A stretch of 57,580 nt of DNA. Source: a virus. Taxonomy: Duplodnaviria > Heunggongvirae > Uroviricota > Caudoviricetes. Under the pieces are notes generated by a model. The model made no database searches. It had not been told where the DNA came from and was given only the letters and a program-made list of their open reading frames with translations. The translations under genes were made by a program, and so were the position numbers. The stretch lies in IMG/VR virus record IMGVR_UViG_2529293084_000006, one strand, 5' to 3'. Below, piece after piece: positions 1 to 57,580 of the stretch; within the stretch, counting starts at the first letter, position 1, and the number at the start of each line of letters is the position of its first letter.

Positions 1-289
1 GGTTTTCGAGAGCCGTTTGCACAGTGCCATCCGATTTGATATCGCCAAACGGATTCTTGCGGCTTAACAGCAGCGCGCGAAGTGCGGTAAGTAACTGGTC
101 GTGCCGCCCCTTCTCCAGGCTGGCACCGGATGCCTCCACCACGCTGCAAAGTTCCTCCTGCAACATGTCAAAGTAGTCATCATCCAGATCGGTGGCAGGC
201 GTGCCGGTCTGGGGGTTACCACGGGTAAAACCGTTCTTACCCGCGCCGAACTTATCCTTCTGCGCGGTTTTCGTGTCTATACGATGCAT
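1..289 (-). CDS. Tail fibre protein, N-terminal part (gene continues beyond the left edge of the window)
   Basis: Reverse-strand translation from ATG at 287..289 reads [43 protein letters not shown]..., a conserved N-terminus I recognise from enterobacterial prophage tail fibres; starts 4 bp after the upstream gene stop. Not in the ORF track because it is truncated. Confidence 0.65.
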
Positions 290-292
290 GGA

Positions 293-877
293 TTACTCCG
301 GATATTTAAAAATTACGTAGGTTTGCGACGGGCAGAGTTTGTTAAGCACACACTCGACAACGGTGTCACCCCAGATACGCAGTGCGGAATCACAGGGATC
401 GCCACATGTCATCCAGGTGGAGTTGGTGGTGGCTGGCATGTTGACCTGCCAGTAATACCGCCATTCCGGCGCATTCACCGCGTCAGTACAGGCCGATGAG
501 CAGGTGAAAGTGCTTTTGTCGTATCGCGTGATGGTGGCATCTGGTCTGCCCAGGGCAGCAAGCTGTGCAAGATAAAAATCCTCGTTGATGCCGCCCGCCA
601 GGTTAACCTTCGCATCCAGCCGTTGCTGACGCTGGCGAAGGGTCTGCGTTCCCGCCGGAATACATTCATCCGGCAGACCGCACAGACGCTCCCAGCGGTT
701 TATCAGTTCAGTGGTGGTGCGAGGATCCAGCTCCCGCATCAGGGCATCCGCACGCTGATGAACACGGGTTAATGACGGTGCCGCACCGGCAATCGCCGGA
801 TCGCTGGCTGACCACGCCGGACCGGGCGGCAACAGTGCCGATAACAGGCGGATGTAATCATCGTTTGTCACGTCCAT
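293..877 (-). CDS. Tail protein, homologous to the Mu-like element's gp48-type protein (45393..45953)
   Basis: 194-aa ORF; shares LLPxGxAW and DWERxxGLPEC motifs with the 186-aa protein at 45393..45953; sits between baseplate J and tail fibre. Confidence 0.6.
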
Positions 878-1926
878 GAAATCGTCCCCAGTACCGCCAG
901 TTCGTTTTTCGCAATGGAGATATTGTCCACCGGTGCAAGCAACTGATGGCTGTATTCCCCGTTCGCACCGGAAATCGCCTCACTGATACGCGATACCTTG
1001 AGTTCTCCCTGCGGATAACCATCACGCAGCAGGAACGAACGCAACTCCGCGGTAATGGCAGCCCGTATTTCCGGTGTGTCCGGCGTCACGCGGATATGAA
1101 AATCCACTTTATGCGCCACCGGCCTGAATACATACAAATCAGAGCCTGCCACCGGGGCCAGTGGCTCAATGTGTTGTCTTGCCGCCGTTTCCGTTGATTC
1201 TTCCGGAATGGGATTAATCAGGTCACTGCTGGCAATCATCACACCGACAGTTCCCGTTCCCATCCAGTGACGGTATGTCCATGCGCGGGTAATGCCGGGC
1301 ACTTCTTTAGCCCAGACAACATAGTCCCCGTCAGCCCCGCCCTGAGGCGTCCAGTAATACCGCTCAATGACGCGGGCGCGCCACGTTTCCAGATCTTCAG
1401 TATCGAATCCGCCAGTCAGGGTATCTGCAACACCGGAAGACGGCAGACCATTCACCGGCGTGACCAGGATTAATGCCGTACCGTCGTCAGCGTTACCGAC
1501 CGCGCCTGCACTTGAGCAGGCGATCGGCACGCGCAGGACACCACCGGAGCTGGTTGCATCAGCAGTTGCCGTGTACTGAACCAGGTCATCGCGCTGAATC
1601 ACGCTCCCGGCGGTCACCTTCAGGCCATCGCTGACACCTTCCCAGCGCATATACCCGCTGGCAGCCGTGGCCCCCTTGCGCGGACACCGTTTCATCGCAG
1701 CATGTCGCGCCAGCCAGGACTCATCGCACAGGTCAGGCAGCATGTTCATTGCCAGATAATCGATGTAACCGTAAACCGTATGCAGCGCCGCCGCATACAC
1801 CTTTGCCCGCACGTCTTCATCCATGCGCCGGAGCGTGTCGCTGACGTCCAGCCTGGCGAATAAATCGTTACGGAGCATACTGATATTTTCTGCCAGCGTC
1901 GGGCGCTGAAATTCACTGTCCGCCAT
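868..1926 (-). CDS. Baseplate J-like protein (Mu gp47-like)
   Basis: 352-aa ORF; position and size match the baseplate J gene at 44317..45402; shared motifs (PGVTRAW, VxFxIRxxPxTPE). Confidence 0.65.
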
Positions 1927-2341
1927 GCGTTATCGCACTCCACAGATCATCAAAAGAAATCATTACCGGTCCGTCACGACGCCAGAGGGTGATACTGTTA
2001 CCCAGCTCATTAATCCCGGTGCGGCGGATATCCAGATCAATACGGGACACCACGCCGTCATCAATCATCCATTGCAGGCATTCGCGGATATACCCCCTTA
2101 CTGTCTGCACCAGCTGATTGGTCAGTTTGCTGCGCTGAAGCAGCCACAGTCGTGAGCCGTAACGGTCATTCTGTACCGCAGGCCAGGTATCCCCCCACCA
2201 TCCCATCGGGACGTCGGCGTTGTCATCAGGCTCCGCCCGCCGCCAGGTAAACAGGGAAATCACCACGGCGCGGGTCAGCGGATCCAGCGGTGCGCTGGCG
2301 CAGGTGCGTTTACCGTTCACCGTCAGCCACAGTTCCATCAT
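1913..2341 (-). CDS. Baseplate protein, Mu gp46-like
   Basis: 142-aa ORF homologous to 43883..44320 (WWGD, SRLWLL motifs); conserved position in the baseplate cluster. Confidence 0.6.
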   Translation of the reverse strand: MMELWLTVNGKRTCASAPLDPLTRAVVISLFTWRRAEPDDNADVPMGWWGDTWPAVQNDRYGSRLWLLQRSKLTNQLVQTVRGYIRECLQWMIDDGVVSRIDLDIRRTGINELGNSITLWRRDGPVMISFDDLWSAITHGGQ

Positions 2342-2886
2342 GCCTCCATCGCTTTATCCGGTTTGTCGGTGTTACTGCCCTGACCGTTCTCTCTGTGACG
2401 ATGCCCGTTATAGGCAAGCCGCATCGCTGACATGGTAGTGCCGCTGGAGTCGCACAGGTCTTTCACCTGTCCTGTCACTTCCAGGTCCATTTCAAAACGT
2501 GCTTTAGGTGAATTGCGAAACGTGATCGTTTTACCTGCACCGTCCACCACGATCCCCTCCCGGGTCAGCGTCACAGACTGCCCCTGATCGTCATAGACAG
2601 CCACCTCACCCGTCTGCAACCCTTTCAGGCGGTAGCGCCGGTCCGACACCGTAACAACCACCGCATGAGAACGGTCGCCATCCGGAAACAACACCACCGC
2701 TTCCGCGCCGCTGTTTGCCCTTGCGGTAAAACCGTAGGGTTCAAGATGTTCAACCCCGGCTTTGGGTTCACCGGCAATCAGGGACACATCCACGGTCTGA
2801 CATTTCGTGGCGGCACTGATGCTTTTCACCACTGCCCGCGCAATCAGGCCGAGAAGTTGTCGCTGCATGGCTTCAATCGTCCTCAT
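2338..2886 (-). CDS. Baseplate assembly protein V-like (Mu gp45-like)
   Basis: 182-aa ORF; position matches 43276..43890; overlapping start/stop typical of a baseplate operon. Confidence 0.6.
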   Translation of the reverse strand: MRTIEAMQRQLLGLIARAVVKSISAATKCQTVDVSLIAGEPKAGVEHLEPYGFTARANSGAEAVVLFPDGDRSHAVVVTVSDRRYRLKGLQTGEVAVYDDQGQSVTLTREGIVVDGAGKTITFRNSPKARFEMDLEVTGQVKDLCDSSGTTMSAMRLAYNGHRHRENGQGSNTDKPDKAMEA

Positions 2887-3949
2887 CAGAACGGGTCCTC
2901 CTGTACTCTGGCTTTTTTCTTTTTCCGCGCGCCGGGGGCTTCGGGTTCAGGCAGATAAGCATCAGGCGGGCCGACACGGATTTCCGTCAGGGTGCCGTTC
3001 TGGTCCTGAGTAAACGTGACTTCCGAGACAAGCAGTTCGGTATTGTCGAAACCACAGACTGGATCGAAGACAATCACCCGCTGGTTGGGCTGCCACAGCG
3101 TACCGTTACCCTGTCGCCAGCCCTGCACCACATAGGTGGTTTCATCCGTCCGCGCCGCCCGTTGTCGGGCTTCAAAGTCAGCACGCGCAATACAGCCTGC
3201 CCCCGTGGCCTGCCCTGTCTGCCTGATATACATCGGACGGTAACGGGCAATAAATGCGTCCTCTGTGCGGGCCCGCAGCGCGGTGGTGGTGACCTCACCG
3301 AAATCATCGTCGTTTCCGGCACGCTGCCCCGCCACCTGGTAAACAGAAAACCGCTCCCGGATACTCTTCTCCGTATCACAGGAAAGGATGTTTTCCCCAA
3401 GTACCAGCGCGGTATGTGCCCGCGTTGAGCCAATACCGCCAATCACCAGCCTGCCGTGCGGATCGTCGTAAGCCAGCGCCTGCTGCTGACCGAGTATTTT
3501 GTTGATAACCTCAATCACCGTTTCACCGTGATCAGGCTGAACATCAGGAATAACACCCGACGGCGCACCGCTGTTCACCACCTCAATGCCGAAAGGCGCA
3601 GCAAGCGCCTGCGCAATCTGCACCAGCGAGCGTCCGTTAAACTGTGTCGGTTCGGCTGCACAGTCAATCAGGTCAGCCGTCAGACTACGTCCGGCAATAC
3701 CGGTGCTGACCGAACGGGAGTCGCCTCCACCCAGCCGGTGATCACCAGCTCATCACCAATCAGCACTTCCACTTTTGAACCGTTTTTAATGCGCGGCTGA
3801 AGCGTGGTGATACCCTCATCTCCCGGCCACTGGCGAGTGATCTCCACACTGAAATCCCGCGCCAGCCGTTCAATACCGGCACCGATGCGCACCGATGTCC
3901 AGCCATTCCACTCCCGGCCATTTACCCGTAGCGTGACATTGTCGTTCAT
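2886..3949 (-). pseudogene. Baseplate hub gene (Mu P/gp44-like) disrupted by a 1-bp frameshift near 3727
   Basis: Two ORFs (3680..3949, 89 aa; 2886..3623, 245 aa) together align to the intact 374-aa P-like protein at 42162..43286. Homology continues in a shifted frame right after ...VITGWV (GGDSRSVSTGIAGRSLTADLIDCAAEP...), consistent with loss of one G in a G-run. Confidence 0.55.
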
Positions 3950-5316
3950 TGCACTGGCACCTTCAGAGGGATCACCGGCACAAAGCCGGGATGCGTAATG
4001 GCATTACGCCGGATAATGTCCGCGTCACGCGCCGCGTTATCAAACCAGGTCGCCGCCAGCACCAGCGCGGGTAAAACCTCATCCGGCGTGCGCTGAATGA
4101 TCCGTGCAGACTGTTCAAGGCGCGTGTTGATATCCGCATTCAGATCTGCTTTCACCCGGCGCAGCGCCAGAAACAGCGCATCACTGGTTGTACGGGACAA
4201 CTCCTTATCAATTGCCGTATTCAGTGTGTCGCGAATGTCGGTCAGTTCTTCCCACGTTGGCAGGTCAACCGTGTTTTTCACCGCCGGTGCATTGTTCAGT
4301 GCCGGATGCGTGACAGAAGGCCAGCCGGTGCTCTGCGCGGGTGTTGTTGACTGCCCTACTGTGGCATTCTGCATCACCGCGGAAGTTGTGGGCGCAGGCA
4401 ATCGTGTGACGGCATACGCCGCTTCGCTGATTGCGGTCGTACGAAGGGTGCTGGCAACCACGTTACGCTGCTGCGTCGCCGTGGCGGTAGTTTTACTGTC
4501 CGTTTTCCAGACGCCGCGCGGTTGCAGATCGCTGCCGAGGCTGACACCGGAAAGCGTTTTGATCATGGTGACCAGGTCGCTGGCGTTACCATAAAGGCGT
4601 TTCCCGGTACGCCACATTTTCTGCACCTGCTCAACGAAATTTTTGCCTGACGATGGTGGCGGCAGAAGTACCGAGATATCCCCCTGCAACAGCCTGGCGG
4701 CATCCGATACGGCAGAATCCACCACTTTCATCGCATCAGAAACATACCCAAGCATTGTGCTGGCATTACCGACGACGTCGTTCTGCACAAAATCTGCCAC
4801 GCCATCGATACTGAAACCACTGAAGCTGTCACTGATGCAGTCATCCAGTGCAGAACAGGATGACATCAGCGTCTGCGCCGTCGCCGCACCTGAAGTGGGG
4901 TAAGAGAGTTCTCCCGCTTCGACAAACTTCAGGTCAAAGCGGACAATACGCCCTTCACTCTTCGATGTGCTGACCCGAACTTCCCCGTCAACACAGACTT
5001 TCAGCTCACCGTAAGTCGGATGGACAAGCGTGCCGGGACCGGGTTTATTCAGCGCGTCAATCAGGCGATCGCGCTGGTCAAAGCAGTCATCTCCCACCAC
5101 ATAAGCTGTGATGGACGGGCGGAAAGTGATTTTCCCCAGGTCTTCGGTATAGGGTTTGTCGCGGTTCGGGTATTCGTGCGTTTCCACACGACGACCGGTT
5201 CCCGCACTTTCTTCTTCAACCTTAAACGGCACACCGCGAAATGACGCGTCCTGAAGTCTGTCTTTCCACGTCATATAAACTCCGTACATAAAAAATCCCA
5301 CCGGAGTGGGACTCAT
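3946..5316 (-). CDS. DNA circularisation protein (Mu N-like)
   Basis: 456-aa ORF, same length as the N-like ORF at 40808..42178; shared motifs (FRGVPF, LxHPxYGxL); lies between tape measure and baseplate hub. Confidence 0.7.
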   Translation of the reverse strand: MSPTPVGFFMYGVYMTWKDRLQDASFRGVPFKVEEESAGTGRRVETHEYPNRDKPYTEDLGKITFRPSITAYVVGDDCFDQRDRLIDALNKPGPGTLVHPTYGELKVCVDGEVRVSTSKSEGRIVRFDLKFVEAGELSYPTSGAATAQTLMSSCSALDDCISDSFSGFSIDGVADFVQNDVVGNASTMLGYVSDAMKVVDSAVSDAARLLQGDISVLLPPPSSGKNFVEQVQKMWRTGKRLYGNASDLVTMIKTLSGVSLGSDLQPRGVWKTDSKTTATATQQRNVVASTLRTTAISEAAYAVTRLPAPTTSAVMQNATVGQSTTPAQSTGWPSVTHPALNNAPAVKNTVDLPTWEELTDIRDTLNTAIDKELSRTTSDALFLALRRVKADLNADINTRLEQSARIIQRTPDEVLPALVLAATWFDNAARDADIIRRNAITHPGFVPVIPLKVPVQ

Positions 5317-5334
5317 TAACAGATTAATTTTTCA

Positions 5335-7170
5335 TTACCTGCCAAAGCGCGTATAGCCAACATCATGGCTGACATCAAAACCGCTGGATCGCGTTTCCAT
5401 AACCCGCATACCCGGAGGCGAATTCACAAAAGAGACCTTGATCTCACCATCAACTTTTGGCGCAGAAGCTTTGTTAATCATGAAGGGATTCGGGCCTGTG
5501 GCACCGGAGGCGTTGTTTGACTGAGCCGGATCTACCGCCTGATAAGGTGTGTATCCCCGTGCCGGTATTCCCGTCCCATAAGCATCATAAGCACCCGCGC
5601 CCCACTGCGCAGAGTTAATGGCATCGACCGTGTCACCGGAACTGTCGGTAAACCACTCAATAATTGGCTTCAGTTTGTCCCACATATCCTGAAACCACTT
5701 AACAACCGGTCCCCAGTTATTGATTACCATCCCCAGCGGCGACCAGGCAAAAACCTTCTTCAGAAGTTCCCAGCCAGCCTCAAAATAAGGACCAATGGTT
5801 TCCCAGAGCTTCTTGAAATAAGGTCCGACAACATCCCAGTTAGTGATAATTAATCCCGCAGCCAGGGCTATCGCCGTCGCAATCATTCCAATCGGCGTCA
5901 TCGACATGATCCTGCTGACAATACTGATGGCACCGCCAACGCCCATCAATCCCAGTTTCAGAATCGCAAGACCGGCAGCAAGCCCGACGACGCCGCGAAT
6001 AACCCGGGGATTTTCATCCGCAAACTTCGTGAATTTTTCCCCTAACTCCCCCAGCCATTGCGTGATATTTTTGGCGTCACCAGAAAATGCGCCGCCAATA
6101 GCCGCAAGGCCGTTAGTTGCGGTCCCCGTCATTGCCTCCCACAGGTTGGACAGCGTACCAAGCTGGGCCTGAACACGTTTATTCAGGCTGGCCTGTTTAT
6201 TCATCTTCTGCTGGATCTGATCGTAGCCATCCTTTCCTTTATCGATTAGTGCATTGACCACCTGAAGGGTTTCGGCATCATCACCAAATATTGCCTTAAG
6301 TACACCTGTTCGCTTAACGTCGGTCAGTTTTCGCAGCTTTGCCAGTTGCCTGAACATGTTATCAAGACCGCCAAAACTTCCTTTGCCGTCAGTAAAATCG
6401 AGCTGTACCCCGAGTTTCTGGCGGGCCATGATTTTATTGACGTCCCTGATTTTCTTAACGCTTAATCCGGACTGGATAACTTTTCGCAGGGCGTTACCTG
6501 CCGACTCCCCGTTCATCCCCATCTGATCCATCATGACGCTGATGGGGGCAAGGCTCTGTGCAGCCTGAAGACCGTCCTTGTTCACCATCTTCAGAACAGA
6601 GCTGGTTTTAGTGAAGAAGGACAACATGTTGGTATCGTCAACACCCAGATAAAACGCCTTCTGGATAGTGTCGAACAGCCCCATCATGTCTTCTGACGCC
6701 GTTCCGGTAGCATCCTGCATCTTTGCAGCAAACTCAGCAGCCGCTTCCGGTGTTTTTTTCAGTTGTACCGCAAGATAAGCTGTCGCTTTACCCACACCGC
6801 CAAGAATGTTTTCTGCCGGGATCCCCTGACGCACCAGCATCTGCATCATGTTCTGGAAATCAGCCGTTGTACCGGGTAGCTGGTTACCCAGGCCAATAGC
6901 CAGTTTATTGATGTCCTGAAAGCTCTTTCCAACCTCGCCGTTCGCATCCATCATGGCGACTTTCAGCCCGGTGGCGGCGTTTTCCTGATCGGCATAAGAT
7001 TTCAGGGAAAGCGTCAGACCCGCTGCCAGTCCGCCACCAAGCGCCAGCCCACCCTGTGACGCTTCTTCCGCCTGGCGTTTAAATCCCCGGATTTTCTTTT
7101 GCATTTTCGACAGCGCGGGAGAAAGCCTGTCGACACCGGTGATCAACGCCTTAAGCTCAAATTCCGCCAT
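5335..7170 (-). CDS. Tail tape measure protein
   Basis: 611-aa protein with Ala/Gly-rich low-complexity stretches and a C-terminal hydrophobic segment; located downstream of the tail chaperone pair. Confidence 0.75.
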   Translation of the reverse strand: MAEFELKALITGVDRLSPALSKMQKKIRGFKRQAEEASQGGLALGGGLAAGLTLSLKSYADQENAATGLKVAMMDANGEVGKSFQDINKLAIGLGNQLPGTTADFQNMMQMLVRQGIPAENILGGVGKATAYLAVQLKKTPEAAAEFAAKMQDATGTASEDMMGLFDTIQKAFYLGVDDTNMLSFFTKTSSVLKMVNKDGLQAAQSLAPISVMMDQMGMNGESAGNALRKVIQSGLSVKKIRDVNKIMARQKLGVQLDFTDGKGSFGGLDNMFRQLAKLRKLTDVKRTGVLKAIFGDDAETLQVVNALIDKGKDGYDQIQQKMNKQASLNKRVQAQLGTLSNLWEAMTGTATNGLAAIGGAFSGDAKNITQWLGELGEKFTKFADENPRVIRGVVGLAAGLAILKLGLMGVGGAISIVSRIMSMTPIGMIATAIALAAGLIITNWDVVGPYFKKLWETIGPYFEAGWELLKKVFAWSPLGMVINNWGPVVKWFQDMWDKLKPIIEWFTDSSGDTVDAINSAQWGAGAYDAYGTGIPARGYTPYQAVDPAQSNNASGATGPNPFMINKASAPKVDGEIKVSFVNSPPGMRVMETRSSGFDVSHDVGYTRFGR

Positions 7171-7345
7171 GTGTGCGTTTCTCCTGCTCTATCCTGTTTG
7201 CCTGACTGACCAGCAAGGGAATTTCACTGATCGGCATATTCAGCAATTCGAAAGGATTAATGCGCCAGTAGCTGGCGCAGTCAAAGAAGCGATCAGTGAG
7301 GTATTCAGCCGTCAGGCCTGGAGGAAAAAACCAGCCACAAGCCAC
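7157..7345 (-). CDS. Tail assembly chaperone -1 frameshift extension
   Basis: 62-aa ORF in the -1 frame relative to 7312..7581, overlapping its 3' end; the classical G/GT arrangement. Confidence 0.5.
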   Translation of the reverse strand: MACGWFFPPGLTAEYLTDRFFDCASYWRINPFELLNMPISEIPLLVSQANRIEQEKRTHGGI

Positions 7346-7581
7346 GCCGCTGCATTCAGGTCTGCCGGAGACATCTGGTCGACAGAGCTTTGCGGCACTT
7401 TCGCCAGCCGCACAATGTATTTCGACACCACATGCGCCAGAAGTCTGACTGACTCATCCTGATTCATCTGGTAGGGATACCCCAGCTCGCGGACATCCTT
7501 CCCGGTGGGTTCATCAAACTCCAGTACGGAGAGTGTCTCGCCATGAGCAGTAATCGGTTTCTTTAACTCAAGCTCTTTCAT
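7312..7581 (-). CDS. Tail assembly chaperone (short form)
   Basis: 89-aa ORF between tail tube and tape measure; ends ...AAWLVAGFFLQA with a slippery heptamer in the overlap with the next ORF. Confidence 0.6.
   Translation of the reverse strand: MKELELKKPITAHGETLSVLEFDEPTGKDVRELGYPYQMNQDESVRLLAHVVSKYIVRLAKVPQSSVDQMSPADLNAAAWLVAGFFLQA
7324..7330 (-). other. Candidate -1 programmed frameshift slippery heptamer T_TTT_TTC
   Basis: Zero-frame codons GGT TTT TTC (..AGFF..) in the overlap; -1 slip gives ..FFPPGLTAEY.., the frame of the 62-aa ORF. Confidence 0.5.
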
Positions 7582-7937
7582 TACTGGTAATCCCCTTCTT
7601 CACCGTGGAACTCAAGATCAACCGTGCCTTCTTCGGCATTATGGTTCGCTTCGCCGTGCAGCCAGGCAGACGACAGTACATAGACCTGACCGTTCGCCAG
7701 CTCGGCAGTGATGGTCATCTCATCAGACGAGGTGATTTTGCTTACCGGAAAATTCTTCGGCACCTTGAAGGTCCCTTTGACATAAGGCGCACGGTGAGTT
7801 TCCTTGCGGTCCACTGAACCGTCCAGGCCGATGATGTCATCGTTAACCGTTTTGTTCATGGGCACCTCAATGCCGCCGGTCAGCGATAGCTGCTGACCGT
7901 CAATTTTGAAATAACAGGTTCCCCCGATACGGGCCAT
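7581..7937 (-). CDS. Tail tube protein
   Basis: 118-aa ORF immediately downstream of the sheath gene; size and position match the tube gene at 37784..38149. Confidence 0.7.
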   Translation of the reverse strand: MARIGGTCYFKIDGQQLSLTGGIEVPMNKTVNDDIIGLDGSVDRKETHRAPYVKGTFKVPKNFPVSKITSSDEMTITAELANGQVYVLSSAWLHGEANHNAEEGTVDLEFHGEEGDYQ

Positions 7938-9433
7938 TATGCAGACTCCTCTGAATACTGAAGACGGAACTGATTAACCACGGCAAAGACACGCAGCTGG
8001 TTAACATAGTCAGGCGGGAACAGCGTGTTCAGGCGGTTCGGATCGCTGGCATCACGCTCCACAACCAGGTACTGCTTAAACAGTTCGTAGTTTTCCACGA
8101 TCCCCGCACGCTCAAGCTGACGGTAGGTTGCCAGCAGTTCCCCTTTGATCACCGCCGGGGTGACAATCGCCTGACCGGGACCAAAGCGGGTACCGTCACT
8201 GGCAAGCTTGTGACGCCCGTACTTACTGGTAATGACGGATTTCAGTTTGCGCAGTACATACGCGCTGGTATGCAGCGTCTCACTGTCGAGGTAACTGTTA
8301 TCCGCAACCCCGTAAGCGTTTTTCCTGTACGTGGTGACATCACGCTGAATGCGTAGTACCCCGCTTTCGACATACGCCGTTGCCACGCCATGAGACAGCA
8401 GGGTCTGTTGTTCGGTCATCGTGAACCGTTTCCCCTTCGGCGCAGGCAGCATACCCACCAGCTCACCGGTCTGCGTGGGACGTGCCGGATCGTTGCGGAT
8501 AAACACCGCTGCGCGGGCGGTACGGCTTGCCGCCAGCTCGTCGGCAGGCGTCTGGGTCTCTTTTTCGTACCCCGCCAGGGTAATGTGCTGCTGGTTAAAC
8601 TGGTCACCTGCGGTCACCAGTTCTGACAGCGTGCCGATCTTTGCCGTATACACATGACCATACAGCTGACGCGCATAGCTCCAGCGACCGCTGGTATCGT
8701 TCATCTCGGTCACCAGCGTGTTAACGGAGGCCGTGTCGTTGAACGGCAGGCCGATATAATCAAACGGCTCATCCGCCATTGCAGCCACCGCGCCGGTGAG
8801 AACCGGAGCACCCGTTCCGGCGGTACCCGTCGCCACGGCAATCTGTACGCCCGCTGGCAGCACTTCGCCCCCACCAAAGCCGTAGTAATTGAGGCTGACA
8901 GGAATTTCATTCCCACAAAGCCCCTTATGACGCGCGGTCAGTGTGACCACGCCTGCCAAAGATGAAGCCGTAAACGGCAGGGTCGGAACGGCATTGATGG
9001 CATCCTGGATACTGCTGGCAATCATCGTGACGTTATCGCCGTTAGTCACCGGTGCCTGCACGCGGGTACGTCCTACATACACATTCACCGTGCCGGTTTC
9101 GGTTGCCGCCCCGGTCACCGTCAGCGTAACTGTTGCCGCCGCACCTGTGGATTCAGGAACGGCAATCACATACAGCTCGCCAAACGGGTCAGTCTGGCGA
9201 TAAGCCTCGACCATACGCGCCAGCTGACTTCCCGCACCACAAATCTGGCGTGCATAGTCTGCCGACGACATCAGTACCAGACTGTTGGCAACAATCTCTG
9301 CACCGTTATTGGCATGACCAATCAGCAGCGATGCTCCGCTGTCCTGTGCAGTATTCGCCGCCTGGTTATCCATTTCCGCATAAAACAACGGAACCAGCGT
9401 ATTCGACGGAATGGTGTTAAAGCTTATCGTCAT
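7937..9433 (-). CDS. Contractile tail sheath protein
   Basis: 498-aa ORF; C-terminus (..LVVERDASDPNRLNTLFPPDYVNQLRVFAVV..) aligns with the Mu-like sheath at 36276..37775 (..[31 protein letters not shown]..). Confidence 0.8.
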   Translation of the reverse strand: MTISFNTIPSNTLVPLFYAEMDNQAANTAQDSGASLLIGHANNGAEIVANSLVLMSSADYARQICGAGSQLARMVEAYRQTDPFGELYVIAVPESTGAAATVTLTVTGAATETGTVNVYVGRTRVQAPVTNGDNVTMIASSIQDAINAVPTLPFTASSLAGVVTLTARHKGLCGNEIPVSLNYYGFGGGEVLPAGVQIAVATGTAGTGAPVLTGAVAAMADEPFDYIGLPFNDTASVNTLVTEMNDTSGRWSYARQLYGHVYTAKIGTLSELVTAGDQFNQQHITLAGYEKETQTPADELAASRTARAAVFIRNDPARPTQTGELVGMLPAPKGKRFTMTEQQTLLSHGVATAYVESGVLRIQRDVTTYRKNAYGVADNSYLDSETLHTSAYVLRKLKSVITSKYGRHKLASDGTRFGPGQAIVTPAVIKGELLATYRQLERAGIVENYELFKQYLVVERDASDPNRLNTLFPPDYVNQLRVFAVVNQFRLQYSEESA

Positions 9434-9587
9434 CGGTGTTCACCTTTTTATTCACGCGCCGGATATCACCCGCTGCTTCACGGCGCAGCCAGTAGTTGTT
9501 CTCGTCAACATTTCGCCCTTCGGCGGGCAAAAGGTCGCCGCGGGCAGGGTCAGGCACTGACCGCCCTTTAACAGGTTTGACAAACAT
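9417..9587 (-). CDS. Small conserved phage protein, homologous to the 81-aa gp38-like ORF at 36034..36279
   Basis: 56-aa ORF below the track cutoff (MFVKPVKGRSVPDPARGDLLPAEG...); resembles MKTIFIKPAPGRLIRDPDTMRPLAQEG at 36034; RBS GAGGA upstream; coordinates approximate. Confidence 0.4.
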   Translation of the reverse strand: MFVKPVKGRSVPDPARGDLLPAEGRNVDENNYWLRREAAGDIRRVNKKVNTDDDKL

Positions 9588-9595
9588 GAGGATCC

Positions 9596-10156
9596 TCAGG
9601 AAGGAAGGGTTATTTCGGTGTGATGTTCGATATCGCCGTCAGGCCCGTTACCGGGCTCGAGATAATCAACATCAATCGCCAGCGTTTGCAGTTCATCCAG
9701 ACTGTTCAGATCATCCTGCTGGCGGGTATCGTCTTCAGTCAGCTCGCTGATGACCGAAAAATCGAACTGATAAATCAGCTCATGACGATTCAGATCCAGC
9801 AGCGTGCCGCCGTCATAGGTAATCGGGTTACCGCACGCTTCCGGGTTCCAGCCCAGCAAGGCCTTAAAGAGCATCTGCCGGACATCGTCCACCACATCAT
9901 ACGAAGCAAACTGACCGAGCTCATCACGCCCGTTACTCAGTATGACAACCACGGAGAAGCCCTCTTTCAGCTCCTGCCAGTAGTCGGTCTGGCTTTTGTT
10001 TTCTCCCGGAGAGTCATCACCCGGTACCACATACGCCGCCGGGAGTCTCAGCTTTCCGACCTCCGGCAGATTTTTGAACTGTGCCGCGCCTGCCACCCGG
10101 TTTTCAAAATACGGGCAGCGGGCACGCAGCGCAGCAATAACAGGCGTCAGTTTCAT
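9596..10156 (-). CDS. Conserved phage protein upstream of the sheath gene (Mu gp37-like position)
   Basis: 186-aa ORF in the same position as 35473..36033 in the Mu-like element. Confidence 0.4.
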   Translation of the reverse strand: MKLTPVIAALRARCPYFENRVAGAAQFKNLPEVGKLRLPAAYVVPGDDSPGENKSQTDYWQELKEGFSVVVILSNGRDELGQFASYDVVDDVRQMLFKALLGWNPEACGNPITYDGGTLLDLNRHELIYQFDFSVISELTEDDTRQQDDLNSLDELQTLAIDVDYLEPGNGPDGDIEHHTEITLPS

Positions 10157-10659
10157 CTGCGTCGTCGCTCAGGCTTCAGTGATTTACGTAATTCTCGCGC
10201 CAGAAAATAGCGTGTCCAGCTGCGGTTCTTTTCAAGCGTTTCCACCATAAAGTTATTACGTGGAGCCAGCCGCCAGCCGCTGCCACCGGATGCACCACGA
10301 TGATGACTACGACGACGTTTTGCTCCTCCCCGGACACCAAAAAACAGAAACGCCGGATAGAAGTCACCAGAGATCATCCGGTTCCCCTTCCCGTTGCGCT
10401 GGTTAGGGGCAATGCGTGTCATAAAACCGGCTCGCTTTTTACTGGCTCTCGGCACCATGTAACCAATCGAACGAGCCAGGCGTCCGGTCTGATAACCGGG
10501 GTTTTCACCCGGTGCCGACCGCGCACGGCGCATCACCAGCCGACGGGCATCACGCATATGACGCTGCCCAATCGTGACAAACGCCCGCCGGACACGGGCG
10601 CGGTTAAAGCGCATCTCGGCGGGCTGCTGAACATCAACGTGAAAAAAGGGAGTCGCCAT
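10153..10659 (-). CDS. Arg-rich phage head/tail joining protein (resembles HK97 gp10 family)
   Basis: 168-aa basic ORF between head-tail adaptor and tail genes; family assignment is from memory. Confidence 0.35.
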   Translation of the reverse strand: MATPFFHVDVQQPAEMRFNRARVRRAFVTIGQRHMRDARRLVMRRARSAPGENPGYQTGRLARSIGYMVPRASKKRAGFMTRIAPNQRNGKGNRMISGDFYPAFLFFGVRGGAKRRRSHHRGASGGSGWRLAPRNNFMVETLEKNRSWTRYFLARELRKSLKPERRRR

Positions 10660-11044
10660 TGCTGCCTCCGTGACTCTGCGTAAATTCGCCCAGTTCCGTA
10701 CACTCCAGCAGCAGAAAGCGCCGCGCCCCGTTCAGATCGCGCTGACGTTTCACCCGGTACACACTGTCATCACAGACCACCTCATAATCAGCAGTGATCC
10801 CGCGGCGGTAGCGAATGGTGATGTAATGGGTGATGGCGTCCCCGGTCTGCGCGGTTTCCTGCCAGGTGGTGGCACTGGTCTGGATAACCTTCGCCCATGC
10901 CCGGAACGCAACCGGGTATTGAGGCTCCACGCCAAAGTTATCCGCGGGCATATCCACCCGCTGGCGGATCAGGACGCGTTTATTCAGTTCGCCGGGGTCC
11001 GGCAGTATGTAGGTTGCGCTGGTCTGCGCCTGACGAATTTTCAT
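10634..11044 (-). CDS. Head-tail adaptor / head closure protein
   Basis: 136-aa ORF downstream of the connector gene in an HK97-type head module. Confidence 0.5.
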   Translation of the reverse strand: MKIRQAQTSATYILPDPGELNKRVLIRQRVDMPADNFGVEPQYPVAFRAWAKVIQTSATTWQETAQTGDAITHYITIRYRRGITADYEVVCDDSVYRVKRQRDLNGARRFLLLECTELGEFTQSHGGSNGDSLFSR

Positions 11045-11409
11045 AGTGGTATAAGGCGATAAGGAGCAACCAACCAGTTAAAACTCATTGGCAACTCCAT
11101 TTTCTCAACGTCTGTAACCGTTGAGCGGTTTTCGTAGAAATGGCTGACAAGTAGCAGAAGTGCCAGCTTCACATCATCAGATATCACAAGCCCATCAGGA
11201 TCATCCGCAGGCCTGTCATCTGCGGTTGCATACAACTTACGGTTAAGGAAGTTTTCCGTACGACTCTGAGCGGCCTTACCAAGCAGTTCAAGCAACTCAT
11301 CTTCATCAGAGAAATCATCATCCAGACGGAGCTGAAGCTTAATCTCTTCCATTTTTAACAGCATAAAACCTCCTGTGCCCGCCAGAACGCGGGCACAAAA
11401 AAACCGCAT
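11041..11409 (-). CDS. Head-tail connector protein (gp6-like)
   Basis: 122-aa acidic ORF immediately downstream of the major capsid gene. Confidence 0.55.
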   Translation of the reverse strand: MRFFCARVLAGTGGFMLLKMEEIKLQLRLDDDFSDEDELLELLGKAAQSRTENFLNRKLYATADDRPADDPDGLVISDDVKLALLLLVSHFYENRSTVTDVEKMELPMSFNWLVAPYRLIPL

Positions 11410-11442
11410 TACGCGGCGTGCTGTATTACGTAAAAAGACTAA

Positions 11443-12672
11443 TCAACCACCAACGCTACCTTTCCCCACCAGCGCTTTAATGGCAGAGGTGTCTTCCAGG
11501 ATACAGTCAAAACGATGGAAGGCCAGAAAACCGGTCTGATCATATTCCGCGTAACGCTCAACCAGACGTTTAAGAATCATGTATCGCACACGACGGATAA
11601 TGAAGCGATCAAAGTCACCACAGAACATGCATTTTTTACCCGCCCCGATATCATCAATTTCCTGATCAATGACATACGGTACATTCAACACTGAAGCAGG
11701 TGCCACACCAACAATATCCGGCAACCATAAAGGGCGTCCCTGACCGTCTTCCATCTCACTGATCAGTTTCAGCGTATTATCGTTAAACGCCAGGCGGAAT
11801 TTCGGTCCGCGACGATATGCAGGATCAATGCTGTGTTTCAGAGCCAGAATTTCCTGCCACTTCACCGTATTTGCCGCGGCAGTCTGTGTTGTGCCGGTCA
11901 CAGATGCGACCAGCCCTTTGGGTTGTTTAGGCGTACCAGCACCAGTTCCCTGAATCAGATAACGGGCTTCACCACGACCAATACGTTCAGCAATGCGACG
12001 GGCAAGATAAGCTTCCATATCGATCGCACTGTCCTGCAGCAACTCATTAGACACACGAATTATTTTCGATGTCATTTTGAGCGCCCCAAGGCTTCCCATA
12101 CCGAAATCGGTGTCTTCTTCACCGGCTTCTTCATTTTCGCCCAGCAGAACACCAACTTCGGAAGTACCATCAGCTGTTGCCCACTCCATAGTGCGACCGT
12201 CAGAAGTGGTAAGAATCTGCGCCACACTGGCGATGCCACCGTAGGATTTCATCTTCTCAACAACTTTCGCCAGGAATGTTTCTGGTACGGTATATCCGCC
12301 CTTTTCATCCTGAGCTACGCCCTGGGCACGAAGTTCACGCAACGCCTTTCGTTCTTCTGATGTCAGCTCACTGGCACCGTGACGCATCCACTTATCAAAA
12401 ACCTGAGCTCGTTTCTCATCCTGTTGTGGATTGTTTTCCGGATCAAGATTCTGACGCTGCTCTTCCTCATTGCTTTCAATGTACGCCTGATCCTGACGAC
12501 GCAGTTCTTCTTCGCGTGCAATTCGTTCATCAAGCGCTTCCAGTTCGGATTTTGCTTTGTTCCACTCAGTGCGCTGCTCTTCCGTCCATGCGTTATCACC
12601 AATTTTTTCATTCAGGGCGCGCATGTCAGTTGCGATAGTATTACGTTTCTGTTTCAGTTCATGCAGTTTCAT
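11443..12672 (-). CDS. Major capsid protein, HK97 family
   Basis: 409-aa ORF with an N-terminal charged coiled-coil delta-domain-like region followed by a capsid-sized body; follows the prohead protease gene. Confidence 0.8.
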   Translation of the reverse strand: MKLHELKQKRNTIATDMRALNEKIGDNAWTEEQRTEWNKAKSELEALDERIAREEELRRQDQAYIESNEEEQRQNLDPENNPQQDEKRAQVFDKWMRHGASELTSEERKALRELRAQGVAQDEKGGYTVPETFLAKVVEKMKSYGGIASVAQILTTSDGRTMEWATADGTSEVGVLLGENEEAGEEDTDFGMGSLGALKMTSKIIRVSNELLQDSAIDMEAYLARRIAERIGRGEARYLIQGTGAGTPKQPKGLVASVTGTTQTAAANTVKWQEILALKHSIDPAYRRGPKFRLAFNDNTLKLISEMEDGQGRPLWLPDIVGVAPASVLNVPYVIDQEIDDIGAGKKCMFCGDFDRFIIRRVRYMILKRLVERYAEYDQTGFLAFHRFDCILEDTSAIKALVGKGSVGG

Positions 12673-12682
12673 GATGTTTCCT

Positions 12683-13285
12683 TTACGCGTTAAGAAGGGT
12701 CAGGACGCGTTCACGCGCCATACGTTGATTAATGGCTTTCTGTAGCGCGCCGCTGTTGCGCGCCTCCTGCCATGCTTTCATGGAGCGAACAGCCGAGTCA
12801 GCCTCCTGATAGGCAGGATATGTCACAGGACTGACATCCAGCAGACGGGAAAAGCGGGTTATCTCGCGAATAACAACCCCGTCCTCATCCTGATACCACT
12901 CCTCGCCGTCACGGGCGACACGGAAAGCAAAAGATGACTGGTTAATATCTCCACGTTGCATCGGGGCCAGCACCAGATCACGAATGGTCTGTGTCTCCGG
13001 AGCCTGGATGTCATAGCGCAATCCGCGCTCATCAACTGAAAGATTCAGCGTGCCTGCTGCACTACGCCCAAGAATAAAATTAGGATCGTGGTTAAACAGT
13101 GCGCGTACATCATCACCAAGCACATCGTCAAAAGCGCCGGGCCGGATGATTTCGCGGAATGAACCAAATATCAGCTCAGAACGACAGTCAAACACCGATC
13201 CATAACCGATAATGTGCGCAGGGTTATCGTCATGCCGCTCAGCACGCACCTCACCGCTGTAACAACGGATTTCACGGTCATTCAT
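12683..13285 (-). CDS. Prohead protease, HK97 family
   Basis: ORF 12683..13342 trimmed to the ATG at 13285 (MNDREIR..., RBS GAGGGA upstream); sits between portal and major capsid. Confidence 0.7.
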   Translation of the reverse strand: MNDREIRCYSGEVRAERHDDNPAHIIGYGSVFDCRSELIFGSFREIIRPGAFDDVLGDDVRALFNHDPNFILGRSAAGTLNLSVDERGLRYDIQAPETQTIRDLVLAPMQRGDINQSSFAFRVARDGEEWYQDEDGVVIREITRFSRLLDVSPVTYPAYQEADSAVRSMKAWQEARNSGALQKAINQRMARERVLTLLNA

Positions 13286-13646
13286 TGGTTTTTCCCTCAT
13301 CATTTTTTGGGGGCTTAAAATCTCCTGCCGGGTTAGCAGCATTCACGCTTACCAGCATCTCATCCAGCCCTTCAACCGGATTCATATCCTCGAATGCGCG
13401 GGCTTCATTACGGCTCATCCATCCATCGGTAATAGCGAAGTGATAGAATTGCGCGCGCTCCTGCGGAGTTCCGCGTAAAAGCCCCGTCAGATTGAACCTA
13501 ACGTAATACCCGGCGGCTAACTCAGCGCGGGTAAACAAGCGACGGTTAAGCTCCTGCTCCCAGTTCGTTACCCACGGCATCATCGTGTAGCGGACAAACT
13601 GAATCGCCTGCGCAGAAATATTGGAGAATGTAACCAGGTGAATCAT
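13278..13646 (-). pseudogene. Portal protein C-terminal fragment (gene interrupted by the Mu-like insertion)
   Basis: 122-aa ORF; the frame ..VTFSNISAQ.. continues the N-terminal fragment ending ..INDLEKATF at 52920, so the two pieces reconstruct a ~415-aa HK97-type portal. Confidence 0.75.
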
Positions 13647-13815
13647 TTGATACCAACGAGGGTTTTAGTGAAAGGAGGTGAAATCACCTGTAAGATACTG
13701 AAATAAAACAGGTGATGTCTGGATGAGCGCTTAAAGTCTATTTGATACCGATTGTGCAATAATTAATCGTTTATTCTAAAATCGGCAAAACTTTTGATAC
13801 TGCGATCTCAACTTT
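13629..13815 (+). repeat. Mu-like left end with three transposase-binding repeats (L1-L3-like)
   Basis: TTTGATAC(C) at 13646, 13741 and 13793, i.e. about 17, 112 and 164 bp from the terminus, close to the Mu L1/L2/L3 spacing as I recall it; terminus begins TGTAACC. Confidence 0.6.
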
Positions 13816-13878
13816 TTAAAGCGTTTAAAACTTCATTAAATCTATATGGCAACTAACATACGGGCCAGCCTCGCCAAA

Positions 13879-14409
13879 CTAACCCGCTTTAGATTCTACC
13901 GGATTTGATTGCCTACTTGTCTCGGTTTTTTCCAAAATCTCTCTGACGCAATCGTCTGGCATATCTACAATCATCAACGCAGCCAGGCGCTTCCTGCCTT
14001 CTAGTTGTAATAAATCCTGGTTTTCTTTATCCAGCAGTGTCAGAACCGTCTCTACACCTTTGCGAGCAAGGAGATTGGTTAACTGTTCTCGTTCGTCTTT
14101 CGTAAGGAATGAAAGCATCTGTGTAAGTTGATCTCCCTTATCACCAGAACAACCAAAATTACCACAAATACCAACATCGTTTGGTGATTCACCCTTGCCC
14201 TCTTTAAGCCACTCAAGACTAACTCCTTCACTTTCAGAAATTCGTATAAGGATACTTTCTCTGGGGGCTGGTTGTGTTTGTCCTCCCTTGAAATAGCTGT
14301 TTAATGTGTTGATATTGATTCCCCACGCTCTGGCAGCTGCACTTCTTGAAGGGTAGCGCTTTGTAAGCATTCCAATACGTTCAATAACAGGTTCTTTTCC
14401 CTGCGACAT
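13879..14409 (-). CDS. Prophage repressor (Mu c-like position), HTH DNA-binding protein
   Basis: ORF 13879..14484 trimmed to ATG at 14409 (MSQGKEP..., RBS AGAGG); N-terminal helix-turn-helix; divergent from ner with a palindrome-rich operator region between. Confidence 0.6.
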   Translation of the reverse strand: MSQGKEPVIERIGMLTKRYPSRSAAARAWGININTLNSYFKGGQTQPAPRESILIRISESEGVSLEWLKEGKGESPNDVGICGNFGCSGDKGDQLTQMLSFLTKDEREQLTNLLARKGVETVLTLLDKENQDLLQLEGRKRLAALMIVDMPDDCVREILEKTETSRQSNPVESKAG

Positions 14410-14491
14410 AAAGATACCTCTTGGTGCTTTTCTAAGGAAAGGTTTCTTTCTATTTATCCAATTGAAAAATAAGGATAAAAGCAAAAATTAG

Positions 14492-14529
14492 CCAAAATAC
14501 CAAAAATACCTTGATTTGGTATTTTTGGT
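14492..14529. promoter_or_regulatory. Candidate operator: perfect 12-bp inverted repeat ACCAAAAATACC-7bp-GGTATTTTTGGT with an adjacent CCAAAATAC direct copy
   Basis: Read directly in the c-ner intergenic region. Confidence 0.45.
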
Positions 14530-14539
14530 GATGCATTAT

Positions 14540-14579
14540 TTACCCGTGCAGATATCCGCACGAATATCCGCGCGGGTAA
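14540..14579. promoter_or_regulatory. Second operator-like element: TTACCCG ... CGGGTAA arms enclosing direct repeats GATATCCGCA / GAATATCCGCG
   Basis: Read directly; 20-60 bp upstream of the ner start, where the early promoter is expected. Confidence 0.4.
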
Positions 14580-14599
14580 CTTTTTAGAATAGAGGAAGT

Positions 14600-14848
14600 A
14601 TGAGTAGAAGAGAAGTTTCAGATCACGATTGGCCGCCTGAAATCATCAAGGCGCGCTTACACATGGCTGGCTTATCACTGCGCTCTTTATCTTTAAAGGC
14701 TGGTTACAGCAGGGATTCGCTGAAAAGCGTATTACGTACTCCTTGCCGACCGTATCAGCAAATAATTGCTGATGCTCTTGGGGTATCGCCTGAAGAAATC
14801 TGGCCCAGTAGATACCAGGTTAAGAGCTATATGAGAAAGGCGTCATGA
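14600..14848 (+). CDS. ner: Ner-like DNA-binding early regulator
   Basis: 82-aa protein; C-terminal ..IIADALGVSPEEIWPSRYQ matches the Mu Ner / Nlp family motif (EVIWPSRYQ). Confidence 0.8.
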   Translation: MSRREVSDHDWPPEIIKARLHMAGLSLRSLSLKAGYSRDSLKSVLRTPCRPYQQIIADALGVSPEEIWPSRYQVKSYMRKAS

Positions 14849-14849
14849 T

Positions 14850-16940
14850 ATGTATGTCATTGCAAAAGAACTGATTGGCGCGCCCGGAATGCCTGCTACA
14901 ACAAAAGGTATTCGCCAGGCATTACAACGTTACGTACAAGGGAAAAGCTGTTGTTCCCGTCGTCGCTCAGGCTCTAAAGCAACTGAATACAGCATCGACT
15001 GTTTACCTGAAGTGACGCAGCAGGCATTACGTGAACGTTATGCCCTGCAACTGATGACGCAAAAAGCCGATGAATCACCGGCTCCGGTGGTGACAAAGGC
15101 CAGACGCTCATCTGACGTGGTTGATGCGGTGGAGGCATATCGCGGATCACCACAACTGATGGTCGAACGCCTCAATGCCCTGACTGAAAACCAGCGCCAG
15201 GTGGCTGATGCACGAATCGCGATCGTCAGCGAAGTGATGAAAGTCGCGCAACAACCCGGTTTCAGCTGCGCGAAGGCTATCCGGTTTATCGTTGACAACC
15301 TGGCACGTTCACAGCTGGACGAGCGCATTGTGGCAATGGTTGAGACGGCGAACGCCAAAAAGGGAAACAGCCGTGCGTTGAGTGAAATCACGCTGAAGCG
15401 ATGGATTGCGGCCTTTAACAAGGCACAGAACGCCGCTGAACGCCTGCTTTTACTGGCACCGGGTAAACGCCAGGAAATAAAAGCCGAAGATATTAACTGG
15501 CTGCCCGAATTTCTGGCGCAGTATCGCCAGTCAAACGGCCGACCAATGACCGAGGCTTACGAGGATTTTGTCGCTGAATGGCAGCACCGGCACGCTGATG
15601 AGCCTTATATGCTCGATATCATGCCGTCTTATGACACCATTCGCCGCGCAATGAAGAAACTGCCGGAAGTGGTGAAACAAAAAGGCCGGGTGACCGGCAG
15701 TGAATACCGCCAGCTTGAGGGATTCACGCGCCGCGACTGGTCCAGAATGCCGGTGAATTATGTCTGGATTGGTGACGGTCACGGCATGAAGCTGAAATGC
15801 GCGCACCCGGTTCACGGGCGGCCATTTGCACCGGAAGTAACCTTTGTTATCGATGGCGGCACGCGCTTTGTGGTGGGCTGGAGCCTTGACCTGGCTGAAA
15901 ATGTTTTCGCCGTAGCCGGTGCCATACAGCACGGCATTCGCCATCACGGCAAACCGTTTCTGTATTACTCGGATAACGGTTCCGGGGAAACCGCCGACAT
16001 CCTGGATAAGGAGATTGTGGGGATACTGCCACGACTGGGGATTAATCACCCGACAGGGATTGCCGGTAACCCGCAGGGACGGGGCATTATCGAACGGCTT
16101 AACCGCACATTACCGATGCGCATAGCCCGTAAATACCGCACCTATTTCGGGAAAGGTGCAGATCGCGAGACGTTACGCAAAACCAACCGCGATTTACGCT
16201 CGGCATTTACCGCCCTGCAACAGGGCAAACGGCTGAACGCCCGGCAGCAGTCAGCGATGCGTGATTTACCGTCCTGGGCTGAACTGATTGATGCCATTCG
16301 TGATGGTGTTGAGTGGTACAACAACCGGCCGCACGATGAATTACCGGTGAAGCCGAACGGCAAGCATTACAGCCCGGCGGAGTTCAGAAAAAAACGCCTG
16401 GCGGAAGAGGACACGGAAATTGAATGGCTGTCCGATGTTGAGCTGCGGGATATGTTCCGGCCGATGGTGGAACGCCCTGTTAGACGCTGTGAAATACGCT
16501 GGCTGAATAATATTTACTACGCGCCCGAGCTGCGTGACGAGCATGGCCGTAAGGTGCTTATCAGCTATGACATTCATGATGCCGAACGAATTATCGTACG
16601 TCGCCTGGATGGCAGCGTGATTTGCGAGGCGGTATGGGACGGCAATAAACGCGAAGCCTTCCCGGTCAGCGCGGAATACTACAAACAGCAGCAACGCCTT
16701 AAAGGCATGCGTAAACGCGCAGAGGAAAAAATCCGTGATGCCGAGGATGAGGTGGTCAACGTGCTGGAGCACAAGCCGCAGGAGCCCTGGCTGGAAAACA
16801 TCTATCGCCCGGTAGGTAATACGGTGGCCGTTCAGCAACCTGCCGTTGATGATGAGCCTGATGAAGAATACGAGCGTAATTTCCAGCGGGGATTGCAGTT
16901 GCTGGAAGCGAAATTAAAAGAAAATGACCCGCTGGCCTGA
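14850..16940 (+). CDS. A: Mu-type DDE transposase A
   Basis: 696-aa ORF immediately after ner and before the B ATPase; N-terminal DNA-binding region resembles MuA; size as MuA. Confidence 0.85.
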   Translation: MYVIAKELIGAPGMPATTKGIRQALQRYVQGKSCCSRRRSGSKATEYSIDCLPEVTQQALRERYALQLMTQKADESPAPVVTKARRSSDVVDAVEAYRGSPQLMVERLNALTENQRQVADARIAIVSEVMKVAQQPGFSCAKAIRFIVDNLARSQLDERIVAMVETANAKKGNSRALSEITLKRWIAAFNKAQNAAERLLLLAPGKRQEIKAEDINWLPEFLAQYRQSNGRPMTEAYEDFVAEWQHRHADEPYMLDIMPSYDTIRRAMKKLPEVVKQKGRVTGSEYRQLEGFTRRDWSRMPVNYVWIGDGHGMKLKCAHPVHGRPFAPEVTFVIDGGTRFVVGWSLDLAENVFAVAGAIQHGIRHHGKPFLYYSDNGSGETADILDKEIVGILPRLGINHPTGIAGNPQGRGIIERLNRTLPMRIARKYRTYFGKGADRETLRKTNRDLRSAFTALQQGKRLNARQQSAMRDLPSWAELIDAIRDGVEWYNNRPHDELPVKPNGKHYSPAEFRKKRLAEEDTEIEWLSDVELRDMFRPMVERPVRRCEIRWLNNIYYAPELRDEHGRKVLISYDIHDAERIIVRRLDGSVICEAVWDGNKREAFPVSAEYYKQQQRLKGMRKRAEEKIRDAEDEVVNVLEHKPQEPWLENIYRPVGNTVAVQQPAVDDEPDEEYERNFQRGLQLLEAKLKENDPLA

Positions 16941-16947
16941 AATAAAA

Positions 16948-16977
16948 AAATAACCCGAGCGGCGACTCAGGTTATTT
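16948..16977 (+). terminator. Hairpin in the A-B intergenic region (possible attenuator)
   Basis: AAATAACCCGAG-CGGCGA-CTCAGGTTATTT, about 11 bp stem with one mismatch, followed by T-rich sequence. Confidence 0.3.
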
Positions 16978-17011
16978 GATTAAACAAGGTATCAAATGAG
17001 AGGTTAATAAT

Positions 17012-17944
17012 ATGACTGATATTAACGATGTAATCAAGACCATTGATGAACTTATTGATGGCGGCGTACTGACGCAGTATGCCATCGCCAGAGAGGCGGG
17101 AATTTCCGACGGCACATTATCGGCTTTCCGCAAGGGGAAATATAAAGGCGATAACGCCGCTGTGGCTGCTTCCCTGCGTTCCTGGTATGAAAACTGGAAT
17201 AAACAAAGCGCACTGCCGGAACCGCCGCAGTTTGTGGAAACGCAGACAGTTCAGGAGCTGCGCGCACTGTTTCAGGCGGTTCGCCTGATGGGCTGTATTA
17301 ACGTCATTGTGGGCGTGCCGGGGGTAGGTAAAACGGCCACCGCCCGTAATTACTGCCAGGAGCAACCAAACACCTGGATGATCACCCTGTCACCCGCGCA
17401 CTCCAGCGTCACGGAGTGTCTGCTGGAGCTGGCCGATGCGCTGGGGATTGATTACACCCGCGCGAACAAAGGGGCATTATCCCGCGCCATCCGCCGTCGC
17501 CTGATGGGAACGCGTGGACTGGTGATTGTGGATGAGGCGGATCATCTTGGTATTGACGGTCTGGAGCAACTCCGGGCAATTCAGGACGCCACGGGGATCG
17601 GGATGGTGCTTATTGGTAACCCGCGCGGATTGTTTAAAGGTGGACGCCGCGCCTTTGATGATTTATCGCGCCTGTTCAGCCGTCTTGCCCGTACAAAACA
17701 ACTTCGCAAGGCCAAAAAGGCGGATGTGCTGGCCATTGCCAGGGCATGGGGTATCAGTGGTGAGGCCGAGCTGGCCGTCATGCAGGCTATCGCTGAAAAG
17801 CCGGGAGCGTTACGCGTTCTGACACATACGCTTAACCAGGCGTGGCTCACCGCCAGCGGTGAAGGTGCGGCGCTGACAGAAAAACATATTAATGCGGCCT
17901 TTAAAGAGGTTTATACCAACCCTGAATTACTCTCACAGGTGTGA
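17012..17944 (+). CDS. B: Mu B-type AAA+ ATPase (transposition target DNA activator)
   Basis: 310 aa; Walker A GVPGVGKT; N-terminal HTH; follows the transposase. Confidence 0.85.
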   Translation: MTDINDVIKTIDELIDGGVLTQYAIAREAGISDGTLSAFRKGKYKGDNAAVAASLRSWYENWNKQSALPEPPQFVETQTVQELRALFQAVRLMGCINVIVGVPGVGKTATARNYCQEQPNTWMITLSPAHSSVTECLLELADALGIDYTRANKGALSRAIRRRLMGTRGLVIVDEADHLGIDGLEQLRAIQDATGIGMVLIGNPRGLFKGGRRAFDDLSRLFSRLARTKQLRKAKKADVLAIARAWGISGEAELAVMQAIAEKPGALRVLTHTLNQAWLTASGEGAALTEKHINAAFKEVYTNPELLSQV

Positions 17945-17946
17945 TT

Positions 17947-18168
17947 ATGGCGGTATTTTATATTCCTGATATTTACGGACGCTTTTACCTGGTTAATTTC
18001 GATAACGTGAAGGTGATTTCACTGGCCGAAAATAAAGAATGTGGCGATTTACTTTTTGAATTTAATGACCGCACACGAATGGTGATATCTGCCGGACTTG
18101 ATCGCGAAGGTGCGACAGAAGTTTACAGCGGAATATGCCGTTCTGTTGGTGCGAAACAAGTCAGCTAA
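17947..18168 (+). CDS. Small early protein at the Mu kil position
   Basis: ORF 17941..18168 trimmed to ATG at 17947 (73 aa); first gene after B as kil is in Mu; assignment by position only. Confidence 0.3.
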   Translation: MAVFYIPDIYGRFYLVNFDNVKVISLAENKECGDLLFEFNDRTRMVISAGLDREGATEVYSGICRSVGAKQVS

Positions 18169-18180
18169 ATGAGGTGTTAT

Positions 18181-18435
18181 ATGAATATGCAATCCTGCGG
18201 TAACAAAATGAATTTATTCGACTCCCTGAACAGCGCGCGCCGTCTGACCGAACTTGCCGGTGCGGTACTGGAACGCAGTAAGCGCTATCCGCAACGTTTT
18301 GCACTGAAAACCACGCCGCCGGCAGGCAACGTGCAGGGAACCGGTGAAATTGAAATCACCATACAGACCAACGGCCTGCGCCGCCGTGTGAAGGCCACCC
18401 GCATCAGCGGCTGCACGGTTTACTGGGAGGTGTGA
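18181..18435 (+). CDS. Hypothetical early protein
   Basis: ORF 18169..18435 trimmed to ATG at 18181 with GAGGTG RBS. Confidence 0.4.
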   Translation: MNMQSCGNKMNLFDSLNSARRLTELAGAVLERSKRYPQRFALKTTPPAGNVQGTGEIEITIQTNGLRRRVKATRISGCTVYWEV

Positions 18436-18436
18436 G

Positions 18437-18718
18437 GTGAAACGAAATCTCATTGCATGGGCGTGGTCGAGTGGTCTTATTGAGTTTGGTTACGTCCTGC
18501 CAGAAGGTGCATTGCCGATAGTTGCCGGAAAGCCTGCCACGGTACGGCATGTGATTGAGGTTATGGCGCGTCATGGACGTGATGAACAGAAGCAGTTACT
18601 GGTTCCGGGGATACCGGAAGCGGTGACGGAGGAAGAAGCCTTTAATGCCATGATTCGGTTCTGCCGTGAGGTCAGACGCCGGGTCAGTTATCCAAACAGA
18701 ACGAGGACCAGAGGATGA
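18437..18718 (+). CDS. Hypothetical early protein
   Basis: 93-aa ORF, GTG start preceded by GGAGG. Confidence 0.4.
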   Translation: MKRNLIAWAWSSGLIEFGYVLPEGALPIVAGKPATVRHVIEVMARHGRDEQKQLLVPGIPEAVTEEEAFNAMIRFCREVRRRVSYPNRTRTRG

Positions 18719-18987
18719 GTAAAGTCGTACGCATTATTTTCGAATACAAGGAAGACGTTATCTGTAAAAACTCTGATGGCAGTGCGCACATGGGGGTAAG
18801 TCTGGATATACGGTCAACCGGAATAAAGAAGAAAGATAATGGACCCGCCACGATTTTTGGAGTGGTTATGCTCGCGGAAAGCAGAAACTTCGCAGAGCTT
18901 GTGGCAATGAAAGCCAGTGCATTCATGAAAGACAGGGGCATGGCTTCCGGGGTTATTAACGGTAATGAATTTAATCAGCAGGGGTAA
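18715..18987 (+). CDS. Hypothetical early protein (tandem paralog 1)
   Basis: Begins MSKVVRIIFEY...; the next gene begins MSKVRVIFEF... Confidence 0.45.
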   Translation: MSKVVRIIFEYKEDVICKNSDGSAHMGVSLDIRSTGIKKKDNGPATIFGVVMLAESRNFAELVAMKASAFMKDRGMASGVINGNEFNQQG

Positions 18988-18991
18988 TTCC

Positions 18992-19285
18992 ATGAGCAAA
19001 GTACGCGTTATTTTTGAATTTAACCACGTAATGCATGAAGTAAAGCCAGCCGGTAATGATAGTCAGGAAATCACGGAGGGGGTTACTGCCACTGTAAAAG
19101 TCGAACGTGATACGGAGAACAGACCGACAGGCCCATGTGATGTTTATGCGCAAATTCTTAAATATCACAGCCCCACAATTATTCAGTTTCTGACAGATGA
19201 ACTACAGGGTTCCATGCAGGCCATGGGGGTAAGCAGCTCCGTTGAACGCCGTTCTGTTCAGAACGGACCAGATACATTGCAATAA
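18992..19285 (+). CDS. Hypothetical early protein (tandem paralog 2)
   Basis: ORF 18965..19285 trimmed to ATG at 18992; N-terminus paralogous to 18715..18987. Confidence 0.45.
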   Translation: MSKVRVIFEFNHVMHEVKPAGNDSQEITEGVTATVKVERDTENRPTGPCDVYAQILKYHSPTIIQFLTDELQGSMQAMGVSSSVERRSVQNGPDTLQ

Positions 19286-19296
19286 GGAAAAACAAA

Positions 19297-19827
19297 ATGG
19301 CAAAACGCGTTACAAAATTAAAGGCCGCAGCCGAGGCTGCACCGCAGACCCGCGAAGAGGTCAGCCGCGATATCCGCACCCTGGGCGATATTCAGCGAGA
19401 GGCGCTGCGGCTGGAAACGGCGATGAATGATGAAGTGGCAGAAATCACCGCCCGTTATACGCCGCAGATTGAAAACCTTAAAAAAGAAATCAAAGTGCTT
19501 TTTAAGGGGATTCAGGACTGGTGCAAAACCAACCGAGATGAGCTGACGAACGGAGGCAAAACAAAAACTGCCAATCTGACCACCGGCACGGTGTCATGGC
19601 GGCTGGGAAATCCATCATGCAGCGTCAGCCGTGATGTGGAAGGCGTGATTGAAATGCTGCGCCGTATGGGGCTTGAGCGATTCATCCGCACGAAAGAGGA
19701 AGTGAACAAGGAAGCCGTCCTGGCGGAGCCGGATGCGGTGAAAGGCATTGCCGGTATAAAGGTGAATAAAGGCGCTGAAAGTTTTTATGTCGAGCCTTTT
19801 GAACAGGACGCCGGACTGAATAAATAA
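19297..19827 (+). CDS. gam: Gam-like host-nuclease inhibitor (DNA-end-binding)
   Basis: 176 aa; matches Mu Gam as I recall it along its length (ANRDELTNGGKxKTANLxTGxVSWR, LGLxRFIRTKxExNKEA). Confidence 0.8.
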   Translation: MAKRVTKLKAAAEAAPQTREEVSRDIRTLGDIQREALRLETAMNDEVAEITARYTPQIENLKKEIKVLFKGIQDWCKTNRDELTNGGKTKTANLTTGTVSWRLGNPSCSVSRDVEGVIEMLRRMGLERFIRTKEEVNKEAVLAEPDAVKGIAGIKVNKGAESFYVEPFEQDAGLNK

Positions 19828-19924
19828 CACCACATTAAATCTTTAAATATCACATCGTTTTAATTATGGCGCTCGCGTCAGGGGACTGCCTGCGCCTGAA
19901 AGCTGAAAATAAGGAATCGGAAAC

Positions 19925-20467
19925 ATGGCATATTTTTATTTCAAATTAGACATAGTGTACACAAATAAATATTTAACCGAATATCAGCGGGATGTTTTAC
20001 CGCTACGCAACAGTATTCTTCGGGCATTACTGAAAAATACAGGCGCTGCCGGATTGCGCTTAAAGCCGTTCGCCATGGACGTAATCAGTGAGTTTTATTT
20101 TTCTGGTTCTCTGCCTGCGGGCTGGCGTAAGCGCGATGATGTGGCTTTTATCGGGGGCGGACCGTGCTTTATTGCCAGACCTGATGAGTCATGCCCTGAA
20201 GGTCCGGCGATTGCCGCAATGGTTGAAGCCGCTGAACGCGAGTTAAGAAAGCGTCCTGATTTCCTTGTCTGGCTCTGTGAAAAGCTGGGGGTAATGAGAA
20301 TCCCCTCCATGTTTAACACGGACTCCTGGTGGACCCCTTCGTTCTCCCGTGATGCCCTGTGCGTGGTGTTTAAAGTGGGCGCTTATGGCAGGGAAATAAA
20401 CGGGTGTATTCCTGAAGAATGCCAGGAAATTAAACATTCTGAATATGTGGCGCTGACGGAGGAATAA
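19925..20467 (+). CDS. Hypothetical early protein
   Basis: 180-aa ORF with RBS. Confidence 0.4.
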   Translation: MAYFYFKLDIVYTNKYLTEYQRDVLPLRNSILRALLKNTGAAGLRLKPFAMDVISEFYFSGSLPAGWRKRDDVAFIGGGPCFIARPDESCPEGPAIAAMVEAAERELRKRPDFLVWLCEKLGVMRIPSMFNTDSWWTPSFSRDALCVVFKVGAYGREINGCIPEECQEIKHSEYVALTEE

Positions 20468-20470
20468 TTC

Positions 20471-21004
20471 ATGATTGATGCAAAAGTGCTTGAAGGGGTT
20501 AAAAACTGGCTGAGTATTTACGGGCGTCTGACCTGCGGAGTTCTGGCTGAAAAAATGAATATGCCGCCATCCTCGATGGTTTATTTTCTGCGTGATGCGG
20601 TTGATGCCGGGGTGCTGACGGAATGTAACGGTTTTTATGATATTCCGCGTCCCCGCCCGGTGCAGCCGGTTCGTCGCAAATGCAGCCAGGAGTCTGCGGC
20701 TGATGATGTTCAGTGGTGCAGCTTCAGAAAATCCCTGCCGTGGATTGAGGGGCATGATATTCCGTCGATGGCGTGGGAATTTGCTCAGGGCATACTGACC
20801 TGTGAAACCGTTTATGTGGTGGCTGAAGTTGATGAGCAGGCCATGAAAGAAGGTGTACCCCAGTTTGTGATGGCGTATATCGACATACGCCTGGGTGTCA
20901 TTATCTGCGGTTTAAGCGGCTGGAATATCACCGGACATGTTCTGCGTTACCTGATTGTTGACCGGACAGCGGCACCGGCCGCGATTTCTGCGGAGGTGGC
21001 GTAA
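20471..21004 (+). CDS. Hypothetical early protein, possible N-terminal winged-helix
   Basis: 177-aa ORF with GGAGG RBS. Confidence 0.4.
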   Translation: MIDAKVLEGVKNWLSIYGRLTCGVLAEKMNMPPSSMVYFLRDAVDAGVLTECNGFYDIPRPRPVQPVRRKCSQESAADDVQWCSFRKSLPWIEGHDIPSMAWEFAQGILTCETVYVVAEVDEQAMKEGVPQFVMAYIDIRLGVIICGLSGWNITGHVLRYLIVDRTAAPAAISAEVA

Positions 21005-21519
21005 TGTTCTTTAAAACATCGAACCCTGCCGCGCTGGCCGCGTGGCAAAAATATCAGCAGGACTGCCAGAAAGTTAAGGATGAGGCAAAGCGCCTTGAGG
21101 CTGTGCTGAATGTTGATTGCCGGTCGGTATTTGTATCCGATATCAGTGGCTTTTGTTTTAAGGGGCTGAGTTTTACGGATGACAAATATCCTTTTCATCG
21201 TGATTTATGGCGAAAACCAACTGCGTCGAATGGCTGGAGCTGCACACCGCGCACGTCACGTATCCCTAAAGCCCTGCGTGTTGCCTCTGATGAACTGAAT
21301 ATTCTGTGGTTTGAATATTCGCCCGTCACGTATGCCAGAACCGATGCGCTGTTGTTCTGGCTGGGCATTGACTTCTCAGCAATATTGCATGGTCCCGTGA
21401 AGTGGTTCTGCGTTGACGATGTGATTTATCTCCAGTGCGGCGTAAAACCCGCAAAACAGAGAATGACCGAAATTCTGCCTGATGAGTTTTATGCTGCCGA
21501 AAAGCGAGTCAGGGGGTGA
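21004..21519 (+). CDS. Hypothetical early protein
   Basis: 171-aa ORF with GGAGGTG RBS. Confidence 0.4.
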   Translation: MFFKTSNPAALAAWQKYQQDCQKVKDEAKRLEAVLNVDCRSVFVSDISGFCFKGLSFTDDKYPFHRDLWRKPTASNGWSCTPRTSRIPKALRVASDELNILWFEYSPVTYARTDALLFWLGIDFSAILHGPVKWFCVDDVIYLQCGVKPAKQRMTEILPDEFYAAEKRVRG

Positions 21520-21522
21520 TGC

Positions 21523-22074
21523 ATGATGAAATTACAACCCATGGGGAGAAAAGGCCGTGCACCCGCTCATGTCCGTGCGTGGACACCTGAAGAAGATGCA
21601 CTGCTGATTGCGCTTTATCCATCCACCCCGGTTAAGGATATTGCTGTCAGGGTAAAAAGAAGTTTCTGGGGTGTACATCACCGGATTGTTTTATTACGCG
21701 GCACTTACCCGGAGTTGCTCAAATGCAAACGTCCAAGATTTAAACATGATGAAGATAAATTTATCCGAAAAAATGCCAGAACGATGACCGGTAAGCAAAT
21801 AGGAGAATATCTGGGGCGAGACCGGGATTCTGTCCACAATCGGGCGAGATATATTGGCGTAAGCATGAAAAAATACGGAGAATTGCTGCCCTTCACCCGT
21901 ATATCTGATGATGATGTTCGTCTTATTCGTGAATTACGGGATGCTGAATCACCACGACGTCTTACCTTCCGGGAAATAGGCGAGAAATTTGAATTATCCG
22001 AGAGTACGGTAAATTTTATTTATCACCATCGCCGGACTGCCGAAGATGTTGTATTACGGGAGTTAATGCCATGA
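21523..22074 (+). CDS. Protein with Mor/C-family C-terminal HTH domain and an N-terminal extension
   Basis: 183 aa; C-terminus ..IRELRDAESPRRLTFREIGEKFELSESTVNFIYHHRR resembles the Mor C-terminal HTH as I recall it. Confidence 0.45.
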   Translation: MMKLQPMGRKGRAPAHVRAWTPEEDALLIALYPSTPVKDIAVRVKRSFWGVHHRIVLLRGTYPELLKCKRPRFKHDEDKFIRKNARTMTGKQIGEYLGRDRDSVHNRARYIGVSMKKYGELLPFTRISDDDVRLIRELRDAESPRRLTFREIGEKFELSESTVNFIYHHRRTAEDVVLRELMP

Positions 22075-22382
22075 TAACGACATTATTTGTTGAATCAGAC
22101 GAGCCTCTGGTATGTGCCGCCGGAATGTCGGTTTGTGGCGGAACGCTGACCGGTGTTTATTTCGGGGATTTGCGCGGTTATCCCTGGCATTCACTGGATG
22201 ACGCATTTCCGCCTGATATGGAGGCTGTCGTGCTGATTGTTCAGTATGGTGACCAACAGGAACTGCGCATCGGCCATATGGGGTATGAAGGCTTTTTTAT
22301 TGATGAAGAAACCGGAGCCTGCCTTGAAGATGAGGACGGACAGGTGACGCACTGGTGCCATATTTCAGCTTTACCGGAATGA
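22071..22382 (+). CDS. Hypothetical early protein
   Basis: 103-aa acidic ORF. Confidence 0.35.
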   Translation: MITTLFVESDEPLVCAAGMSVCGGTLTGVYFGDLRGYPWHSLDDAFPPDMEAVVLIVQYGDQQELRIGHMGYEGFFIDEETGACLEDEDGQVTHWCHISALPE

Positions 22383-22396
22383 CGGGAGGTGAATGC

Positions 22397-22747
22397 GTGA
22401 GAAGTTATATTGATAATGAAAAACTGAAGACAATCAGCGACTGTCTTAGCTTGCTGGCAAAAATAAAAGAAACCATTGAAGAGATTAAATTTCAGCTTGA
22501 ATACGCACCCTGTGGTGATGATACATGGCGTAACTCTGCCAGAAAAGCACTGGCTGTCTTTCAGAAACAACGCCGGACTGTTGAATACCGCCTTGCTGTA
22601 TTACGCCAGGAGGAAAAGGAAAGAAATATAAGATGTCACGAGCGCGTTAATAACTTCCTTGTTCGTGAATTAAAAGAACGTGTGCCGGAGTCGGTATTTT
22701 TTGAGTGTGAGGCTGTTGCCCGTAGCAAAGCACTGGAAACTGATTAA
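22397..22747 (+). CDS. Hypothetical early protein
   Basis: ORF 22355..22747 trimmed to GTG at 22397 with GGAGG RBS. Confidence 0.35.
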   Translation: MRSYIDNEKLKTISDCLSLLAKIKETIEEIKFQLEYAPCGDDTWRNSARKALAVFQKQRRTVEYRLAVLRQEEKERNIRCHERVNNFLVRELKERVPESVFFECEAVARSKALETD

Positions 22748-22759
22748 ACAGGCAGGTGA

Positions 22760-23095
22760 ATGATGAGTATTGAATTAAGATCGTCTTATGAATATCGTAA
22801 AATTCTCATCGCCGGAGGCATGAAACCGGAAGATGCAGAAAAAATTGTTTCTTTTATGGATAAAGAATGTGACAAACGGGATATGCCAGAAATTATTATG
22901 GATGACATGATTCTGCATTCAGCCGTAGCGTTAAGCCCGTTATGGATTGTGCATTCTCTTGCTGAAATTGCCAAAGGCACCGATAAACAGGCAGCTGTTG
23001 CTGCCCTTCAGACGCTTAATGAAATGCGTATATCTCCACGCCCGACATTAATACATATGATTCTCTCCAGTATGGAGGATAAAGCAAATGAATAG
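22760..23095 (+). CDS. Hypothetical early protein
   Basis: 111-aa ORF. Confidence 0.35.
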   Translation: MMSIELRSSYEYRKILIAGGMKPEDAEKIVSFMDKECDKRDMPEIIMDDMILHSAVALSPLWIVHSLAEIAKGTDKQAAVAALQTLNEMRISPRPTLIHMILSSMEDKANE

Positions 23096-23285
23096 TCTAC
23101 CCGCTGGATGGGCGCGGCCACTAATGGCCAGGAAGCATCATTTTTTTAAAACAGGCGAAAATATCAGTATATGTGGACGGTGGTTATATCTGGCTCATAA
23201 TCGCGAGCCGGATACATTTGAAAGCCCTGATGACTGTGCCGAATGCCGCAGAAGAGTGAATAAGGAGAAAGATAATGGACAATAG
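23088..23285 (+). CDS. Small Cys-containing protein (possible zinc ribbon)
   Basis: 65 aa with ICGRW...CAEC; GGAGG RBS. Confidence 0.35.
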   Translation: MNSLPAGWARPLMARKHHFFKTGENISICGRWLYLAHNREPDTFESPDDCAECRRRVNKEKDNGQ

Positions 23286-23571
23286 TTCTCTGTTGTTCTG
23301 GTGCTTATATATCACATCCTTTTTCGGCGCATTTGTTATTACCCGGTGGTTATGTCGAAAAATCATCTGCTTTTTTGATAAAAGACATCCGGTTGAACGG
23401 GCGGCTGATGCGCTCATTCAGCAGGCCATTGTGTTATATAGCGGTGAATTTTTCTGCCGAATAACAACCAGAGATGGCTGGCACATAATGATTATTCCAC
23501 CAACACACCATGCCCGGTGGGATGAGGCAGAAAAGGCTTTCCATGTCCGTAAAAAGGTAAATACGGTATGA
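23275..23571 (+). CDS. Small membrane protein
   Basis: 98 aa with a hydrophobic N-terminal helix; AAGGAG RBS. Confidence 0.35.
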   Translation: MDNSSLLFWCLYITSFFGAFVITRWLCRKIICFFDKRHPVERAADALIQQAIVLYSGEFFCRITTRDGWHIMIIPPTHHARWDEAEKAFHVRKKVNTV

Positions 23572-24077
23572 GAGGAAAACTGATATCCGCCATTCATGTG
23601 GCAAAGCGCGAGCTTGCCCTGGATGATGAGACTTATACATCCGCGCTGCTGGCAGCCACCGGCAAAACCAGCTGCCGGGATATGTCAGCGGATGAGTTAT
23701 CCCGCGTGCTGGATGTTTTCAAAAAACGCGGTTTTAAAGTGCGCCAGAAGCCGGTTAACCGGGCCTTAAAACCGGGTACGGTGACCGCCAAAATTCGTGC
23801 CATCTGGAAGGTAATGCACCGGCAGGGCTTTATCTCTGATGGTGCGGAAACCGCCCTTAACCGCTGGGTGAAATCGCAGACGGCCGCGCAGAACGGCGGC
23901 GAAGGTGTGGCAAACTGGCAGTGGCTGGAGCAACACCCCGCCCTGGCCTCAGATGTGCTGGAGCGTCTCAAGCGATGGCACCGCCGCAAAATGCTGGCCG
24001 CGATGGGAATGCCCGAACGCACGCTGATGGGGTATGACGCCGTTTGCAGGCAGTATGAAAAATCACTTCCCCGTTAA
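23568..24077 (+). CDS. GemA-like protein (Mu gp16 family)
   Basis: 169 aa; last early gene before a strong terminator; motifs (HVAKRELALDDETY, DMSxxELxRVLDxFKxxGFK) match my recollection of GemA. Confidence 0.55.
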   Translation: MRGKLISAIHVAKRELALDDETYTSALLAATGKTSCRDMSADELSRVLDVFKKRGFKVRQKPVNRALKPGTVTAKIRAIWKVMHRQGFISDGAETALNRWVKSQTAAQNGGEGVANWQWLEQHPALASDVLERLKRWHRRKMLAAMGMPERTLMGYDAVCRQYEKSLPR

Positions 24078-24081
24078 CCCC

Positions 24082-24112
24082 AAATCCCGCCACAACGCGG
24101 GATTTTTATTTT
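24082..24112 (+). terminator. Rho-independent terminator at the end of the early operon
   Basis: AAATCCCGC-CACAAC-GCGGGATTT stem followed by TTTTTATTTT, about 10.45 kb from the left end. Confidence 0.7.
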
Positions 24113-24146
24113 AAACTTACCGGGAACGCGAGAACCGGAGGCTGAT

Positions 24147-24572
24147 ATGGCAGAAACTCAGATGAGCATGTTTGGTGGTGACAGTGAGCAACTGCACGCC
24201 CTTATCGACCGCCTTGATGACATCCCTGATGATGTTCTCAAAAAGAACTGGCCGCGGACCCTGTCAGAACTGGTTGAAGTCACCGGCGCAGAACTTCAGC
24301 GTCAGGGGATTGAGCCGGTACTGGCCGGTAAACTGGCACGCAAGGTGGCTGCGGCTCAGGCCGCCTATATGGGCGGACGGGGTTATTACCTGCCGGTCGG
24401 GGAATCTCTCTTTGCCGAGCTGCGAAACAATGAGATATTTTCGCGCTGGGACCGGGGCGAGAAAATTGAATCCCTTCGCCGCCATTACCGGATGTCAGAA
24501 ACCCAGATTTATACCGTCATACGCGAACAGCGCCGTCTGCATCTGGCAAGAACGCAACCGCCACTTTTCTGA
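24147..24572 (+). CDS. Mor/C-family transcription activator (C-like, late-gene activator by position)
   Basis: 141 aa; C-terminus (..GGRGYYLPVG..LRNNEIFSRW..RMSETQIYTVIREQRR) matches the Mor/C HTH pattern; located just upstream of the lysis genes. Confidence 0.65.
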   Translation: MAETQMSMFGGDSEQLHALIDRLDDIPDDVLKKNWPRTLSELVEVTGAELQRQGIEPVLAGKLARKVAAAQAAYMGGRGYYLPVGESLFAELRNNEIFSRWDRGEKIESLRRHYRMSETQIYTVIREQRRLHLARTQPPLF

Positions 24573-24643
24573 TATTCCGCAAAGCCTGCCGCCTCTCCTT
24601 CACCGTTACGCTGACTCAGAGAACATCATGAGACAGCGTAACA

Positions 24644-25144
24644 ATGCCAAAACTCCCCGCATCACTGCGTAAAAAGCTGATTGCCCTTGTTCTGGCCGGT
24701 GCCGGGACGTTCACTATTGCCACGCATTACACCGGTTACTGGGAAGGGAAAGAAAACTCCACGTATATCGATCCCACCGGTACACCCACCATCTGTTACG
24801 GCCATACCGGCCCGGATGTGAAACCGGGTATGACCCTGACAGATGAAGAATGCCTGGAACTACTGGAAAAGGACATGAAATGGGCCTTTGCGGCCATTGA
24901 TCGGCGTGTTCAGGTGCCGCTTACCCGTGGTCAGACGGTGGCGCTGGCTTCGTGGATCTTCTGGGCCGGTGAAACGAACTTTCGCAACTCCACGCTTCTG
25001 CGCCTGATCAATGCCGGGCAGATGCCCGCGTCCTGTAAGCAGTATATCCGCTGGATTTATTCAAAGGGGGTGAAACTCCCCGGCCTTGAGGCCCGCCGTT
25101 CGGCGGATGAATGGTTATGTCGCTACGACTTGCCGAAAGTCTGA
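24644..25144 (+). CDS. Endolysin, T4-lysozyme-like muramidase with an N-terminal hydrophobic (SAR-like) segment
   Basis: 166 aa; motif EGKENSTYIDPTGTPTICYGHTG; N-terminal ALVLAGAGTFTIA. Confidence 0.75.
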   Translation: MPKLPASLRKKLIALVLAGAGTFTIATHYTGYWEGKENSTYIDPTGTPTICYGHTGPDVKPGMTLTDEECLELLEKDMKWAFAAIDRRVQVPLTRGQTVALASWIFWAGETNFRNSTLLRLINAGQMPASCKQYIRWIYSKGVKLPGLEARRSADEWLCRYDLPKV

Positions 25145-25217
25145 ACCGCTTCTGGCGACCGCTCATGATAGCGCTGCTGTGTGCGGTACTGCTGTTACGG
25201 GGTGTCCTGTGGCTGCG

Positions 25218-25607
25218 GTGAATAATGCCTTACCGGCCCTGATTGCCGGGGCGTGCATGGCGGCGCTGGGGATTATCGCTGTACTGGTTGCCGCGATATG
25301 GGGAATGCACCAGAAGACACAGCGCCTTGAAGACAATAATCAGGTGCTTGTGCGTGAGCGGGATGAGGCGCGTCAGGTGCTGGCAAATCAGCAGCACACC
25401 CTGCAACTCATTTCACAAATCAGTGAGGCGGCCACGAATGAAAAACAACAGAACATTCAGCACAGCGAGGGGCAGCAGAGCGTTGTCCGCCGGTCGCTGG
25501 CAGCAGTGCCTGCGGCCTCTGCCCCTGTTCCTGATGATGTGGCTGATCGGGTGCGCCGGGCCGTCTGTGAAATACGTGCCTGTGAAGCCGGTGCCGATCC
25601 CCGCTGA
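25218..25607 (+). CDS. i-spanin (Rz-like)
   Basis: N-terminal TM helix then a long coiled-coil; start uncertain (GTG 25218 or ATG 25257); track ORF 25086..25607. Confidence 0.45.
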   Translation: MNNALPALIAGACMAALGIIAVLVAAIWGMHQKTQRLEDNNQVLVRERDEARQVLANQQHTLQLISQISEAATNEKQQNIQHSEGQQSVVRRSLAAVPAASAPVPDDVADRVRRAVCEIRACEAGADPR

Positions 25608-25809
25608 ATGGCTGGCTGACTGCCTGGTCCCTCCTGCGCCGGAGCCGTTCACGTTTGGGGCATCGGTCACTTACAACCTGCAACTGCTGGCGGTGATCAA
25701 GAACTGCAACGTGGACAAGGCCAGTATTCGTCGTCTGGAGGCGCGGCGACAACATGAATTTACTGATATGGCCGGAACGCCTGCTGTTCCGGCAGGAAAG
25801 ACGAAGTAA
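25438..25809 (+). CDS. o-spanin lipoprotein (Rz1-like), overlapping the i-spanin in another frame
   Basis: Internal ATG at 25438 with GAGG RBS; signal peptide with lipobox LIGC; proline-rich. Confidence 0.55.
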   Translation: MKNNRTFSTARGSRALSAGRWQQCLRPLPLFLMMWLIGCAGPSVKYVPVKPVPIPAEWLADCLVPPAPEPFTFGASVTYNLQLLAVIKNCNVDKASIRRLEARRQHEFTDMAGTPAVPAGKTK

Positions 25810-25819
25810 GGAAAAAGGT

Positions 25820-26047
25820 ATGGATGATTCAGATCGTGCTCAGGCTGTGATGGAGCGGGGATCAGAACGCGCCCTTTGTAACCGGCTGACACGTAAGCGC
25901 CGGGCAATGGATGCTCCGGGCAGACGTGTCTGCGCAGACTGTGGCGGAGAGATCCCCGCCGCACGTCTTGTTGCTGTGCCGGATGCCATCCGTTGTGTGA
26001 ACTGCCAGAACATCATGGAGGCCCGTTATGTGGGTCAGCATCGTTAA
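25820..26047 (+). CDS. TraR/DksA-family C4 zinc-finger protein
   Basis: 75 aa from ATG 25820; CADCGGEIPAARL...RCVNCQ. Confidence 0.55.
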   Translation: MDDSDRAQAVMERGSERALCNRLTRKRRAMDAPGRRVCADCGGEIPAARLVAVPDAIRCVNCQNIMEARYVGQHR

Positions 26048-26336
26048 AGATTATGTTGTGCCGATCCTTTCGGCGACGGCAACCGCTGGCGGGATATTCA
26101 TGGCGCTGATGCGCAAAACGTTTGTCCCCCGCGAGGCCTTTGAAAAACTCTCCGACCGCGTTGAGAAGGTGGAAACCCGCCTGTCGTCACTGCCGACAGA
26201 AGCCGAGGTCAACCGTCTGAATGTGGAAATCGTGACCCTGCGGGGTGAACTGAAAACCACGAACGCCACGCTCCGCTCTGTCTCCTATCAGAACGAACTG
26301 CTGCTGGAGCAGGCTGTAAGGAAAAAAACGCAATGA
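26028..26336 (+). CDS. Small membrane / coiled-coil protein (Mu gp25 position)
   Basis: 102 aa; N-terminal TM then coiled coil. Confidence 0.4.
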   Translation: MWVSIVKDYVVPILSATATAGGIFMALMRKTFVPREAFEKLSDRVEKVETRLSSLPTEAEVNRLNVEIVTLRGELKTTNATLRSVSYQNELLLEQAVRKKTQ

Positions 26337-26623
26337 GTGATTTCATTACTGAAGATCAGCGTCTGGTCATTCTGCGGTCGCTGGCAGATTACAACGGTGA
26401 ACTGGGTGAATCCGTGCTCCAGGACTGTCTGGATGATTACGGCCACCGCGTGTCCCGCGACACCGTTCACACCCACATTGCCTGGCTTGCCGAGCAGGGA
26501 CTGGTGCGCAAACGCGTTCTGATTAACGGTTATTTCATCGCAGAGCTGACTGGTCGTGGGCAGGATGTGGCGGAAGGCCGGGCCTGCGTTCCGGGTGTGA
26601 AGAAACCACGCGCAAGGGGGTAA
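26333..26623 (+). CDS. Conserved Mu-like phage protein (gp26 position)
   Basis: 96-aa ORF upstream of the terminase genes. Confidence 0.4.
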   Translation: MSDFITEDQRLVILRSLADYNGELGESVLQDCLDDYGHRVSRDTVHTHIAWLAEQGLVRKRVLINGYFIAELTGRGQDVAEGRACVPGVKKPRARG

Positions 26624-26625
26624 CG

Positions 26626-27207
26626 ATGGACAAGCCGACGCGTGGTCGTGTACGCAAGGTGGATTTGCTCCCCGACAGCATCCGTAAGCCGCTGCTGGAA
26701 ATGCTGCGTGAAAAACGTCTGACGCAGGTCCAGATCCGCGAGGAAATCAACCGTCTGATCCGTGAGGCGGGCCTGCCGGAAGAGCAGCAGCTTTCACCGG
26801 CGGCCATCAGCCGGGAAGCCTCCCGTAATGAGCTGATTGCCCGTAACCTGCGTGATTTACGCGAGCAGACAAAAGCCATGATGGCCGAACTGGGGGACAA
26901 GCCAACCGGTGAAACCACTGCATTGATCCTGGAGATGTCCCGCGCCCTGATGTACCGCCGTCTGCGTGCCGCGACCGAATCCCTGAACAGTGACAGCGAC
27001 GTGGATATGCGTCTTATTAAGGACATCCTCCTGTCAGCACAGCGTGCGGAAAGTGCCGCCGAGCGCAGCATTAAGCGTGAAAAAGAAATCAGGGCTGCAT
27101 TTGCTGAAGAGATGGCAAACGCCGTCACCGACGAGCTGCGCGGCGTGGACGGGATGAGTGAACAGCTTGAGTCCCGTATTAAGGGGATTCTGTTGGGTAA
27201 AGTCTGA
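26626..27207 (+). CDS. Putative terminase small subunit (Mu gp27 position)
   Basis: 193 aa, charged and helical; stop overlaps the large-terminase start (ATGA). Confidence 0.5.
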   Translation: MDKPTRGRVRKVDLLPDSIRKPLLEMLREKRLTQVQIREEINRLIREAGLPEEQQLSPAAISREASRNELIARNLRDLREQTKAMMAELGDKPTGETTALILEMSRALMYRRLRAATESLNSDSDVDMRLIKDILLSAQRAESAAERSIKREKEIRAAFAEEMANAVTDELRGVDGMSEQLESRIKGILLGKV

Positions 27208-28871
27208 TGAATAACGCCGAAGAACTCTCCCCCTTACTGACGAATACCGTCTCCACCCGCAAAATTGATCTGGCCGGTGAAAAAGCCCTGCTGGGCGTGG
27301 ATGTGCCGGACAGCCTTGATTTGCCCGGTGATATGCCGGTATTTCTGGATTATCAGGCCCGCTGGTTTGAGGATGAAAGCGAGGTCTGCATCGCGGAAAA
27401 ATCCCGCCGCACCGGGCTTACCTGGGCGGAAGCCGGGCGTAACGTCATTACCGCTGCAAAACCGAAGCGGCGCGGTGGCCGCAATGTGTTTTATGTGGGG
27501 TCAAAGCAGGAGATGGCGCTGGAATATATTTCTGCCTGTGCACTGTTCTCCCGTGCCTTTAACCAGCTGGCAGATGCTGATGTGTATGAGCAGACCTTCT
27601 GGGATCGGGATAAAAAAGAAGAAATTCTGACCTACATGATCCGCTTTCCGAACAGTGGATTCAAAATTCAGGCACTGTCTTCCCGTCCGTCAAACCTGCG
27701 CGGCCTTCAGGGGGATGTGGTGATTGATGAAGCCGCGTTCCACGAGTCACTGGATGAGCTTCTCAAGGCGGCAATGGCGCTTACCATGTGGGGCGCGCGC
27801 GTGCGTATTATCTCCACGCATAACGGCGTCGATAATCTGTTTAATCAGTACATTCAGGAAGCCCGCGAAGGGCGCAAGGATTACAGCGTCCACCGCATTA
27901 CCCTGGATGATGCCATTGCGGACGGGCTGTACCGTCGTATCTGTTATGTCACCGGCCGCGAATGGTCACCGGAAAGCGAGCAGAAGTGGCGTGATGATCT
28001 CTACAAAAACGCCCCGACCCGTGAGGATGCCGACGAGGAATACGGCTGTATCCCGAAAAAATCCGGCGGTGCCTATATTCCTCACGCGCTTATTGAAATG
28101 GCGATGATCCGCGACATCCCGATTCTGACGTTTGAAGCCCCGGACGACTTCATCAGCCGTGCCGCATGGCTGCGTGAATCGGAGGTTTTAACCTGGTGTG
28201 AAGAACATTTAAAACCGCTTTTAGAGGCGTTAAATCCCCGTTCCCGATTCAGCTTCGGGGAAGACTTTGCCCGCACCGGAGACCTGTCCTGTTTTGTGCT
28301 GCTGGAAATCACTGAATCCCTGGCAAAACGCGAGGTGTTTCGCGTGGAGCTGCGCAACCTGCCGTATGCCCAGCAGGAGCAGGTGATGATGTACATCCTG
28401 ACCCGCGTTCCGGCGCTGGTCGGTGCGGCGTTCGACGCCACCGGTAACGGCGGCTATCTGGCCGAAGCCGCGCTGCTGGCCTTTGGCCCGGACATCATCG
28501 ACTGCGTGATGTTATCGCCGAAGTGGTACTGCGAGTGGATGCCAAAACTGAAGGCCGAGTTTGAGGATCAGAATATCCTCGTCGCCCGCCATCAGACCAC
28601 GCTTGATGATTTGCGCCATGTGAAGGTGGTGAACGGTATCCCGCAAATTGACAAGGGGCGTACGAAGGACCAGAACGCAACGGCTGTGAACGCCCGCCGC
28701 CATGGCGATTTTGCCGTGGCGCTCTGTATGGCAAACCGGGCGTCATACATGGAGGGCTTCATCCTGGATGAATCAGCCTGTCAGGCGCTGCCGGAGCGGT
28801 CGCGGGCCATGGAGGGCGGTTATCGTGATGACGATGAGGCATATCATGAATTTGATCGGGGGTGCTGGTAG
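27207..28871 (+). CDS. Terminase large subunit (Mu gp28-like)
   Basis: 554-aa ORF at the terminase position with an ATPase-like N-terminal region. Confidence 0.75.
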   Translation: MNNAEELSPLLTNTVSTRKIDLAGEKALLGVDVPDSLDLPGDMPVFLDYQARWFEDESEVCIAEKSRRTGLTWAEAGRNVITAAKPKRRGGRNVFYVGSKQEMALEYISACALFSRAFNQLADADVYEQTFWDRDKKEEILTYMIRFPNSGFKIQALSSRPSNLRGLQGDVVIDEAAFHESLDELLKAAMALTMWGARVRIISTHNGVDNLFNQYIQEAREGRKDYSVHRITLDDAIADGLYRRICYVTGREWSPESEQKWRDDLYKNAPTREDADEEYGCIPKKSGGAYIPHALIEMAMIRDIPILTFEAPDDFISRAAWLRESEVLTWCEEHLKPLLEALNPRSRFSFGEDFARTGDLSCFVLLEITESLAKREVFRVELRNLPYAQQEQVMMYILTRVPALVGAAFDATGNGGYLAEAALLAFGPDIIDCVMLSPKWYCEWMPKLKAEFEDQNILVARHQTTLDDLRHVKVVNGIPQIDKGRTKDQNATAVNARRHGDFAVALCMANRASYMEGFILDESACQALPERSRAMEGGYRDDDEAYHEFDRGCW

Positions 28872-30460
28872 TGGGACGTATAATTGATCTTGACGGAAAA
28901 CCTTTCTCCTTTGACCCGGAGATGCAGAGTGCCGCGCTGGATATTCCGCAGATTGCCAGCCGTTATATTGAACATCCGGCCTCGGGTATCACCCCGAACC
29001 GGGCGGCACAGTGCCTTCGCGGGGCTGAACGTGGCGATCTGATTGCCCAGTCCGATCTGGCCGCTGACATTGAAGAAAAGGATACCCATCTTTTTGCAGA
29101 GCTGGGCAAGCGACGTCTTGCCATTCAGGGGGTGCCCTGGAGTATTGAGCCGCCCCCGAACGCCAGCGCGAATGAGAAAAAGGACGCGGAAATGCTCGAC
29201 GAATACCTGCATTCCGCCGACTGGTTTGATGCCATGCTGTTTGATGCCACCGATGCCATCCTGAAAGGCTATTCCTGCATGGAGATTGAGCACGGGATGC
29301 TCGGTAAAATGCACATCATCCGCGCCATCCGCTGGCGTGACAGCGGGCATTTCTGCCTTAACCCGGATGATTTGAGCGAACTGCGGCTGCGTGACGGCAG
29401 CCATGCCGGGGTGGCGTTTCAGCCCTTTGGCTGGATAGTGCATCAGTCACGTTCACGCACCGGTTACGGCGGCGCAACAGGGCTTGTCAGAACGCTTATC
29501 TGGCCGTTCATTTTCAAAAACTATTCCGTGCGCGATCTGGCTGAATTTCTGGAGGTGTACGGCCTGCCGATGAAGGTCGGTAAATACCCGTCCGGGGCAA
29601 CACCGGAGCAGAAAAGCGCCCTGATGCGGGCGGTGATGGATATCGGGCGACGTACAGGCGGGATCATCCCGGCCGGGATGTCGCTGGAGTTTCAGGCAGC
29701 CGCGAACGGTCAGGCCGATCCGTTTGAAACCATGATTTCGTGGGGGGAGCGTTCCATCTCCAAAGCAATACTCGGCGGCACGCTGACCACGGAAGCCGGA
29801 GACAAAGGCGCGCGCTCGCTGGGTGAAGTGCATAACGAGGTGCGCCGGGAAATCAGGGATTCTGATTTACGCCAGCTGGCCGCCACGCTGAACCGCGATC
29901 TGGTGTATCCGCTGTATGCCCTGAACACCGCCCACGCCATTGATATCCGTCGCCTGCCGCGTATCTGTTTCCAGACAAAAGAGCCGGGGGATATCACCAA
30001 AATCACCAGTGCGGTGATGCAGCTCAGTACGGGGATGGATATTCCTGATCCCTGGGTACGGGAGCAGACCGGTATTCCACAGCCTGCCCCCGGTGAAGCC
30101 ATCTTCCGTGTCCGTCAGAGTGGCAATGAACCTGCTCAGACAGACAAAGAGATGCCACCGGAAAAACAGGAGAAGACAGAGCAGACAGCGCTGGCTGCCA
30201 GACTGCCGGAAGCGAAGAGCAGCCCCCGAGATGAACTGGACGACATGGGGGATGCGGTGCCTGCCCGCCGGTTACAGGAGGCCATCGACCCGGTACTGGA
30301 GCCGGTCATTGAAGCCATCAGAACGCGGGGGCTGGCGGAGGCACTGGCAGACCTGCCTGCCCTTTACCGTGAAATGGATGATTCCCGCCTGATGACGCTG
30401 CTCAGTGATGCCATGTTTGCTGCGGAAATGAAGGGGATGCTGGATGGCACAGGGGATTGA
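28862..30460 (+). CDS. Portal protein (Mu gp29/H-like)
   Basis: 532 aa following the terminase; acidic C-terminus. Confidence 0.75.
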   Translation: MLVVGRIIDLDGKPFSFDPEMQSAALDIPQIASRYIEHPASGITPNRAAQCLRGAERGDLIAQSDLAADIEEKDTHLFAELGKRRLAIQGVPWSIEPPPNASANEKKDAEMLDEYLHSADWFDAMLFDATDAILKGYSCMEIEHGMLGKMHIIRAIRWRDSGHFCLNPDDLSELRLRDGSHAGVAFQPFGWIVHQSRSRTGYGGATGLVRTLIWPFIFKNYSVRDLAEFLEVYGLPMKVGKYPSGATPEQKSALMRAVMDIGRRTGGIIPAGMSLEFQAAANGQADPFETMISWGERSISKAILGGTLTTEAGDKGARSLGEVHNEVRREIRDSDLRQLAATLNRDLVYPLYALNTAHAIDIRRLPRICFQTKEPGDITKITSAVMQLSTGMDIPDPWVREQTGIPQPAPGEAIFRVRQSGNEPAQTDKEMPPEKQEKTEQTALAARLPEAKSSPRDELDDMGDAVPARRLQEAIDPVLEPVIEAIRTRGLAEALADLPALYREMDDSRLMTLLSDAMFAAEMKGMLDGTGD

Positions 30461-31775
30461 TTTAGGTTATGCCGCCACGCTTCCCTCAAAAGAGGCGGTG
30501 GCATACTTCCGCGCCAAAGGGGCGCATATCAGCTGGAACTGGTTCGAAACAAACGCAGATGTTCATGCCCGTTCATTCACGGCGGCAAAAGTGGCACGCC
30601 TGGACGTACTGACCACACTACAGGCGGAAGTGCAGCGTGCTGTTGATGAGGGGATTTCACAGAAAGCATTTATCCGCACACTGACACCCCGCCTGCAAAA
30701 GCTGGGATGGTGGGGAAAACAGATTGTGGTGGACAGTGCCGGTAACGCGGAAGAAGTGCAGCTGGGCAGTCCCCGCCGTCTGGCGCTGATTTACAACGTG
30801 AACACCCGTGTGGCTTACAATGCCGGGCGTTACACGCAGATGATGAACAACACGGACACGCATCCGTTCTGGCAGTATGTGGCGGTGATGGACAGCCGCA
30901 CCCGCCCGGCGCATTCCGCCCTTAACGGTCTGGTATTCCGCTATGACGATCCGTTCTGGAATACACACTACCCGCCCAATGGCTGGAACTGTCGCTGCCG
31001 TGTCCGGCCATTGTCTCAGGCCCGTCTGGATGCGATGGGGTTATCCGTTTCATCCGGTCAGGATCATCTCTCCACCCGCAATGTTGAGGCTGGCGTGGAT
31101 AAGCAGACCGGGGAAGTCAGAGAAATGCCGGTGACCACATATTCAGATGGCACCAGAACCATGACACCGGATGTGGGCTGGTCATATAACCCCGGTTCGG
31201 CGGCGTTCGGCACAGACCAGGCGCTGATCCGTAAACTGATCGAGGTGAAAAGCCCGGCGCTGCGGGAAATGGTGGTTCAGGAGATGAACAACAGCCCGGA
31301 GCGGCAACTGGCGTTCCGCATCTGGGCAAAAAACATCATGAAAACCCGGCGAGGCGGTAACGATATCCGCACGCTGGGCTTTATGACCGAAAGCATTGCG
31401 CAGGCGGTGGAAAGCCGGACGGGAACGCCACCGGCCCGCCTGCTGGCGATGAGCGGTAAAAATGTGCTCCATGCGGACAGCATGAAACATCAGAATGACG
31501 GTATCGCCCTGACGCCGGAGGATTTCGGGCGCTTACCGGCAATGCTGGCAAGGCCAAAAGCGGTACTGTGGGACAAACGGCACAACAATCTGATGTATAT
31601 CGTGGAAAATCAGGATGGCAGTGTGCAGATTGCCGTTAATGCACCGTACAGCCTGAAGCGTCAGCCGGATAAACTGGATGTGATTGTTAATGCTTACCGG
31701 GTTATCAATATGGATAAGCTGAAATCGGATATCCGGGGCGGAATGCTTGAGGTACTGGAAGGAGATATTGATTAA
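30444..31775 (+). CDS. Head morphogenesis protein (Mu F-like)
   Basis: 443 aa following the portal; conserved FWQYVAVMDSRTRPAHSALNG region. Confidence 0.75.
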   Translation: MAQGIDLGYAATLPSKEAVAYFRAKGAHISWNWFETNADVHARSFTAAKVARLDVLTTLQAEVQRAVDEGISQKAFIRTLTPRLQKLGWWGKQIVVDSAGNAEEVQLGSPRRLALIYNVNTRVAYNAGRYTQMMNNTDTHPFWQYVAVMDSRTRPAHSALNGLVFRYDDPFWNTHYPPNGWNCRCRVRPLSQARLDAMGLSVSSGQDHLSTRNVEAGVDKQTGEVREMPVTTYSDGTRTMTPDVGWSYNPGSAAFGTDQALIRKLIEVKSPALREMVVQEMNNSPERQLAFRIWAKNIMKTRRGGNDIRTLGFMTESIAQAVESRTGTPPARLLAMSGKNVLHADSMKHQNDGIALTPEDFGRLPAMLARPKAVLWDKRHNNLMYIVENQDGSVQIAVNAPYSLKRQPDKLDVIVNAYRVINMDKLKSDIRGGMLEVLEGDID

Positions 31776-31860
31776 CGGTCAGTGGCGGGGGTCGAACCCG
31801 CATACATGATCCACCCGGAGGCAGGCACCGACTTTACCAGTTAAGCGTACACTGACCGCC
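31776..31860 (-). other. Structured intergenic element with tRNA-like acceptor stem and T-arm (not a canonical tRNA)
   Basis: On the minus strand: 7-bp acceptor-like pairing (GTCAGTG/CACTGAC), T-arm GCGGG-TTCGACC-CCCGC adjacent to the 3' strand; no anticodon arm can be folded. On the + strand a 9-bp closing stem is followed by TGTTTATTTT. Confidence 0.3.
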
Positions 31861-31896
31861 TGTTTATTTTATATTCATCCTTTATGCGGAGGCAAT

Positions 31897-32370
31897 ATGT
31901 CATCCATTGATGCCGCTGTCGTTGTTGACGTTACGCGTCTCCAGCGGGTCTTTGCCCGGCTTCAGTTTGTGGGTGGTGGAAAAGACCTGACCCGCAGTGT
32001 GGCGTCCAGCCTTCTGTCATCGTCAGAAATGGCGTTTGAACAGGAAAAAGAGCCGGACGGCGAACGCTGGCATGACTGGTCAGATCCTTACCGCAAGTGG
32101 CGTACCCGTAAGGGATACATGCCCGGCAAAATCCTGACGCTGAACGGCGATCTGGCCCGACGCCTGACCACGGATTATGGCGATACCTGGGCGCTGATTG
32201 GATCAAATGAGCCTTATGCGGCCATTCATCAGTGGGGGGGCCTGCCAGGTATGCCGCCTGGACCGGCGGCCATTGGTGCACGTCCGTATATGGGCTTTGA
32301 TCAGGTGGCAGAGCAGGAGATCATGGACGAAATCAGAAAACGCTTTAAAAAGGCCACAGAAACGCCTTAA
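31897..32370 (+). CDS. Virion morphogenesis protein (Mu G-like)
   Basis: 157-aa ORF between F and the protease/scaffold gene; GGAGG RBS. Confidence 0.6.
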   Translation: MSSIDAAVVVDVTRLQRVFARLQFVGGGKDLTRSVASSLLSSSEMAFEQEKEPDGERWHDWSDPYRKWRTRKGYMPGKILTLNGDLARRLTTDYGDTWALIGSNEPYAAIHQWGGLPGMPPGPAAIGARPYMGFDQVAEQEIMDEIRKRFKKATETP

Positions 32371-32431
32371 TTGTTTAAGGTATGCAAATGCATTACCTTA
32401 CCCCCTTCAGGCGCGTGTCGTGATTTTCTAA

Positions 32432-32523
32432 CCTGAATTTAACGGGCTTTAAAATCTGCGTGAAGCGCCTTTGTATTTTTCCCCTGAAAGCACTTCCTGA
32501 AATCCCGCAAAACCCGCCCTGAA
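32432..32523 (+). promoter_or_regulatory. Four direct CCTGAA(A) repeats upstream of gene I (candidate late promoter / activator sites)
   Basis: CCTGAA at 32432, 32483, 32496 and 32518 in the 176-bp G-I intergenic region, preceded by a hairpin at 32376..32400. Confidence 0.3.
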
Positions 32524-32546
32524 AATTCCCGGCTTATGCTGCCGGA

Positions 32547-33671
32547 ATGAAGACGAAAAACACGCCCAAACTTGCTTATGCCATTCTGAATGCCATCAGC
32601 CTGTCCGCAGACGGGGACGGTGACTGGTGTCAGATCATGCCAGCCGGTCGGGTAAAGGCCCGTGACGGTCGCCCGGAAAAACCGGCTGAAGGCTGGCTGA
32701 TTAACCGTGCGACCGTTGAGCGCATGGTCTCCCGGGTTGTGGCGCTCAATCAGCCGGTGAAAATTGACTACAACCACCAGACCCTGATTGAGGGACATCC
32801 GGCACCGGCTGCCGGTTTTGTGATGGCCTCACCGGAGAATTTTCGCTTCAGTGAAGAGCGTGGCTTCGAGGTGCGCCCGAAGTGGAACCCTCCGGCCCTT
32901 GAACATCTGCGTAATAACGAATTCCCCTGGTTTTCACCGGTGATTGGCTATGACGAGAGCACCGGCGAACCTGTCGAACTTCGGATGCTGGCTATTACCG
33001 GTGACCCCGGTCTGACCGGCATGAATCCTGTCGCCGCGCTGTCGGCGGATGACCTTTATAACGCCTTAAACCCTCCGTTAAAGGATACCTCCATGAATGA
33101 GCAATTACGCCAGTTGCTGACGGCGCTCGGTCTGACCGTGGCTGACGGTGACGAATTTACGCCGGAGCTGGGCACGGCGGCGCTGTCTGCACTCACCGGG
33201 ATCAAAACCCGTGCGGATGCACACGACAACCTGAAAACACAGGTCGCCAGTCTGTCGGCAGAGCTGGAAACCGCAAAAGGCACACCGGCTGGCGGCAGTA
33301 TTGATCTGACGAAATACGTGCCCGTTGAAACGTATAACGCCCTGCGTACCGAATACGTTGCGCTGTCGGCACAGCACGGCAGCACCACACTGGAGCAGGT
33401 GCTGGACAAGGCTGAATCCGAAGGGCGCATCTTCAAAAGCGAACGCGGCTATCTGGAACAACTGGGCGGGCAGATTGGCGTTGCGGCACTTTCTGCACAG
33501 CTTGACGCCCGACAGCCGGTTGCGGCCCTGACCGGCCTTCAGACCGACACCGTGACCGTGCCGGATAAAAAGACTGCCACCGCTGCGCTGTCGGCTGAAG
33601 ATATCGCCGCTGCCCATCTGCTGGGTAAAACCGAAGCCGAGTTCCTGAAAATGAAAGAGGAAATGCAATAA
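32547..33671 (+). CDS. Head protease / scaffold protein (Mu I-like)
   Basis: 374 aa immediately upstream of the major head gene; Ala-rich helical C-terminal half. Confidence 0.7.
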   Translation: MKTKNTPKLAYAILNAISLSADGDGDWCQIMPAGRVKARDGRPEKPAEGWLINRATVERMVSRVVALNQPVKIDYNHQTLIEGHPAPAAGFVMASPENFRFSEERGFEVRPKWNPPALEHLRNNEFPWFSPVIGYDESTGEPVELRMLAITGDPGLTGMNPVAALSADDLYNALNPPLKDTSMNEQLRQLLTALGLTVADGDEFTPELGTAALSALTGIKTRADAHDNLKTQVASLSAELETAKGTPAGGSIDLTKYVPVETYNALRTEYVALSAQHGSTTLEQVLDKAESEGRIFKSERGYLEQLGGQIGVAALSAQLDARQPVAALTGLQTDTVTVPDKKTATAALSAEDIAAAHLLGKTEAEFLKMKEEMQ

Positions 33672-34618
33672 TGCCTACCCCGATTACACCGGCGATGATC
33701 ACCGCCCTGATGACGGGCTACCGTTCTGATTTTCAGGCCGGGATGTCCATGGCCCCGTCGCAGTACAAAAAAATTGCGATGACCGTGCCCTCCACCTCGA
33801 AATCCAACACCTACGGCTGGCTGGGGCAGTTCCCGCAGTTCCGTGAGTGGATCGGCTCCCGCGTCATCGAGAAGATGAAAGCCTATGGCTATGCCATCGT
33901 GAACAAAACTTTTGAAGGCACTGTCGCCATTAGCCGCGATGACTTCGAAGACGACAACCTCGGTATTTATTCCCCGTTGTTCCAGGAGATGGGGCGCGCT
34001 GCGGCGGTACAACCGGATGAGCTGGTCTTTGCTGCCCTGCGTGACGGGATCAGTGCGGCCTGCTATGACGGTCAGAACTTCTTTGATACCGAACATCCGG
34101 TTTACCCCAAAGTGGATGGCTCCGGGGATGCGCAGATGGTCAGCAATATGTTTGTGGCAAAAACCGGCTCTGTCGGTGCACAGGCGGATTACAGCGGTCC
34201 TGCCTGGTATCTGCTCGACTGTTCACGCGCAATCAAACCGCTGATTTATCAGGATCGCCGTAAGGCTGAACTGGTTGCCCAGACCAAAGTCGATGAAGGT
34301 CGCGCATTCACCGATAACGAATTTGTGTTCGGTGCTTCTGCCCGTCGCAATGTGGGCTACGGCTTCTGGCAGATGGCCTACATGATGCAGTCACCGCTGA
34401 CGCTGGATGCACTGTGGCACGGCTGGTCAGCCATGCGCGAATTTACCGCTGACGGTGGCCGCAAACTCGGCATCAAACCCACCCATATTGTTGTCCCCAC
34501 CTCGCTGGAAAAACAGGCGGTGCAGCTGCTGGAGCGTGAACTGTTCGCAGACGGTAACGCCACCGTCTCTAACGAGATGAAGGGCAAGCTGGAGCTGGTT
34601 GTCGCGGATTATCTGTAA
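33671..34618 (+). CDS. Major head subunit (Mu T-like)
   Basis: 315-aa ORF at the T position; followed by a GC hairpin (GCCGGGC-TTAC-GCCCGGC). Confidence 0.8.
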   Translation: MPTPITPAMITALMTGYRSDFQAGMSMAPSQYKKIAMTVPSTSKSNTYGWLGQFPQFREWIGSRVIEKMKAYGYAIVNKTFEGTVAISRDDFEDDNLGIYSPLFQEMGRAAAVQPDELVFAALRDGISAACYDGQNFFDTEHPVYPKVDGSGDAQMVSNMFVAKTGSVGAQADYSGPAWYLLDCSRAIKPLIYQDRRKAELVAQTKVDEGRAFTDNEFVFGASARRNVGYGFWQMAYMMQSPLTLDALWHGWSAMREFTADGGRKLGIKPTHIVVPTSLEKQAVQLLERELFADGNATVSNEMKGKLELVVADYL

Positions 34619-34661
34619 ATGGTGAGCCGGGCTTACGGCCCGGCCCCTGCGGAGGGCAAAT

Positions 34662-35060
34662 ATGAATGAACATCACACTGTGGCAGCAACAGATGATTCA
34701 GGTCTTCAGGTCAGTGGTGACAATTCTGTCACGGTGCTGGCAGAAGTGCGTTGCAGTCGTTCGGCGTTTCGTCGTGCGGGATTCCTGTTCACGCGTGGAC
34801 GTCAGCAGGTTGAGGTCACCCCGGAGCAGCTTGCCCGACTGGAGGCGGAGCCATGCCTCACTGTGCGAATACTACAGACGCCTGCTGATGATGCGGGGAG
34901 CGTGGCGGGTGTGGTTCATGCAGTGGCCGGTTCAGATTTAGCCGAAGCCGAAGCCGAAGCCGAAGCCGAAGCCGAAGCCGAAGCCGAAGCCGAAGCCGAA
35001 GCCGGACAGGATGCTCCCTGGAAAAAGACCGGTAACAAAGCGAAACAGGCCCGTGCATGA
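34662..35060 (+). CDS. Hypothetical head-region protein containing an (Ala-Glu)n repeat
   Basis: 132 aa; residues 94-114 are AEAEAE... encoded by the hexanucleotide repeat. Confidence 0.5.
   Translation: MNEHHTVAATDDSGLQVSGDNSVTVLAEVRCSRSAFRRAGFLFTRGRQQVEVTPEQLARLEAEPCLTVRILQTPADDAGSVAGVVHAVAGSDLAEAEAEAEAEAEAEAEAEAEAGQDAPWKKTGNKAKQARA
34941..35000 (+). repeat. Perfect hexanucleotide tandem repeat (GCCGAA) x ~10, in frame
   Basis: Read directly; copy number derived from the 132-aa ORF length. Confidence 0.9.
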
Positions 35061-35476
35061 ATTACGCCACTGAAACCGATATGCGGGCGCGTTACCGCGA
35101 GGATTTGCTCAGGCCGTTACTGGCTGTGCCCCGTTCGGATGAGCCGGATACGCGCAAGCTGAACCGGGCGCTGACAGATGCGTCAGCCCTTATCGACAGC
35201 TATCTGTCCGCCCGTTACACGCTGCCGCTGGAGGTTATTCCGGCCGTTCTTGTTCAGCACTGTTGCGCGATTGCCTTTTATTACCTGTGCGATCAGCGAG
35301 CCTCAGATCAGGCGCGTGACCGTTACCGTGAGGCGCTGGCCTGGCTGAAAGATGTCATGAACGGCAATGTGCCGGTAGGTGTGGATACGAACGGAGCGGC
35401 CCCTGAATCCGGGGATTTACCACAGGTTCAGTCTGATGCAGCGGTATTCGGGCGCAACCAGAAGGGCTTCATATGA
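35057..35476 (+). CDS. Head-tail joining protein (Mu gp36 position)
   Basis: 139-aa ORF overlapping neighbours by start/stop. Confidence 0.45.
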   Translation: MNYATETDMRARYREDLLRPLLAVPRSDEPDTRKLNRALTDASALIDSYLSARYTLPLEVIPAVLVQHCCAIAFYYLCDQRASDQARDRYREALAWLKDVMNGNVPVGVDTNGAAPESGDLPQVQSDAAVFGRNQKGFI

Positions 35477-36033
35477 TTACGGAAACCGAACAGGCATACA
35501 TCGCCCGTATCCGTGAGTATTTCGGGAATGAACTGGTGTCTGTTGACACGCATCCCGGCGACTGGAACGACAGCGTACTGCGCACCATGCTGATTAACGC
35601 CCCGGCGATCTACGTTGCCTGGCTGGGTGCCGGTGAAGGCCGTACCCGTGGTCGCCTGGTCAGTCACTGGGTGTTCTACGTCATCGGCGACATGCTCAAC
35701 GGGCGTGAGGCCAGCCGTCCCGGATTGTATCAGATTGTGGCCCGGCTGATTGCCGTGCTTAACGGCTTCAGAACAGAAAAAACCTCACCGCTTTACTTTG
35801 AAAAGGCGGTCAACGGTTACACCGAAACCCAGGCGGACAGTGGTGCGGTGATGTATGCGCTTTATTTCTCCTGCGAGGAAATGATCGCACCGCTGACCGA
35901 TATCAGCTCGCTGGACGACTTCCTGCGTCATTACGAAACCTTTGTGGAGCCGCCCGGTACGCCGCCGTTTGAGGCACATATTGATTTGCCGGGGAACACG
36001 ACAACGGCGGTCGAACCGCCGGAGGAACTGTAA
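35473..36033 (+). CDS. Conserved phage protein (Mu gp37 position)
   Basis: 186-aa ORF. Confidence 0.45.
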   Translation: MITETEQAYIARIREYFGNELVSVDTHPGDWNDSVLRTMLINAPAIYVAWLGAGEGRTRGRLVSHWVFYVIGDMLNGREASRPGLYQIVARLIAVLNGFRTEKTSPLYFEKAVNGYTETQADSGAVMYALYFSCEEMIAPLTDISSLDDFLRHYETFVEPPGTPPFEAHIDLPGNTTTAVEPPEEL

Positions 36034-36279
36034 ATGAAAACCATCTTTATCAAACCCGCGCCGGGACGCCTGATTCGTGATCCCGACACAATGCGCCCGC
36101 TGGCACAGGAGGGGGAGGAAAAGCCCTTTACGCCGTTCTGGTGTCGGCGTCTTGATGACGGCGATGTCATTCAGGCTGAAAAAGCCGCTGAAGAGGCTCC
36201 GGCTGTATCTGCGGATGCAACGACTGCGACAGAAAAACCGGTCGCCCAACCGGCATCCGATAAGGAGAAACCGCAATGA
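36034..36279 (+). CDS. Small conserved protein (Mu gp38 position)
   Basis: 81 aa; resembles the small host-prophage ORF at 9417..9587. Confidence 0.45.
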   Translation: MKTIFIKPAPGRLIRDPDTMRPLAQEGEEKPFTPFWCRRLDDGDVIQAEKAAEEAPAVSADATTATEKPVAQPASDKEKPQ

Positions 36280-37775
36280 TTAATTTTGACGGGATCGGTA
36301 ATGACCGCCGTATACCGCTGATTGAGGTTGAGTTTAATAACTCCATGGCTGTCACCGGCACTCCGGCACAGCGTCAGTGTGTGCTGCTGTTTGGTCAGGC
36401 GAGAATGAAAGAGAATGCCGTGGACGGTGCCGGTGTTCTGGATGTTCCGGTCAGGATCACCCGTGCGTCTCAGGCAACAGAATTCTGGGGGCGCGGCTCC
36501 ATGATTGCCCTGATGGTGGCGGAATTTATCGCCATCAATCCTGATGCTGAACTGTATGCCATTGCTCAGGGGAGCGGCACCGGTCAGGCTCAGGCATGTC
36601 TCATGAATATAATTGGCACCGCCTCTCAGGATGGTGTTCTGCACATTTATATCGGCGGTCGGCGTTATCTGCTGGCTGTCACGAAGGGGCAGCAAGGTAA
36701 GGAGCTTATTGACGCTCTGGTCTCTGTTATTAATGCCGATGCTGATGCGCCCTTCAGTGCTTATGCAGGTCAGGTAGCAGATAACGCCAGCGGACTCAAG
36801 GGAAGTATGGGAATTAATGCCCGTTTTACCGGTGAATGTTCCGTACATGATATCCGTGTTAATTATCATGACGGAGAAACCACACCGGGTGGACTGACCA
36901 TTGAACTTGGGTATCCCAAAACAAAAGCCACTAACCCGGATATCACCCGAAGCGTGGCGGGTATGGGCGATCGCCAGTACAACTATGTCGTCATGCCCTA
37001 TAAGGATGATGCAAACCTGAAAATCATCAGTGATGAGCTTCTGAAACGCTGGGGACCGGCCAAAATGTCTGACGGTGTGCTGTGGATGGCGCATACCGGC
37101 ACGTTTGGTGAGGTGCAGGCATTCGGGGCAAAACGCAATGATTTTCTGGCGACCTGCACATTCATTCCCAAAGCCCCTGAACCGGATTACCTCTGGGCAG
37201 CGGCGGTCTGCGCCACCTGTGCGCCGTCTCTGGGGGCAGATCCTGCGCGTCCGCTTCAGACGCTGGCGCTTCCGTCACGCATGGCCCCGGCCCCGGCCGA
37301 TCGTCTGACGCGTGAAGAGCGTAACAGTCTGCTGTGGGGAGGGATTGCCACGGTCAGTGTGGCTGCCGGTGATGTGGTTCAGATCGAACGTCAGGTGACC
37401 ATGTATCGCCAGAACGTGTACGGCGAAAGTGATCCCAGCTATCTGGATGTGGAAACCATCTACACCCTCTCCTGGCTGCGTTATTCCCTGCGTACTTTTA
37501 TCACACAACGTTTTCCGCGCCATAAACTGGCTGATGACGGGACGCCCGTTCGTGCCGGTCAGAATATCGTGACGCCGGAGATCATGAAGCTTCAGTTAAT
37601 TTCGCTGGGTGAAGAGTGGGTGGAACTCGGGCTGGTCGAAAATCTGGACACCTTTAAAAAGAATCTGCTTGTGGAGCGTAATGCGTCAGATCGAAACCGT
37701 CTTGACGTGTTATGCACGCCGGATCTGGTTAACCAGTTCCGCTTCCTGGCAGCACAGATCCGTTTCATTTTGTGA
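36276..37775 (+). CDS. Contractile tail sheath protein (Mu L-like)
   Basis: 499 aa; C-terminus homologous to the sheath at 7937..9433; AAGGAG RBS. Confidence 0.85.
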   Translation: [499 protein letters not shown]

Positions 37776-37783
37776 GGTAAGGC

Positions 37784-38149
37784 ATGAGCGGAAAACAGTA
37801 TCAGGGCACGGCCACTATCCGTGTGAACGGTCAGGAATACGAGACGCTTGAGGGGGCTACATTTTCTCCGTCAGGTTTTGAACGTGAAGTGGTGAAAGGC
37901 GCGAAAGTCTATGGTTACCGCCAGAAACCACGTGAAGCGACACTGGACTGCAAATTTCCGGCAGGCGGAGAAGGTTCACCAGCCGCCGATGAAATCAACA
38001 ACTGGACTGCTGTCACTATCGAGTTTGTGGCGGATACCGGCGAAGTCCACATGATGACGAAGGCCTGGAGCAGTGAACCGGCCTCGCTTGACGGTGGCGG
38101 GGAGATCTCCGTGAAGTTCGCCAGCGCCACCAGTACCCGTGTTCAGTGA
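37784..38149 (+). CDS. Tail tube protein (Mu M-like)
   Basis: 121-aa ORF immediately after the sheath. Confidence 0.75.
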   Translation: MSGKQYQGTATIRVNGQEYETLEGATFSPSGFEREVVKGAKVYGYRQKPREATLDCKFPAGGEGSPAADEINNWTAVTIEFVADTGEVHMMTKAWSSEPASLDGGGEISVKFASATSTRVQ

Positions 38150-38163
38150 TCAGGAAAAATAAA

Positions 38164-38640
38164 ATGACCACACGTAAGAAAAAAACGGCAGTTTCCGAGG
38201 CAGCCGTGATGGAGGCAATCCGGGAAGCACTTGAGGGGGCTGATCCACGCACTGCCGGGCTGACAGAGCAACTGGCAAAGGGATATGTGGATCTGCTTGA
38301 TGGTCTGCCGTTTGGTGAGACCCGTGAATATCGTGTCACGTTCCGGGAACTGACAGCGAAAGACAGTATTGACGCAGAAGCAGAAGCCGAGCGCGTGGTG
38401 GAGACAAACAATGGCCCGATGCTGATAGCGTCTCCGTCGTTACGCGGTGTTGCACTGCTGCGCCGTCAGATTGCCGCAGTGGGAGACATTGAAGGTCCGT
38501 TGTCACCCCGTCAGATTGGACAGTTAAGCGAGCGCGATCTCTCCCGCCTGATGGCAGCGGTCAGCCTGCTGGATACCGCGCTTGCCGGAAAGCTGGCAGC
38601 TGACCGGGGGCGATCAGGCGCAGTGTCGGGATCAGATTGA
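38164..38640 (+). CDS. Putative tail assembly chaperone
   Basis: ORF 38146..38640 trimmed to ATG 38164; lies between tube and tape measure; a 60-aa ORF (38582..38764) overlaps its 3' end in the +1 frame. Confidence 0.45.
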   Translation: MTTRKKKTAVSEAAVMEAIREALEGADPRTAGLTEQLAKGYVDLLDGLPFGETREYRVTFRELTAKDSIDAEAEAERVVETNNGPMLIASPSLRGVALLRRQIAAVGDIEGPLSPRQIGQLSERDLSRLMAAVSLLDTALAGKLAADRGRSGAVSGSD

Positions 38641-38766
38641 AGAAGCGGCAATTATCCTGGGGATGGTGACAAAAAGCGGTCCGGAATGGGCGCTTAACCT
38701 CCCCCTGTCGCAACTTTACCGGCACTGCCGACAGACAGAAAAAATCATCAGAACGAAGCAGTAAGT

Positions 38767-40842
38767 ATGGCCCGAAATCTCAGAGCATCTCTGATAGTTG
38801 ATTTGCTCGGCAATATCTCAGCCAAATCCCGCCAGTGGTCACAGGAGCTGGGGGCATTCTCACGCTCCGGCCAGGCGGGGCTGGGTGGCCTGGGAAATGC
38901 TGCCCGCCGTGCCGGGCAGGAAACAGATGTACTCGGAAGCAGGATGCAGCGCACGCTGGCCGGGGTGCGGGGCAGTATCCGCCATGTCACTTCTGATTTT
39001 GACCGTCTTCAGGGCAGTATTACCGGCACCATCGGGCGGATCAGCAATCTTTACGGAATGCTGGCCGGTGGTGCTGCTGTATATGGCTTTAACCGGGGAT
39101 TTATTCGCCCGGCAGCGGAGATGGAAACCTATATGATTCGCCTGAACTCCCTTTACAAAGGGGATCGGGCGAAAACTGATGATGTCCGCAGGTGGGCAAT
39201 ACAGAATGCGAAGGAAACCACCTGGGGGCTGGCTGGCGTCATGCAGGAATATACGTCCAGTCTGGGCTTTGGTATGAGTGACAGGGAGGCCCGAAATTTT
39301 GTCACCATGCTTCAGGATCAGGGTGCCGTGGGCGGCTGGTCACTGTCCGATGCACAGGGGGCATCCCTGCAACTGAAACAGATGTATGCAAGAGGCAGTA
39401 TTCAGGCAGCGGATGCAAATATTCTTGCCACCTACGGCATTAATGCCTACCGCGTGCTGGCTGATCGTCTGGGTGTGGACCAGAAAGTGGTCAGAAAACT
39501 TGGTGAAAAAGGGCTGCTTGGGCCGGACAGTATTCGCCTGTTATTTCAGACGCTGGCGGAACAGGCCAGGGGAGCACAAAAGGACGCAATGAATTCCTGG
39601 AGTGGCCTGACGGCCATGATGGGTGACGTCTGGGATCAGTTTGCCCGGGATGTGATGGACAGTGGGCCATTTGAAAAACTGAAGGGTAATCTCAGGGGAT
39701 TTCTTTCATGGGTTGACAGTGCCAAATCTGATGGCAGTTACCATTCCCTGGCGGAAAGTACGGCATCAGCCATGAACCAGGGCTTTGAGTATGCCCGTGA
39801 TGCAGTGACAGGGTTTTATCAGGCGATCAGAAAGGTACGCGACACGCTTCAGGCTCTGCGGGATGCGGGCTATGGTGATGCGCTGGATCGCATTGGTCAG
39901 GGGGCACAGACCGCCGCGAAATACCTGCTGTACATGTATCTCGCCACCCGTGCCCTGAAAATGGCGCGGGCTGTCGGAACGGGGATTATACGTCCGGGTG
40001 CTGCATTGCTGGGATACGGATTATCAGCGGCGGCCTTCCTTACCTCACCTTTCCGGCGCTCTCCTCCGGCCGGAACACCACCAGGCACATCTCAGGGACG
40101 AGGGCAACGTTTTATAAACTTTCTTACCGGGGTAAATCCGGCAGCCGTTCAGCCAGTACTTGTAACAAACTGGCCCACAGGAGGACTGTCCGGCACCGGC
40201 GCGACCGATACATCCTCAGGCGGACGTCAGGGGCGGGGCCGCAGGAAACGCGGACCGGGGCGCGGAAGACCGGTCACGCCTCCCCTGCCACCGTCCCCAG
40301 TGCCACCGTCTCCCTCTTCTGGTGGGGCAGGGTTCTGGGGGCGCATGATGGGGCGCGCCGGTGGGTTACTTTCGTCTGTCGGTAGCCGCATGGGGCTGGG
40401 GCGTTTCTCCGGCTTTTTCCGCAGTGCCGGTGGACTGGCCGGCCGGCTGGGTGGAGGTGCCCTGTGGGCTGGCGCGATGGCAGCCCCGGTTCTGCTGGAT
40501 GGCAGCGCCAGTGCCACAGACAAGGGAGAAGCGGTCGGCTCTCTTGCAGGCAGTATTGCCGGTGGTGCGCTGGGGGCGGCAGCCGGACCTGTGGGGATTG
40601 CCATTGGTTCTACGGTGGGCAGCTATCTCGGTAACTATCTGGGGGGATGGCTGACTGAAGCCTGGCAGAAATTACGGGGCAGTGATGATGAAAGCAGTGG
40701 ACAGGCGGTACAAAAAGCCTCTGCCCGTGTGGAGCTGGTTGCCCCGGAAGGGTGGCAGGCTCGCAGTATTGATATTGATGACACGTCCGGTCACGGACTG
40801 GATGTGAATGTCTGGAACGGAGGGAATTATGGCCTCTGGTGA
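38767..40842 (+). CDS. Tail tape measure protein
   Basis: 691 aa; Gly/Ala/Pro-rich low-complexity C-terminal half. Confidence 0.8.
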   Translation: MARNLRASLIVDLLGNISAKSRQWSQELGAFSRSGQAGLGGLGNAARRAGQETDVLGSRMQRTLAGVRGSIRHVTSDFDRLQGSITGTIGRISNLYGMLAGGAAVYGFNRGFIRPAAEMETYMIRLNSLYKGDRAKTDDVRRWAIQNAKETTWGLAGVMQEYTSSLGFGMSDREARNFVTMLQDQGAVGGWSLSDAQGASLQLKQMYARGSIQAADANILATYGINAYRVLADRLGVDQKVVRKLGEKGLLGPDSIRLLFQTLAEQARGAQKDAMNSWSGLTAMMGDVWDQFARDVMDSGPFEKLKGNLRGFLSWVDSAKSDGSYHSLAESTASAMNQGFEYARDAVTGFYQAIRKVRDTLQALRDAGYGDALDRIGQGAQTAAKYLLYMYLATRALKMARAVGTGIIRPGAALLGYGLSAAAFLTSPFRRSPPAGTPPGTSQGRGQRFINFLTGVNPAAVQPVLVTNWPTGGLSGTGATDTSSGGRQGRGRRKRGPGRGRPVTPPLPPSPVPPSPSSGGAGFWGRMMGRAGGLLSSVGSRMGLGRFSGFFRSAGGLAGRLGGGALWAGAMAAPVLLDGSASATDKGEAVGSLAGSIAGGALGAAAGPVGIAIGSTVGSYLGNYLGGWLTEAWQKLRGSDDESSGQAVQKASARVELVAPEGWQARSIDIDDTSGHGLDVNVWNGGNYGLW

Positions 40843-42178
40843 CGGTCGTGGTGCGTTCCGTGGTGTGCCGTTCCTCGTCTGGCGTGAGCAGCGCGAACGT
40901 GGTGGGCGAAACATTGTCCGTCGGGAATATCCGTTACGGGAAACCGGTGGGGCAGACGATCTGGGACCTAAACTGACTGAATTTACGTTCAGTGTACTTG
41001 TGATGGGGGATGATGTTCAGACACAGCGAAATCGTCTGCGTGATGCCCTTCGTGCTCCCGGTGCCGGGGAGCTGCTTCACCCGGATTACGGCACGTTAAA
41101 TGTGCTGATAAACAGCTTTGAAAGTCGTTATAACGCCGCTGAACAGGGCGTGGTTGAGTTCACCATTAATGTCACGCCGGTAAGTGATGATACCGCACCT
41201 GCTGTCACACAGGACACGGCCGCCATTCTGGAGCAGAAGAGTACCACCGCGCTCGGGCAGGTTTTTGAAACCCTGGAAGCGGGCTGGACGGTGATCTCTG
41301 ACGGAATGCACGATGTCCAGGCAATGACCGAAACCATCAGTGATAAGGTGTCCGCCCTGGAAAATGCCGTTTCCGGCATGGGGATTGTACAGGATATCAG
41401 TGCCTTTACTGCCACGTTCACGGCGCTGAAAGGGAATGCCACGGCATTACTGACAGCACCTTCCCGCATGGCCTCATCTTTTGCGGGGCTTTTCAGTGCC
41501 CTGATCACCCTGCCATCGCTGCCGTCACTGTCTTCAGGAGGCCTGAATACCCGGCCCGGTGGCAGTATCGGCCGGACGACATCCGCCGTCTCTCAGGGAA
41601 TGCCGCAACTGTACAGGACATTATCTTCCCTGCGTTACGTGCTGGATGAGCAGGATAATCCGCAGACTCTCATCGGTCTGACACCGGCAGCACAAAAGAA
41701 TATTCGTCTGATACGGGCGGTAATGCAGAGTGCTGCCGTGGTGGCCCAGGCACAGACCGTGGGAAAACTGCTGGATCAGGTTCTCAGTCAGGAAACCCTG
41801 CCGGACAGTGACGCAGCCCACCGTACCTGGCCTGTCTGGCTGGAAAGTTCAGTTGATCTTCAGCGCATTAACCGTGACTTAAGCGAAGCGCTCGAACGGC
41901 AGGTGATGACACTGTCCGGGCAGGGGTATACCGCCACGGCGCTGACGCTTCGTGATGCCAGACTGGCACTGACAGAGGATCTGAATACACGGGGAGTTCA
42001 GCTACCCGGTGCAACAGTAGTGACTGTACGTACCACCGAGCCTGCACTGGTGACCCTGTACCGTGCCACCGGGAACAGTACCGGCTGGCAACGTTTTGTG
42101 CGCCGTAACGGTATTGTTGATCCGCTGTTCATTCCCGGAGGCCATTCAGTGGAGGTGATTAGTGAGCAGCAGGGTTGA
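40808..42178 (+). CDS. DNA circularisation protein (Mu N-like)
   Basis: 456 aa; homologous to 3946..5316; start may be the internal ATG at 40829. Confidence 0.7.
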   Translation: MSGTEGIMASGDGRGAFRGVPFLVWREQRERGGRNIVRREYPLRETGGADDLGPKLTEFTFSVLVMGDDVQTQRNRLRDALRAPGAGELLHPDYGTLNVLINSFESRYNAAEQGVVEFTINVTPVSDDTAPAVTQDTAAILEQKSTTALGQVFETLEAGWTVISDGMHDVQAMTETISDKVSALENAVSGMGIVQDISAFTATFTALKGNATALLTAPSRMASSFAGLFSALITLPSLPSLSSGGLNTRPGGSIGRTTSAVSQGMPQLYRTLSSLRYVLDEQDNPQTLIGLTPAAQKNIRLIRAVMQSAAVVAQAQTVGKLLDQVLSQETLPDSDAAHRTWPVWLESSVDLQRINRDLSEALERQVMTLSGQGYTATALTLRDARLALTEDLNTRGVQLPGATVVTVRTTEPALVTLYRATGNSTGWQRFVRRNGIVDPLFIPGGHSVEVISEQQG

Positions 42179-43286
42179 ACTGTATCTGGGCGGTGAGATT
42201 TTTTCCGGCTGGCTGACGGTGAGTGTTCGTCGCTCTCTTGAACATCTGGCGGGCTCCTTTGAACTGGGGGTAATGATGCCCGGTGTACGCCTTCCGTCAT
42301 CCGTCCGTGCCGGTCAGTCTCTGGAATTGCGCATTGACGGTCAGCCTGTGATCACTGGCTGGCTGGATCAGGTCCGGCAGCGCATCAGCGCCACGCGTTT
42401 TCAGATCACGCTCAGCGGACGGGATAAAACCGGTGACCTGGTGGACTGTTCAGCCATTCATCCGGGCAGCCAGTGGAGGAACCGCACGCTGGAGCACATT
42501 GCTTCAGATTTGTGTGCTCCGTTCGGGGTCACGGTGCGCTGGCAGGTAAATGATGCAACGGCAGCCCGGCCCTTTTCCACCTTCACACTGGAAAATTCAG
42601 AAACCGTGGCAGATGCGCTGACACGGGCCGCGAGACACAGAGGCGTCCTGGTAACCAGTAATGCCGCCGGTGAACTGGTTTTCACTCAGGCCGGCAGTCA
42701 GCGTGGCGACACGCTGACGCTGGGCGAAAATCTGCTGGATTTGGATCACAACGTGGATCACCGTCTGCGCCACAGTGAATACCGTGTACGGGGGCACGGG
42801 CGTGGTGGTGGTCATGCCGGGGATGCACTGACAGCCGGAACGCTGGCCGCACCAGTTGGTACGGTGACAGACAGTGCCATCCACCGTTACAGACCGAAAA
42901 TTGTGCTGGCGGATCATGCTGTTGATGCAGACGGTGCACGCCAGAGGGCTGTCCGGGAAATGCGCCGGGCGGTTGCCCGCTCTGTGCGCCTGACAGCCAC
43001 CGTGCGGCACTGGTTTCGGGAGAACGGCCAGTTGTGGGATATCAACCTGCTGACGGCTGTCACGGCTCCCCGCACCGGAGTGGAAGAGCGTGATCTTCTT
43101 GTCTGTCAGGTGGAGTTTTCGCTGGATGCAAATCACGGCGAAACCACCCGTCTGATTCTGGCACCCCGTGACGGCTTTATTGTTCCGGCAGAGCCGGGAA
43201 ACAGCGGAAGCGGAAATGCGGGTGACGTGGACGCCTTCGTGCGGGCACAGATGAAAAAACAGGGGATTAAATTCAATGATGAATGA
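42162..43286 (+). CDS. Baseplate hub protein (Mu P/gp44-like)
   Basis: 374 aa; intact homolog of the frameshifted gene at 2886..3949. Confidence 0.7.
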   Translation: MSSRVELYLGGEIFSGWLTVSVRRSLEHLAGSFELGVMMPGVRLPSSVRAGQSLELRIDGQPVITGWLDQVRQRISATRFQITLSGRDKTGDLVDCSAIHPGSQWRNRTLEHIASDLCAPFGVTVRWQVNDATAARPFSTFTLENSETVADALTRAARHRGVLVTSNAAGELVFTQAGSQRGDTLTLGENLLDLDHNVDHRLRHSEYRVRGHGRGGGHAGDALTAGTLAAPVGTVTDSAIHRYRPKIVLADHAVDADGARQRAVREMRRAVARSVRLTATVRHWFRENGQLWDINLLTAVTAPRTGVEERDLLVCQVEFSLDANHGETTRLILAPRDGFIVPAEPGNSGSGNAGDVDAFVRAQMKKQGIKFNDE

Positions 43287-43890
43287 CGAAGTCATCAGCC
43301 GCCTTCTGGCCCCCGTGATGCGGGGTGTTCGTCTGCTGTTCGGGCGTGGTGTACTGACCGGCACAACGGACACGCTGAAAATCCAGAATGTGCAAATCAC
43401 CGGTATGGATGGTGAAACCTTTGATGACGTTGAACGCCCCCAGCAGTACGGGCAAATCAGCGTCCCCCTGCCTGGTGCGGAAGTTTTTCTGGCCTGTGCT
43501 GGCGGACAACGGGATCAGGCCGTGGTGCTTGTGGTGGAAGACCGCCGCAGTCGCCCGACCGGACTTACCGCCGGAGATACCGGCGTGTATCACCATGAGG
43601 GGCACCGTATACGTCTGACAAAGAACGGCCGGATCATTGTGACCTGTAAGACACTGGAGATTTACGCCGATGAAGGTGTTCAGGTGGATACACCGGAGGC
43701 TCACTTTACCGGTAATATCACAGTGGATAAGAACCTGCATGTCAAAGGCAATGTGTCCATTGACGGCACCGGAAGATCACAGGGGGCGTTCACGATGTCC
43801 GAAGCGGTTATTGCCGGGATCACCTATTCAGGTCATGTGCATCACGATAACGGTGAAGGCAGCAAAACGGGAGGACCAGAGAATGGCTGA
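43276..43890 (+). CDS. Baseplate assembly protein V-like (Mu gp45-like)
   Basis: 204 aa; homolog of 2338..2886. Confidence 0.65.
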   Translation: MMNDEVISRLLAPVMRGVRLLFGRGVLTGTTDTLKIQNVQITGMDGETFDDVERPQQYGQISVPLPGAEVFLACAGGQRDQAVVLVVEDRRSRPTGLTAGDTGVYHHEGHRIRLTKNGRIIVTCKTLEIYADEGVQVDTPEAHFTGNITVDKNLHVKGNVSIDGTGRSQGAFTMSEAVIAGITYSGHVHHDNGEGSKTGGPENG

Positions 43891-44320
43891 TATTGCTGTC
43901 GTCTGGGATCAGGGTTGTGGTTCCCTGCAACTGAACGGCGCAGATCTTCTGACGGATAACAGCCTGCTGACTGCGGTCATTATTTCACTGTTTACGGACA
44001 GGCGGGCGCTGGATTCCGATGAAATCCCTGACGGCACCCGTGACCGTCGGGGATGGTGGGGAGACAGTTTCCGGGAGCGCCCCATTGGCTCCCGTCTCTG
44101 GCTGTTAAGCCGTGAAAAGACGCTGTCCTCCGTGGTCAGCCGTGCACAGGCCTATGCTGATGAAGCGCTGGCGTGGCTGCATAAAAGCGGTGCTGCCACA
44201 TCCGTGGTATGTCATGCCATGCGTGTGGGGCATGATCGCCTTTCGCTTTCCGTGAAAATCACCCTGCCGGACGGAAGCAGACATCCGATGATTTTTTATG
44301 CTGATATGAAGGGGGAATGA
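43883..44320 (+). CDS. Baseplate protein, Mu gp46-like
   Basis: Track ORF 43670..44320 trimmed to ATG 43883 (MADIAVVWDQ..., GGGAGG RBS); homolog of 1913..2341. Confidence 0.6.
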   Translation: MADIAVVWDQGCGSLQLNGADLLTDNSLLTAVIISLFTDRRALDSDEIPDGTRDRRGWWGDSFRERPIGSRLWLLSREKTLSSVVSRAQAYADEALAWLHKSGAATSVVCHAMRVGHDRLSLSVKITLPDGSRHPMIFYADMKGE

Positions 44321-45402
44321 TGCCTTATCAGCCCTTACCACTGGCGCAACTGATCACACAGACACAACAGGATATCAGCCAGCGCCTGCCCGGTTCGCAG
44401 CCGGGCGTGAATGAAACCACCCTGAATGCCATTGCGTATGCACTGGCGGGTCTGTCAGCACAGGAGCATGAACATCTGGCCTGGATCTCCCGGCAGATAA
44501 TTCCGACAGAAGCTGATGAAGCCGAACTCCTGAAACACTGCGCATTCTGGGGTGTCATCCGTAAACCGGCTTCCCGCGCTGACGGACCGGTACAACTGAT
44601 GCTGACCACGGATGCAGGGATCACGGAAGGCGTACTCCTTCAGCGAAGCGATGGTGTTGTGTACCGCATCACCGGCTCTGCGACCGGAAAAGCCGGAACA
44701 CTGAATGTTAATGTGGAGGCGGAAAGTGCGGGGCGCGCCGGAAATACCCCGACCGGAACCCGCCTGTCCTTTATCACGCCACAGGCGGGCATCAACCAGA
44801 CAGCCACGGTTACCGGCACGGGACTCACCGGTGGTGCGGATGTGGAAACGGTGCCGGAGTTGCTGTCCAGGCTGGTATTCCGGGTACAGAACCCGCCATC
44901 AGGGGGAACACAGTATGATTTTGAACGCTGGGCACGGGAAGTACCGGGCGTGACGCGGGCATGGTGTAAGCCTGAATGGCCTGAGGCGGGTAGTGTTGGT
45001 GTGACTTTTGTTCAGGATAATAACCCTGACATTTTCCCCGGAGAAGGTGATGTGAAGCGGGTGGCGGATTATATCCGCAGTCATGATGATCCGGCGACGG
45101 GCCAGCCCGTTGGTCAGCCACTTGGGCCGACAATCAGCGTGTTTAAGCTGACCAATAAGCCGGTGGCGTTTGAGATCAGGATTGTACCCAAAACGCCGGA
45201 AAATCAGGCTGCCGTAAAACAGGCATTAACGGACCTGCTTTATAACGAATCGCGGCCGGGTGGACTTGTATTGCCTTCATCATTCTGGCGGGCTGTTGCA
45301 GGGGTGAAAGGACTGGAGGATTTTGAAGTTCGCAGTCCGCTGAAGTCCGTGATGGCCGGAGATACAGAGTTGCTGACCGTGGGGGAAATCACATGGCTGT
45401 AA
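44317..45402 (+). CDS. Baseplate J-like protein (Mu gp47-like)
   Basis: 361 aa; homolog of 868..1926. Confidence 0.7.
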   Translation: MMPYQPLPLAQLITQTQQDISQRLPGSQPGVNETTLNAIAYALAGLSAQEHEHLAWISRQIIPTEADEAELLKHCAFWGVIRKPASRADGPVQLMLTTDAGITEGVLLQRSDGVVYRITGSATGKAGTLNVNVEAESAGRAGNTPTGTRLSFITPQAGINQTATVTGTGLTGGADVETVPELLSRLVFRVQNPPSGGTQYDFERWAREVPGVTRAWCKPEWPEAGSVGVTFVQDNNPDIFPGEGDVKRVADYIRSHDDPATGQPVGQPLGPTISVFKLTNKPVAFEIRIVPKTPENQAAVKQALTDLLYNESRPGGLVLPSSFWRAVAGVKGLEDFEVRSPLKSVMAGDTELLTVGEITWL

Positions 45403-45953
45403 CCCTGACCCCGCATCAGCGCGCCCTGTTGCAGTTGCTGCCTGACGGGCTGGCATGGGATAAGCGGCCGTCATCCGTTCTTGCGGCTTTGTGCCTGGGC
45501 CTCAGTCATTCCACGGAGCGTGTTTCCTGGACCGGTAACCAGATGCTGGCAGAACGTTTTCCTGATTCATCCCGTCTGCTGCTGGAAGACTGGGAGCGTT
45601 ATCTGGGGTTACCGGAATGTGATATGACCGGCGCAACCATTCAGGAACGTCAGCGTTATGCAGGGAATAAATACCGGATGAAACCCTCTCTTAACCGTGA
45701 ATTTTATATCCGGTTTGCGGCAGAGTTTGGTTATGAAATAGATATTCAGCCATCACCGGATTCACAGTGGGTCAGTATTGTCACGATAAACAGTGAAACC
45801 GGCTACCGGAATATGAATGTGCTGGATGATATTCTCACCCCGCTGCGTATTTATGAGGGTGGTGCGCTGGAATGTATTCTGAACCGTTATAAGCCTGCAT
45901 GGCAGACGTTTATTTACGTGTATGCAAACAGTCACAAAGAGGAGAATATTTAA
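45393..45953 (+). CDS. Tail protein, Mu gp48-like
   Basis: 186 aa; homolog of 293..877. Confidence 0.6.
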   Translation: MAVTLTPHQRALLQLLPDGLAWDKRPSSVLAALCLGLSHSTERVSWTGNQMLAERFPDSSRLLLEDWERYLGLPECDMTGATIQERQRYAGNKYRMKPSLNREFYIRFAAEFGYEIDIQPSPDSQWVSIVTINSETGYRNMNVLDDILTPLRIYEGGALECILNRYKPAWQTFIYVYANSHKEENI

Positions 45954-46864
45954 TGTTCCATGTTGATAATAATTCCGGCGTGGCGAATATGCCTGAACTG
46001 GCTCCGGCGCAGAGTAATACCACCACCTGGTTTACCGAAGGTGACGGACAAAAAGGTATCAGCTGGATTGGTCAGGACTGGCTGAATATTCTCCAGGCCG
46101 AACTGCTGAATATTCTGGCTGAAGCCAGTATTCAGCCGGATAAGGCGCAGTTAAACCAGCTTACGCTGTCCATTAAAGCCATTATCGCTGCGAATGCCTT
46201 TTCCCGGAAAAACAACCTGAAAGAAATTGCTGATGCCGGTGCGGAAGCCCAGCGTCTGGCCCGTGGTTATCTTGGTCTGGGGACGCTTGCCACAAAAAAC
46301 AGTCTTGGTCCCGCTGACGTTAATGCCCTGGCGAAGGATCAGAACCTTGCCGACCTGGAGAATGCGGAAACCGCCCGTAATAATCTGGATGTTTACAGCA
46401 GGAGCGAAGGTGATAACCGTTACCTGCGCAGGGACCAGAATGGCGCGGATATCCAGGACAAAGGAACCTTTATCGATAACCTCGGTTTACGGGAAACGGT
46501 AAATAAGGCTGCTGATGCCCTGCCATCGGCTGGAACCGCCGTGGCAGCAAACAGACTCGCCACCCCAAGAAATATTAATGGTGTTCCTTTTGACGGAACG
46601 CTGGATATCAACATCACGTCAGGAATGACGCAGTCAACCGCAGATGGCCGGTATGTACAGAATGTTCAGCTTGGAGCACAGAGCTATCATTCACCCGGAG
46701 GCAATGAAATGTCATGGAATTACAGCGCACCTTCCGGTTGTATGCTTTCCGGTATTAACGTGCAGGAAACCGGCTCCCGGTCTGCGGACAATATCGGTGG
46801 GGTCTATTATCGCCCGGTTCAGATTTATATTAATAATACCTGGAGAACGGTAAGTTCAGTGTAA
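45953..46864 (+). CDS. Tail fibre protein (constant N-terminal part plus variable C-terminus in the current orientation)
   Basis: Track ORF 45899..46864 trimmed to ATG 45953 (AAGAGGAG RBS); the coding sequence crosses the left gix site at 46470. Confidence 0.7.
   Translation: MFHVDNNSGVANMPELAPAQSNTTTWFTEGDGQKGISWIGQDWLNILQAELLNILAEASIQPDKAQLNQLTLSIKAIIAANAFSRKNNLKEIADAGAEAQRLARGYLGLGTLATKNSLGPADVNALAKDQNLADLENAETARNNLDVYSRSEGDNRYLRRDQNGADIQDKGTFIDNLGLRETVNKAADALPSAGTAVAANRLATPRNINGVPFDGTLDINITSGMTQSTADGRYVQNVQLGAQSYHSPGGNEMSWNYSAPSGCMLSGINVQETGSRSADNIGGVYYRPVQIYINNTWRTVSSV
46470..46495 (+). promoter_or_regulatory. Left gix-like recombination site TTATCGATAACCTCGGTTTACGGGAA
   Basis: About 22/26 identity to the Mu gix sequence as I recall it; central TC dinucleotide. 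Confidence 0.65.
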
Positions 46865-46898
46865 ACCACAGAAAAGGGTGCTGAATGCACCCTCTGAA

Positions 46899-47420
46899 TT
46901 ATTCCGGTTTTTCCGGCCAGGGAATCGCCTGGTAATGCCCCTCACTGGCAATATCATTAAAGTGCATTTCTTTAAGCTGTCGGATATACGCCATCCAGCG
47001 CGTCAGCTGTAATTTATTTTCATCGCTAATCATGTCCAGTTTTAATTCTGTTTTCCAGTCATCCACGGTTTCGTTGGCTTCCTGGAGCAGCGATGAGCGA
47101 CGCTTTTCAGCAACCGTCTTCCAGTTTACCGGCACCTTTGATATCAGGCCATCAGAAAACTGCCAGTTACCGTCAATATTCACACCTTCCGGCAGTTCGT
47201 CCACTTCAACAACAGTAAAACCTGCCGGATATAAAGCAGAGACATCTTCAGCAACAGAGCAGATAATACCCGTTACAGGCGAAATACAGAGTTTGTATTT
47301 CTTTGTAAAAAGCGGGATAGATTCATAAAAATCCCTTCCGTCCTCACTCTGGAAATACTGAACATCCTCACCATAGGGTTTGTCTTTCGGGTAATATCGT
47401 TTGACATTAATCAGTTGCAT
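46899..47420 (-). CDS. Tail fibre assembly protein (chaperone for the alternative fibre)
   Basis: Track ORF 46899..47471 trimmed to ATG 47420 (MQLINVKRYYP...); inside the invertible segment, downstream of the alternative fibre C-terminus on the same strand. Confidence 0.65.
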   Translation of the reverse strand: MQLINVKRYYPKDKPYGEDVQYFQSEDGRDFYESIPLFTKKYKLCISPVTGIICSVAEDVSALYPAGFTVVEVDELPEGVNIDGNWQFSDGLISKVPVNWKTVAEKRRSSLLQEANETVDDWKTELKLDMISDENKLQLTRWMAYIRQLKEMHFNDIASEGHYQAIPWPEKPE

Positions 47421-47541
47421 AAACATCACCATGTAAATCAATGATAAAAACAGGAATAATACTATCGCCATATACAGGCAATGCTTGTCTGAAATAACGC
47501 ATATTTCAGATGCTGGCTGCTGTGTGCTATGCCCCCGTTAA

Positions 47542-47895
47542 TTAAATACTTGCAGCGGATACCCAATGCCCATTAATACAATATTGTATCTGTCTGTAAT
47601 AAACACGGTCATCACCACCACGCATTTCCCAGTCTCCGTCAGTCTTAAAACCGGTAATCACATTTCCTGATGACAGGGAGTAATTATATTCCAGTCCGCC
47701 GCTTAATGCCTGCGCTCCCAGTCTTACCCCTGTAACATAACGCTGATTGGCCGTTGATTCCGGCATTCCTGACGTAATGTTTATATCCTGCGTGCCGTCA
47801 AAGGCGACACCATTGATTCTGCGGGCATTTGCCAGCCTGCTTGCTGCAACAGCCGTACCGTTTGATGGCAGGGCATTCGCGGCCCTGTTTACCGT
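47542..47895 (-). CDS. Alternative tail-fibre C-terminal coding segment, promoter-less in this orientation
   Basis: Reverse-strand frame homologous to the + strand fibre C-terminus (..NGTAVAA.RLA..R.INGV.FDGT.DINITSGM..); the track ORF 47542..47766 is its distal part; 5' limit approximate. Confidence 0.55.
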   Translation of the reverse strand, partial: TVNRAANALPSNGTAVAASRLANARRINGVAFDGTQDINITSGMPESTANQRYVTGVRLGAQALSGGLEYNYSLSSGNVITGFKTDGDWEMRGGDDRVYYRQIQYCINGHWVSAASI

Positions 47896-47921
47896 ATCCC
47901 GTAAACCGAGGTTTCAGGGAT
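47896..47921 (-). promoter_or_regulatory. Right gix-like recombination site, inverted relative to the left site
   Basis: Reverse complement ATCCCTGAAACCTCGGTTTACGGGAT shares the core with the left site. Confidence 0.65.
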
Positions 47922-47975
47922 GCCGTATATCTACTTTAAAAGGCTTTTCCACCTCTTTTTAAGGAAGGTAAATAC

Positions 47976-48536
47976 ATGCTGATTGGCTATATACGCGTAT
48001 CAACAAATGACCAGAACACCGGTTTACAAAGAAATGCGCTGGAATGTGCAGGATGTGAGCAGATTTTTGAAGACAAAATGAGTGGTAAAACGACACAGCG
48101 GCCGGGACTGAAGCGGGCACTGAAGAAACTAAAACCCGGTGACACGCTGATGGTCTGGAAACTGGACAGGCTGGGGCGCAGTATGCGCCACCTTGTTGCG
48201 CTGACAGATGAATTACAGCAACAGGGGATAAATTTTCGTAGTCTTACTGACAACATTGATACGTCAACCCCCATGGGGCGCTTCTTTTTTCACATAATGG
48301 GTGCGCTGGCAGAAATGGAGCGTGAATTAATTGTCGAACGGACACGGGCTGGTCTTGCAGCTGCCCGTGAAAGGGGACGAACCGGCGGCAGACCCCGCCG
48401 TCTCACGCAGGAACAATACGAGCAGGTCGGGCGTTTACTGGCCGGGGGTGTCAGTCGAAGACAGGTGGCACTTATTTTTGATATCGGTCTTTCAACCCTT
48501 TATCGTTATTATCCTGCGAGCGTTTCGGAAAAATAA
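47976..48536 (+). CDS. gin: Serine recombinase / DNA invertase (Gin/Hin/Pin/Cin family)
   Basis: 186 aa; N-terminal catalytic region (LIGYIRVSTNDQ, MVWKLDRLGRS) and C-terminal HTH; directly beside the invertible segment. Confidence 0.9.
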   Translation: MLIGYIRVSTNDQNTGLQRNALECAGCEQIFEDKMSGKTTQRPGLKRALKKLKPGDTLMVWKLDRLGRSMRHLVALTDELQQQGINFRSLTDNIDTSTPMGRFFFHIMGALAEMERELIVERTRAGLAAARERGRTGGRPRRLTQEQYEQVGRLLAGGVSRRQVALIFDIGLSTLYRYYPASVSEK

Positions 48537-48635
48537 GACGCTCTCTTTGTTGGGCCTTTACTGAATTAACGCAAAATGGCGTTTATCGGTCTGTGGATAT
48601 GATAATTCAGTTTATTCAGGAACAGGCTGATTATT

Positions 48636-50675
48636 ATGACGTCCAAATGGGTTCAACTATCATCAATGCCCGGAAACTTTACTGTTAAAGTTTCCGGTGG
48701 TACAGCGGCATTTCTTGAGGCTCCCTTTCCTCCGGCCGAAACAAAAGGAGGAATGACATTTGCTGACTGTCTCATCAGTTTTAATACACGGGATTGCCTG
48801 TGGGTAAGGCCAGTATCCGGTGATCCGAGTGTGGAAATTACCGGAGCGGGTATTGGTGCGGTCATTCCGTTAAGTGCTGATGTTGCCGGTACTGCTGAAC
48901 CGTCAGACTGGGATAATGCTGAAACACATACCCGTCCGTCAGGAAATGAAACTGCTTCCAGCTCCCCTTCCTGGTATTACGTGGTGGTTCTTGCTGGTCA
49001 GTCAAACGGTATGGCTTACGGTGAAGGTCTGCCACTGCCGGAGACATATGACCGCCCCGAACCGCGTATTATGCAGTTAGCCCGTCGCAGTACAGTCACG
49101 CCGGGAGGTAAAGCCTGTCAGTATAACGACATCATTCTGGCCGACCACTGTCTGCATGATGTGCAGGATATGAGTGGAAAAAATCACCCGAAAGCGGATG
49201 TGGCTAAAGGGCAATATGGCACCGTGGGTCAGGGGCTTCACATTGCCAAAAAACTGCTGCCGTTTATTCCGGCAGATGCGGGGATTCTGCTGGTTCCCTG
49301 CTGCCGTGGTGGTTCTGCATTCACGGCGGGTGCTGACGGCACGTACAGTGACAGCACGGGTGCTTCAGAGGACTCAGCCCGCTGGGGTGTGGATAAGCCG
49401 CTGTATAAGGACTTAATCAGCCGGACAAAAGCGGCACTGGCGAAGAACCCGAAAAACCGCCTGCTTGCTGTGGTGTGGATGCAGGGCGAGTTTGATATTG
49501 ATGCGAAGCCGACGGAGCATTCTGCGCTGTTTCTGGCGATGGTGGAAAAATTCCGCGCAGACCTGGCTGAACAGGCGGAACAGTGTACCGGTGGCAGTGC
49601 TGCTGGCGTTCCGTGGATTTGTGGCGATACCACGTATTTCTGGAAACAGAAAAATGAACCAGCATACCAGGCAATCTATGGCGGCTACAAAAACAAAACA
49701 GATAAAAACATTCATTTCGTTCCATTAATGACAGATGAAAATGGCGTGAATGTACCCACCAACAATCCGGCAGAAGACCCGGATATTGAATCCATTGGTT
49801 ATTACGGCTCAACGTGGCGTAACAGTGCCGCTACCTGGACATCTGCGGACCGGGCCAGCCATTTCAGTGCCTGGGCGCGCCGGGGTATTATTTCTGACCG
49901 TCTGGCCACGGCTGTTCTGACTCATGCAGGGCGAACCACAGTAAAAGCCGATGTTCCATCTTCTGAAACTGAAGCACCAGTGCCGTCACCTTCAGAAACT
50001 GAAGCAGTAACCACAACACTGCTGTCTTACCGTGTCAGTGAGTCAGAAGGAAATCTGAAAGCCCAGGGCTGGGAGCCGGCTGGCGGTAAAGCTGAAATTA
50101 TCAGTGATGCAGGAGGCACAGGTGGTAAGGCAATGAAACTGACCAAGGAAACAGGTAAATCATCCTGGTATCTGGATCATGATGCCGGTACTGGTGCTGA
50201 ACTGCTGAAAAATGGTGGTTTAATCAGTTGTCGTTTTAAAGTACCTGGCGACCTGGTGGCAAACCAGTATGTCATGGCGCTGTACTGGCCGGTTTCCTCT
50301 CTGCCGCAGGGTGTCACCCTGACAGGGGATGCAGGGAATAATCTGCTGGCATCGTTCTACATCCAGACAGACGCAAAAGACCTGAATGTGATGTACCACA
50401 ATGCAAAAGTGGCAACAAATAACCAGAAACTGGGAACCTTTGGTGCATTTGATAATGAATGGCATACGCTGGCCTTCCGTTTTGCAGGAAATAACAGCCT
50501 TCAGGTTATTCCGGTTATTGATGGTCAGGATGGTGCCGCGTTTACCCTGACGCAGTCACCAGTAGGAACTTTCCCGGTGGACAAACTCCGCGTAACGGAT
50601 ATCACCAAAAATGCAACTTACCCGGTGCTGATTGACAGCATTGTGGTGGAAGTGAAAAAAGCGGTAACAGAATAA
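48636..50675 (+). CDS. SGNH-hydrolase family esterase, likely a sialate O-acetylesterase of the prophage NanS-p type
   Basis: 679 aa; GQSNG block (VVLAGQSNGMAYGE) typical of SGNH hydrolases; size and multidomain layout resemble prophage esterases of enterohaemorrhagic E. coli; family assignment is from motifs only. Confidence 0.6.
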   Translation: MTSKWVQLSSMPGNFTVKVSGGTAAFLEAPFPPAETKGGMTFADCLISFNTRDCLWVRPVSGDPSVEITGAGIGAVIPLSADVAGTAEPSDWDNAETHTRPSGNETASSSPSWYYVVVLAGQSNGMAYGEGLPLPETYDRPEPRIMQLARRSTVTPGGKACQYNDIILADHCLHDVQDMSGKNHPKADVAKGQYGTVGQGLHIAKKLLPFIPADAGILLVPCCRGGSAFTAGADGTYSDSTGASEDSARWGVDKPLYKDLISRTKAALAKNPKNRLLAVVWMQGEFDIDAKPTEHSALFLAMVEKFRADLAEQAEQCTGGSAAGVPWICGDTTYFWKQKNEPAYQAIYGGYKNKTDKNIHFVPLMTDENGVNVPTNNPAEDPDIESIGYYGSTWRNSAATWTSADRASHFSAWARRGIISDRLATAVLTHAGRTTVKADVPSSETEAPVPSPSETEAVTTTLLSYRVSESEGNLKAQGWEPAGGKAEIISDAGGTGGKAMKLTKETGKSSWYLDHDAGTGAELLKNGGLISCRFKVPGDLVANQYVMALYWPVSSLPQGVTLTGDAGNNLLASFYIQTDAKDLNVMYHNAKVATNNQKLGTFGAFDNEWHTLAFRFAGNNSLQVIPVIDGQDGAAFTLTQSPVGTFPVDKLRVTDITKNATYPVLIDSIVVEVKKAVTE

Positions 50676-50821
50676 AAAAATCCCGCCGGTCATGATATGG
50701 CTGGCGGGAGCTACCTAACCCATAAAGGAAAATAAAAATACTCCCGAAGGAGTGGTTATCAGTCGCTTCGATGTTTTTACCCGATAACGAATTATGTAGT
50801 CAATATCAAAGGTAAGGTTAT

Positions 50822-51004
50822 ATGACATTCGTTCATACAATGCTGCTTTATTTCTGCGCTGTGGTCAGTGCGTTATATCTGGTGAGCGGCGGTTATAAGG
50901 TCATCAGAAATTATATTCGCCGTAAAATTGATGATGCGGCAGCTGAAAAACTCAGTAAAACAGCACAGGCACCGTCATCCCCAAACGACCCGACCCCGCT
51001 CTGA
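50822..51004 (+). CDS. Small membrane protein, unknown function
   Basis: 60 aa; one N-terminal TM helix then a charged tail. Confidence 0.35.
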   Translation: MTFVHTMLLYFCAVVSALYLVSGGYKVIRNYIRRKIDDAAAEKLSKTAQAPSSPNDPTPL

Positions 51005-51039
51005 TAACGGGGCAATATACCTGCAAAAGGAGAATATTC

Positions 51040-51285
51040 ATGCCAGAGATTAAAGGCACGGTTACTGAAGAGCTTGTCAAACAGGCACTTTATTCTGAAG
51101 AAGTGAACCGCGTGCTGAAGGCGCAGGTTCGCAAGGATTTTGAGGCACAAATCGACGCATATGTTGATGAAGTGCTGGCCCGAATGGTTGGCCGTTCTCC
51201 GGCTGAAAACAGCACGGAAAATGATCCTCAACCCGTAGAGCAACCAGAGCCGGTTCAGCCCGGAACTGACGGTACTATGATGTAA
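51040..51285 (+). CDS. Small acidic protein, unknown function
   Basis: 81 aa; acidic, Pro/Glu-rich C-terminus; GGAG RBS. Confidence 0.35.
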   Translation: MPEIKGTVTEELVKQALYSEEVNRVLKAQVRKDFEAQIDAYVDEVLARMVGRSPAENSTENDPQPVEQPEPVQPGTDGTMM

Positions 51286-51836
51286 CAATACCGACCGGCA
51301 GGTTTCCCTGCCGGGTGAGTTTGTTAATGCACGTTTTGTGTATTTTCCCTCCTGGGAGAACAGGCAGGACATATCAGCATCCTGAAACAGGAAGCATTTT
51401 TGGGTTTGTATGTCTTGCCATTTTGAGATCGAGAACGGCGATAGATGAGCTGTAAGGGAGTCTTACAGGCAGGGCAAACAGGCTCTTTCATCCATGATAA
51501 AGATCTCCTTTTTATGCATCTCTGCTTTACAGGAGACTGGGGAATATCATAGGATACGCCACGAGCTCGAAGTAAAGCATTGATGCAAAATTGTCTAAAT
51601 CGGCCCAGAATAGTTCGCGCTATCTGGGTCGCTCTTTATGTATGTAGTATCCCATTGATTTGAAACATACTACATATACGCGCGATCCTACCTTCACTAT
51701 ATAAAAAGTCAATAAAATGATCATTTTATGATCGTTTTCACCACCTAACTCTTCGTTTTCTTTAAGTAAATAATCACCTACCTGAATCATTGTTGATGAC
51801 TTTTCAATCTATTTGTTGTATCAATTAAACAAATCG

Positions 51837-51861
51837 AATCGATCGTTTTTGTCGATCGATT
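51837..51861 (+). promoter_or_regulatory. GATC-containing palindrome AATCGATCG-7bp-CGATCGATT about 45 bp upstream of com
   Basis: Read directly; two Dam sites in the arms. In Mu, mom expression depends on Dam methylation of GATC sites upstream of its promoter. Confidence 0.45.
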
Positions 51862-51904
51862 GCATGAGAAAGGCATCAACAACAAAGCAGGAGGTTATGC
51901 GGCC

Positions 51905-52105
51905 ATGTATCGAAACATACGGTGCCGACACTGCAATAAGCTACTGGCACGGGCCAGTTTCAGTTATCTGGAAGTAAAATGTCCGCGCTGTAAAACCCTC
52001 AATCAAATCACATCTCCGAGCGCCACAGAGCACCCCACATACACAAGGAAATCCTGTCGTGGGGAACAGAAAGCAAGTCACATCCCGAATCATCAGCACG
52101 CCTGA
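51905..52105 (+). CDS. com: Com-like zinc-finger translational activator of mom
   Basis: Track ORF 51860..52105 trimmed to ATG 51905 (AGGAGG RBS); [10 protein letters not shown]...[10 protein letters not shown] matches the Mu Com zinc finger as I recall it; overlaps the mom start. Confidence 0.7.
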
Positions 52106-52796
52106 ACTTATTCGCTATAACGACAATATCGTTGGTTATGGCTCCCGTGAGTTGCGGGTTGAGACAATAAGTTGCTGGCTGGCCAGACTGGTCATCGTCA
52201 ATAAACATTACAGCCACCGTTTCGTAAATAACTCCTACCTTCATCTGGGCATATTTTCAGAACGGGAACTTGTTGGCGTAATGCAATGGGGTTACGCCCT
52301 TAACCCAAACAGTGGTGCACGCGTCGTAACGGGTACGCAGAACCGAGAATATATGGAGCTTAACCGGCTATGGCTGCATGACTGTATGCCGAGAAACTCC
52401 GAATCAAGGGCAATCAGTTACGCGCTCAAGCTAATCAGGCAGCTTTATCCGCAGGTACAGTGGGTTCAGTCGTTTGCAGATGAGCGTTGTGGCTGTCTTG
52501 GTGTCGTGTATCAGGCAAGCAATTTTGATTATGTAGGCAGCCATGAATCAATATTCTATGAACTTGATGGCGAGTGGTATCACGAGATTTGCAGGAATGC
52601 CATTAAACGAGGCGGACAACGAGGTGAACATCTGAGGGCTAATATTGACAGAGCCAATGTTCATAAGTTCCGACAGTTTCGTTACATCCGGTTTCTGAAC
52701 AAGAGGGCCAAAAAACGCCTCAACACAAAGCTATTCAAAGTCCAGCCTTACCCAAAACCACAAACAGTTAAAACTGGTTTGAAAGAGAGTGAATGA
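52059..52796 (+). CDS. mom: Mom-like DNA modification protein
   Basis: 245-aa ORF overlapping com, the last gene before the right end, as in Mu. Confidence 0.65.
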
Positions 52797-52840
52797 GCGC
52801 TTAAAAACTCATTCTAAAACTCAAAAGAAAAGCGCCGATT

Positions 52841-52924
52841 TAGTATCAAATAAGTTGCGTATCGGCGTTTTTCAGCAGTATCAAATGAAATGCAAATCGG
52901 TATCAAAAAAATCGCCGCGCTATA
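52841..52924 (+). repeat. Mu-like right end with three inverted transposase-binding repeats (R1-R3-like)
   Basis: GTATCAAA at 52841, 52878 and 52899; the last 30 bp align in inverse orientation to the left end (TTGATACC at the same offset). The terminus reads ..GCGCTATA, not the canonical ..CA. Confidence 0.55.
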
Positions 52925-53804
52925 AGAAGGTGGCTTTTTCGAGGTCATTAATCATGTGCGCAGGAATATTGAAAATACCGGCAATCATTGAACGGTTCAG
53001 TTTCATCATGTCAATGATCTGAGCGTCAACTGGCGACACAGTCAGTGCCTTGTAATCCAGATCGGCTGGCAGCAGCATGGTTTTGTTTTCCTGGCTGCGT
53101 AACGCCTGCGATGCCTTCTGCCACTGATCTTTAAGCCAGCCCCAGCTGTCCTTATTGAGTCCGCTTTTAACGGATACTATCCCCGCCGGACGGGCATTAC
53201 CGCTGAAGAAGCTTTCTGTGTATTTCTGACCGCTCATCCCCATGCCTATTGTTTCGGCATGTTGCATAATCGGACTCAGCCCCATCTTCTGATTATTACC
53301 CAGCGCACGGATGTGGATCATATCGTCGGGGCTGATCGCAAACGCCCCATATTCGTTGTACAAACCGTAGGTATATCGGCCACCAGTATTCATCAGCGTC
53401 GTTTCCCACGGCATACAGCAATCCAGGGATATGACTTCACCGCGACGATTACGTTTCACCCAGGTATACCCATTCCCCCAGCCAAGGATGTGACGTTGCT
53501 TCAGTTCGCGCCATTTGTAACTGGTTTGCCAGGTATTGGGCTCATCATGAACCAGATAAAACGCCGGATGATCGCGTGCGGGCTCAACCTTCCCATTGTG
53601 CCTGCGCATAACATGCAACGGCATCTGGGCAAGGCTGGAAGACAGGACATAGATACAGGAATACACCGCAGCCAGTTTCATCGCAGTTTCAGGACTGACA
53701 TAAACGTCTGTCCGGAACAGCCCATCAGTATCAACGGCATCCCCGGTTATCGGGGTGGAAGGATTCTCCAGTGATTTACTTCTGAACAGAGCATCAAGCA
53801 GCAC
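52920..53804 (-). pseudogene. Portal protein N-terminal fragment (gene interrupted by the Mu-like insertion)
   Basis: 294-aa ORF ending ..HMINDLEKATF then L-stop read from the Mu right end; continues in frame with 13278..13646. Confidence 0.75.
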
Positions 53805-53955
53805 GCGTCCCCCTTCTGGCCATAGCCAGTGCGCCCACCAGCAGTAAACCGCCGGACAGCATCAGAGCCGGAGCCATACCAAACTGCAGGTAAAACCCGC
53901 ACGTAAGCAGGCCAAAACCAGCCAGCCCGATAACATCAGCAATTAGTGATTTCAT
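53794..53955 (-). CDS. Small membrane protein between terminase and portal
   Basis: 53-aa ORF below the track cutoff ([26 protein letters not shown]...); ATG overlaps the terminase stop (ATGA). Confidence 0.3.
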
Positions 53956-55685
53956 AGAATTAAGAGAGCATCGTCCGGATCAAGAGATGAGAGGAAATCG
54001 TCGGGTTCTTTGAGCATTGCCCGACCGATCGCCATAATCAGCGCAACCGCACCATCGATTTTGTTTTCCGCCTGCTCCTTGACAGGCTTCACCACATCAT
54101 CGTTACCCGGAATGGTTTTGCCGACCACGTTGCCGATACACCAGGTCATGATGGGATTGCCGTCATGATGAAAGCGCCCCGATTCAATCGCCGCTTCCAG
54201 CTCTTTCATCGGATCGGACATGTTGGTGTAGTTCTGAATGATGGTGATGGGGTTCAGGTCTTCATCAGCAAGGTCATGCGACAGCCCGGTCGCCCCGAAG
54301 GGGTCGATGGGTGACTCACTGACCGGGCTGATTTTGTTCGCCGCTTTGGCCTCCTCGAGGATGTACCGATAATCCACCTCCGCACCAGCGGTAACAGTCA
54401 GAACGCCCATTTCCACCCATTTCTGAAAGCGTTCGGCTGTCCGGCGATCTTCATTTTTCTCGACGCTGTACACCGTGTCATACGGTACCCAGAAACGCGG
54501 GGCCACACTGTAGTAATGCGTTTTACCGTCAATCTCGCGGGTATAAAGTCGCGCCATGCTGTTCATATCCAGCTTACGCGCCAGGTCAAAGGCCAGAATG
54601 CACGGCTGCCCCTCGAACTGCTCAAGGGTCAGTGATTTATCCTCGCAGCTCTGCCAGCTCACCAGGTTGAAATACGCCGAACGCGCCGACACCCAGATAT
54701 TGAGGTGTTTTGTTTTAAAGACGTTTGCCAGACGGGCGTTATTTTTCGCACGCTGCTGCTGACTTAACAAAAATTCGCGATAAACCGACACGCCAATATT
54801 TGGATTGGCTTTTTCCAGCACCTGCGGGTCGATCCAGTCGTCACCTTCATCAACGGTATAGATGATCCCGAACAGTTCATCGTTGGGTACCGAACCGTTG
54901 AGCATCTCGATAACTTCCCGCCGCTTGTCGTAGCACGGCCCCTCAATGTTGTACCCGGCGGTGGTGATGGCCCACATCAGTGGCTGACGTCGCGCCCCCA
55001 TCCCGGTAAGCATCGTGGTATAAAGCGCATCGGTGGCGTGCTCGTGATATTCATCCACCACCGCACAGTGGGGTGATGAACCATCACCAGGGTTACCGAT
55101 CAGCGGTTCAAACCGCGCACCATCCTCCGGACGGTTCATGTTTGAGGCGTTAACCTCAATCCCGAACGCTTCCGTCAGCATGGGTGTGCGTTTACACATC
55201 AGTCGTGCCGGACGAAAGACTTCCCATGCCTGTTTCTCCGTCGTGGCACCGGAATACACTTCCGCGCCGAACTCGTTATCACAGGCAAAACAATACAGGG
55301 CGACACCGGCAGAGATTGCCGATTTGCCGTTCTTACGGGGGATTTCGGTATACACCTCCCGGAAGCGGCGCAGCCGGGAGCCTTTATTGACCCAGCCAAA
55401 CGCGCAGCAGATCACAAAGAGCTGCCACGGCTCCAGCGTGATGGGCATCCGTTTGAATGCCCACTCACCCTTGGTGTGCGGCAACAGCTGAATAAATTTC
55501 GCGGCCCGTTCAGCCAGGTCCTTGTCGAAGCGGTAACGAAACGACTTACTTTTTTCCGCCATCAGGTCATCAAGATGGCGCTGGCAGGCCTGAATCACAA
55601 ACTGGCAGGCCACAATCTTTCCGCGCACGACATCACGGGCATACTGATTTGCAGCATTTACGTTGGGGTAAGATTTCCGGCTCAT
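53952..55685 (-). CDS. Terminase large subunit
   Basis: 577 aa between small terminase and portal, with the size and placement expected of a large terminase. Confidence 0.8.
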
Positions 55686-56185
55686 GATTCGATAATTTTC
55701 AGAAACGGGTTAGTGGCTTTCTTCTGCCCCGCCAGGCCAATCAGACGCTGGCGGCTGCTGGGGTCGAGTCCGAGCATTGCCCCCGTACTGCTCATCTCGG
55801 ACTCCTGTTCTTTTTTGGCGGTCAGCTCCGGATTTTTGACCATGCCGCCCATTGCACCGGTGATGGTGTTGCCCTGTCTGGCAATATTTTTCACGGCACG
55901 TCGCCAGAACTCATAGGCCACGCACCACCGCTCAAGCACCGCGAGGTCAGTCACGCACAGCAGGCCCTGACCGCAGAGTTCTTTGGTTGTCAGTTGCCAC
56001 ATGATCGTGGCGAGAGGGAGATCTTCTTCAGCGAACCACTCCGGTGGCTCAACACCTTTGATGGGCGTAAAAACAGGTTCATCTTTGTTCAGGGCTCGCT
56101 TGCCGGGGGTTCCGGCCAGCGCCTTGCGCGCCGTTGGCTTGGGGCGACGCCCGGAACGCCCCGCCGTTCCAGCCATATGCGGCAC
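55682..56185 (-). CDS. Terminase small subunit
   Basis: 167 aa immediately upstream of the large subunit; basic N-terminus. Confidence 0.65.
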
Positions 56186-56301
56186 TCCTGGTTAAATTTC
56201 ATTTTTCGCGGGTATAAAAAAACGATGGGGCGGGCAGTCCGGAAGACGTCAGGTCACAGGGATTTGACCCGCCCCTCCCCTCTGGCAGTGGGAACTGGTT
56301 C

Positions 56302-56652
56302 TTACTTCAGCCGTTCACGGGCCGTCTTCGCCTTATGACACGGCCAGCACAGGCTCTGCAGATTGCTGTCGGCATCAGTGCCGCCATGCGCTTTAGGGAT
56401 GATGTGGTCAACGGTTTTCGCCTCGCGCACCACACCGGCACGCAAACACAACTGACACAGGCCTTTGTCACGCTTTAGTACACGCCCCCGGATAACATCC
56501 CATTTCGAACCATAACCGCGCTGGTGTCGGGACTGGCCTGGCTTGTATTGCTTCCAGCCCTCGCTTTTGTGGCTTTCGCAATAACCTGACGGGTCAGTCG
56601 TGGTATGGCGGCAGCCGCGAACTCGGCAGGCTTTTGGGGTTCGTGGTGGCAT
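56302..56652 (-). CDS. HNH endonuclease (packaging-associated)
   Basis: Track ORF 56302..56751 trimmed to ATG 56652 (MPPRTPKACRV...); Cys/His-rich (CRxxGC, HIIPKAHGG, CWPCH); upstream of the small terminase as in HK97-like phages. Confidence 0.7.
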   Translation of the reverse strand: MPPRTPKACRVRGCRHTTTDPSGYCESHKSEGWKQYKPGQSRHQRGYGSKWDVIRGRVLKRDKGLCQLCLRAGVVREAKTVDHIIPKAHGGTDADSNLQSLCWPCHKAKTARERLK

Positions 56653-57177
56653 ATGTACTCCAATGAAGAAGCTACCGACATAGCCTCCTCCATTCGTCGT
56701 GAAACTATTTTCATCTACCCAGTAATGAATTCTTTGAAGAGTTGTAATCAATACAACTCGCTAATGGAGAGGCTTGTCTCACACGTGAGACAAGCTTCCT
56801 GTTTGATTTACTGGACACTATAGAAGGACAGAATGCCTTCCTCACTCGAATCACATCAATTAAGGAGGTTCAACATGTTTCATTCCACAAGTCATCAGGC
56901 TGTAATTATGGCAGCATCAGTTTGTGCCACAGACCTTTTCCGCTTCACTTTGAGCCTGATTCATTTCTACCTGACCGGCTCGCCTCTATCTTTTTAATCC
57001 CCGCTTTATCCAAATTGCATTGCCAGAATGCCGACAACAGACTGACATTCAAATCCTGACTACCTCCAATAGTCTGACCGTACACCTATATAGTTTTAAT
57101 TTTCATCAATCCATTTAACTATCGTTTAATTGTTGTCACATAGGATTCTGCCGTTTTTAACAATGCAGGATAATAAG

Positions 57178-57471
57178 ATGAAAAAAATGTTATTTTCTGC
57201 CGCTCTGGCAATGCTTATTACAGGATGTGCTCAACAGACGTTTACTGTTGGAAACAAACCGACAGCAGTAACACCAAAGGAAACCATCACCCATCATTTC
57301 TTCGTTTCGGGAATTGGACAGGAGAAAACTGTTGATGCAGCCAAAATTTGTGGCGGCGCAGAAAATGTGGTTAAAACAGAAACCCAGCAAACATTCGTAA
57401 ATGGATTGCTCGGTTTTATTACTTTAGGCATTTATACTCCGCTGGAAGCGCGGGTGTATTGCTCACAATAA
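57178..57471 (+). CDS. bor: Bor lipoprotein (lambda bor homolog)
   Basis: Track ORF 57130..57471 trimmed to ATG 57178; MKKMLFSAALAMLITGCAQQTFTV... with lipobox LITGC; near-identical to lambda Bor as I recall it; opposite strand to the lysis genes, as in lambda. Confidence 0.8.
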   Translation: MKKMLFSAALAMLITGCAQQTFTVGNKPTAVTPKETITHHFFVSGIGQEKTVDAAKICGGAENVVKTETQQTFVNGLLGFITLGIYTPLEARVYCSQ

Positions 57472-57502
57472 TTGCATGAGTTGCCCATCGATATGGGCAG
57501 CG

Positions 57503-57580
57503 CTATCTGCACTGCTCATTAATATACTTCTGGGTTCCTTCCAGTTGTTTTTGCATAGTGATCAGCCTCTCTCTGAGGGT
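57503..57580 (-). CDS. Rz: Rz-like i-spanin, C-terminal 25 codons (gene continues beyond the right edge)
   Basis: Reverse-strand translation ..TLRERLITMQKQLEGTQKYINEQCR-stop matches the lambda Rz C-terminus as I recall it. Confidence 0.7.
   Translation of the reverse strand, partial: TLRERLITMQKQLEGTQKYINEQCR

Follow-up and report, generated by a model that had tools for sequence, protein, structure and literature searches.

A single Tfa chaperone gene probably serves the tail fibre in both orientations of the Gin-type switch of an Sp18-type Mu-like prophage of E. coli

Fibre switches of the Gin type are textbook systems, and their accepted layout gives each tip its own chaperone. In Mu, the invertible G segment is 3 kb long and has a Tfa gene for each orientation, U and U', both directly behind their respective tips; to the right of it come gin and then com and mom. 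The C segment of P1 with Cin, the e14-type P segment with Pin and the H/G region of Fels-2 also place a serine invertase beside a segment that exchanges fibre C-termini, and each has two convergent Tfa genes between two tips. SfMu has two Tfa genes as well. We analysed 57,580 nucleotides of viral DNA (the window; IMG/VR record IMGVR_UViG_2529293084_000006), for which an earlier note had proposed a Gin-type invertible tail-fibre switch with only one assembly chaperone gene. The note had set this against Mu and P1, with a chaperone for each orientation.

The window carries a Mu-like prophage of the Sp18 type from STEC E. coli. Its switch is the same element as ECs_4989-ECs_4992 of Sakai Sp18, which comprise a 303-aa fibre, a convergent Tfa, a start-less fibre fragment and a DNA invertase, followed, as in the window, by a 679-aa esterase, com and mom; the whole order of gp47, gp48, fibre, convergent Tfa, fibre fragment, invertase, esterase, com and mom is identical in the two. 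The O157 strain ECP19-798 has the gene order of the window, with 100% identity over 2.7 kb. The window copy sits inside another prophage, at an insertion site different from that of Sakai Sp18. As context, we observed that the baseplate wedge gene adjoins the 5' end of the fibre gene. Complete genomes of E. coli with this prophage family number more than 200 and include many STEC; the family is also present in non-STEC strains from mouse, spinach and seawater and in human commensals. Asadulghani et al. 2009 (PMC2669165) described an invertible host-specificity region in Sp18 with genes unlike those of Mu. The invertible region has thus been noted before, and the one-chaperone arrangement is a variant of a well-known system; the single chaperone of Sp18 was not discussed in the literature that could be searched.

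The locus resembles the Mu G segment in having gin to the right of the segment and com and mom beyond, and in placing the crossover at the same point of a homologous fibre N-terminus. It differs in size, with a segment of 1.4 kb holding one Tfa gene and a fibre of 303 aa versus 504 in Mu, where residues ~190-430 of S are without counterpart here. The alternative tip and Tfa are 121 nt apart in the window but 2 nt in Mu, and, unlike in Mu, gin and com are separated by an inserted esterase module. The neighbouring e14-like prophage has a pinE switch with fibre, tfaE, tfa and fibre fragment, and therefore two Tfa genes. Because Mu, SfMu, Fels-2 and this neighbour each carry two, the asymmetry of the Sp18-type switch is real. 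The features of the locus are listed in Table 1.

Table 1. Positions of the switch features in the window.
Feature	Position	Strand	Remarks
Baseplate wedge gene, Mu gp48 / YmfQ family	45393-45953	+	PF10076 E 2e-22; RefSeq annotation of identical prophage
Fibre ORF, 303 aa	45953-46864	+	Spans Sc and Sv
Sc, constant N-terminal fibre part, 177 codons, outside the segment	45953-46483	+	Homologous to Mu S residues 1-191
gixL crossover site, TTATCGATAACCTCGGTTTACGGGAA	46470-46495 (core TC 46482-46483)		23/26 identical to Mu left G-segment boundary site
Sv, currently expressed receptor-binding C-terminus, 126 codons and stop	46484-46864	+	Tip homologous to Mu S and P2-like H tips
G+C-rich hairpin between the convergent fibre and Tfa genes	46873-46895	-	Terminator-like, 9 pairs, then TCTGTGGTTT
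Tfa chaperone gene (predicted), 173 aa, convergent with the expressed fibre	46899-47420	-	PF02413 E 2e-18; phrog_136 E 3e-57
A/T-rich 121-nt spacer, Sv' stop to Tfa start	47421-47541	-	Candidate location of an orientation-independent Tfa promoter
Sv', alternative C-terminus without own start codon	47542-47907	-	In frame with Sc after the flip
gixR crossover site, ATCCCGTAAACCGAGGTTTCAGGGAT	47896-47921 (core GA 47908-47909)		19/26 identical to Mu right G boundary site
Gin/Cin/Pin-type serine DNA invertase, 186 aa	47976-48536	+	PF00239 E 1e-51; PF02796 HTH; phrog_125 DNA invertase

The earlier note had placed two inverted gix-like sites around about 1.45 kb, and both sites were recovered. They are 26 bp each, in inverted relative orientation with complementary cores (TC / GA), one within the fibre gene and the other just before gin; the segment measures 1,452 bp between the outer gix ends and 1,426 bp between the crossover dinucleotides. 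A 17-mer common to both sites, TCCCGTAAACCGAGGTT, has exactly two copies in the window, inverted; with up to 3 mismatches, 0.09 chance matches were expected, and two or more were found in 0 of 100 shuffles. The invertase gene lies outside the segment and reads away from it, and its product shares 75% identity with Mu Gin across 181 aa and retains the N-terminal serine motif YIRVSTNDQ. By homology to Gin, the switch would depend on Fis and on an enhancer, which in such systems lies in the 5' part of the invertase gene. In the first 240 nt of that gene, each 30-nt window matches Mu gin at 16-26 of 30 positions; a crude Fis-consensus pattern found no match in the window, but none in Mu itself either.

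When the segment was inverted in silico, Sc was joined in frame to Sv', giving an ORF of 298 aa. Among complete E. coli genomes, which are consensus assemblies and show orientation between genomes, 183 had the window orientation and 27 were flipped, and two of the latter matched the in-silico flip at 100.0% identity over 2,701 nt. The occurrence of the exact flipped sequence in complete genomes indicates that the switch is active, and inversion happens at the predicted core. IMG/VR loci also had both orientations (16 as in the window, 4 flipped). The proposed Gin-type switch is thereby borne out, in its invertase homologue, its gix sites and its in-frame flip, and so is its expected presence in two orientations.

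The current fibre C-terminus on the + strand, and the inverted alternative C-terminus followed by the assembly gene on the - strand, all lay where the earlier note had put them. Both fusions are open (Sc-Sv 303 aa, Sc-Sv' 298 aa). Sc matches residues 1-191 of the Mu tail fibre S (PDB 5YVQ_A) with E 1e-49, and its dN/dS against the L009 lineage is 0.28. Sv and Sv' are 52% identical across the whole variable part, and the tips of Sv' and Mu S share 60% identity. Between lineages, dN/dS of Sv was 0.08-0.14 (binomial P 1e-12) at a dS of about 0.9, indicating that Sv is functional; Sv' is the expressed fibre in the 27 flipped genomes. Both tips and Tfa, with a dN/dS of 0.17, are under purifying selection.

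The gene opposite the fibre scored 67 bits against PF02413 (cut-off 22) and E 1e-15 against Mu U (5YVQ_B); it is a member of the Tfa family, whose proteins combine a variable N-domain with a conserved helical C-terminal part, and a predicted chaperone. As the earlier note had said, its stop codon is only 34 bp from the fibre stop (46865-46898). We searched for a second copy with an HMM built from seven Tfa proteins. Its targets were all 1,105 stop-to-stop ORFs, 30 aa or longer, from a six-frame reading of the whole window, and only this one gene was found (E 1e-77), the next best match having E 2.3. The + strand ORFs antisense to Tfa were not conserved in a diverged relative, and for a 98-aa ORF among them this lack of conservation was seen in L006. 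A hidden second chaperone was rejected on these two grounds, and no short chaperone ORF downstream of 46864 on the + strand, which the earlier note had named as the finding that would speak against it, came to light. The U and U' model of one Tfa per orientation therefore does not describe this locus, as there is one Tfa in segment and window alike. The one-Tfa layout is also found in Sakai Sp18 and in the diverged lineages L009, L006, L007 and L027, and across lineages three different Sv'/spacer types lie upstream of the same Tfa. From a Mu-like order [Sv U> <U' Sv'] to the order [Sv> <Tfa <Sv'], we found no simple path by one deletion or one homologous inversion.

Relatives of Tfa suggest which tip it partners. 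We classed 80 IMG/VR loci by degenerate DNA patterns and checked six of them (L020, L021, L024, L027, L041 and L069) by ORF listing. In 33 loci, an Sv-type tip motif shared its strand with a Tfa 53-58% identical to that of the window and preceded the Tfa start by 67-92 nt; this tandem of Sv-type tip and Tfa was confirmed by ORF listing in two loci, and also in phage Rac-SA53. Rac-SA53 and the 33 contigs are the closest independent relatives of the Sv tip (62-66%) and of Tfa (51-58%); they have tip and Tfa in tandem on one strand, separated by only a few bases and without an invertase, whereas the two genes are convergent in the window. The Rac-SA53 fibre tip is 66% identical to Sv but only 35% to Sv', and the N-domain of the window Tfa shares 64% identity with that of Rac Tfa and just 36% with Mu U. 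According to PMC9608196, the N-domain of Tfa is the fibre-binding part in Mu. Searches of genome contigs with Tfa returned no locus and then one locus. The Tfa family thus co-occurs with Sv-type tips, and because it lies directly downstream of such tips elsewhere, the window Tfa seems to be the normal partner of Sv, the tip now expressed, though antisense to it. From this co-occurrence, some specificity of Tfa for its tip may be inferred.

Derivatives without gin bear on the same point. They share one deletion junction, lie at three chromosomal sites (xdhA, hsdR and bcsA) in different strains and are locked in the Sv state, having lost Sv' and gin but kept the antisense Tfa. Between two of them, dN/dS of Tfa was 0.16 (P 6.5e-7), and the 304-nt region upstream of Tfa had diverged by 4.6% versus 13-19% at synonymous sites. 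This selection suggests that Tfa works while antisense to the fibre. The earlier note had stated that the current orientation has no chaperone; none is indeed co-oriented with the fibre, but the lack of a chaperone that this implied is probably wrong, given the Tfa family to which the gene belongs and the selection upon it. A good -10 hexamer in the locked lineage arises from the deletion junction itself, and the lineage may thus not mirror expression in phages with gin.

We also examined the flanks of Tfa. The hairpin between the convergent genes has its T-run on the Tfa strand and none on the + strand, so late transcription could run antisense through Tfa in the window orientation; the same terminator-like element is present in L009. 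On the other side, the spacer contains an 8-bp perfect hairpin (47479-47499). It is 83-86% identical to that of lineages in which identity of the Tfa coding DNA is just 66%, its last ~65 nt being nearly identical between them as judged by eye, and it is kept in the gin-less derivatives. No sequence relationship links the three spacer types, and any Tfa promoter would thus need to exist three times. A scan for the sigma-70 consensus upstream of Tfa gave nothing convincing in the window or in L009. The Mu C-activator box cATAAcCCc, which we derived from the four annotated late promoters of Mu, occurred neither where late promoters would be expected nor in the spacer. A late-promoter-like box is shared upstream of lys and I and resembles the spacer only loosely, which makes it a weak lead. 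In a search for an RNA element in the spacer, Rfam gave nothing at E values up to 1, and the fold energy of the spacer was ordinary (z = 0.05).

We consider it probable, if far from certain, that in this host-range switch of an Sp18-type prophage one independently transcribed Tfa serves the fibre in both orientations. The Gin homologue recombines the inverted gix sites and inverts the segment, so that Sc is fused to Sv, as in the window, or to Sv' after inversion. Tfa shares the transcript of the fibre operon only after the flip, when it lies behind Sv' in the direction of that operon, and would also be transcribed alone, its promoter lying in the spacer or further upstream in the Sv' region. 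The one chaperone would then act on the fibre in either orientation, with interchangeable Sv' cassettes plugged in upstream. We infer both the autonomous transcription of Tfa and its action on both tips. A wider claim of "one chaperone, many tips", in which a Tfa with its own promoter folds Sv and any of at least three unrelated Sv' cassettes, is put forward tentatively, as something that could hold but on which we would not rely. It would make this the first Gin-type switch with a shared, orientation-independent chaperone, and the specificity of Tfa would then be much looser than the Mu model suggests.

The absence of a detected promoter upstream of Tfa would also fit an Sv tip that folds without any Tfa, the single Tfa being for Sv' only and made only after inversion; Tfa is co-oriented with Sv' alone, and the terminator is on the Tfa strand. 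We think this unlikely, because Sv-type tips directly precede the same Tfa family in the 33 loci and Rac-SA53, and because Tfa is still under purifying selection in lineages without Sv' and gin. Sv' resembles the Mu S tip, yet the Mu U N-domain is the one poorly matched by the window Tfa. The fibre in the Sv orientation might instead borrow Tfa in trans from another resident prophage. STEC hosts carry many tfa genes, including the two beside the pinE switch of the neighbouring prophage, and the chaperones of this kind from lambda, P2, Mu and T-even phages can reportedly replace each other in part, which is in keeping with such trans-complementation. It would need simultaneous induction of the late genes of other prophages, however, and the phage family also lives in non-STEC strains and has a Tfa of the matching family of its own 34 bp away, kept by selection in the locked lineages, making borrowing quite improbable.

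That the Sv orientation is non-productive, leaving the phage fibre-less or its fibre misfolded, either as an on/off control of infectivity or as a decaying remnant of a two-chaperone segment, seems very improbable. The commonest orientation among assemblies does have no co-transcribed Tfa, and such a state could be tolerated in a rarely induced prophage. Against this stand the strong purifying selection on Sv over a dS of about 0.9, a layout kept across lineages as diverged in Tfa as those above, and the occurrence of Sv-locked phages at three chromosomal sites in different strains.

If one independently transcribed Tfa does serve both tips, then Tfa proteins could be less tip-specific than thought, which would help to engineer the host range of phages or tailocins by swapping tips; and invertible segments could bear promoters of their own. 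In Mu, Tfa remains attached to the fibre and has a part in recognizing the host, according to PMC9608196, and chaperone supply could thus influence the host range of an STEC-borne mobile element. This is a refinement of a known mechanism and not a new one, and the practical gain would be modest. Taken together, the data suggest that a widespread prophage family gets by with one chaperone gene, which is antisense to the tip that it most likely serves.

The Mu-like prophage, which carries homologues of Mu C, lys, I, N, P, com and mom, occupies about 13.6-52.9 kb of the window, with the switch at its tail-fibre end. The 2.7 kb at 45900-48600 is 100% identical to a prophage in E. coli O157:H7 ECP19-798 and other STEC strains, and the gene order at the switch is that of Sp18, the Mu-like prophage of E. 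coli O157:H7 Sakai (ECs_4989-4992). The anatomy of the switch is solid. Mu S residues 1-191 align with the first ~190 residues of the window fibre and the Mu S receptor-binding tip with the last ~70; nothing in the window fibre corresponds to Mu S residues ~190-430.

Features of the switch, its surroundings and related loci (window coordinates unless a relative's locus, L, is named)
Feature	Coordinates	Strand	Remarks
Late-region boxes	24573-24643; about 32500-32546		upstream of lys and I homologues
gp48/YmfQ baseplate gene	45393-45953	+	
Fibre gene	45953-46864	+	303 aa
gixL	46470-46495		crossover site
Sv/Sv' mosaic parts	46484-46656; 47735-47907		first ~50 codons
G+C hairpin	46873-46895		between convergent fibre and Tfa genes
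Tfa (assembly chaperone)	46899-47420	-	173 aa, PF02413
Spacer between Sv' and Tfa	47421-47541		121 nt
Inverted repeat	47479-47499		in spacer
Alternative tip Sv'	47542-47907	-	no start codon
gixR	47896-47921		crossover site
Invertase (gin)	47976-48536	+	75% identical to Mu Gin
Esterase module	48636-51100		between gin and com/mom
Frameshifted ORF	about 51324-51790	-	between DUF826 gene and com
Flanking prophage	1-13631; about 52900-57580		interrupted
Sv'-Tfa spacers in relatives	L012 and L028, 3861-4000		
Gin-less derivatives	L020, 3697-4554; L094, 9198-10936; L095, 7198-8936; L098, 7698-9469		Tfa permanently convergent with fibre gene
pinE switch of flanking prophage	L093, 17239-20042		would fall just left of window base 1

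In Mu the gin-com interval is empty, whereas here it holds a 679-aa protein with a SASA sialate-O-acetylesterase domain and DUF6645, then DUF1378 and DUF826 ORFs. We take this module to be of the NanS-p type, a kind known from late regions of Stx/lambdoid phages. The hypothetical ORF beyond it is frameshifted in the RefSeq annotation of the identical ECP19-798 prophage. A common box, CTGAwATyCCGCAAArCCyGCC, precedes the lys and I homologues and probably serves this phage as its late-activator site; it is unlike Mu's C box, which is absent from both places. The Mu-like prophage itself interrupts another myovirus prophage, whose capsid, portal, terminase and Mu N- and P-like baseplate genes lie on both flanks. 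The junction between the two occurs in no complete genome of the collection; in the O157 strain FRIK944 the interrupted prophage is intact and terminates in a pinE fibre switch of its own that includes two Tfa genes.

The earlier note's proposal of a Gin-type invertible fibre switch was borne out. gixL and gixR match the sites at Mu's annotated left and right G-segment boundaries at 23/26 and 19/26 positions, respectively. Their common 17-mer has exactly two copies in the window, in inverted orientation (0.09 matches expected by chance with 3 mismatches allowed), and the central dinucleotides, TC at 46482-3 and GA at 47908-9, are complementary. Immediately inside the sites lies a 179-nt inverted homology (75%), which reflects the relatedness of the two variable regions at their proximal ends; the variable parts Sv, the tip expressed now, and Sv' are 52% identical in protein. 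Inverting 46484-47907 in silico fused the constant part Sc to Sv' without a break in frame, for a fibre of 298 aa. The window orientation was found in 183 complete E. coli genomes (each a single collinear match with coverage of at least 80%) and the flipped one, searched with the in-silico flipped sequence, in 27, two of which were 100.0% identical to the flip across all 2,701 nt; RefSeq orders the flipped genomes as fibre, same-strand Tfa, truncated fibre fragment on the opposite strand and recombinase. IMG/VR relatives were divided likewise, 16 loci against 4. Inversion thus does occur, with crossover at the predicted core, as judged by comparison between genomes rather than within one culture. 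Enhancer aside, the locus qualifies as a Gin-type inversion system, working as the Mu G/Gin, P1 C/Cin and e14 P/Pin switches do. The starts of Sv and Sv' are mosaic between lineages (L006 and L009, diverged lineages with one Tfa), and the Sv' expressed in L006 begins with the Sv-like ETVNKAADALPS, a pattern that gene conversion across the inverted homology would be expected to produce.

Searching every six-frame ORF of the 57.6-kb window with an HMM made from seven Tfa proteins gave one match, and + strand ORFs 3' of the fibre stop showed no conservation, so the claim of a single chaperone gene also held. Mu, SfMu, Fels-2 and the e14-like prophage adjoining this one each have two convergent Tfa genes, and the window segment departs from the Mu/P1 host-range segment in one feature that defines it, one chaperone per orientation. 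The one-Tfa layout is no local accident: it recurs in Sp18, in 26 IMG/VR loci and in two further lineages, one ~93% identical across the switch region and equipped with another Sv', the other (O91:H21) 85% identical, with Tfa coding DNA that matches at just 66%. The same Tfa is preceded by three unrelated Sv'/spacer types with different Sv' cassettes; the A/T-rich spacers measure about 121, 80 and 50 nt, whereas ordinary tip-Tfa pairs are 2-14 nt apart. The Sp18 switch genes are already annotated, and its invertible region has been reported as "distinct from Mu" (PMC2669165); our literature search found no paper on the single chaperone.

Which tip does this Tfa serve? Work on Mu, summarised in PMC9608196, assigns binding of the fibre tip to the variable N-domain of Tfa and trimerisation to the conserved C-terminal part; the protein remains on the virion. 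Among IMG/VR loci, 33 encode a Tfa 53-58% identical to ours and have, on that strand and 67-92 nt ahead of its start, the Sv-type tip motif SADN[IV]GGVYY; the ORFs listed for two of these loci include a fibre whose Sv-type tip is directly followed by Tfa, an order also seen in phage Rac-SA53. The Rac-SA53 tip is 66% identical to Sv and 35% to Sv', which is 60% identical to the Mu S tip; the Tfa N-domain is 64% identical to that of Rac-SA53 and 36% to Mu U. Because its closest independent relatives sit with Sv-type tips, the lone Tfa appears by association to be the usual partner of Sv, though antisense to it and behind Sv'. The note's view that the expressed orientation lacks a chaperone stands in that no Tfa is co-oriented, but the implied idea of a current fibre without one is probably wrong.

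Both genes are under purifying constraint in these comparisons: dN/dS for Sv was 0.12 against L009 (dS 0.93), 0.14 against L006 and 0.08 between L006 and L009 (P 1e-12), and that for Tfa was 0.17. Derivatives that have lost gin and nearly all of Sv' provide a natural experiment on expression. They have a common deletion junction with an Sv' relic (...TAYYR), leaving the esterase gene, 304 nt, Tfa and the convergent fibre gene. They are inserted in xdhA (strain CI5), hsdR (M18) and bcsA (S1-CAM-01-A). When CI5 is compared with M18, 21 of the changes in Tfa are synonymous and 14 are non-synonymous (dN/dS 0.16, P 6.5e-7), the fibre gene has an equal dN/dS, and divergence of the 304-nt region upstream of Tfa is 4.6%, below the 13-19% of synonymous sites (P 5e-6). 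The CI5 and M18 Tfa proteins have common residues distinguishing them from gin+ relatives, so the changes probably postdate the deletion. Selection has thus maintained a Tfa that is always on the strand opposite the fibre operon, in a lineage that went on moving.

These data bear on three other explanations of the layout. The likeliest of these rivals is that Sv is independent of Tfa; next comes supply of Tfa by other prophages, and least likely is a non-productive Sv state. Against all three stand the co-occurrence of Sv-type tips with this kind of Tfa, the selection data and the spread of the gin-less lineage.

We favour a shared, independently transcribed chaperone, a testable but unproven proposal that would need a promoter for Tfa. 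The best candidate, judged from sequence, is the spacer, since it is conserved beyond the Tfa coding DNA (83-86% identity to lineages with 66%-identical Tfa, the last ~65 nt being nearly identical by eye) and is retained in the gin-less lineage. It also contains a perfect 8-bp inverted repeat, CTGAAATA-N5-TATTTCAG, which diverged lineages keep with one mismatch. Searches upstream of Tfa found no sigma-70 consensus, Mu C box or Rfam element, and the RNA fold was nothing unusual. In the gin-less lineage the deletion junction itself makes a near-consensus promoter facing Tfa (ATGATA-17-TATAAT), which weakens extrapolation to gin+ phages. Under the shared-chaperone proposal, Gin-type inversion would swap Sv and Sv' while the single Tfa would be produced in both orientations, in the flipped state by read-through from the late fibre operon, stopping at the hairpin (T-run on that strand), and in the window state from its own promoter upstream.

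Follow-up and report, generated by a model that had tools for sequence, protein, structure and literature searches.

A lambdoid-type nanS-p module with a Mu-specific N-terminal domain between gin and com/mom of an Sp18-type Mu-like prophage

Shiga-toxin phages carry NanS-p esterases that are discussed as accessory factors in fitness or virulence, and their beneficiary may be the bacterium or the phage. Related enzymes include the chromosomal NanS of E. coli, which has a single domain, is exported and belongs to the nan regulon, and G7C gp63.1, an O-antigen deacetylase tailspike, which is a virion-attached SGNH esterase. A sequence-only reading of the DNA studied here had described such esterases as accessory genes of lambdoid prophages in pathogenic E. 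coli, in agreement with the literature (PMC10462455, PMC8065619). The activity of NanS-p and a growth benefit have been reported (PMC8065619), the growth advantage of the lambdoid enzymes being seen on Neu5,9Ac2 (PMC8065619, PMC10462455). In lambdoid phages, such as 933W (L0105/z1466) and phi24B (vb_24B_21/gp84), nanS-p is located between stx/Q and the holin gene S and is controlled by Q antitermination. DUF826 and DUF1378 genes lie between nanS-p and S (PMC10462455), the order in Stx2 phage 1717 being NanS-p, DUF1378, DUF826 and holin, and nanS-p is induced together with the late genes (PMC8065619). Lambdoid NanS-p carries an N-terminal DUF1737, by which phi24B gp84 is held on the capsid as a decorating protein according to a cryo-EM preprint (bioRxiv 10.64898/2026.04.10.717836). 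No mention of a nanS-p gene in Mu-like phages was found in the literature searched.

The window, i.e. the whole stretch of 57,580 nt that was analysed (IMGVR_UViG_2529293084_000006), is an Sp18-type Mu-like prophage, and the region studied is 48537-51859. The Mu gene set is present (Mor/C activators, I, T, gp47/48, S, gin, com and mom), with Pfam matches to Mor, Mu-like_Pro, Mu-like_gpT, Com and Mom. Over 5 kb, the window is 98.9% identical to ECs_4992-4998 of E. coli O157 Sakai with the same gene order, so that Sakai Sp18 carries the same element; its genes are annotated there merely as hypothetical proteins. Eight different insertion sites share the same right prophage end, at 52924. The window prophage is inserted in a phage portal gene and Sakai Sp18 in sorM. 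In the literature, Sp18 is a Mu-like prophage that seems intact and does not respond to induction with mitomycin C (PMC2669165).

The gin, com and mom genes are homologous to those of Mu (71-75% DNA identity; 74.5% over 389 bp for gin). In Mu, gin does lead directly into com/mom, as the sequence-only reading had stated: only 94 bp separate the end of gin (35673) from the start of com (35768). The corresponding gap is 3368 bp here and holds four genes, which confirms the insert proposed from the sequence. We consider it about 75% probable that this 3.3-kb segment is a lambdoid nanS-p/DUF1378/DUF826 module established in an Sp18-type prophage, with a Mu-specific N-terminal domain, late expression driven by C and release by lysis. 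The module is largely a known kind of element, shared with lambda-like Stx and non-Stx prophages; what is new is a structural and regulatory variant of it, carried by a transposable Mu-type myovirus. Its features and neighbours are as follows.

47976-48536, plus strand: gin, G-segment DNA invertase (Pfam Resolvase 1.4e-51 and HTH_7), left neighbour of the module
48562-48603, plus strand: predicted C-dependent late promoter of the esterase (box, 21-bp spacer, -10-like hexamer)
48636-48920, plus strand: orphan all-beta N-domain of the esterase, aa 1-95, standing where the lambdoid DUF1737 would be
48921-48980, plus strand: Ser/Thr/Pro/Gly-rich linker with an SSSP motif, aa 96-115 (AF2 pLDDT <50)
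48981-49925, plus strand: SGNH/SASA catalytic domain, aa 116-430 (Pfam SASA; PDB 3PT5)
50016-50675, plus strand: C-terminal lectin-like jelly-roll domain, aa 461-679 and stop codon (Pfam DUF6645 4e-70; PDB 6YP6)
50682-50708 and 50740-50753: two hairpins between the esterase and DUF1378 genes, with T-runs on the minus strand (sequence and terminator scan)
50822-51004, plus strand: DUF1378 small membrane protein, 60 aa (Pfam PF07125 1.2e-38; phrog_494)
51040-51285, plus strand: DUF826 acidic protein, 81 aa (Pfam PF05696 2.8e-15; phrog_311)
51295-51314: hairpin CCGGCAGG/CCTGCCGG between the convergent DUF826 and reverse-strand genes, read from the sequence
51324-51790, minus strand: frameshifted copy of a 154-aa gene, ECs_4996 in Sakai (phrog_26524 2.5e-52)
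51837-51861: GATC-containing palindrome directly upstream of com, resembling the GATC cluster before Mu com
51905-52105 and 52059-52796, plus strand: com (Pfam Zn_ribbon_Com) and mom (Pfam Mom 2.6e-77), PGAP coordinates, right neighbours of the module

The esterase is encoded by a 679-aa ORF (48636-50675, plus strand) with AGQSNG at aa 120-125, as first read, and a profile search placed its product among the SGNH/SASA esterases of the prophage NanS-p family (Pfam SASA 6.6e-12; the phrog_143 match spans aa 62-677). By its sequence, the protein is a NanS-p-family sialate O-acetylesterase. All four SGNH blocks, defined as GQSN, G, (W)xQGE and RxSH (PMC10462455), are kept (GQSN 121, CCRGGS 222, WMQGE 281 and RASH 406). 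The catalytic domain is homologous to the chromosomal NanS (YjhS; PDB 3PT5, E 2e-118, aa 104-428), from which the window protein differs by additional N- and C-terminal domains and by the absence of a signal peptide from its N-terminal sequence. The C-terminal domain matches that of NanS-p (PDB 6YP6, E 2.8e-112), and the aromatics Y545, Y550, Y575 and F646 align with Y510, Y515, Y540 and F611 of the proposed sugar site. The same blocks and aromatic quartet are found in lambdoid NanS-p, with DUF1378 and DUF826 downstream. The DNA is 78-81% identical to about 300 Stx phages over aa 115-675. The enzyme should strip the 9-O-acetyl group from Neu5,9Ac2 and mucin sialoglycans, as the tested lambdoid NanS-p do, because the SGNH catalytic and the lectin-like C-terminal domains are both intact; this expectation is based on the kept catalytic motifs and on 78-86% identity of the enzyme body to lambdoid NanS-p alleles, which are other alleles than those assayed.

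A decaying remnant without current function is extremely improbable. The adjoining reverse-strand gene is frameshifted and some loci have truncated esterases of 499-567 aa, as such decay would have it. However, the ORF is full-length here, the catalytic and binding motifs are all kept, dN/dS is 0.02-0.26 across the three esterase domains, and many complete genomes carry the sequence with 100% identity.

The main structural difference from the lambdoid enzymes concerns the N-terminus. Lambdoid relatives match DUF1737 (PF08410), whereas the N-domain of the window esterase has no Pfam match, PF08410 included, and is 9-16% identical to DUF1737-type N-termini; homology to lambdoid alleles and to NanS begins only in the linker, at aa ~104. 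The AF2 model of the N-domain (pLDDT 70-85 over aa 1-78) has six strands, and this all-beta model differs from the helix and three strands described for DUF1737. A search of 1.84 billion representatives returned only five matches to the N-domain. Four are N-terminal fragments of the same esterase lineage, of which two extend as far as GQSN. The remaining match, to a repetitive protein of 1445 aa, is probably spurious. Unlike DUF1737, the N-domain had no stand-alone copies in this search. It was present in 45 additional loci and the context was Mu-like in every one, mostly behind gp47/gp48/S and, on short contigs, beside gin, com or mom. Its dN/dS is 0.02-0.15, the lowest value corresponding to 25 synonymous against 2 non-synonymous differences. 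The N-domain is a beta domain of ~80 aa under strong purifying selection, found only in Mu-like prophages. The Mu-type allele constitutes a natural domain swap, in which the enzyme, the lectin and the two companions are the same and the N-domain and apparently the late switch differ.

If DUF1737 is a capsid anchor, attachment by the N-domain becomes directly testable in a second, unrelated virion. It had been suggested from the sequence that the enzyme could act on a surface receptor, and the alternative of an enzyme serving the phage is strengthened by the phi24B preprint. One form of it is that the Mu-specific N-domain anchors the esterase-lectin to the capsid or to the tail/baseplate, and that the enzyme binds mucus or bacterial surface glycans, or de-O-acetylates them, during infection. 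Such a virion-borne enzyme is possible, though we think it doubtful. It would fit the replacement of DUF1737 by a domain exclusive to Mu-like phages on a flexible linker, the position of the gene directly after the tail-fibre/G-segment module with an element resembling a late promoter, and a weak match of the SGNH part to phrog_25867 ('tail protein'). The layout of small N-domain, linker and SGNH esterase, with predicted late expression, is shared with phi24B gp84 and G7C gp63.1. However, no structural or sequence similarity was detected between the N-domain and the anchors of gp84 or gp63.1, fold searches did not connect it to any known domain for decoration or tail attachment, the domain never stands alone as DUF1737 does, and the phi24B result is a preprint that itself proposes cleavage of the catalytic part. 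A broader proposition, equally tentative, is that the esterase-lectin is a plug-in virion accessory, for which unrelated phages swap a small anchor (DUF1737 or the Mu-type beta domain) and which they wire to their own late regulator (Q or C). If this were true, the Mu-type N-domain would be a previously unrecognised virion-binding module, nanS-p would primarily serve the phage in mucus or cell-surface interaction rather than be a host-fitness moron, and lambdoid podo/siphoviruses and Mu-type myoviruses would have a glycan-editing cargo in common.

The putative regulatory difference concerns the sequence upstream of the esterase, where the box TGAATTAACGCAAAA (48562-48576) is followed by the -10-like hexamer TATGAT (48598-48603). 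The same box and spacing are present at 24570 (TGATATTCCGCAAAG ... TACGCT), between the Mor/C-family gene (24147-24572) and the lysozyme gene, and at 32498 (TGAAATCCCGCAAAA ... TATGCT), between G and I. The motif is built on these three sites (lys, I and esterase). When the consensus is drawn from lys and I alone, 3 of the 15 positions are mismatched at the esterase, and ~0.3 such sites with hexamer are expected per window by chance. The box and hexamer are kept in diverged esterase alleles with differing flanks. This architecture agrees with the description of Mu C-dependent promoters, in which the activator box overlaps the -35 position (centre about -43), a -10 hexamer is present and the -35 hexamer is absent (PMC2582627). 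At the expected positions of the P and mom promoters, no comparable box was found, and a search with TTAT-N6-ATAA, the pattern of Mu C sites, was uninformative. Since the box and -10 hexamer share their spacing at lys, I and esterase, we infer C-dependent late expression of the esterase, for which the sequence is suggestive. The gene would have a promoter of its own, activated by the phage C protein and used late in the lytic cycle; its timing would thus match that in lambdoid phages, where late transcription depends on Q. The enzyme, which has no signal peptide, would be freed by lysis and may be attached to the virion through its N-domain.

These observations bear on a further reading, in which the module is a moron: an esterase expressed by the lysogen for growth of the host on O-acetylated sialic acids of mucus, with no role in the phage cycle. 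The growth advantage conferred by lambdoid NanS-p, the several nanS-p copies per STEC genome (a median of 2, with up to 12 matching places) and the location of the module at the prophage right end, where another Mu-like phage has an acyltransferase moron, would all be expected if this were so. However, a protein with no signal peptide could not be exported from the lysogen unless by lysis, and sigma-70 promoter-like sites are not above chance (5 found, 5.8 expected from shuffled sequences); hairpins are present, with their T-runs on the minus strand. Moreover, the upstream element resembles the late promoters of the phage itself, lambdoid nanS-p goes up on induction, and the N-domain follows the type of phage and is more constrained than the body, a pattern that an enzyme serving the host alone would hardly explain. 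We therefore regard a moron of this kind as unlikely, without its being negligible, and retain the late-expressed module as the preferred reading.

The companion genes also link the window to the lambdoid late region. The 60-aa membrane protein seen by the sequence-only reading proved to be DUF1378, with one N-terminal hydrophobic helix and a pI of 9.3, and the 81-aa acidic protein (pI 4.3) to be DUF826; phage 1717 has homologues of both at equivalent positions, as well as an equivalent A-run and hairpin after nanS-p. The segment before com, however, is not the 570-bp non-coding stretch described initially; it holds a frameshifted reverse-strand 154-aa gene and a GATC-rich region. The product of this gene ends in a zinc-ribbon-like motif, CPAC...CPAC. 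Sakai (ECs_4996) and O26 RM10386 have intact copies, whereas PGAP labels the gene 'frameshifted' in a record 100% identical to the window. Its indels fall in a divergent patch at about 51589-51660. It is also located beside com in two esterase-less Mu-like loci (L032 and L033). For com itself, the TTG at 51860 had been taken as the start; most likely, translation starts at the ATG at 51905 behind AGGAGG, as in PGAP.

All of the ~26 viral loci with a Mom at least 96% identical carry the module, which is fixed in the Sp18-type clade and is not a sporadic insertion. These genes are not a feature of every Mu-like phage: in the relatives of Mu proper gin is followed by com/mom, with 272-279 bp from the end of gin to the start of mom in 20 or more loci, and the more distant Mu-like loci (Mom 68-82%) all lack the module. 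An ancestral presence of the module in gin-bearing Mu-like phages, followed by its loss from Mu, D108 and their relatives, is very unlikely. Its fixation in the clade and its very diverged alleles, with saturated dS, could be read in this way, but the carriers form a tight clade by Mom and com, the lambdoid late region has these three genes in identical order, and divergent alleles beside near-identical flanks indicate replacement. The earlier proposal that the gin-com junction is a cargo-acquisition site stands in part. It gains support because two other Mu-like phages carry different genes there, a reverse-strand Acyl_transf_3 gene in L034 and three small reverse ORFs in L032. However, most gin-less relatives hold a second tail fibre, which is structural and not cargo.

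Among complete E. coli genomes, the module is present in 168 of 5426 (about 3%), where nanS-p counts based on DUF1737 or lambdoid context miss the Mu-type allele; the Mu-type contiguous arrangement was found in 44 complete genomes. The esterase bodies have been exchanged repeatedly behind a constant N-domain. Between the window and the Mu-like locus L095, dS is 0.09 in the N-domain and >3 in the SGNH domain, and the enzyme body of the window shares 78-86% identity with lambdoid alleles, against 40-75% with the other Mu-like ones. This deep divergence, beside nearly identical flanks, indicates that the alleles were replaced rather than diverged in place.

As a stretch of homology between Mu-like and lambdoid prophages, the module is a source of hybrid prophages and rearrangements in STEC genomes, and recombination between the two phage types would be a side effect of sharing it. 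This portable homology has produced lambdoid/Mu hybrid prophages. In two of them (L027 and L087), a lambdoid left part is joined to a Mu right end at about 48990. The reciprocal product is present as L103 and L023 on one contig, and the left arrangement of L098 is of the same kind.

In phage Mu, com (start 35768) follows the end of gin (35673) after a gap of only 94 bp, whereas 3368 bp separate the gin stop from the com ATG in the window, in agreement with the spacing difference claimed in the sequence-only reading. DNA likeness to Mu ends within gin and picks up again within mom. The ORF map and the Pfam matches also agree with the gene order proposed in that reading (gin, ORFs of 679, 60 and 81 aa, com and mom):

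47976-48536, gin (Pfam Resolvase/HTH_7)
48636-50675, esterase ORF, 679 aa
50822-51004, DUF1378 ORF, 60 aa
51040-51285, DUF826 ORF, 81 aa
51324-51790, minus strand, 154-aa gene (Sakai ECs_4996, phrog_26524) with a C-terminal CPAC...CPAC zinc-ribbon-like motif
51905, ATG start of com (Pfam Zn_ribbon_Com)
downstream of com, mom (Pfam Mom, 2.6e-77)

Two details had to be revised. The start of com had been placed at TTG 51860; it is most likely ATG 51905, because the N-terminus of Mu Com aligns there and PGAP calls this codon. Moreover, a 570-bp stretch described as non-coding holds the reverse-strand 154-aa gene, frameshifted in the window, and a GATC-rich palindrome directly upstream of com, which recalls the GATC cluster upstream of Mu com. 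The 154-aa gene is intact in E. coli O157:H7 Sakai (ECs_4996) and in O26 RM10386, and the frameshift lies within a short divergent patch (~51589-51660) in a region otherwise ~99% identical. Relatives of this gene adjoin com in Mu-like phages without the esterase module (L032, L033). A 23-nt inverted repeat (51781-51803 and 51869-51891, 78% complementary) flanks the palindrome, extends to the com ribosome-binding site and is a possible regulatory structure in the com/mom leader. A flanking-repeat search found no repeats around the module that would indicate an insertion mechanism, and an Rfam scan of 47500-53200 gave only a chance snoRNA match.

The 679-aa protein is, as judged from its sequence, a NanS-p-family enzyme. 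The SGNH/SASA esterase assignment was borne out by profile search, with Pfam SASA at aa 116-312 and DUF6645 at aa 524-642. PDB matches are to NanS/YjhS for aa 104-428 (3PT5, E 2e-118) and to the C-terminal domain of NanS-p for aa 459-674 (6YP6, E 2.8e-112). All four SGNH blocks defined for NanS and NanS-p (PMC10462455) are present (GQSN-121, CCRGGS-222, WMQGE-281 and RASH-406), the four aromatics of the sugar site proposed for the phi24B C-domain are kept (Y545, Y550, Y575 and F646), and ~300 Stx phage records match aa 115-675 with 78-81% DNA identity. NCBIfam gave no matches. The esterase family and its biochemistry are already known; the genes became public with the Sakai genome, and databases name them 'sialate O-acetylesterase' or 'DUF6645 protein'. 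Lambdoid NanS-p alleles have been assayed for activity (PMC8065619), and by analogy we infer that the window esterase acts on Neu5,9Ac2 and mucin glycans.

In Stx2 phage 1717, NanS-p (DUF1737-SASA-DUF6645) is followed by DUF1378 (59 aa, 2e-39), DUF826 (90 aa, 1e-29) and holin, and the window has the same DUF1378 to DUF826 order after the esterase. An A-run and hairpin 3' of nanS-p are also similar in both. This shared order and A-run/hairpin indicate that the cargo is a three-gene unit rather than an esterase joined by two unrelated small ORFs. DUF1378 and DUF826 stay with the esterase despite a distance of 24 kb to the Mu-like lysis genes; this suggests the esterase, not the holin, as their partner. 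Two hairpins in the esterase-DUF1378 gap (50682-50708 and 50740-50753), with T-runs on the minus strand, look like terminators of antisense transcription. The only hits of a distant blastn of 50676-51859 against phages were two 'Mu-like phage inserted in Stx phage' records; among deposited phages, this segment, DUF1378 and DUF826 included, therefore lacks close DNA relatives.

Among 80 viral contigs encoding Mom, all loci with a Mom at least 96% identical (~26) carry the esterase, DUF1378 and DUF826 upstream of com. The module is not found in all Mu-like phages: in Mu-proper-type loci (Mom ~79%, with gin), the gin end is 272-279 bp from the mom start. More distant relatives are without gin, and between the tail-fibre-assembly gene and com they mostly have a second tail fibre with its chaperone. 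Directly upstream of com, locus L034 (Mom 80% identical) has a 373-aa Acyl_transf_3 gene (5542-6663, minus strand) and L032 has three small reverse ORFs. Of 5426 complete E. coli genomes, 168 have the module within an entire gin-to-mom segment and 44 have the contiguous Mu arrangement. From this distribution, the module is fixed in one clade, which gained it relative to Mu, and the site upstream of com varies among Mu-like phages. Acyl_transf_3 comprises sugar O-acetyltransferases, those of O-antigen included; at the site of the window O-acetylesterase module, L034 carries the opposite chemistry.

Lambdoid NanS-p begins with DUF1737. The window esterase has no Pfam match to this domain, and over its first ~100 residues it shares 9-16% identity with DUF1737-type N-termini. 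A word-indexed homologue search with the N-domain (aa 1-95) returned fragments of the same protein only. An exhaustive HMMER search of 1.84 billion representatives gave five matches, four of them N-terminal fragments of this esterase lineage; two of these four extend into the GQSN motif, one with only 29% identity. The fifth match, a 1445-aa protein, is repetitive in sequence and probably spurious. The N-domain was absent from a one-genome-per-species set of 185,579 species, and a metagenome scan found it in E. coli-type loci only. In viral and metagenome collections, 45 of 45 further loci place it in a Mu-like context: most lie behind Mu-like gp47/gp48/S, with gin or a gin-deletion remnant, and on contigs too short for gp47/gp48/S the N-domain adjoins gin, com or mom. 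An AlphaFold2 model built on a shallow alignment predicts a six-stranded all-beta domain (aa 1-78, pLDDT 70-85) followed by a disordered S/T/P/G-rich linker; the predicted fold is unlike DUF1737, reported as a helix and three strands. A BFVD fold search with this model gave no match at E <=1e-3. The N-domain is under strong purifying selection: loci L112 and L113 differ in it by 25 synonymous and 2 non-synonymous changes, a dN/dS of 0.02 that is lower than in the SGNH (0.11) and C-terminal (0.16) domains. This non-homologous N-domain replacement tied to phage type is new here.

Between the window and L095, another locus with the module, gin and the N-domain are nearly identical (dS 0.09), whereas the SGNH domain is saturated (dS >3) and the C-domains are only 40% identical. 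The window body is 78-86% identical to lambdoid alleles versus 40-75% to any other Mu-like allele, and at least four body lineages stand behind two N-domain types. Together, these comparisons argue that the body, and sometimes DUF1378 as well, has been replaced repeatedly, with the N-domain staying with the phage. Bodies of the L009 and L013 types had no close relatives in the phage collection.

Hybrid prophages join the two families. L027 and L087 have lambdoid genes (rusA, Q, methylase) and a DUF1737 N-terminus on the left, and a Mu-type esterase body, DUF1378, DUF826, com, mom and the Mu right end on the right; the junction, at ~48990 of the window, is the left edge of homology and coincides with the N-domain/SGNH border. 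L103 and L023, which are one contig, form the reciprocal hybrid, in which lambdoid-type DUF1378/DUF826 come after Mu tail genes and the Mu N-domain; the left arrangement of L098 is the same. These junctions point to the shared module as a stretch through which two prophage types with no other relationship recombine with each other, which implies that inversions or other rearrangements have taken place between Mu-like and lambdoid prophages. The L087 esterase (P0073) had seemed lambdoid, with a body sharing 92-100% identity with that of the window; its 3' part is the Mu-like allele, so that it is a lambdoid/Mu hybrid and not evidence for a recent lambdoid donor. Allele turnover and hybrids between phage families are likewise new.

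In the gin-esterase spacer, the block TGAATTAACGCAAAA (48562-48576) is kept between diverged alleles while neighbouring bases vary. Allowing at most one mismatch, a search of the window found a single other site, at 32498, 35 bp upstream of gene I; by our own estimate, the expectation for such sites is ~0.07 over the whole window. A third copy of the box, at 24570, lies between a Mor/C-family gene (24147-24572) and the lysozyme gene. In all three cases, a hexamer TA(T/C)G(C/A)T starts 36-37 bp after the box start (TACGCT for lys, TATGCT for I and TATGAT for the esterase). The two sites outside the module are:

24570-24612, lys box and hexamer: TGA(T/A)AT(T/C)CCGCAAA(G/A), 21-22 bp, TACGCT
32498-32540, I box and hexamer: TGA(T/A)AT(T/C)CCGCAAA(G/A), 21-22 bp, TATGCT

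Mu has four C-dependent late-promoter positions, two of which are at lys and I. The arrangement agrees with that published for Mu C-dependent promoters, with an activator box centred near -43 and a -10 hexamer, without a -35 hexamer (PMC2582627). Mu Plys has a related CATAATCCCGCAC box. The two sites probably represent Plys and PI, late promoters of the Sp18-type phage. Against a consensus from the lys and I sites alone, the esterase site has 3 mismatches in 15, and ~0.3 box-plus-hexamer sites per window are expected by chance. The window search found no box at the P or mom/com positions, the Mu C-site pattern TTAT-N6-ATAA had no informative placement, and a sigma-70 promoter scan did not rise above shuffled expectation. 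We put the probability that the esterase is transcribed late and C-dependently at about 0.6. This apparent rewiring to the Mu late activator is new as well; in the literature, we found no paper joining nanS-p with Mu-like phages and none mentioning ECs4993.

Most likely, the phage would make the esterase late in lytic growth. On reading the sequence, the esterase N-terminus has no signal-peptide-like hydrophobic stretch, and because it is without an export signal the enzyme would exit the cell at lysis. The lectin domain would then target O-acetylated sialoglycans, the SGNH domain would take off 9-O-acetyl groups, and surviving kin could use the de-O-acetylated sialic acid, as has been shown with lambdoid NanS-p. 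In phi24B gp84, DUF1737 reportedly binds the capsid as a decoration domain and has a cleavable linker that contains SSP; the linker of the window esterase has SSSP. Given this precedent and linker, and an N-domain that is phage-type specific and strongly constrained, tethering of the esterase to the Sp18-type particle by the N-domain is plausible, if on balance doubtful.

Several complete STEC genomes contain the region with 100% identity, and it shares 98.9% identity with Sp18 of O157:H7 Sakai (ECs_4992-4998), described as an apparently intact Mu-like prophage not induced by mitomycin C (PMC2669165). In the window, the Mu-like prophage has its right end at 52924, and the terminal sequence (...CGCCGCGCTATA) is common to eight independent insertions. 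The ~39-kb prophage (~13650 to 52924) interrupts the portal gene of an HK97-type prophage, of which two fragments remain:

52920-53804, portal fragment, profile positions 2-246
13278-13646, portal fragment, profile positions 244-321

The interrupted prophage also codes for a capsid protein, an S78 protease, a terminase and HNH. The G-like invertible segment of the window (46466-47914) and that of locus L004 (5072-6014; AUSMDU00014361) are oppositely oriented, with right ends otherwise 100% identical, consistent with an active gin. In the sub-lineage of L113, L124 and L130 (~7800-7900 of each locus), gin is lost and its last ~60 bp are kept directly upstream of the esterase promoter region; with gin gone, the tail-fibre segment is presumably locked in one orientation. 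In the flanking prophage, a 113-aa ORF (57130-57471) has a lipoprotein-type signal (MKKMLFSAALAMLITGC) and may resemble lambda Bor.

Follow-up and report, generated by a model that had tools for sequence, protein, structure and literature searches.

The mom promoter of phage Mu (Pmom) combines three GATC sites that are bound by OxyR when unmethylated with a box for the activator C, and its -35 and -10 elements are poor and separated by a 19-bp spacer. Control of Mu mom by Dam and OxyR has been described (PMC3378877, PMC2909390), and in gtr of phage P22 pairs of GATC sites spaced by 13 bp are found inside OxyR half sites that overlap the promoter, with a pair situated at -46/-33 (PMC2909390). 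For mom, no phase variation is known (PMC2909390). The gin gene of Mu abuts the mom promoter, with nothing between gin and Pmom.

A different layout is evident in the window analysed here, a 57.6-kb stretch of DNA that represents an Sp18-type Mu-like prophage of E. coli and in which, unlike Mu, four additional genes are placed between gin and com. Our analysis concerns positions 51286-51859, which begin directly after the end of the plus-strand DUF826 gene (51285) and lie upstream of com and mom (Table 1). This DNA matches the O157:H7 strain ECP19-798 at 100% identity and the Sp18 prophage of Sakai at 95.8%, and was found in 233 of 5,426 complete E. coli genomes. Insertions of the same Sp18-type phage are also carried by Stx phages.

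The initial annotation had regarded the whole of this DNA as a 570-bp non-coding leader of com/mom. Comparison with JE86, a relative which has a near-identical com/mom, speaks against such an extent, given that only the proximal ~94 bp are common to both. The com/mom portion of the stretch appears to be only these last ~94 bp (51811-51904), and the remainder a replaceable cassette in which the promoter-like site, the ribosome-binding site, the ORF and the terminator all face away from com. We consider it probable that the stretch consists of a Mu-type com/mom control block and a separate moron cassette reading in the opposite direction, and that the annotated gene ECs_4996 at this locus is an artefact. 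The second of these units would comprise ~480 bp reading away from com, with a promoter, a ~190-nt leader containing three hairpins, a ribosome-binding site, an ORF and a terminator; the G+C content of the cassette is 40%, compared to 53% for the window. It is an element of an ordinary kind with a modestly new layout, and current understanding is not overturned by it.

Table 1. Features between the DUF826 gene and the end of mom, in window coordinates, with the basis of each assignment where available.
Feature	Position	Strand	Description and basis
Terminator-type hairpin CCGGCAGG-TTTC-CCTGCCGG	51295-51314	.	Common to the DUF826 gene and the zinc-ribbon ORF
55-aa zinc-ribbon ORF, MKEPVCPAC...ICPACSPRRENTQNVH	51324-51491	-	Probable gene; ORF list, allele variants, homologue
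Ribosome-binding site AAGGAG	51505-51510	-	9 nt before the ATG at 51495, 13 nt before the ATG of the ORF at 51491
Hairpin H5	51515-51587	-	Predicted 73-nt extended stem-loop; RNAalifold consensus
Second promoter-like site, TTTACA-18-TAGGAT	51526-51555	+	Towards com, inside H5
Hairpin H6	51603-51629	-	Inside a 50-bp "scrambled patch" that differs among alleles
56-codon ORF	51620-51790	-	N-terminal part of ECs_4996; judged not to be a gene
Hairpin H7	51641-51676	-	Very 5' end of the predicted transcript
Sigma-70-like promoter (predicted)	51685-51712	-	-35 TTGACT 51712-51707, 16-bp spacer, -10 TAGGAT 51690-51685, then CGCGCG
com/mom control block	51811-51865	+	Sole upstream DNA common to all relatives of this com/mom
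Palindrome AATCGATCG-N7-CGATCGATT	51837-51861	.	Exact; GATC at 51841 and 51854, 13 bp apart
AGGAGG ahead of com	51889-51894	+
com	51905-52105	+	66 aa; Pfam Zn_ribbon_Com PF10122, E 1.9e-12; RefSeq annotation
mom	52059-52796	+	Pfam Mom PF25680, E 2.6e-77; RefSeq annotation

The com/mom control block and its Dam-site palindrome

The control block could be aligned among the window, M18, JE86 and Mu. Alignment of the window with JE86 starts from about 51790-51811 and with M18 from 51516, and in a comparison with the more distant L039 the block shows 78% identity, as against 37-46% for the DNA flanking it on either side. The claim that the stretch is rich in GATC was borne out: seven sites (51427, 51502, 51684, 51719, 51730, 51841 and 51854) compare with ~2.1 expected from local composition and with a mean of 2.0 in segments of 574 bp taken over the whole sequence, at least seven being reached in only 0.7% of such segments. 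The GATC-densest 200 bp of the entire window, holding five sites, correspond to 51655-51859. The palindrome that had been reported with a Dam site in each arm is indeed exact, and ends 43 nt, not 45 nt, before the ATG of com.

We compared 13 com loci, which come from several genera, and in nine of them two GATC sites exactly 13 bp apart precede com. Among these nine a Mu class, in which the proximal GATC is located at -76 to -83 relative to the ATG of com with a third GATC 18-19 bp further up, can be told from a short class, in which the proximal GATC is located at -51 to -54 and which consists of the window, M18, JE86 and one Edwardsiella locus. A third site 18 bp ahead of the pair was seen in Mu, L010, L011, L021 and L023 and is absent from this position in the window, M18 and JE86. 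We also scanned the whole window for resemblance to the published OxyR consensus, the score being the number of matches to its 20 specified bases. Four of the five best matches of the 57.6 kb are situated at 51789-51856, with 13-14 of 20; Mu's own OxyR region scores 13 of 20 on the same consensus, and when the local 124 bp were dinucleotide-shuffled, a score of 14 came up in 0.4% of the trials (P about 0.004).

Compared to Mu Pmom, the likeness extends to position, both being directly upstream of com-mom, and to the architecture of the site itself. The Mu sequence AATCGATC-N9-GATCGATT, which holds Mu GATC 2 and 3, aligns with the palindrome as the same 25-bp unit, and both the 13-bp GATC spacing and the resemblance to the OxyR consensus are equal. 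Unlike Mu, the control block here has two GATC sites only, its pair is found at -51/-64 rather than at -78/-91, that is, 27 bp nearer to com, and it lacks the TTAT-N6-ATAA C box that in Mu-type regions separates the GATC cluster from a promoter about 50 bp further down. A search for such a Mu-type C box upstream of com returned none, and the phage's own late-promoter motif, CCGCAAARCC-N19-TTAYGCT, which we derived from the lys and I promoters, was likewise absent upstream of com; the C homologue of the phage, encoded at 24147-24572, shares 39% identity with Mu C. The palindrome was also considered as the site of a late activator, and this candidate was rejected: a search of the window for a second copy found none, leaving the palindrome unique, and no C box is near com.

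In other respects the layout resembles that of gtr of P22 and of agn43, where a 13-bp GATC pair is likewise embedded in OxyR half-site-like sequence close to the transcription start; the window pair would be at about -38/-25 relative to a predicted com start near 51879. Unlike gtr and agn43, neither a second GATC pair nor an alternative OxyR site was seen in the window. Taken together, the alignment with Mu, the 25-bp geometry and the OxyR resemblance support, by homology, the view that the palindrome is an OxyR half-site-like Dam target, in sequence terms of the Mu-type Dam/OxyR control kind, and the Mu-like Dam control of mom through this palindrome that the initial annotation had proposed gains support in the same way.

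We suggest, by homology with Mu, that a repressor, OxyR most likely, would occupy the palindrome as long as it is unmethylated, and that methylation by Dam would prevent this binding. Because so short a distance separates the palindrome from the com start (70 nt in Mu), it would have to overlap the com core promoter, covering the -35 and spacer of what may be a weak promoter, and the bound protein would occlude RNA polymerase directly, as opposed to blocking an upstream activator as in Mu. Inspection by eye and consensus scanning gave no convincing -10/-35 for com; the candidate -10, GAGAAA at 51866-51871, is poor, and TATACT is found at that place in L039. The mom promoter has kept its pair of Dam sites in several enterobacterial genera, at either of two positions, and the short class, by placing GATC inside the putative core promoter, predicts a simpler occlusion like that of gtr and agn43 for a toxic anti-restriction gene.

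A zinc-ribbon ORF behind a predicted hairpin-rich leader

Convergent with the DUF826 gene is the minus-strand 55-aa ORF, which is probably the real gene of the cassette. This ORF is intact in seven of the eight distinct alleles, and its variants comprise three synonymous and two nonsynonymous changes. A full HMMER scan revealed a homologue of 53 aa (P0036) with 43% identity and all four Cys kept, which is found in two other Mu-like prophages in the same position and divergent from com, at a distance to com of ~390 bp as compared to 413 bp in the window. The only family signal for the ORF is a resemblance to Trm112p-like zinc ribbons, weak and below the Pfam cut-off (E 0.005), and a PDB sequence search gave no match. 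A 1-nt insertion in the window allele and in Sakai shifts the start by 4 nt, so that MDKEPV becomes MKEPV, and the allele alignment identifies the ATG at 51495 as the ancestral start. The statement in the initial annotation that no ORF of 60 aa or more is present is literally true, the two longest, of 56 and 55 aa, being minus-strand ORFs; it is misleading in that the second of these is probably a gene and that public annotation has a frameshifted CDS across 51324-51790.

Downstream of the ORF, the inverted repeat of the terminator also appears in the folds. Compensated changes preserve the hairpin in M18, JE86 and L034, the DNA beyond it being different, and in L039 a textbook terminator occupies the same place after the zinc-ribbon gene of that locus. 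Upstream, the minus-strand sigma-70-like promoter was recovered as a consensus-scan match in the window and, independently, at the homologous place in L039, in a scan in which promoter-like sites in the window were no more numerous than chance would give (3 found, 4.5 expected). Both hexamers are kept in the window, in M18 (-10 TACGAT) and in L039 (-10 TAAGAT), with differing spacers. The GATC at 51684 overlaps the -10 and that at 51719 is just upstream of the -35.

A transcript beginning at the predicted start, near 51678, would run through H7, then H6 and H5, and then the ribosome-binding site. H7 is the inverted repeat already noticed in the initial annotation, and its existence was confirmed with perfect arms of 10 nt, shorter than the 12 nt given before (TATGTAGTAT at 51641-51650 and ATACTACATA at 51667-51676); its stem TATGTAGT/ACTACATA is kept in L039, where the 16-20-nt loop is replaced. 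H6 exists in four sequence versions with differing loops and flanks, of which three are perfectly paired (Sakai, ACCCAGCATAG/CTATGCTGGGT; L029, GGTCCAGATAG/CTATCTGGACC; L039, ACCCGGTAG/CTACCGGGT) and that of the window has one bulge. H5 is the best conserved part of the non-coding stretch; two of its pairs are changed on both sides and several others by G-U-compatible changes.

The pattern of conservation between the window and L039 follows these features. Identity is 53% in the CDS, 95% around the Shine-Dalgarno sequence and start, 82% in H5 and 69% in the promoter, where both hexamers are kept, and drops to 46% in the spacer between the promoters, towards com. In an alignment of eight sequences, representing about four lineages, 95.8% of the cells are paired and six pairs are changed on both sides, a number that none of 500 shuffles reached. 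After correction for G+C, the region contains the best-folding 300-nt segments of the whole sequence. We assign the leader to the minus strand from the orientation of the promoter, of the ribosome-binding sites and ORFs behind it, and of the terminators, and on this basis the hairpin-rich leader most likely serves the opposite-strand gene. The suggestion that the extra length could hold additional regulation or a small RNA was thus right in so far as a conserved, hairpin-rich non-coding stretch exists; most likely, though, it belongs to the gene on the opposite strand and not to com/mom.

The covariance-model scan for structured RNAs that had been recommended was carried out with Rfam 15 over 50600-53000 on both strands, and returned no known family: at permissive cut-offs the best scores were 10-20 bits, compared to thresholds of 45-114. 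Searches for distant copies of the hairpin region gave 14 loci in the viral scan, and near-identical E. coli-type copies plus chance matches in the metagenome scan; nhmmer over all fetched loci found the region in none of the mom loci of other genera. No shared or complementary sequence of note was seen between the leader and the com-mom mRNA. In the supplement of an Hfq CRAC study, the sole Sp18 sRNA candidate found, EcOnc37, maps elsewhere, and our search of the literature on the Sp18 genes ECs4996-4998 found no paper.

Exchange of cargo behind a retained, predicted leader

The relatives of this locus differ in what the cassette contains. Within a common frame of DUF6645-DUF1378-DUF826 on one side and com-mom on the other, different inserts are found in M18, JE86, STEC1587, strain 102651 and L034; in the first four of these, different minus-strand genes are placed between DUF826 and com. 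Where H5 is retained, three different cargo ORFs were seen after it: the zinc-ribbon ORF, a 175-aa ORF in M18 and a 68-aa ORF in L045 and strain 102651. Replaceable cargo starts just after H5, as is evident from the junctions in M18 and L045, and the 175-aa and the 68-aa ORF each come with a ribosome-binding site of their own.

In several ways the cassette is like a phage moron. It has its own sigma-70-like promoter and terminator, both predicted from consensus and conservation only, its content varies between otherwise syntenic phages, and its G+C is lower than that of the window. It is unlike a moron in that a conserved, putative hairpin-rich leader of ~190 nt persists through exchanges of the gene behind it, and retention of a leader under exchange of cargo is not part of the usual moron description. 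Because the relatives carry different genes behind it, the promoter with its hairpin region may be viewed as a portable expression module.

A stronger form of this view would regard the promoter and the three-hairpin ~190-nt leader as a regulatory RNA module of Mu-like prophages, both new and portable, that controls whichever small cargo gene is placed behind it, with variants in which it is Dam-sensitive or coordinated with com/mom. We offer it tentatively and regard it as doubtful in comparison with the plainer moron cassette. If it held, (i) the module might be Dam-sensitive, with one GATC on the -10 and another just upstream of the -35, and (ii) it might be coordinated with the divergent Dam-controlled com/mom operon (or com/C5-methylase operon), for example through a zinc-ribbon protein whose target is the control region that both units share, or else the hairpins. 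The locus offers a compact test case of how prophages may retain an expression module and swap its cargo.

Other readings of the hairpins and of ECs_4996

The hairpins could instead be features of the DNA with no role in RNA, either hot spots for recombination or template switching at the edges of cassettes, or palindromes bound by proteins. Both strands fold equally well, which would be in keeping with this: consensus energies are -33.2 for the minus and -34.3 for the plus strand, the window allele folds better on the plus strand, and neither G-U pairs nor consensus folding discriminated between the strands. H6, moreover, coincides with a patch in which changes are clustered, with near-identical DNA on either side, the cassette junctions adjoin H5, and correction of quasi-palindromes by template switching yields perfect arms without selection. 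Against these points stand the stems, which persist in lineages that share only 46-53% identity in neighbouring DNA and whose loops and linkers have diverged. The arrangement of the hairpins, too, is that of a 5' leader: H7 coincides precisely with the predicted 5' end, and H5 immediately precedes the ribosome-binding site. We therefore consider a purely DNA-level origin unlikely and retain the minus-strand leader as the preferred reading.

The folding of the plus strand, at least as good as that of the minus strand, also bears on the idea that the stretch is after all a long com/mom leader or regulatory RNA, in which transcription would start from the second promoter-like site and, over ~340 nt, take in the hairpins and the GATC sites before it reaches com. 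Both the window and, at the homologous place, L039 have this site, and no strong plus-strand terminator is found between it and com. In M18, however, the key adenine of the -10 is lost (TCGGAT) and so is the spacing (17 bp), and JE86, with nearly the same com/mom and control block, has none of this DNA. The hexamers also sit in parts of the H5 stem, which offers another explanation of their conservation; this may simply reflect the stem. With ribosome-binding site, ORFs and terminators facing away from com, a long com leader starting at this site is quite improbable in our view, and the probability that the site serves as the start of such a leader or of an antisense RNA is low.

The annotation of a protein across the same DNA is a separate matter. 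RefSeq lists a minus-strand gene of 154 aa, ECs_4996, in Sakai, and the copy identical to the window is called a "frameshifted" pseudogene by PGAP; the protein corresponds to phrog_26524 (match with E 2.5e-52), and its cluster has 205 member sequences. The DNA is the same, at 95.8% identity to Sakai, with the long ORF broken in the window. The eight distinct alleles are 97% identical outside the 50-bp patch and differ by indels that are not multiples of three, and because of these indels the "protein" occurs in several frame configurations, its C-terminal third being read in two different frames among the versions listed as intact. The N-terminal 49 codons show seven nonsynonymous against two synonymous variants. 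In M18 the frame is reduced to a stub of 17 codons and in L039 it has no start codon, though in both the DNA is retained, and conserved more strongly than the adjoining CDS. Among 1.84 billion representatives searched with HMMER, the only homologues of ECs_4996 were near-identical fragments, and the AlphaFold model of the 154-aa product was uninformative (pLDDT 38).

That ECs_4996 is a real gene, merely frameshifted in the window copy, is thus very unlikely in spite of the intact ORF of Sakai and its phrog_26524 cluster, and the long ORF was rejected as a gene on the grounds that its frames vary, that its changes are 7:2 in favour of nonsynonymous ones and that it is absent where the DNA is conserved. 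It looks spurious, an apparent fusion in which the small ORF is joined to a chance reading frame that spans leader and promoter. Entries carried as "hypothetical protein" or "frameshifted pseudogene" in more than 200 complete E. coli genomes would be better described as a small zinc-ribbon gene with a long structured leader. When the long ORF, portions of it and the alternative cargo proteins were compared with Pfam, PHROGs and PADLOC, no defence system was matched; the matches returned were to a PHROG of unknown function and, weakly, to zinc ribbons.

Alternative DNA-modification genes behind com

In some relatives, the gene that follows com is not mom but one for a C5 cytosine DNA methylase of 350 aa (PF00145), and the mom-type and methylase-type loci diverge exactly at the end of com. 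The methylase-bearing relatives have the same com and upstream GATC palindrome as the mom-bearing loci. Since either mom or the methylase lies behind the same com and palindrome, the Com-controlled slot is home to alternative DNA-modification genes.

Coordinates of the methylase genes, late-promoter-like motifs and terminase
Feature	Locus	Position	Remark
C5 cytosine DNA methylase gene	L031	165-1217	counterpart position in the window, 52059-52796
C5 cytosine DNA methylase gene	L034	165-1217	counterpart position in the window, 52059-52796
C5 cytosine DNA methylase gene	L039	1398-2450	counterpart position in the window, 52059-52796
CCGCAAARCC-N19-TTAYGCT	window	24577-24612	upstream of lysis gene
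CCGCAAARCC-N19-TTAYGCT	window	32505-32540	upstream of protease gene I
Terminase of the second prophage	window	53952-55685	

Probable late-promoter motif and com

An exact motif, CCGCAAARCC-N19-TTAYGCT, stands upstream of both the lysis gene and protease gene I, and probably marks the late, C-dependent promoters of this phage. Upstream of com there is no good match to this motif. A TTATGCG at 51895-51901, between the com ribosome-binding site and the ATG, resembles the TTAYGCT -10 element of both late promoters, and its spacing to the ATG is similar to that at gene I. Despite being unchanged across the window-type alleles and the related loci M18 and JE86, this TTATGCG looks coincidental, because transcription starting from it would begin within com.

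Repeats and hairpins upstream of com

An imperfect inverted repeat of 23 nt (51781-51803 and 51869-51891, 78% complementary) flanks the com control block on both sides; it is retained in M18 (TTGTTGATGA/TCATCAACAA) and missing from JE86. On the plus strand, the predicted long-range helix would surround the GATC palindrome (fold z-score -2.5). A perfect 14-bp palindrome, AAAATGATCATTTT (51714-51727), lies directly upstream of the -35 element of the predicted minus-strand promoter, and the GATC at its centre (51719) is retained in M18 and L039; the palindrome may be a binding site or have arisen by chance.

In L036 (E. coli STEC1587) the hairpin leader is partly duplicated in tandem at 886-1146, with two overlapping nhmmer matches (model positions 1-114 and 35-190). 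Both the window (51380-51400, plus strand) and L039 (3080-3116) have a terminator-like hairpin with a T run behind it, antisense within the zinc-ribbon coding sequence; its presence is probably accidental, because the conserved GKTY(K/R)PK codons force the T run.

A candidate sRNA and the apparent prophage insertion site

EcOnc37, the Sp18 sRNA candidate given for Sakai at 5077340-5077410 (minus strand) in the supplement of a published Hfq CRAC study, falls at about 50538-50608 on the minus strand of the window, presuming that the genome version in that paper is NC_002695.2. There it overlaps the end of the DUF6645 gene (3' side) in antisense orientation, outside the com-upstream region studied here.

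At 52920-53804 (minus strand) and about 12683-13646, the Mu-like prophage appears to sit within the portal gene of a second prophage, in agreement with GenBank records of Stx phages bearing an inserted Mu-like phage.
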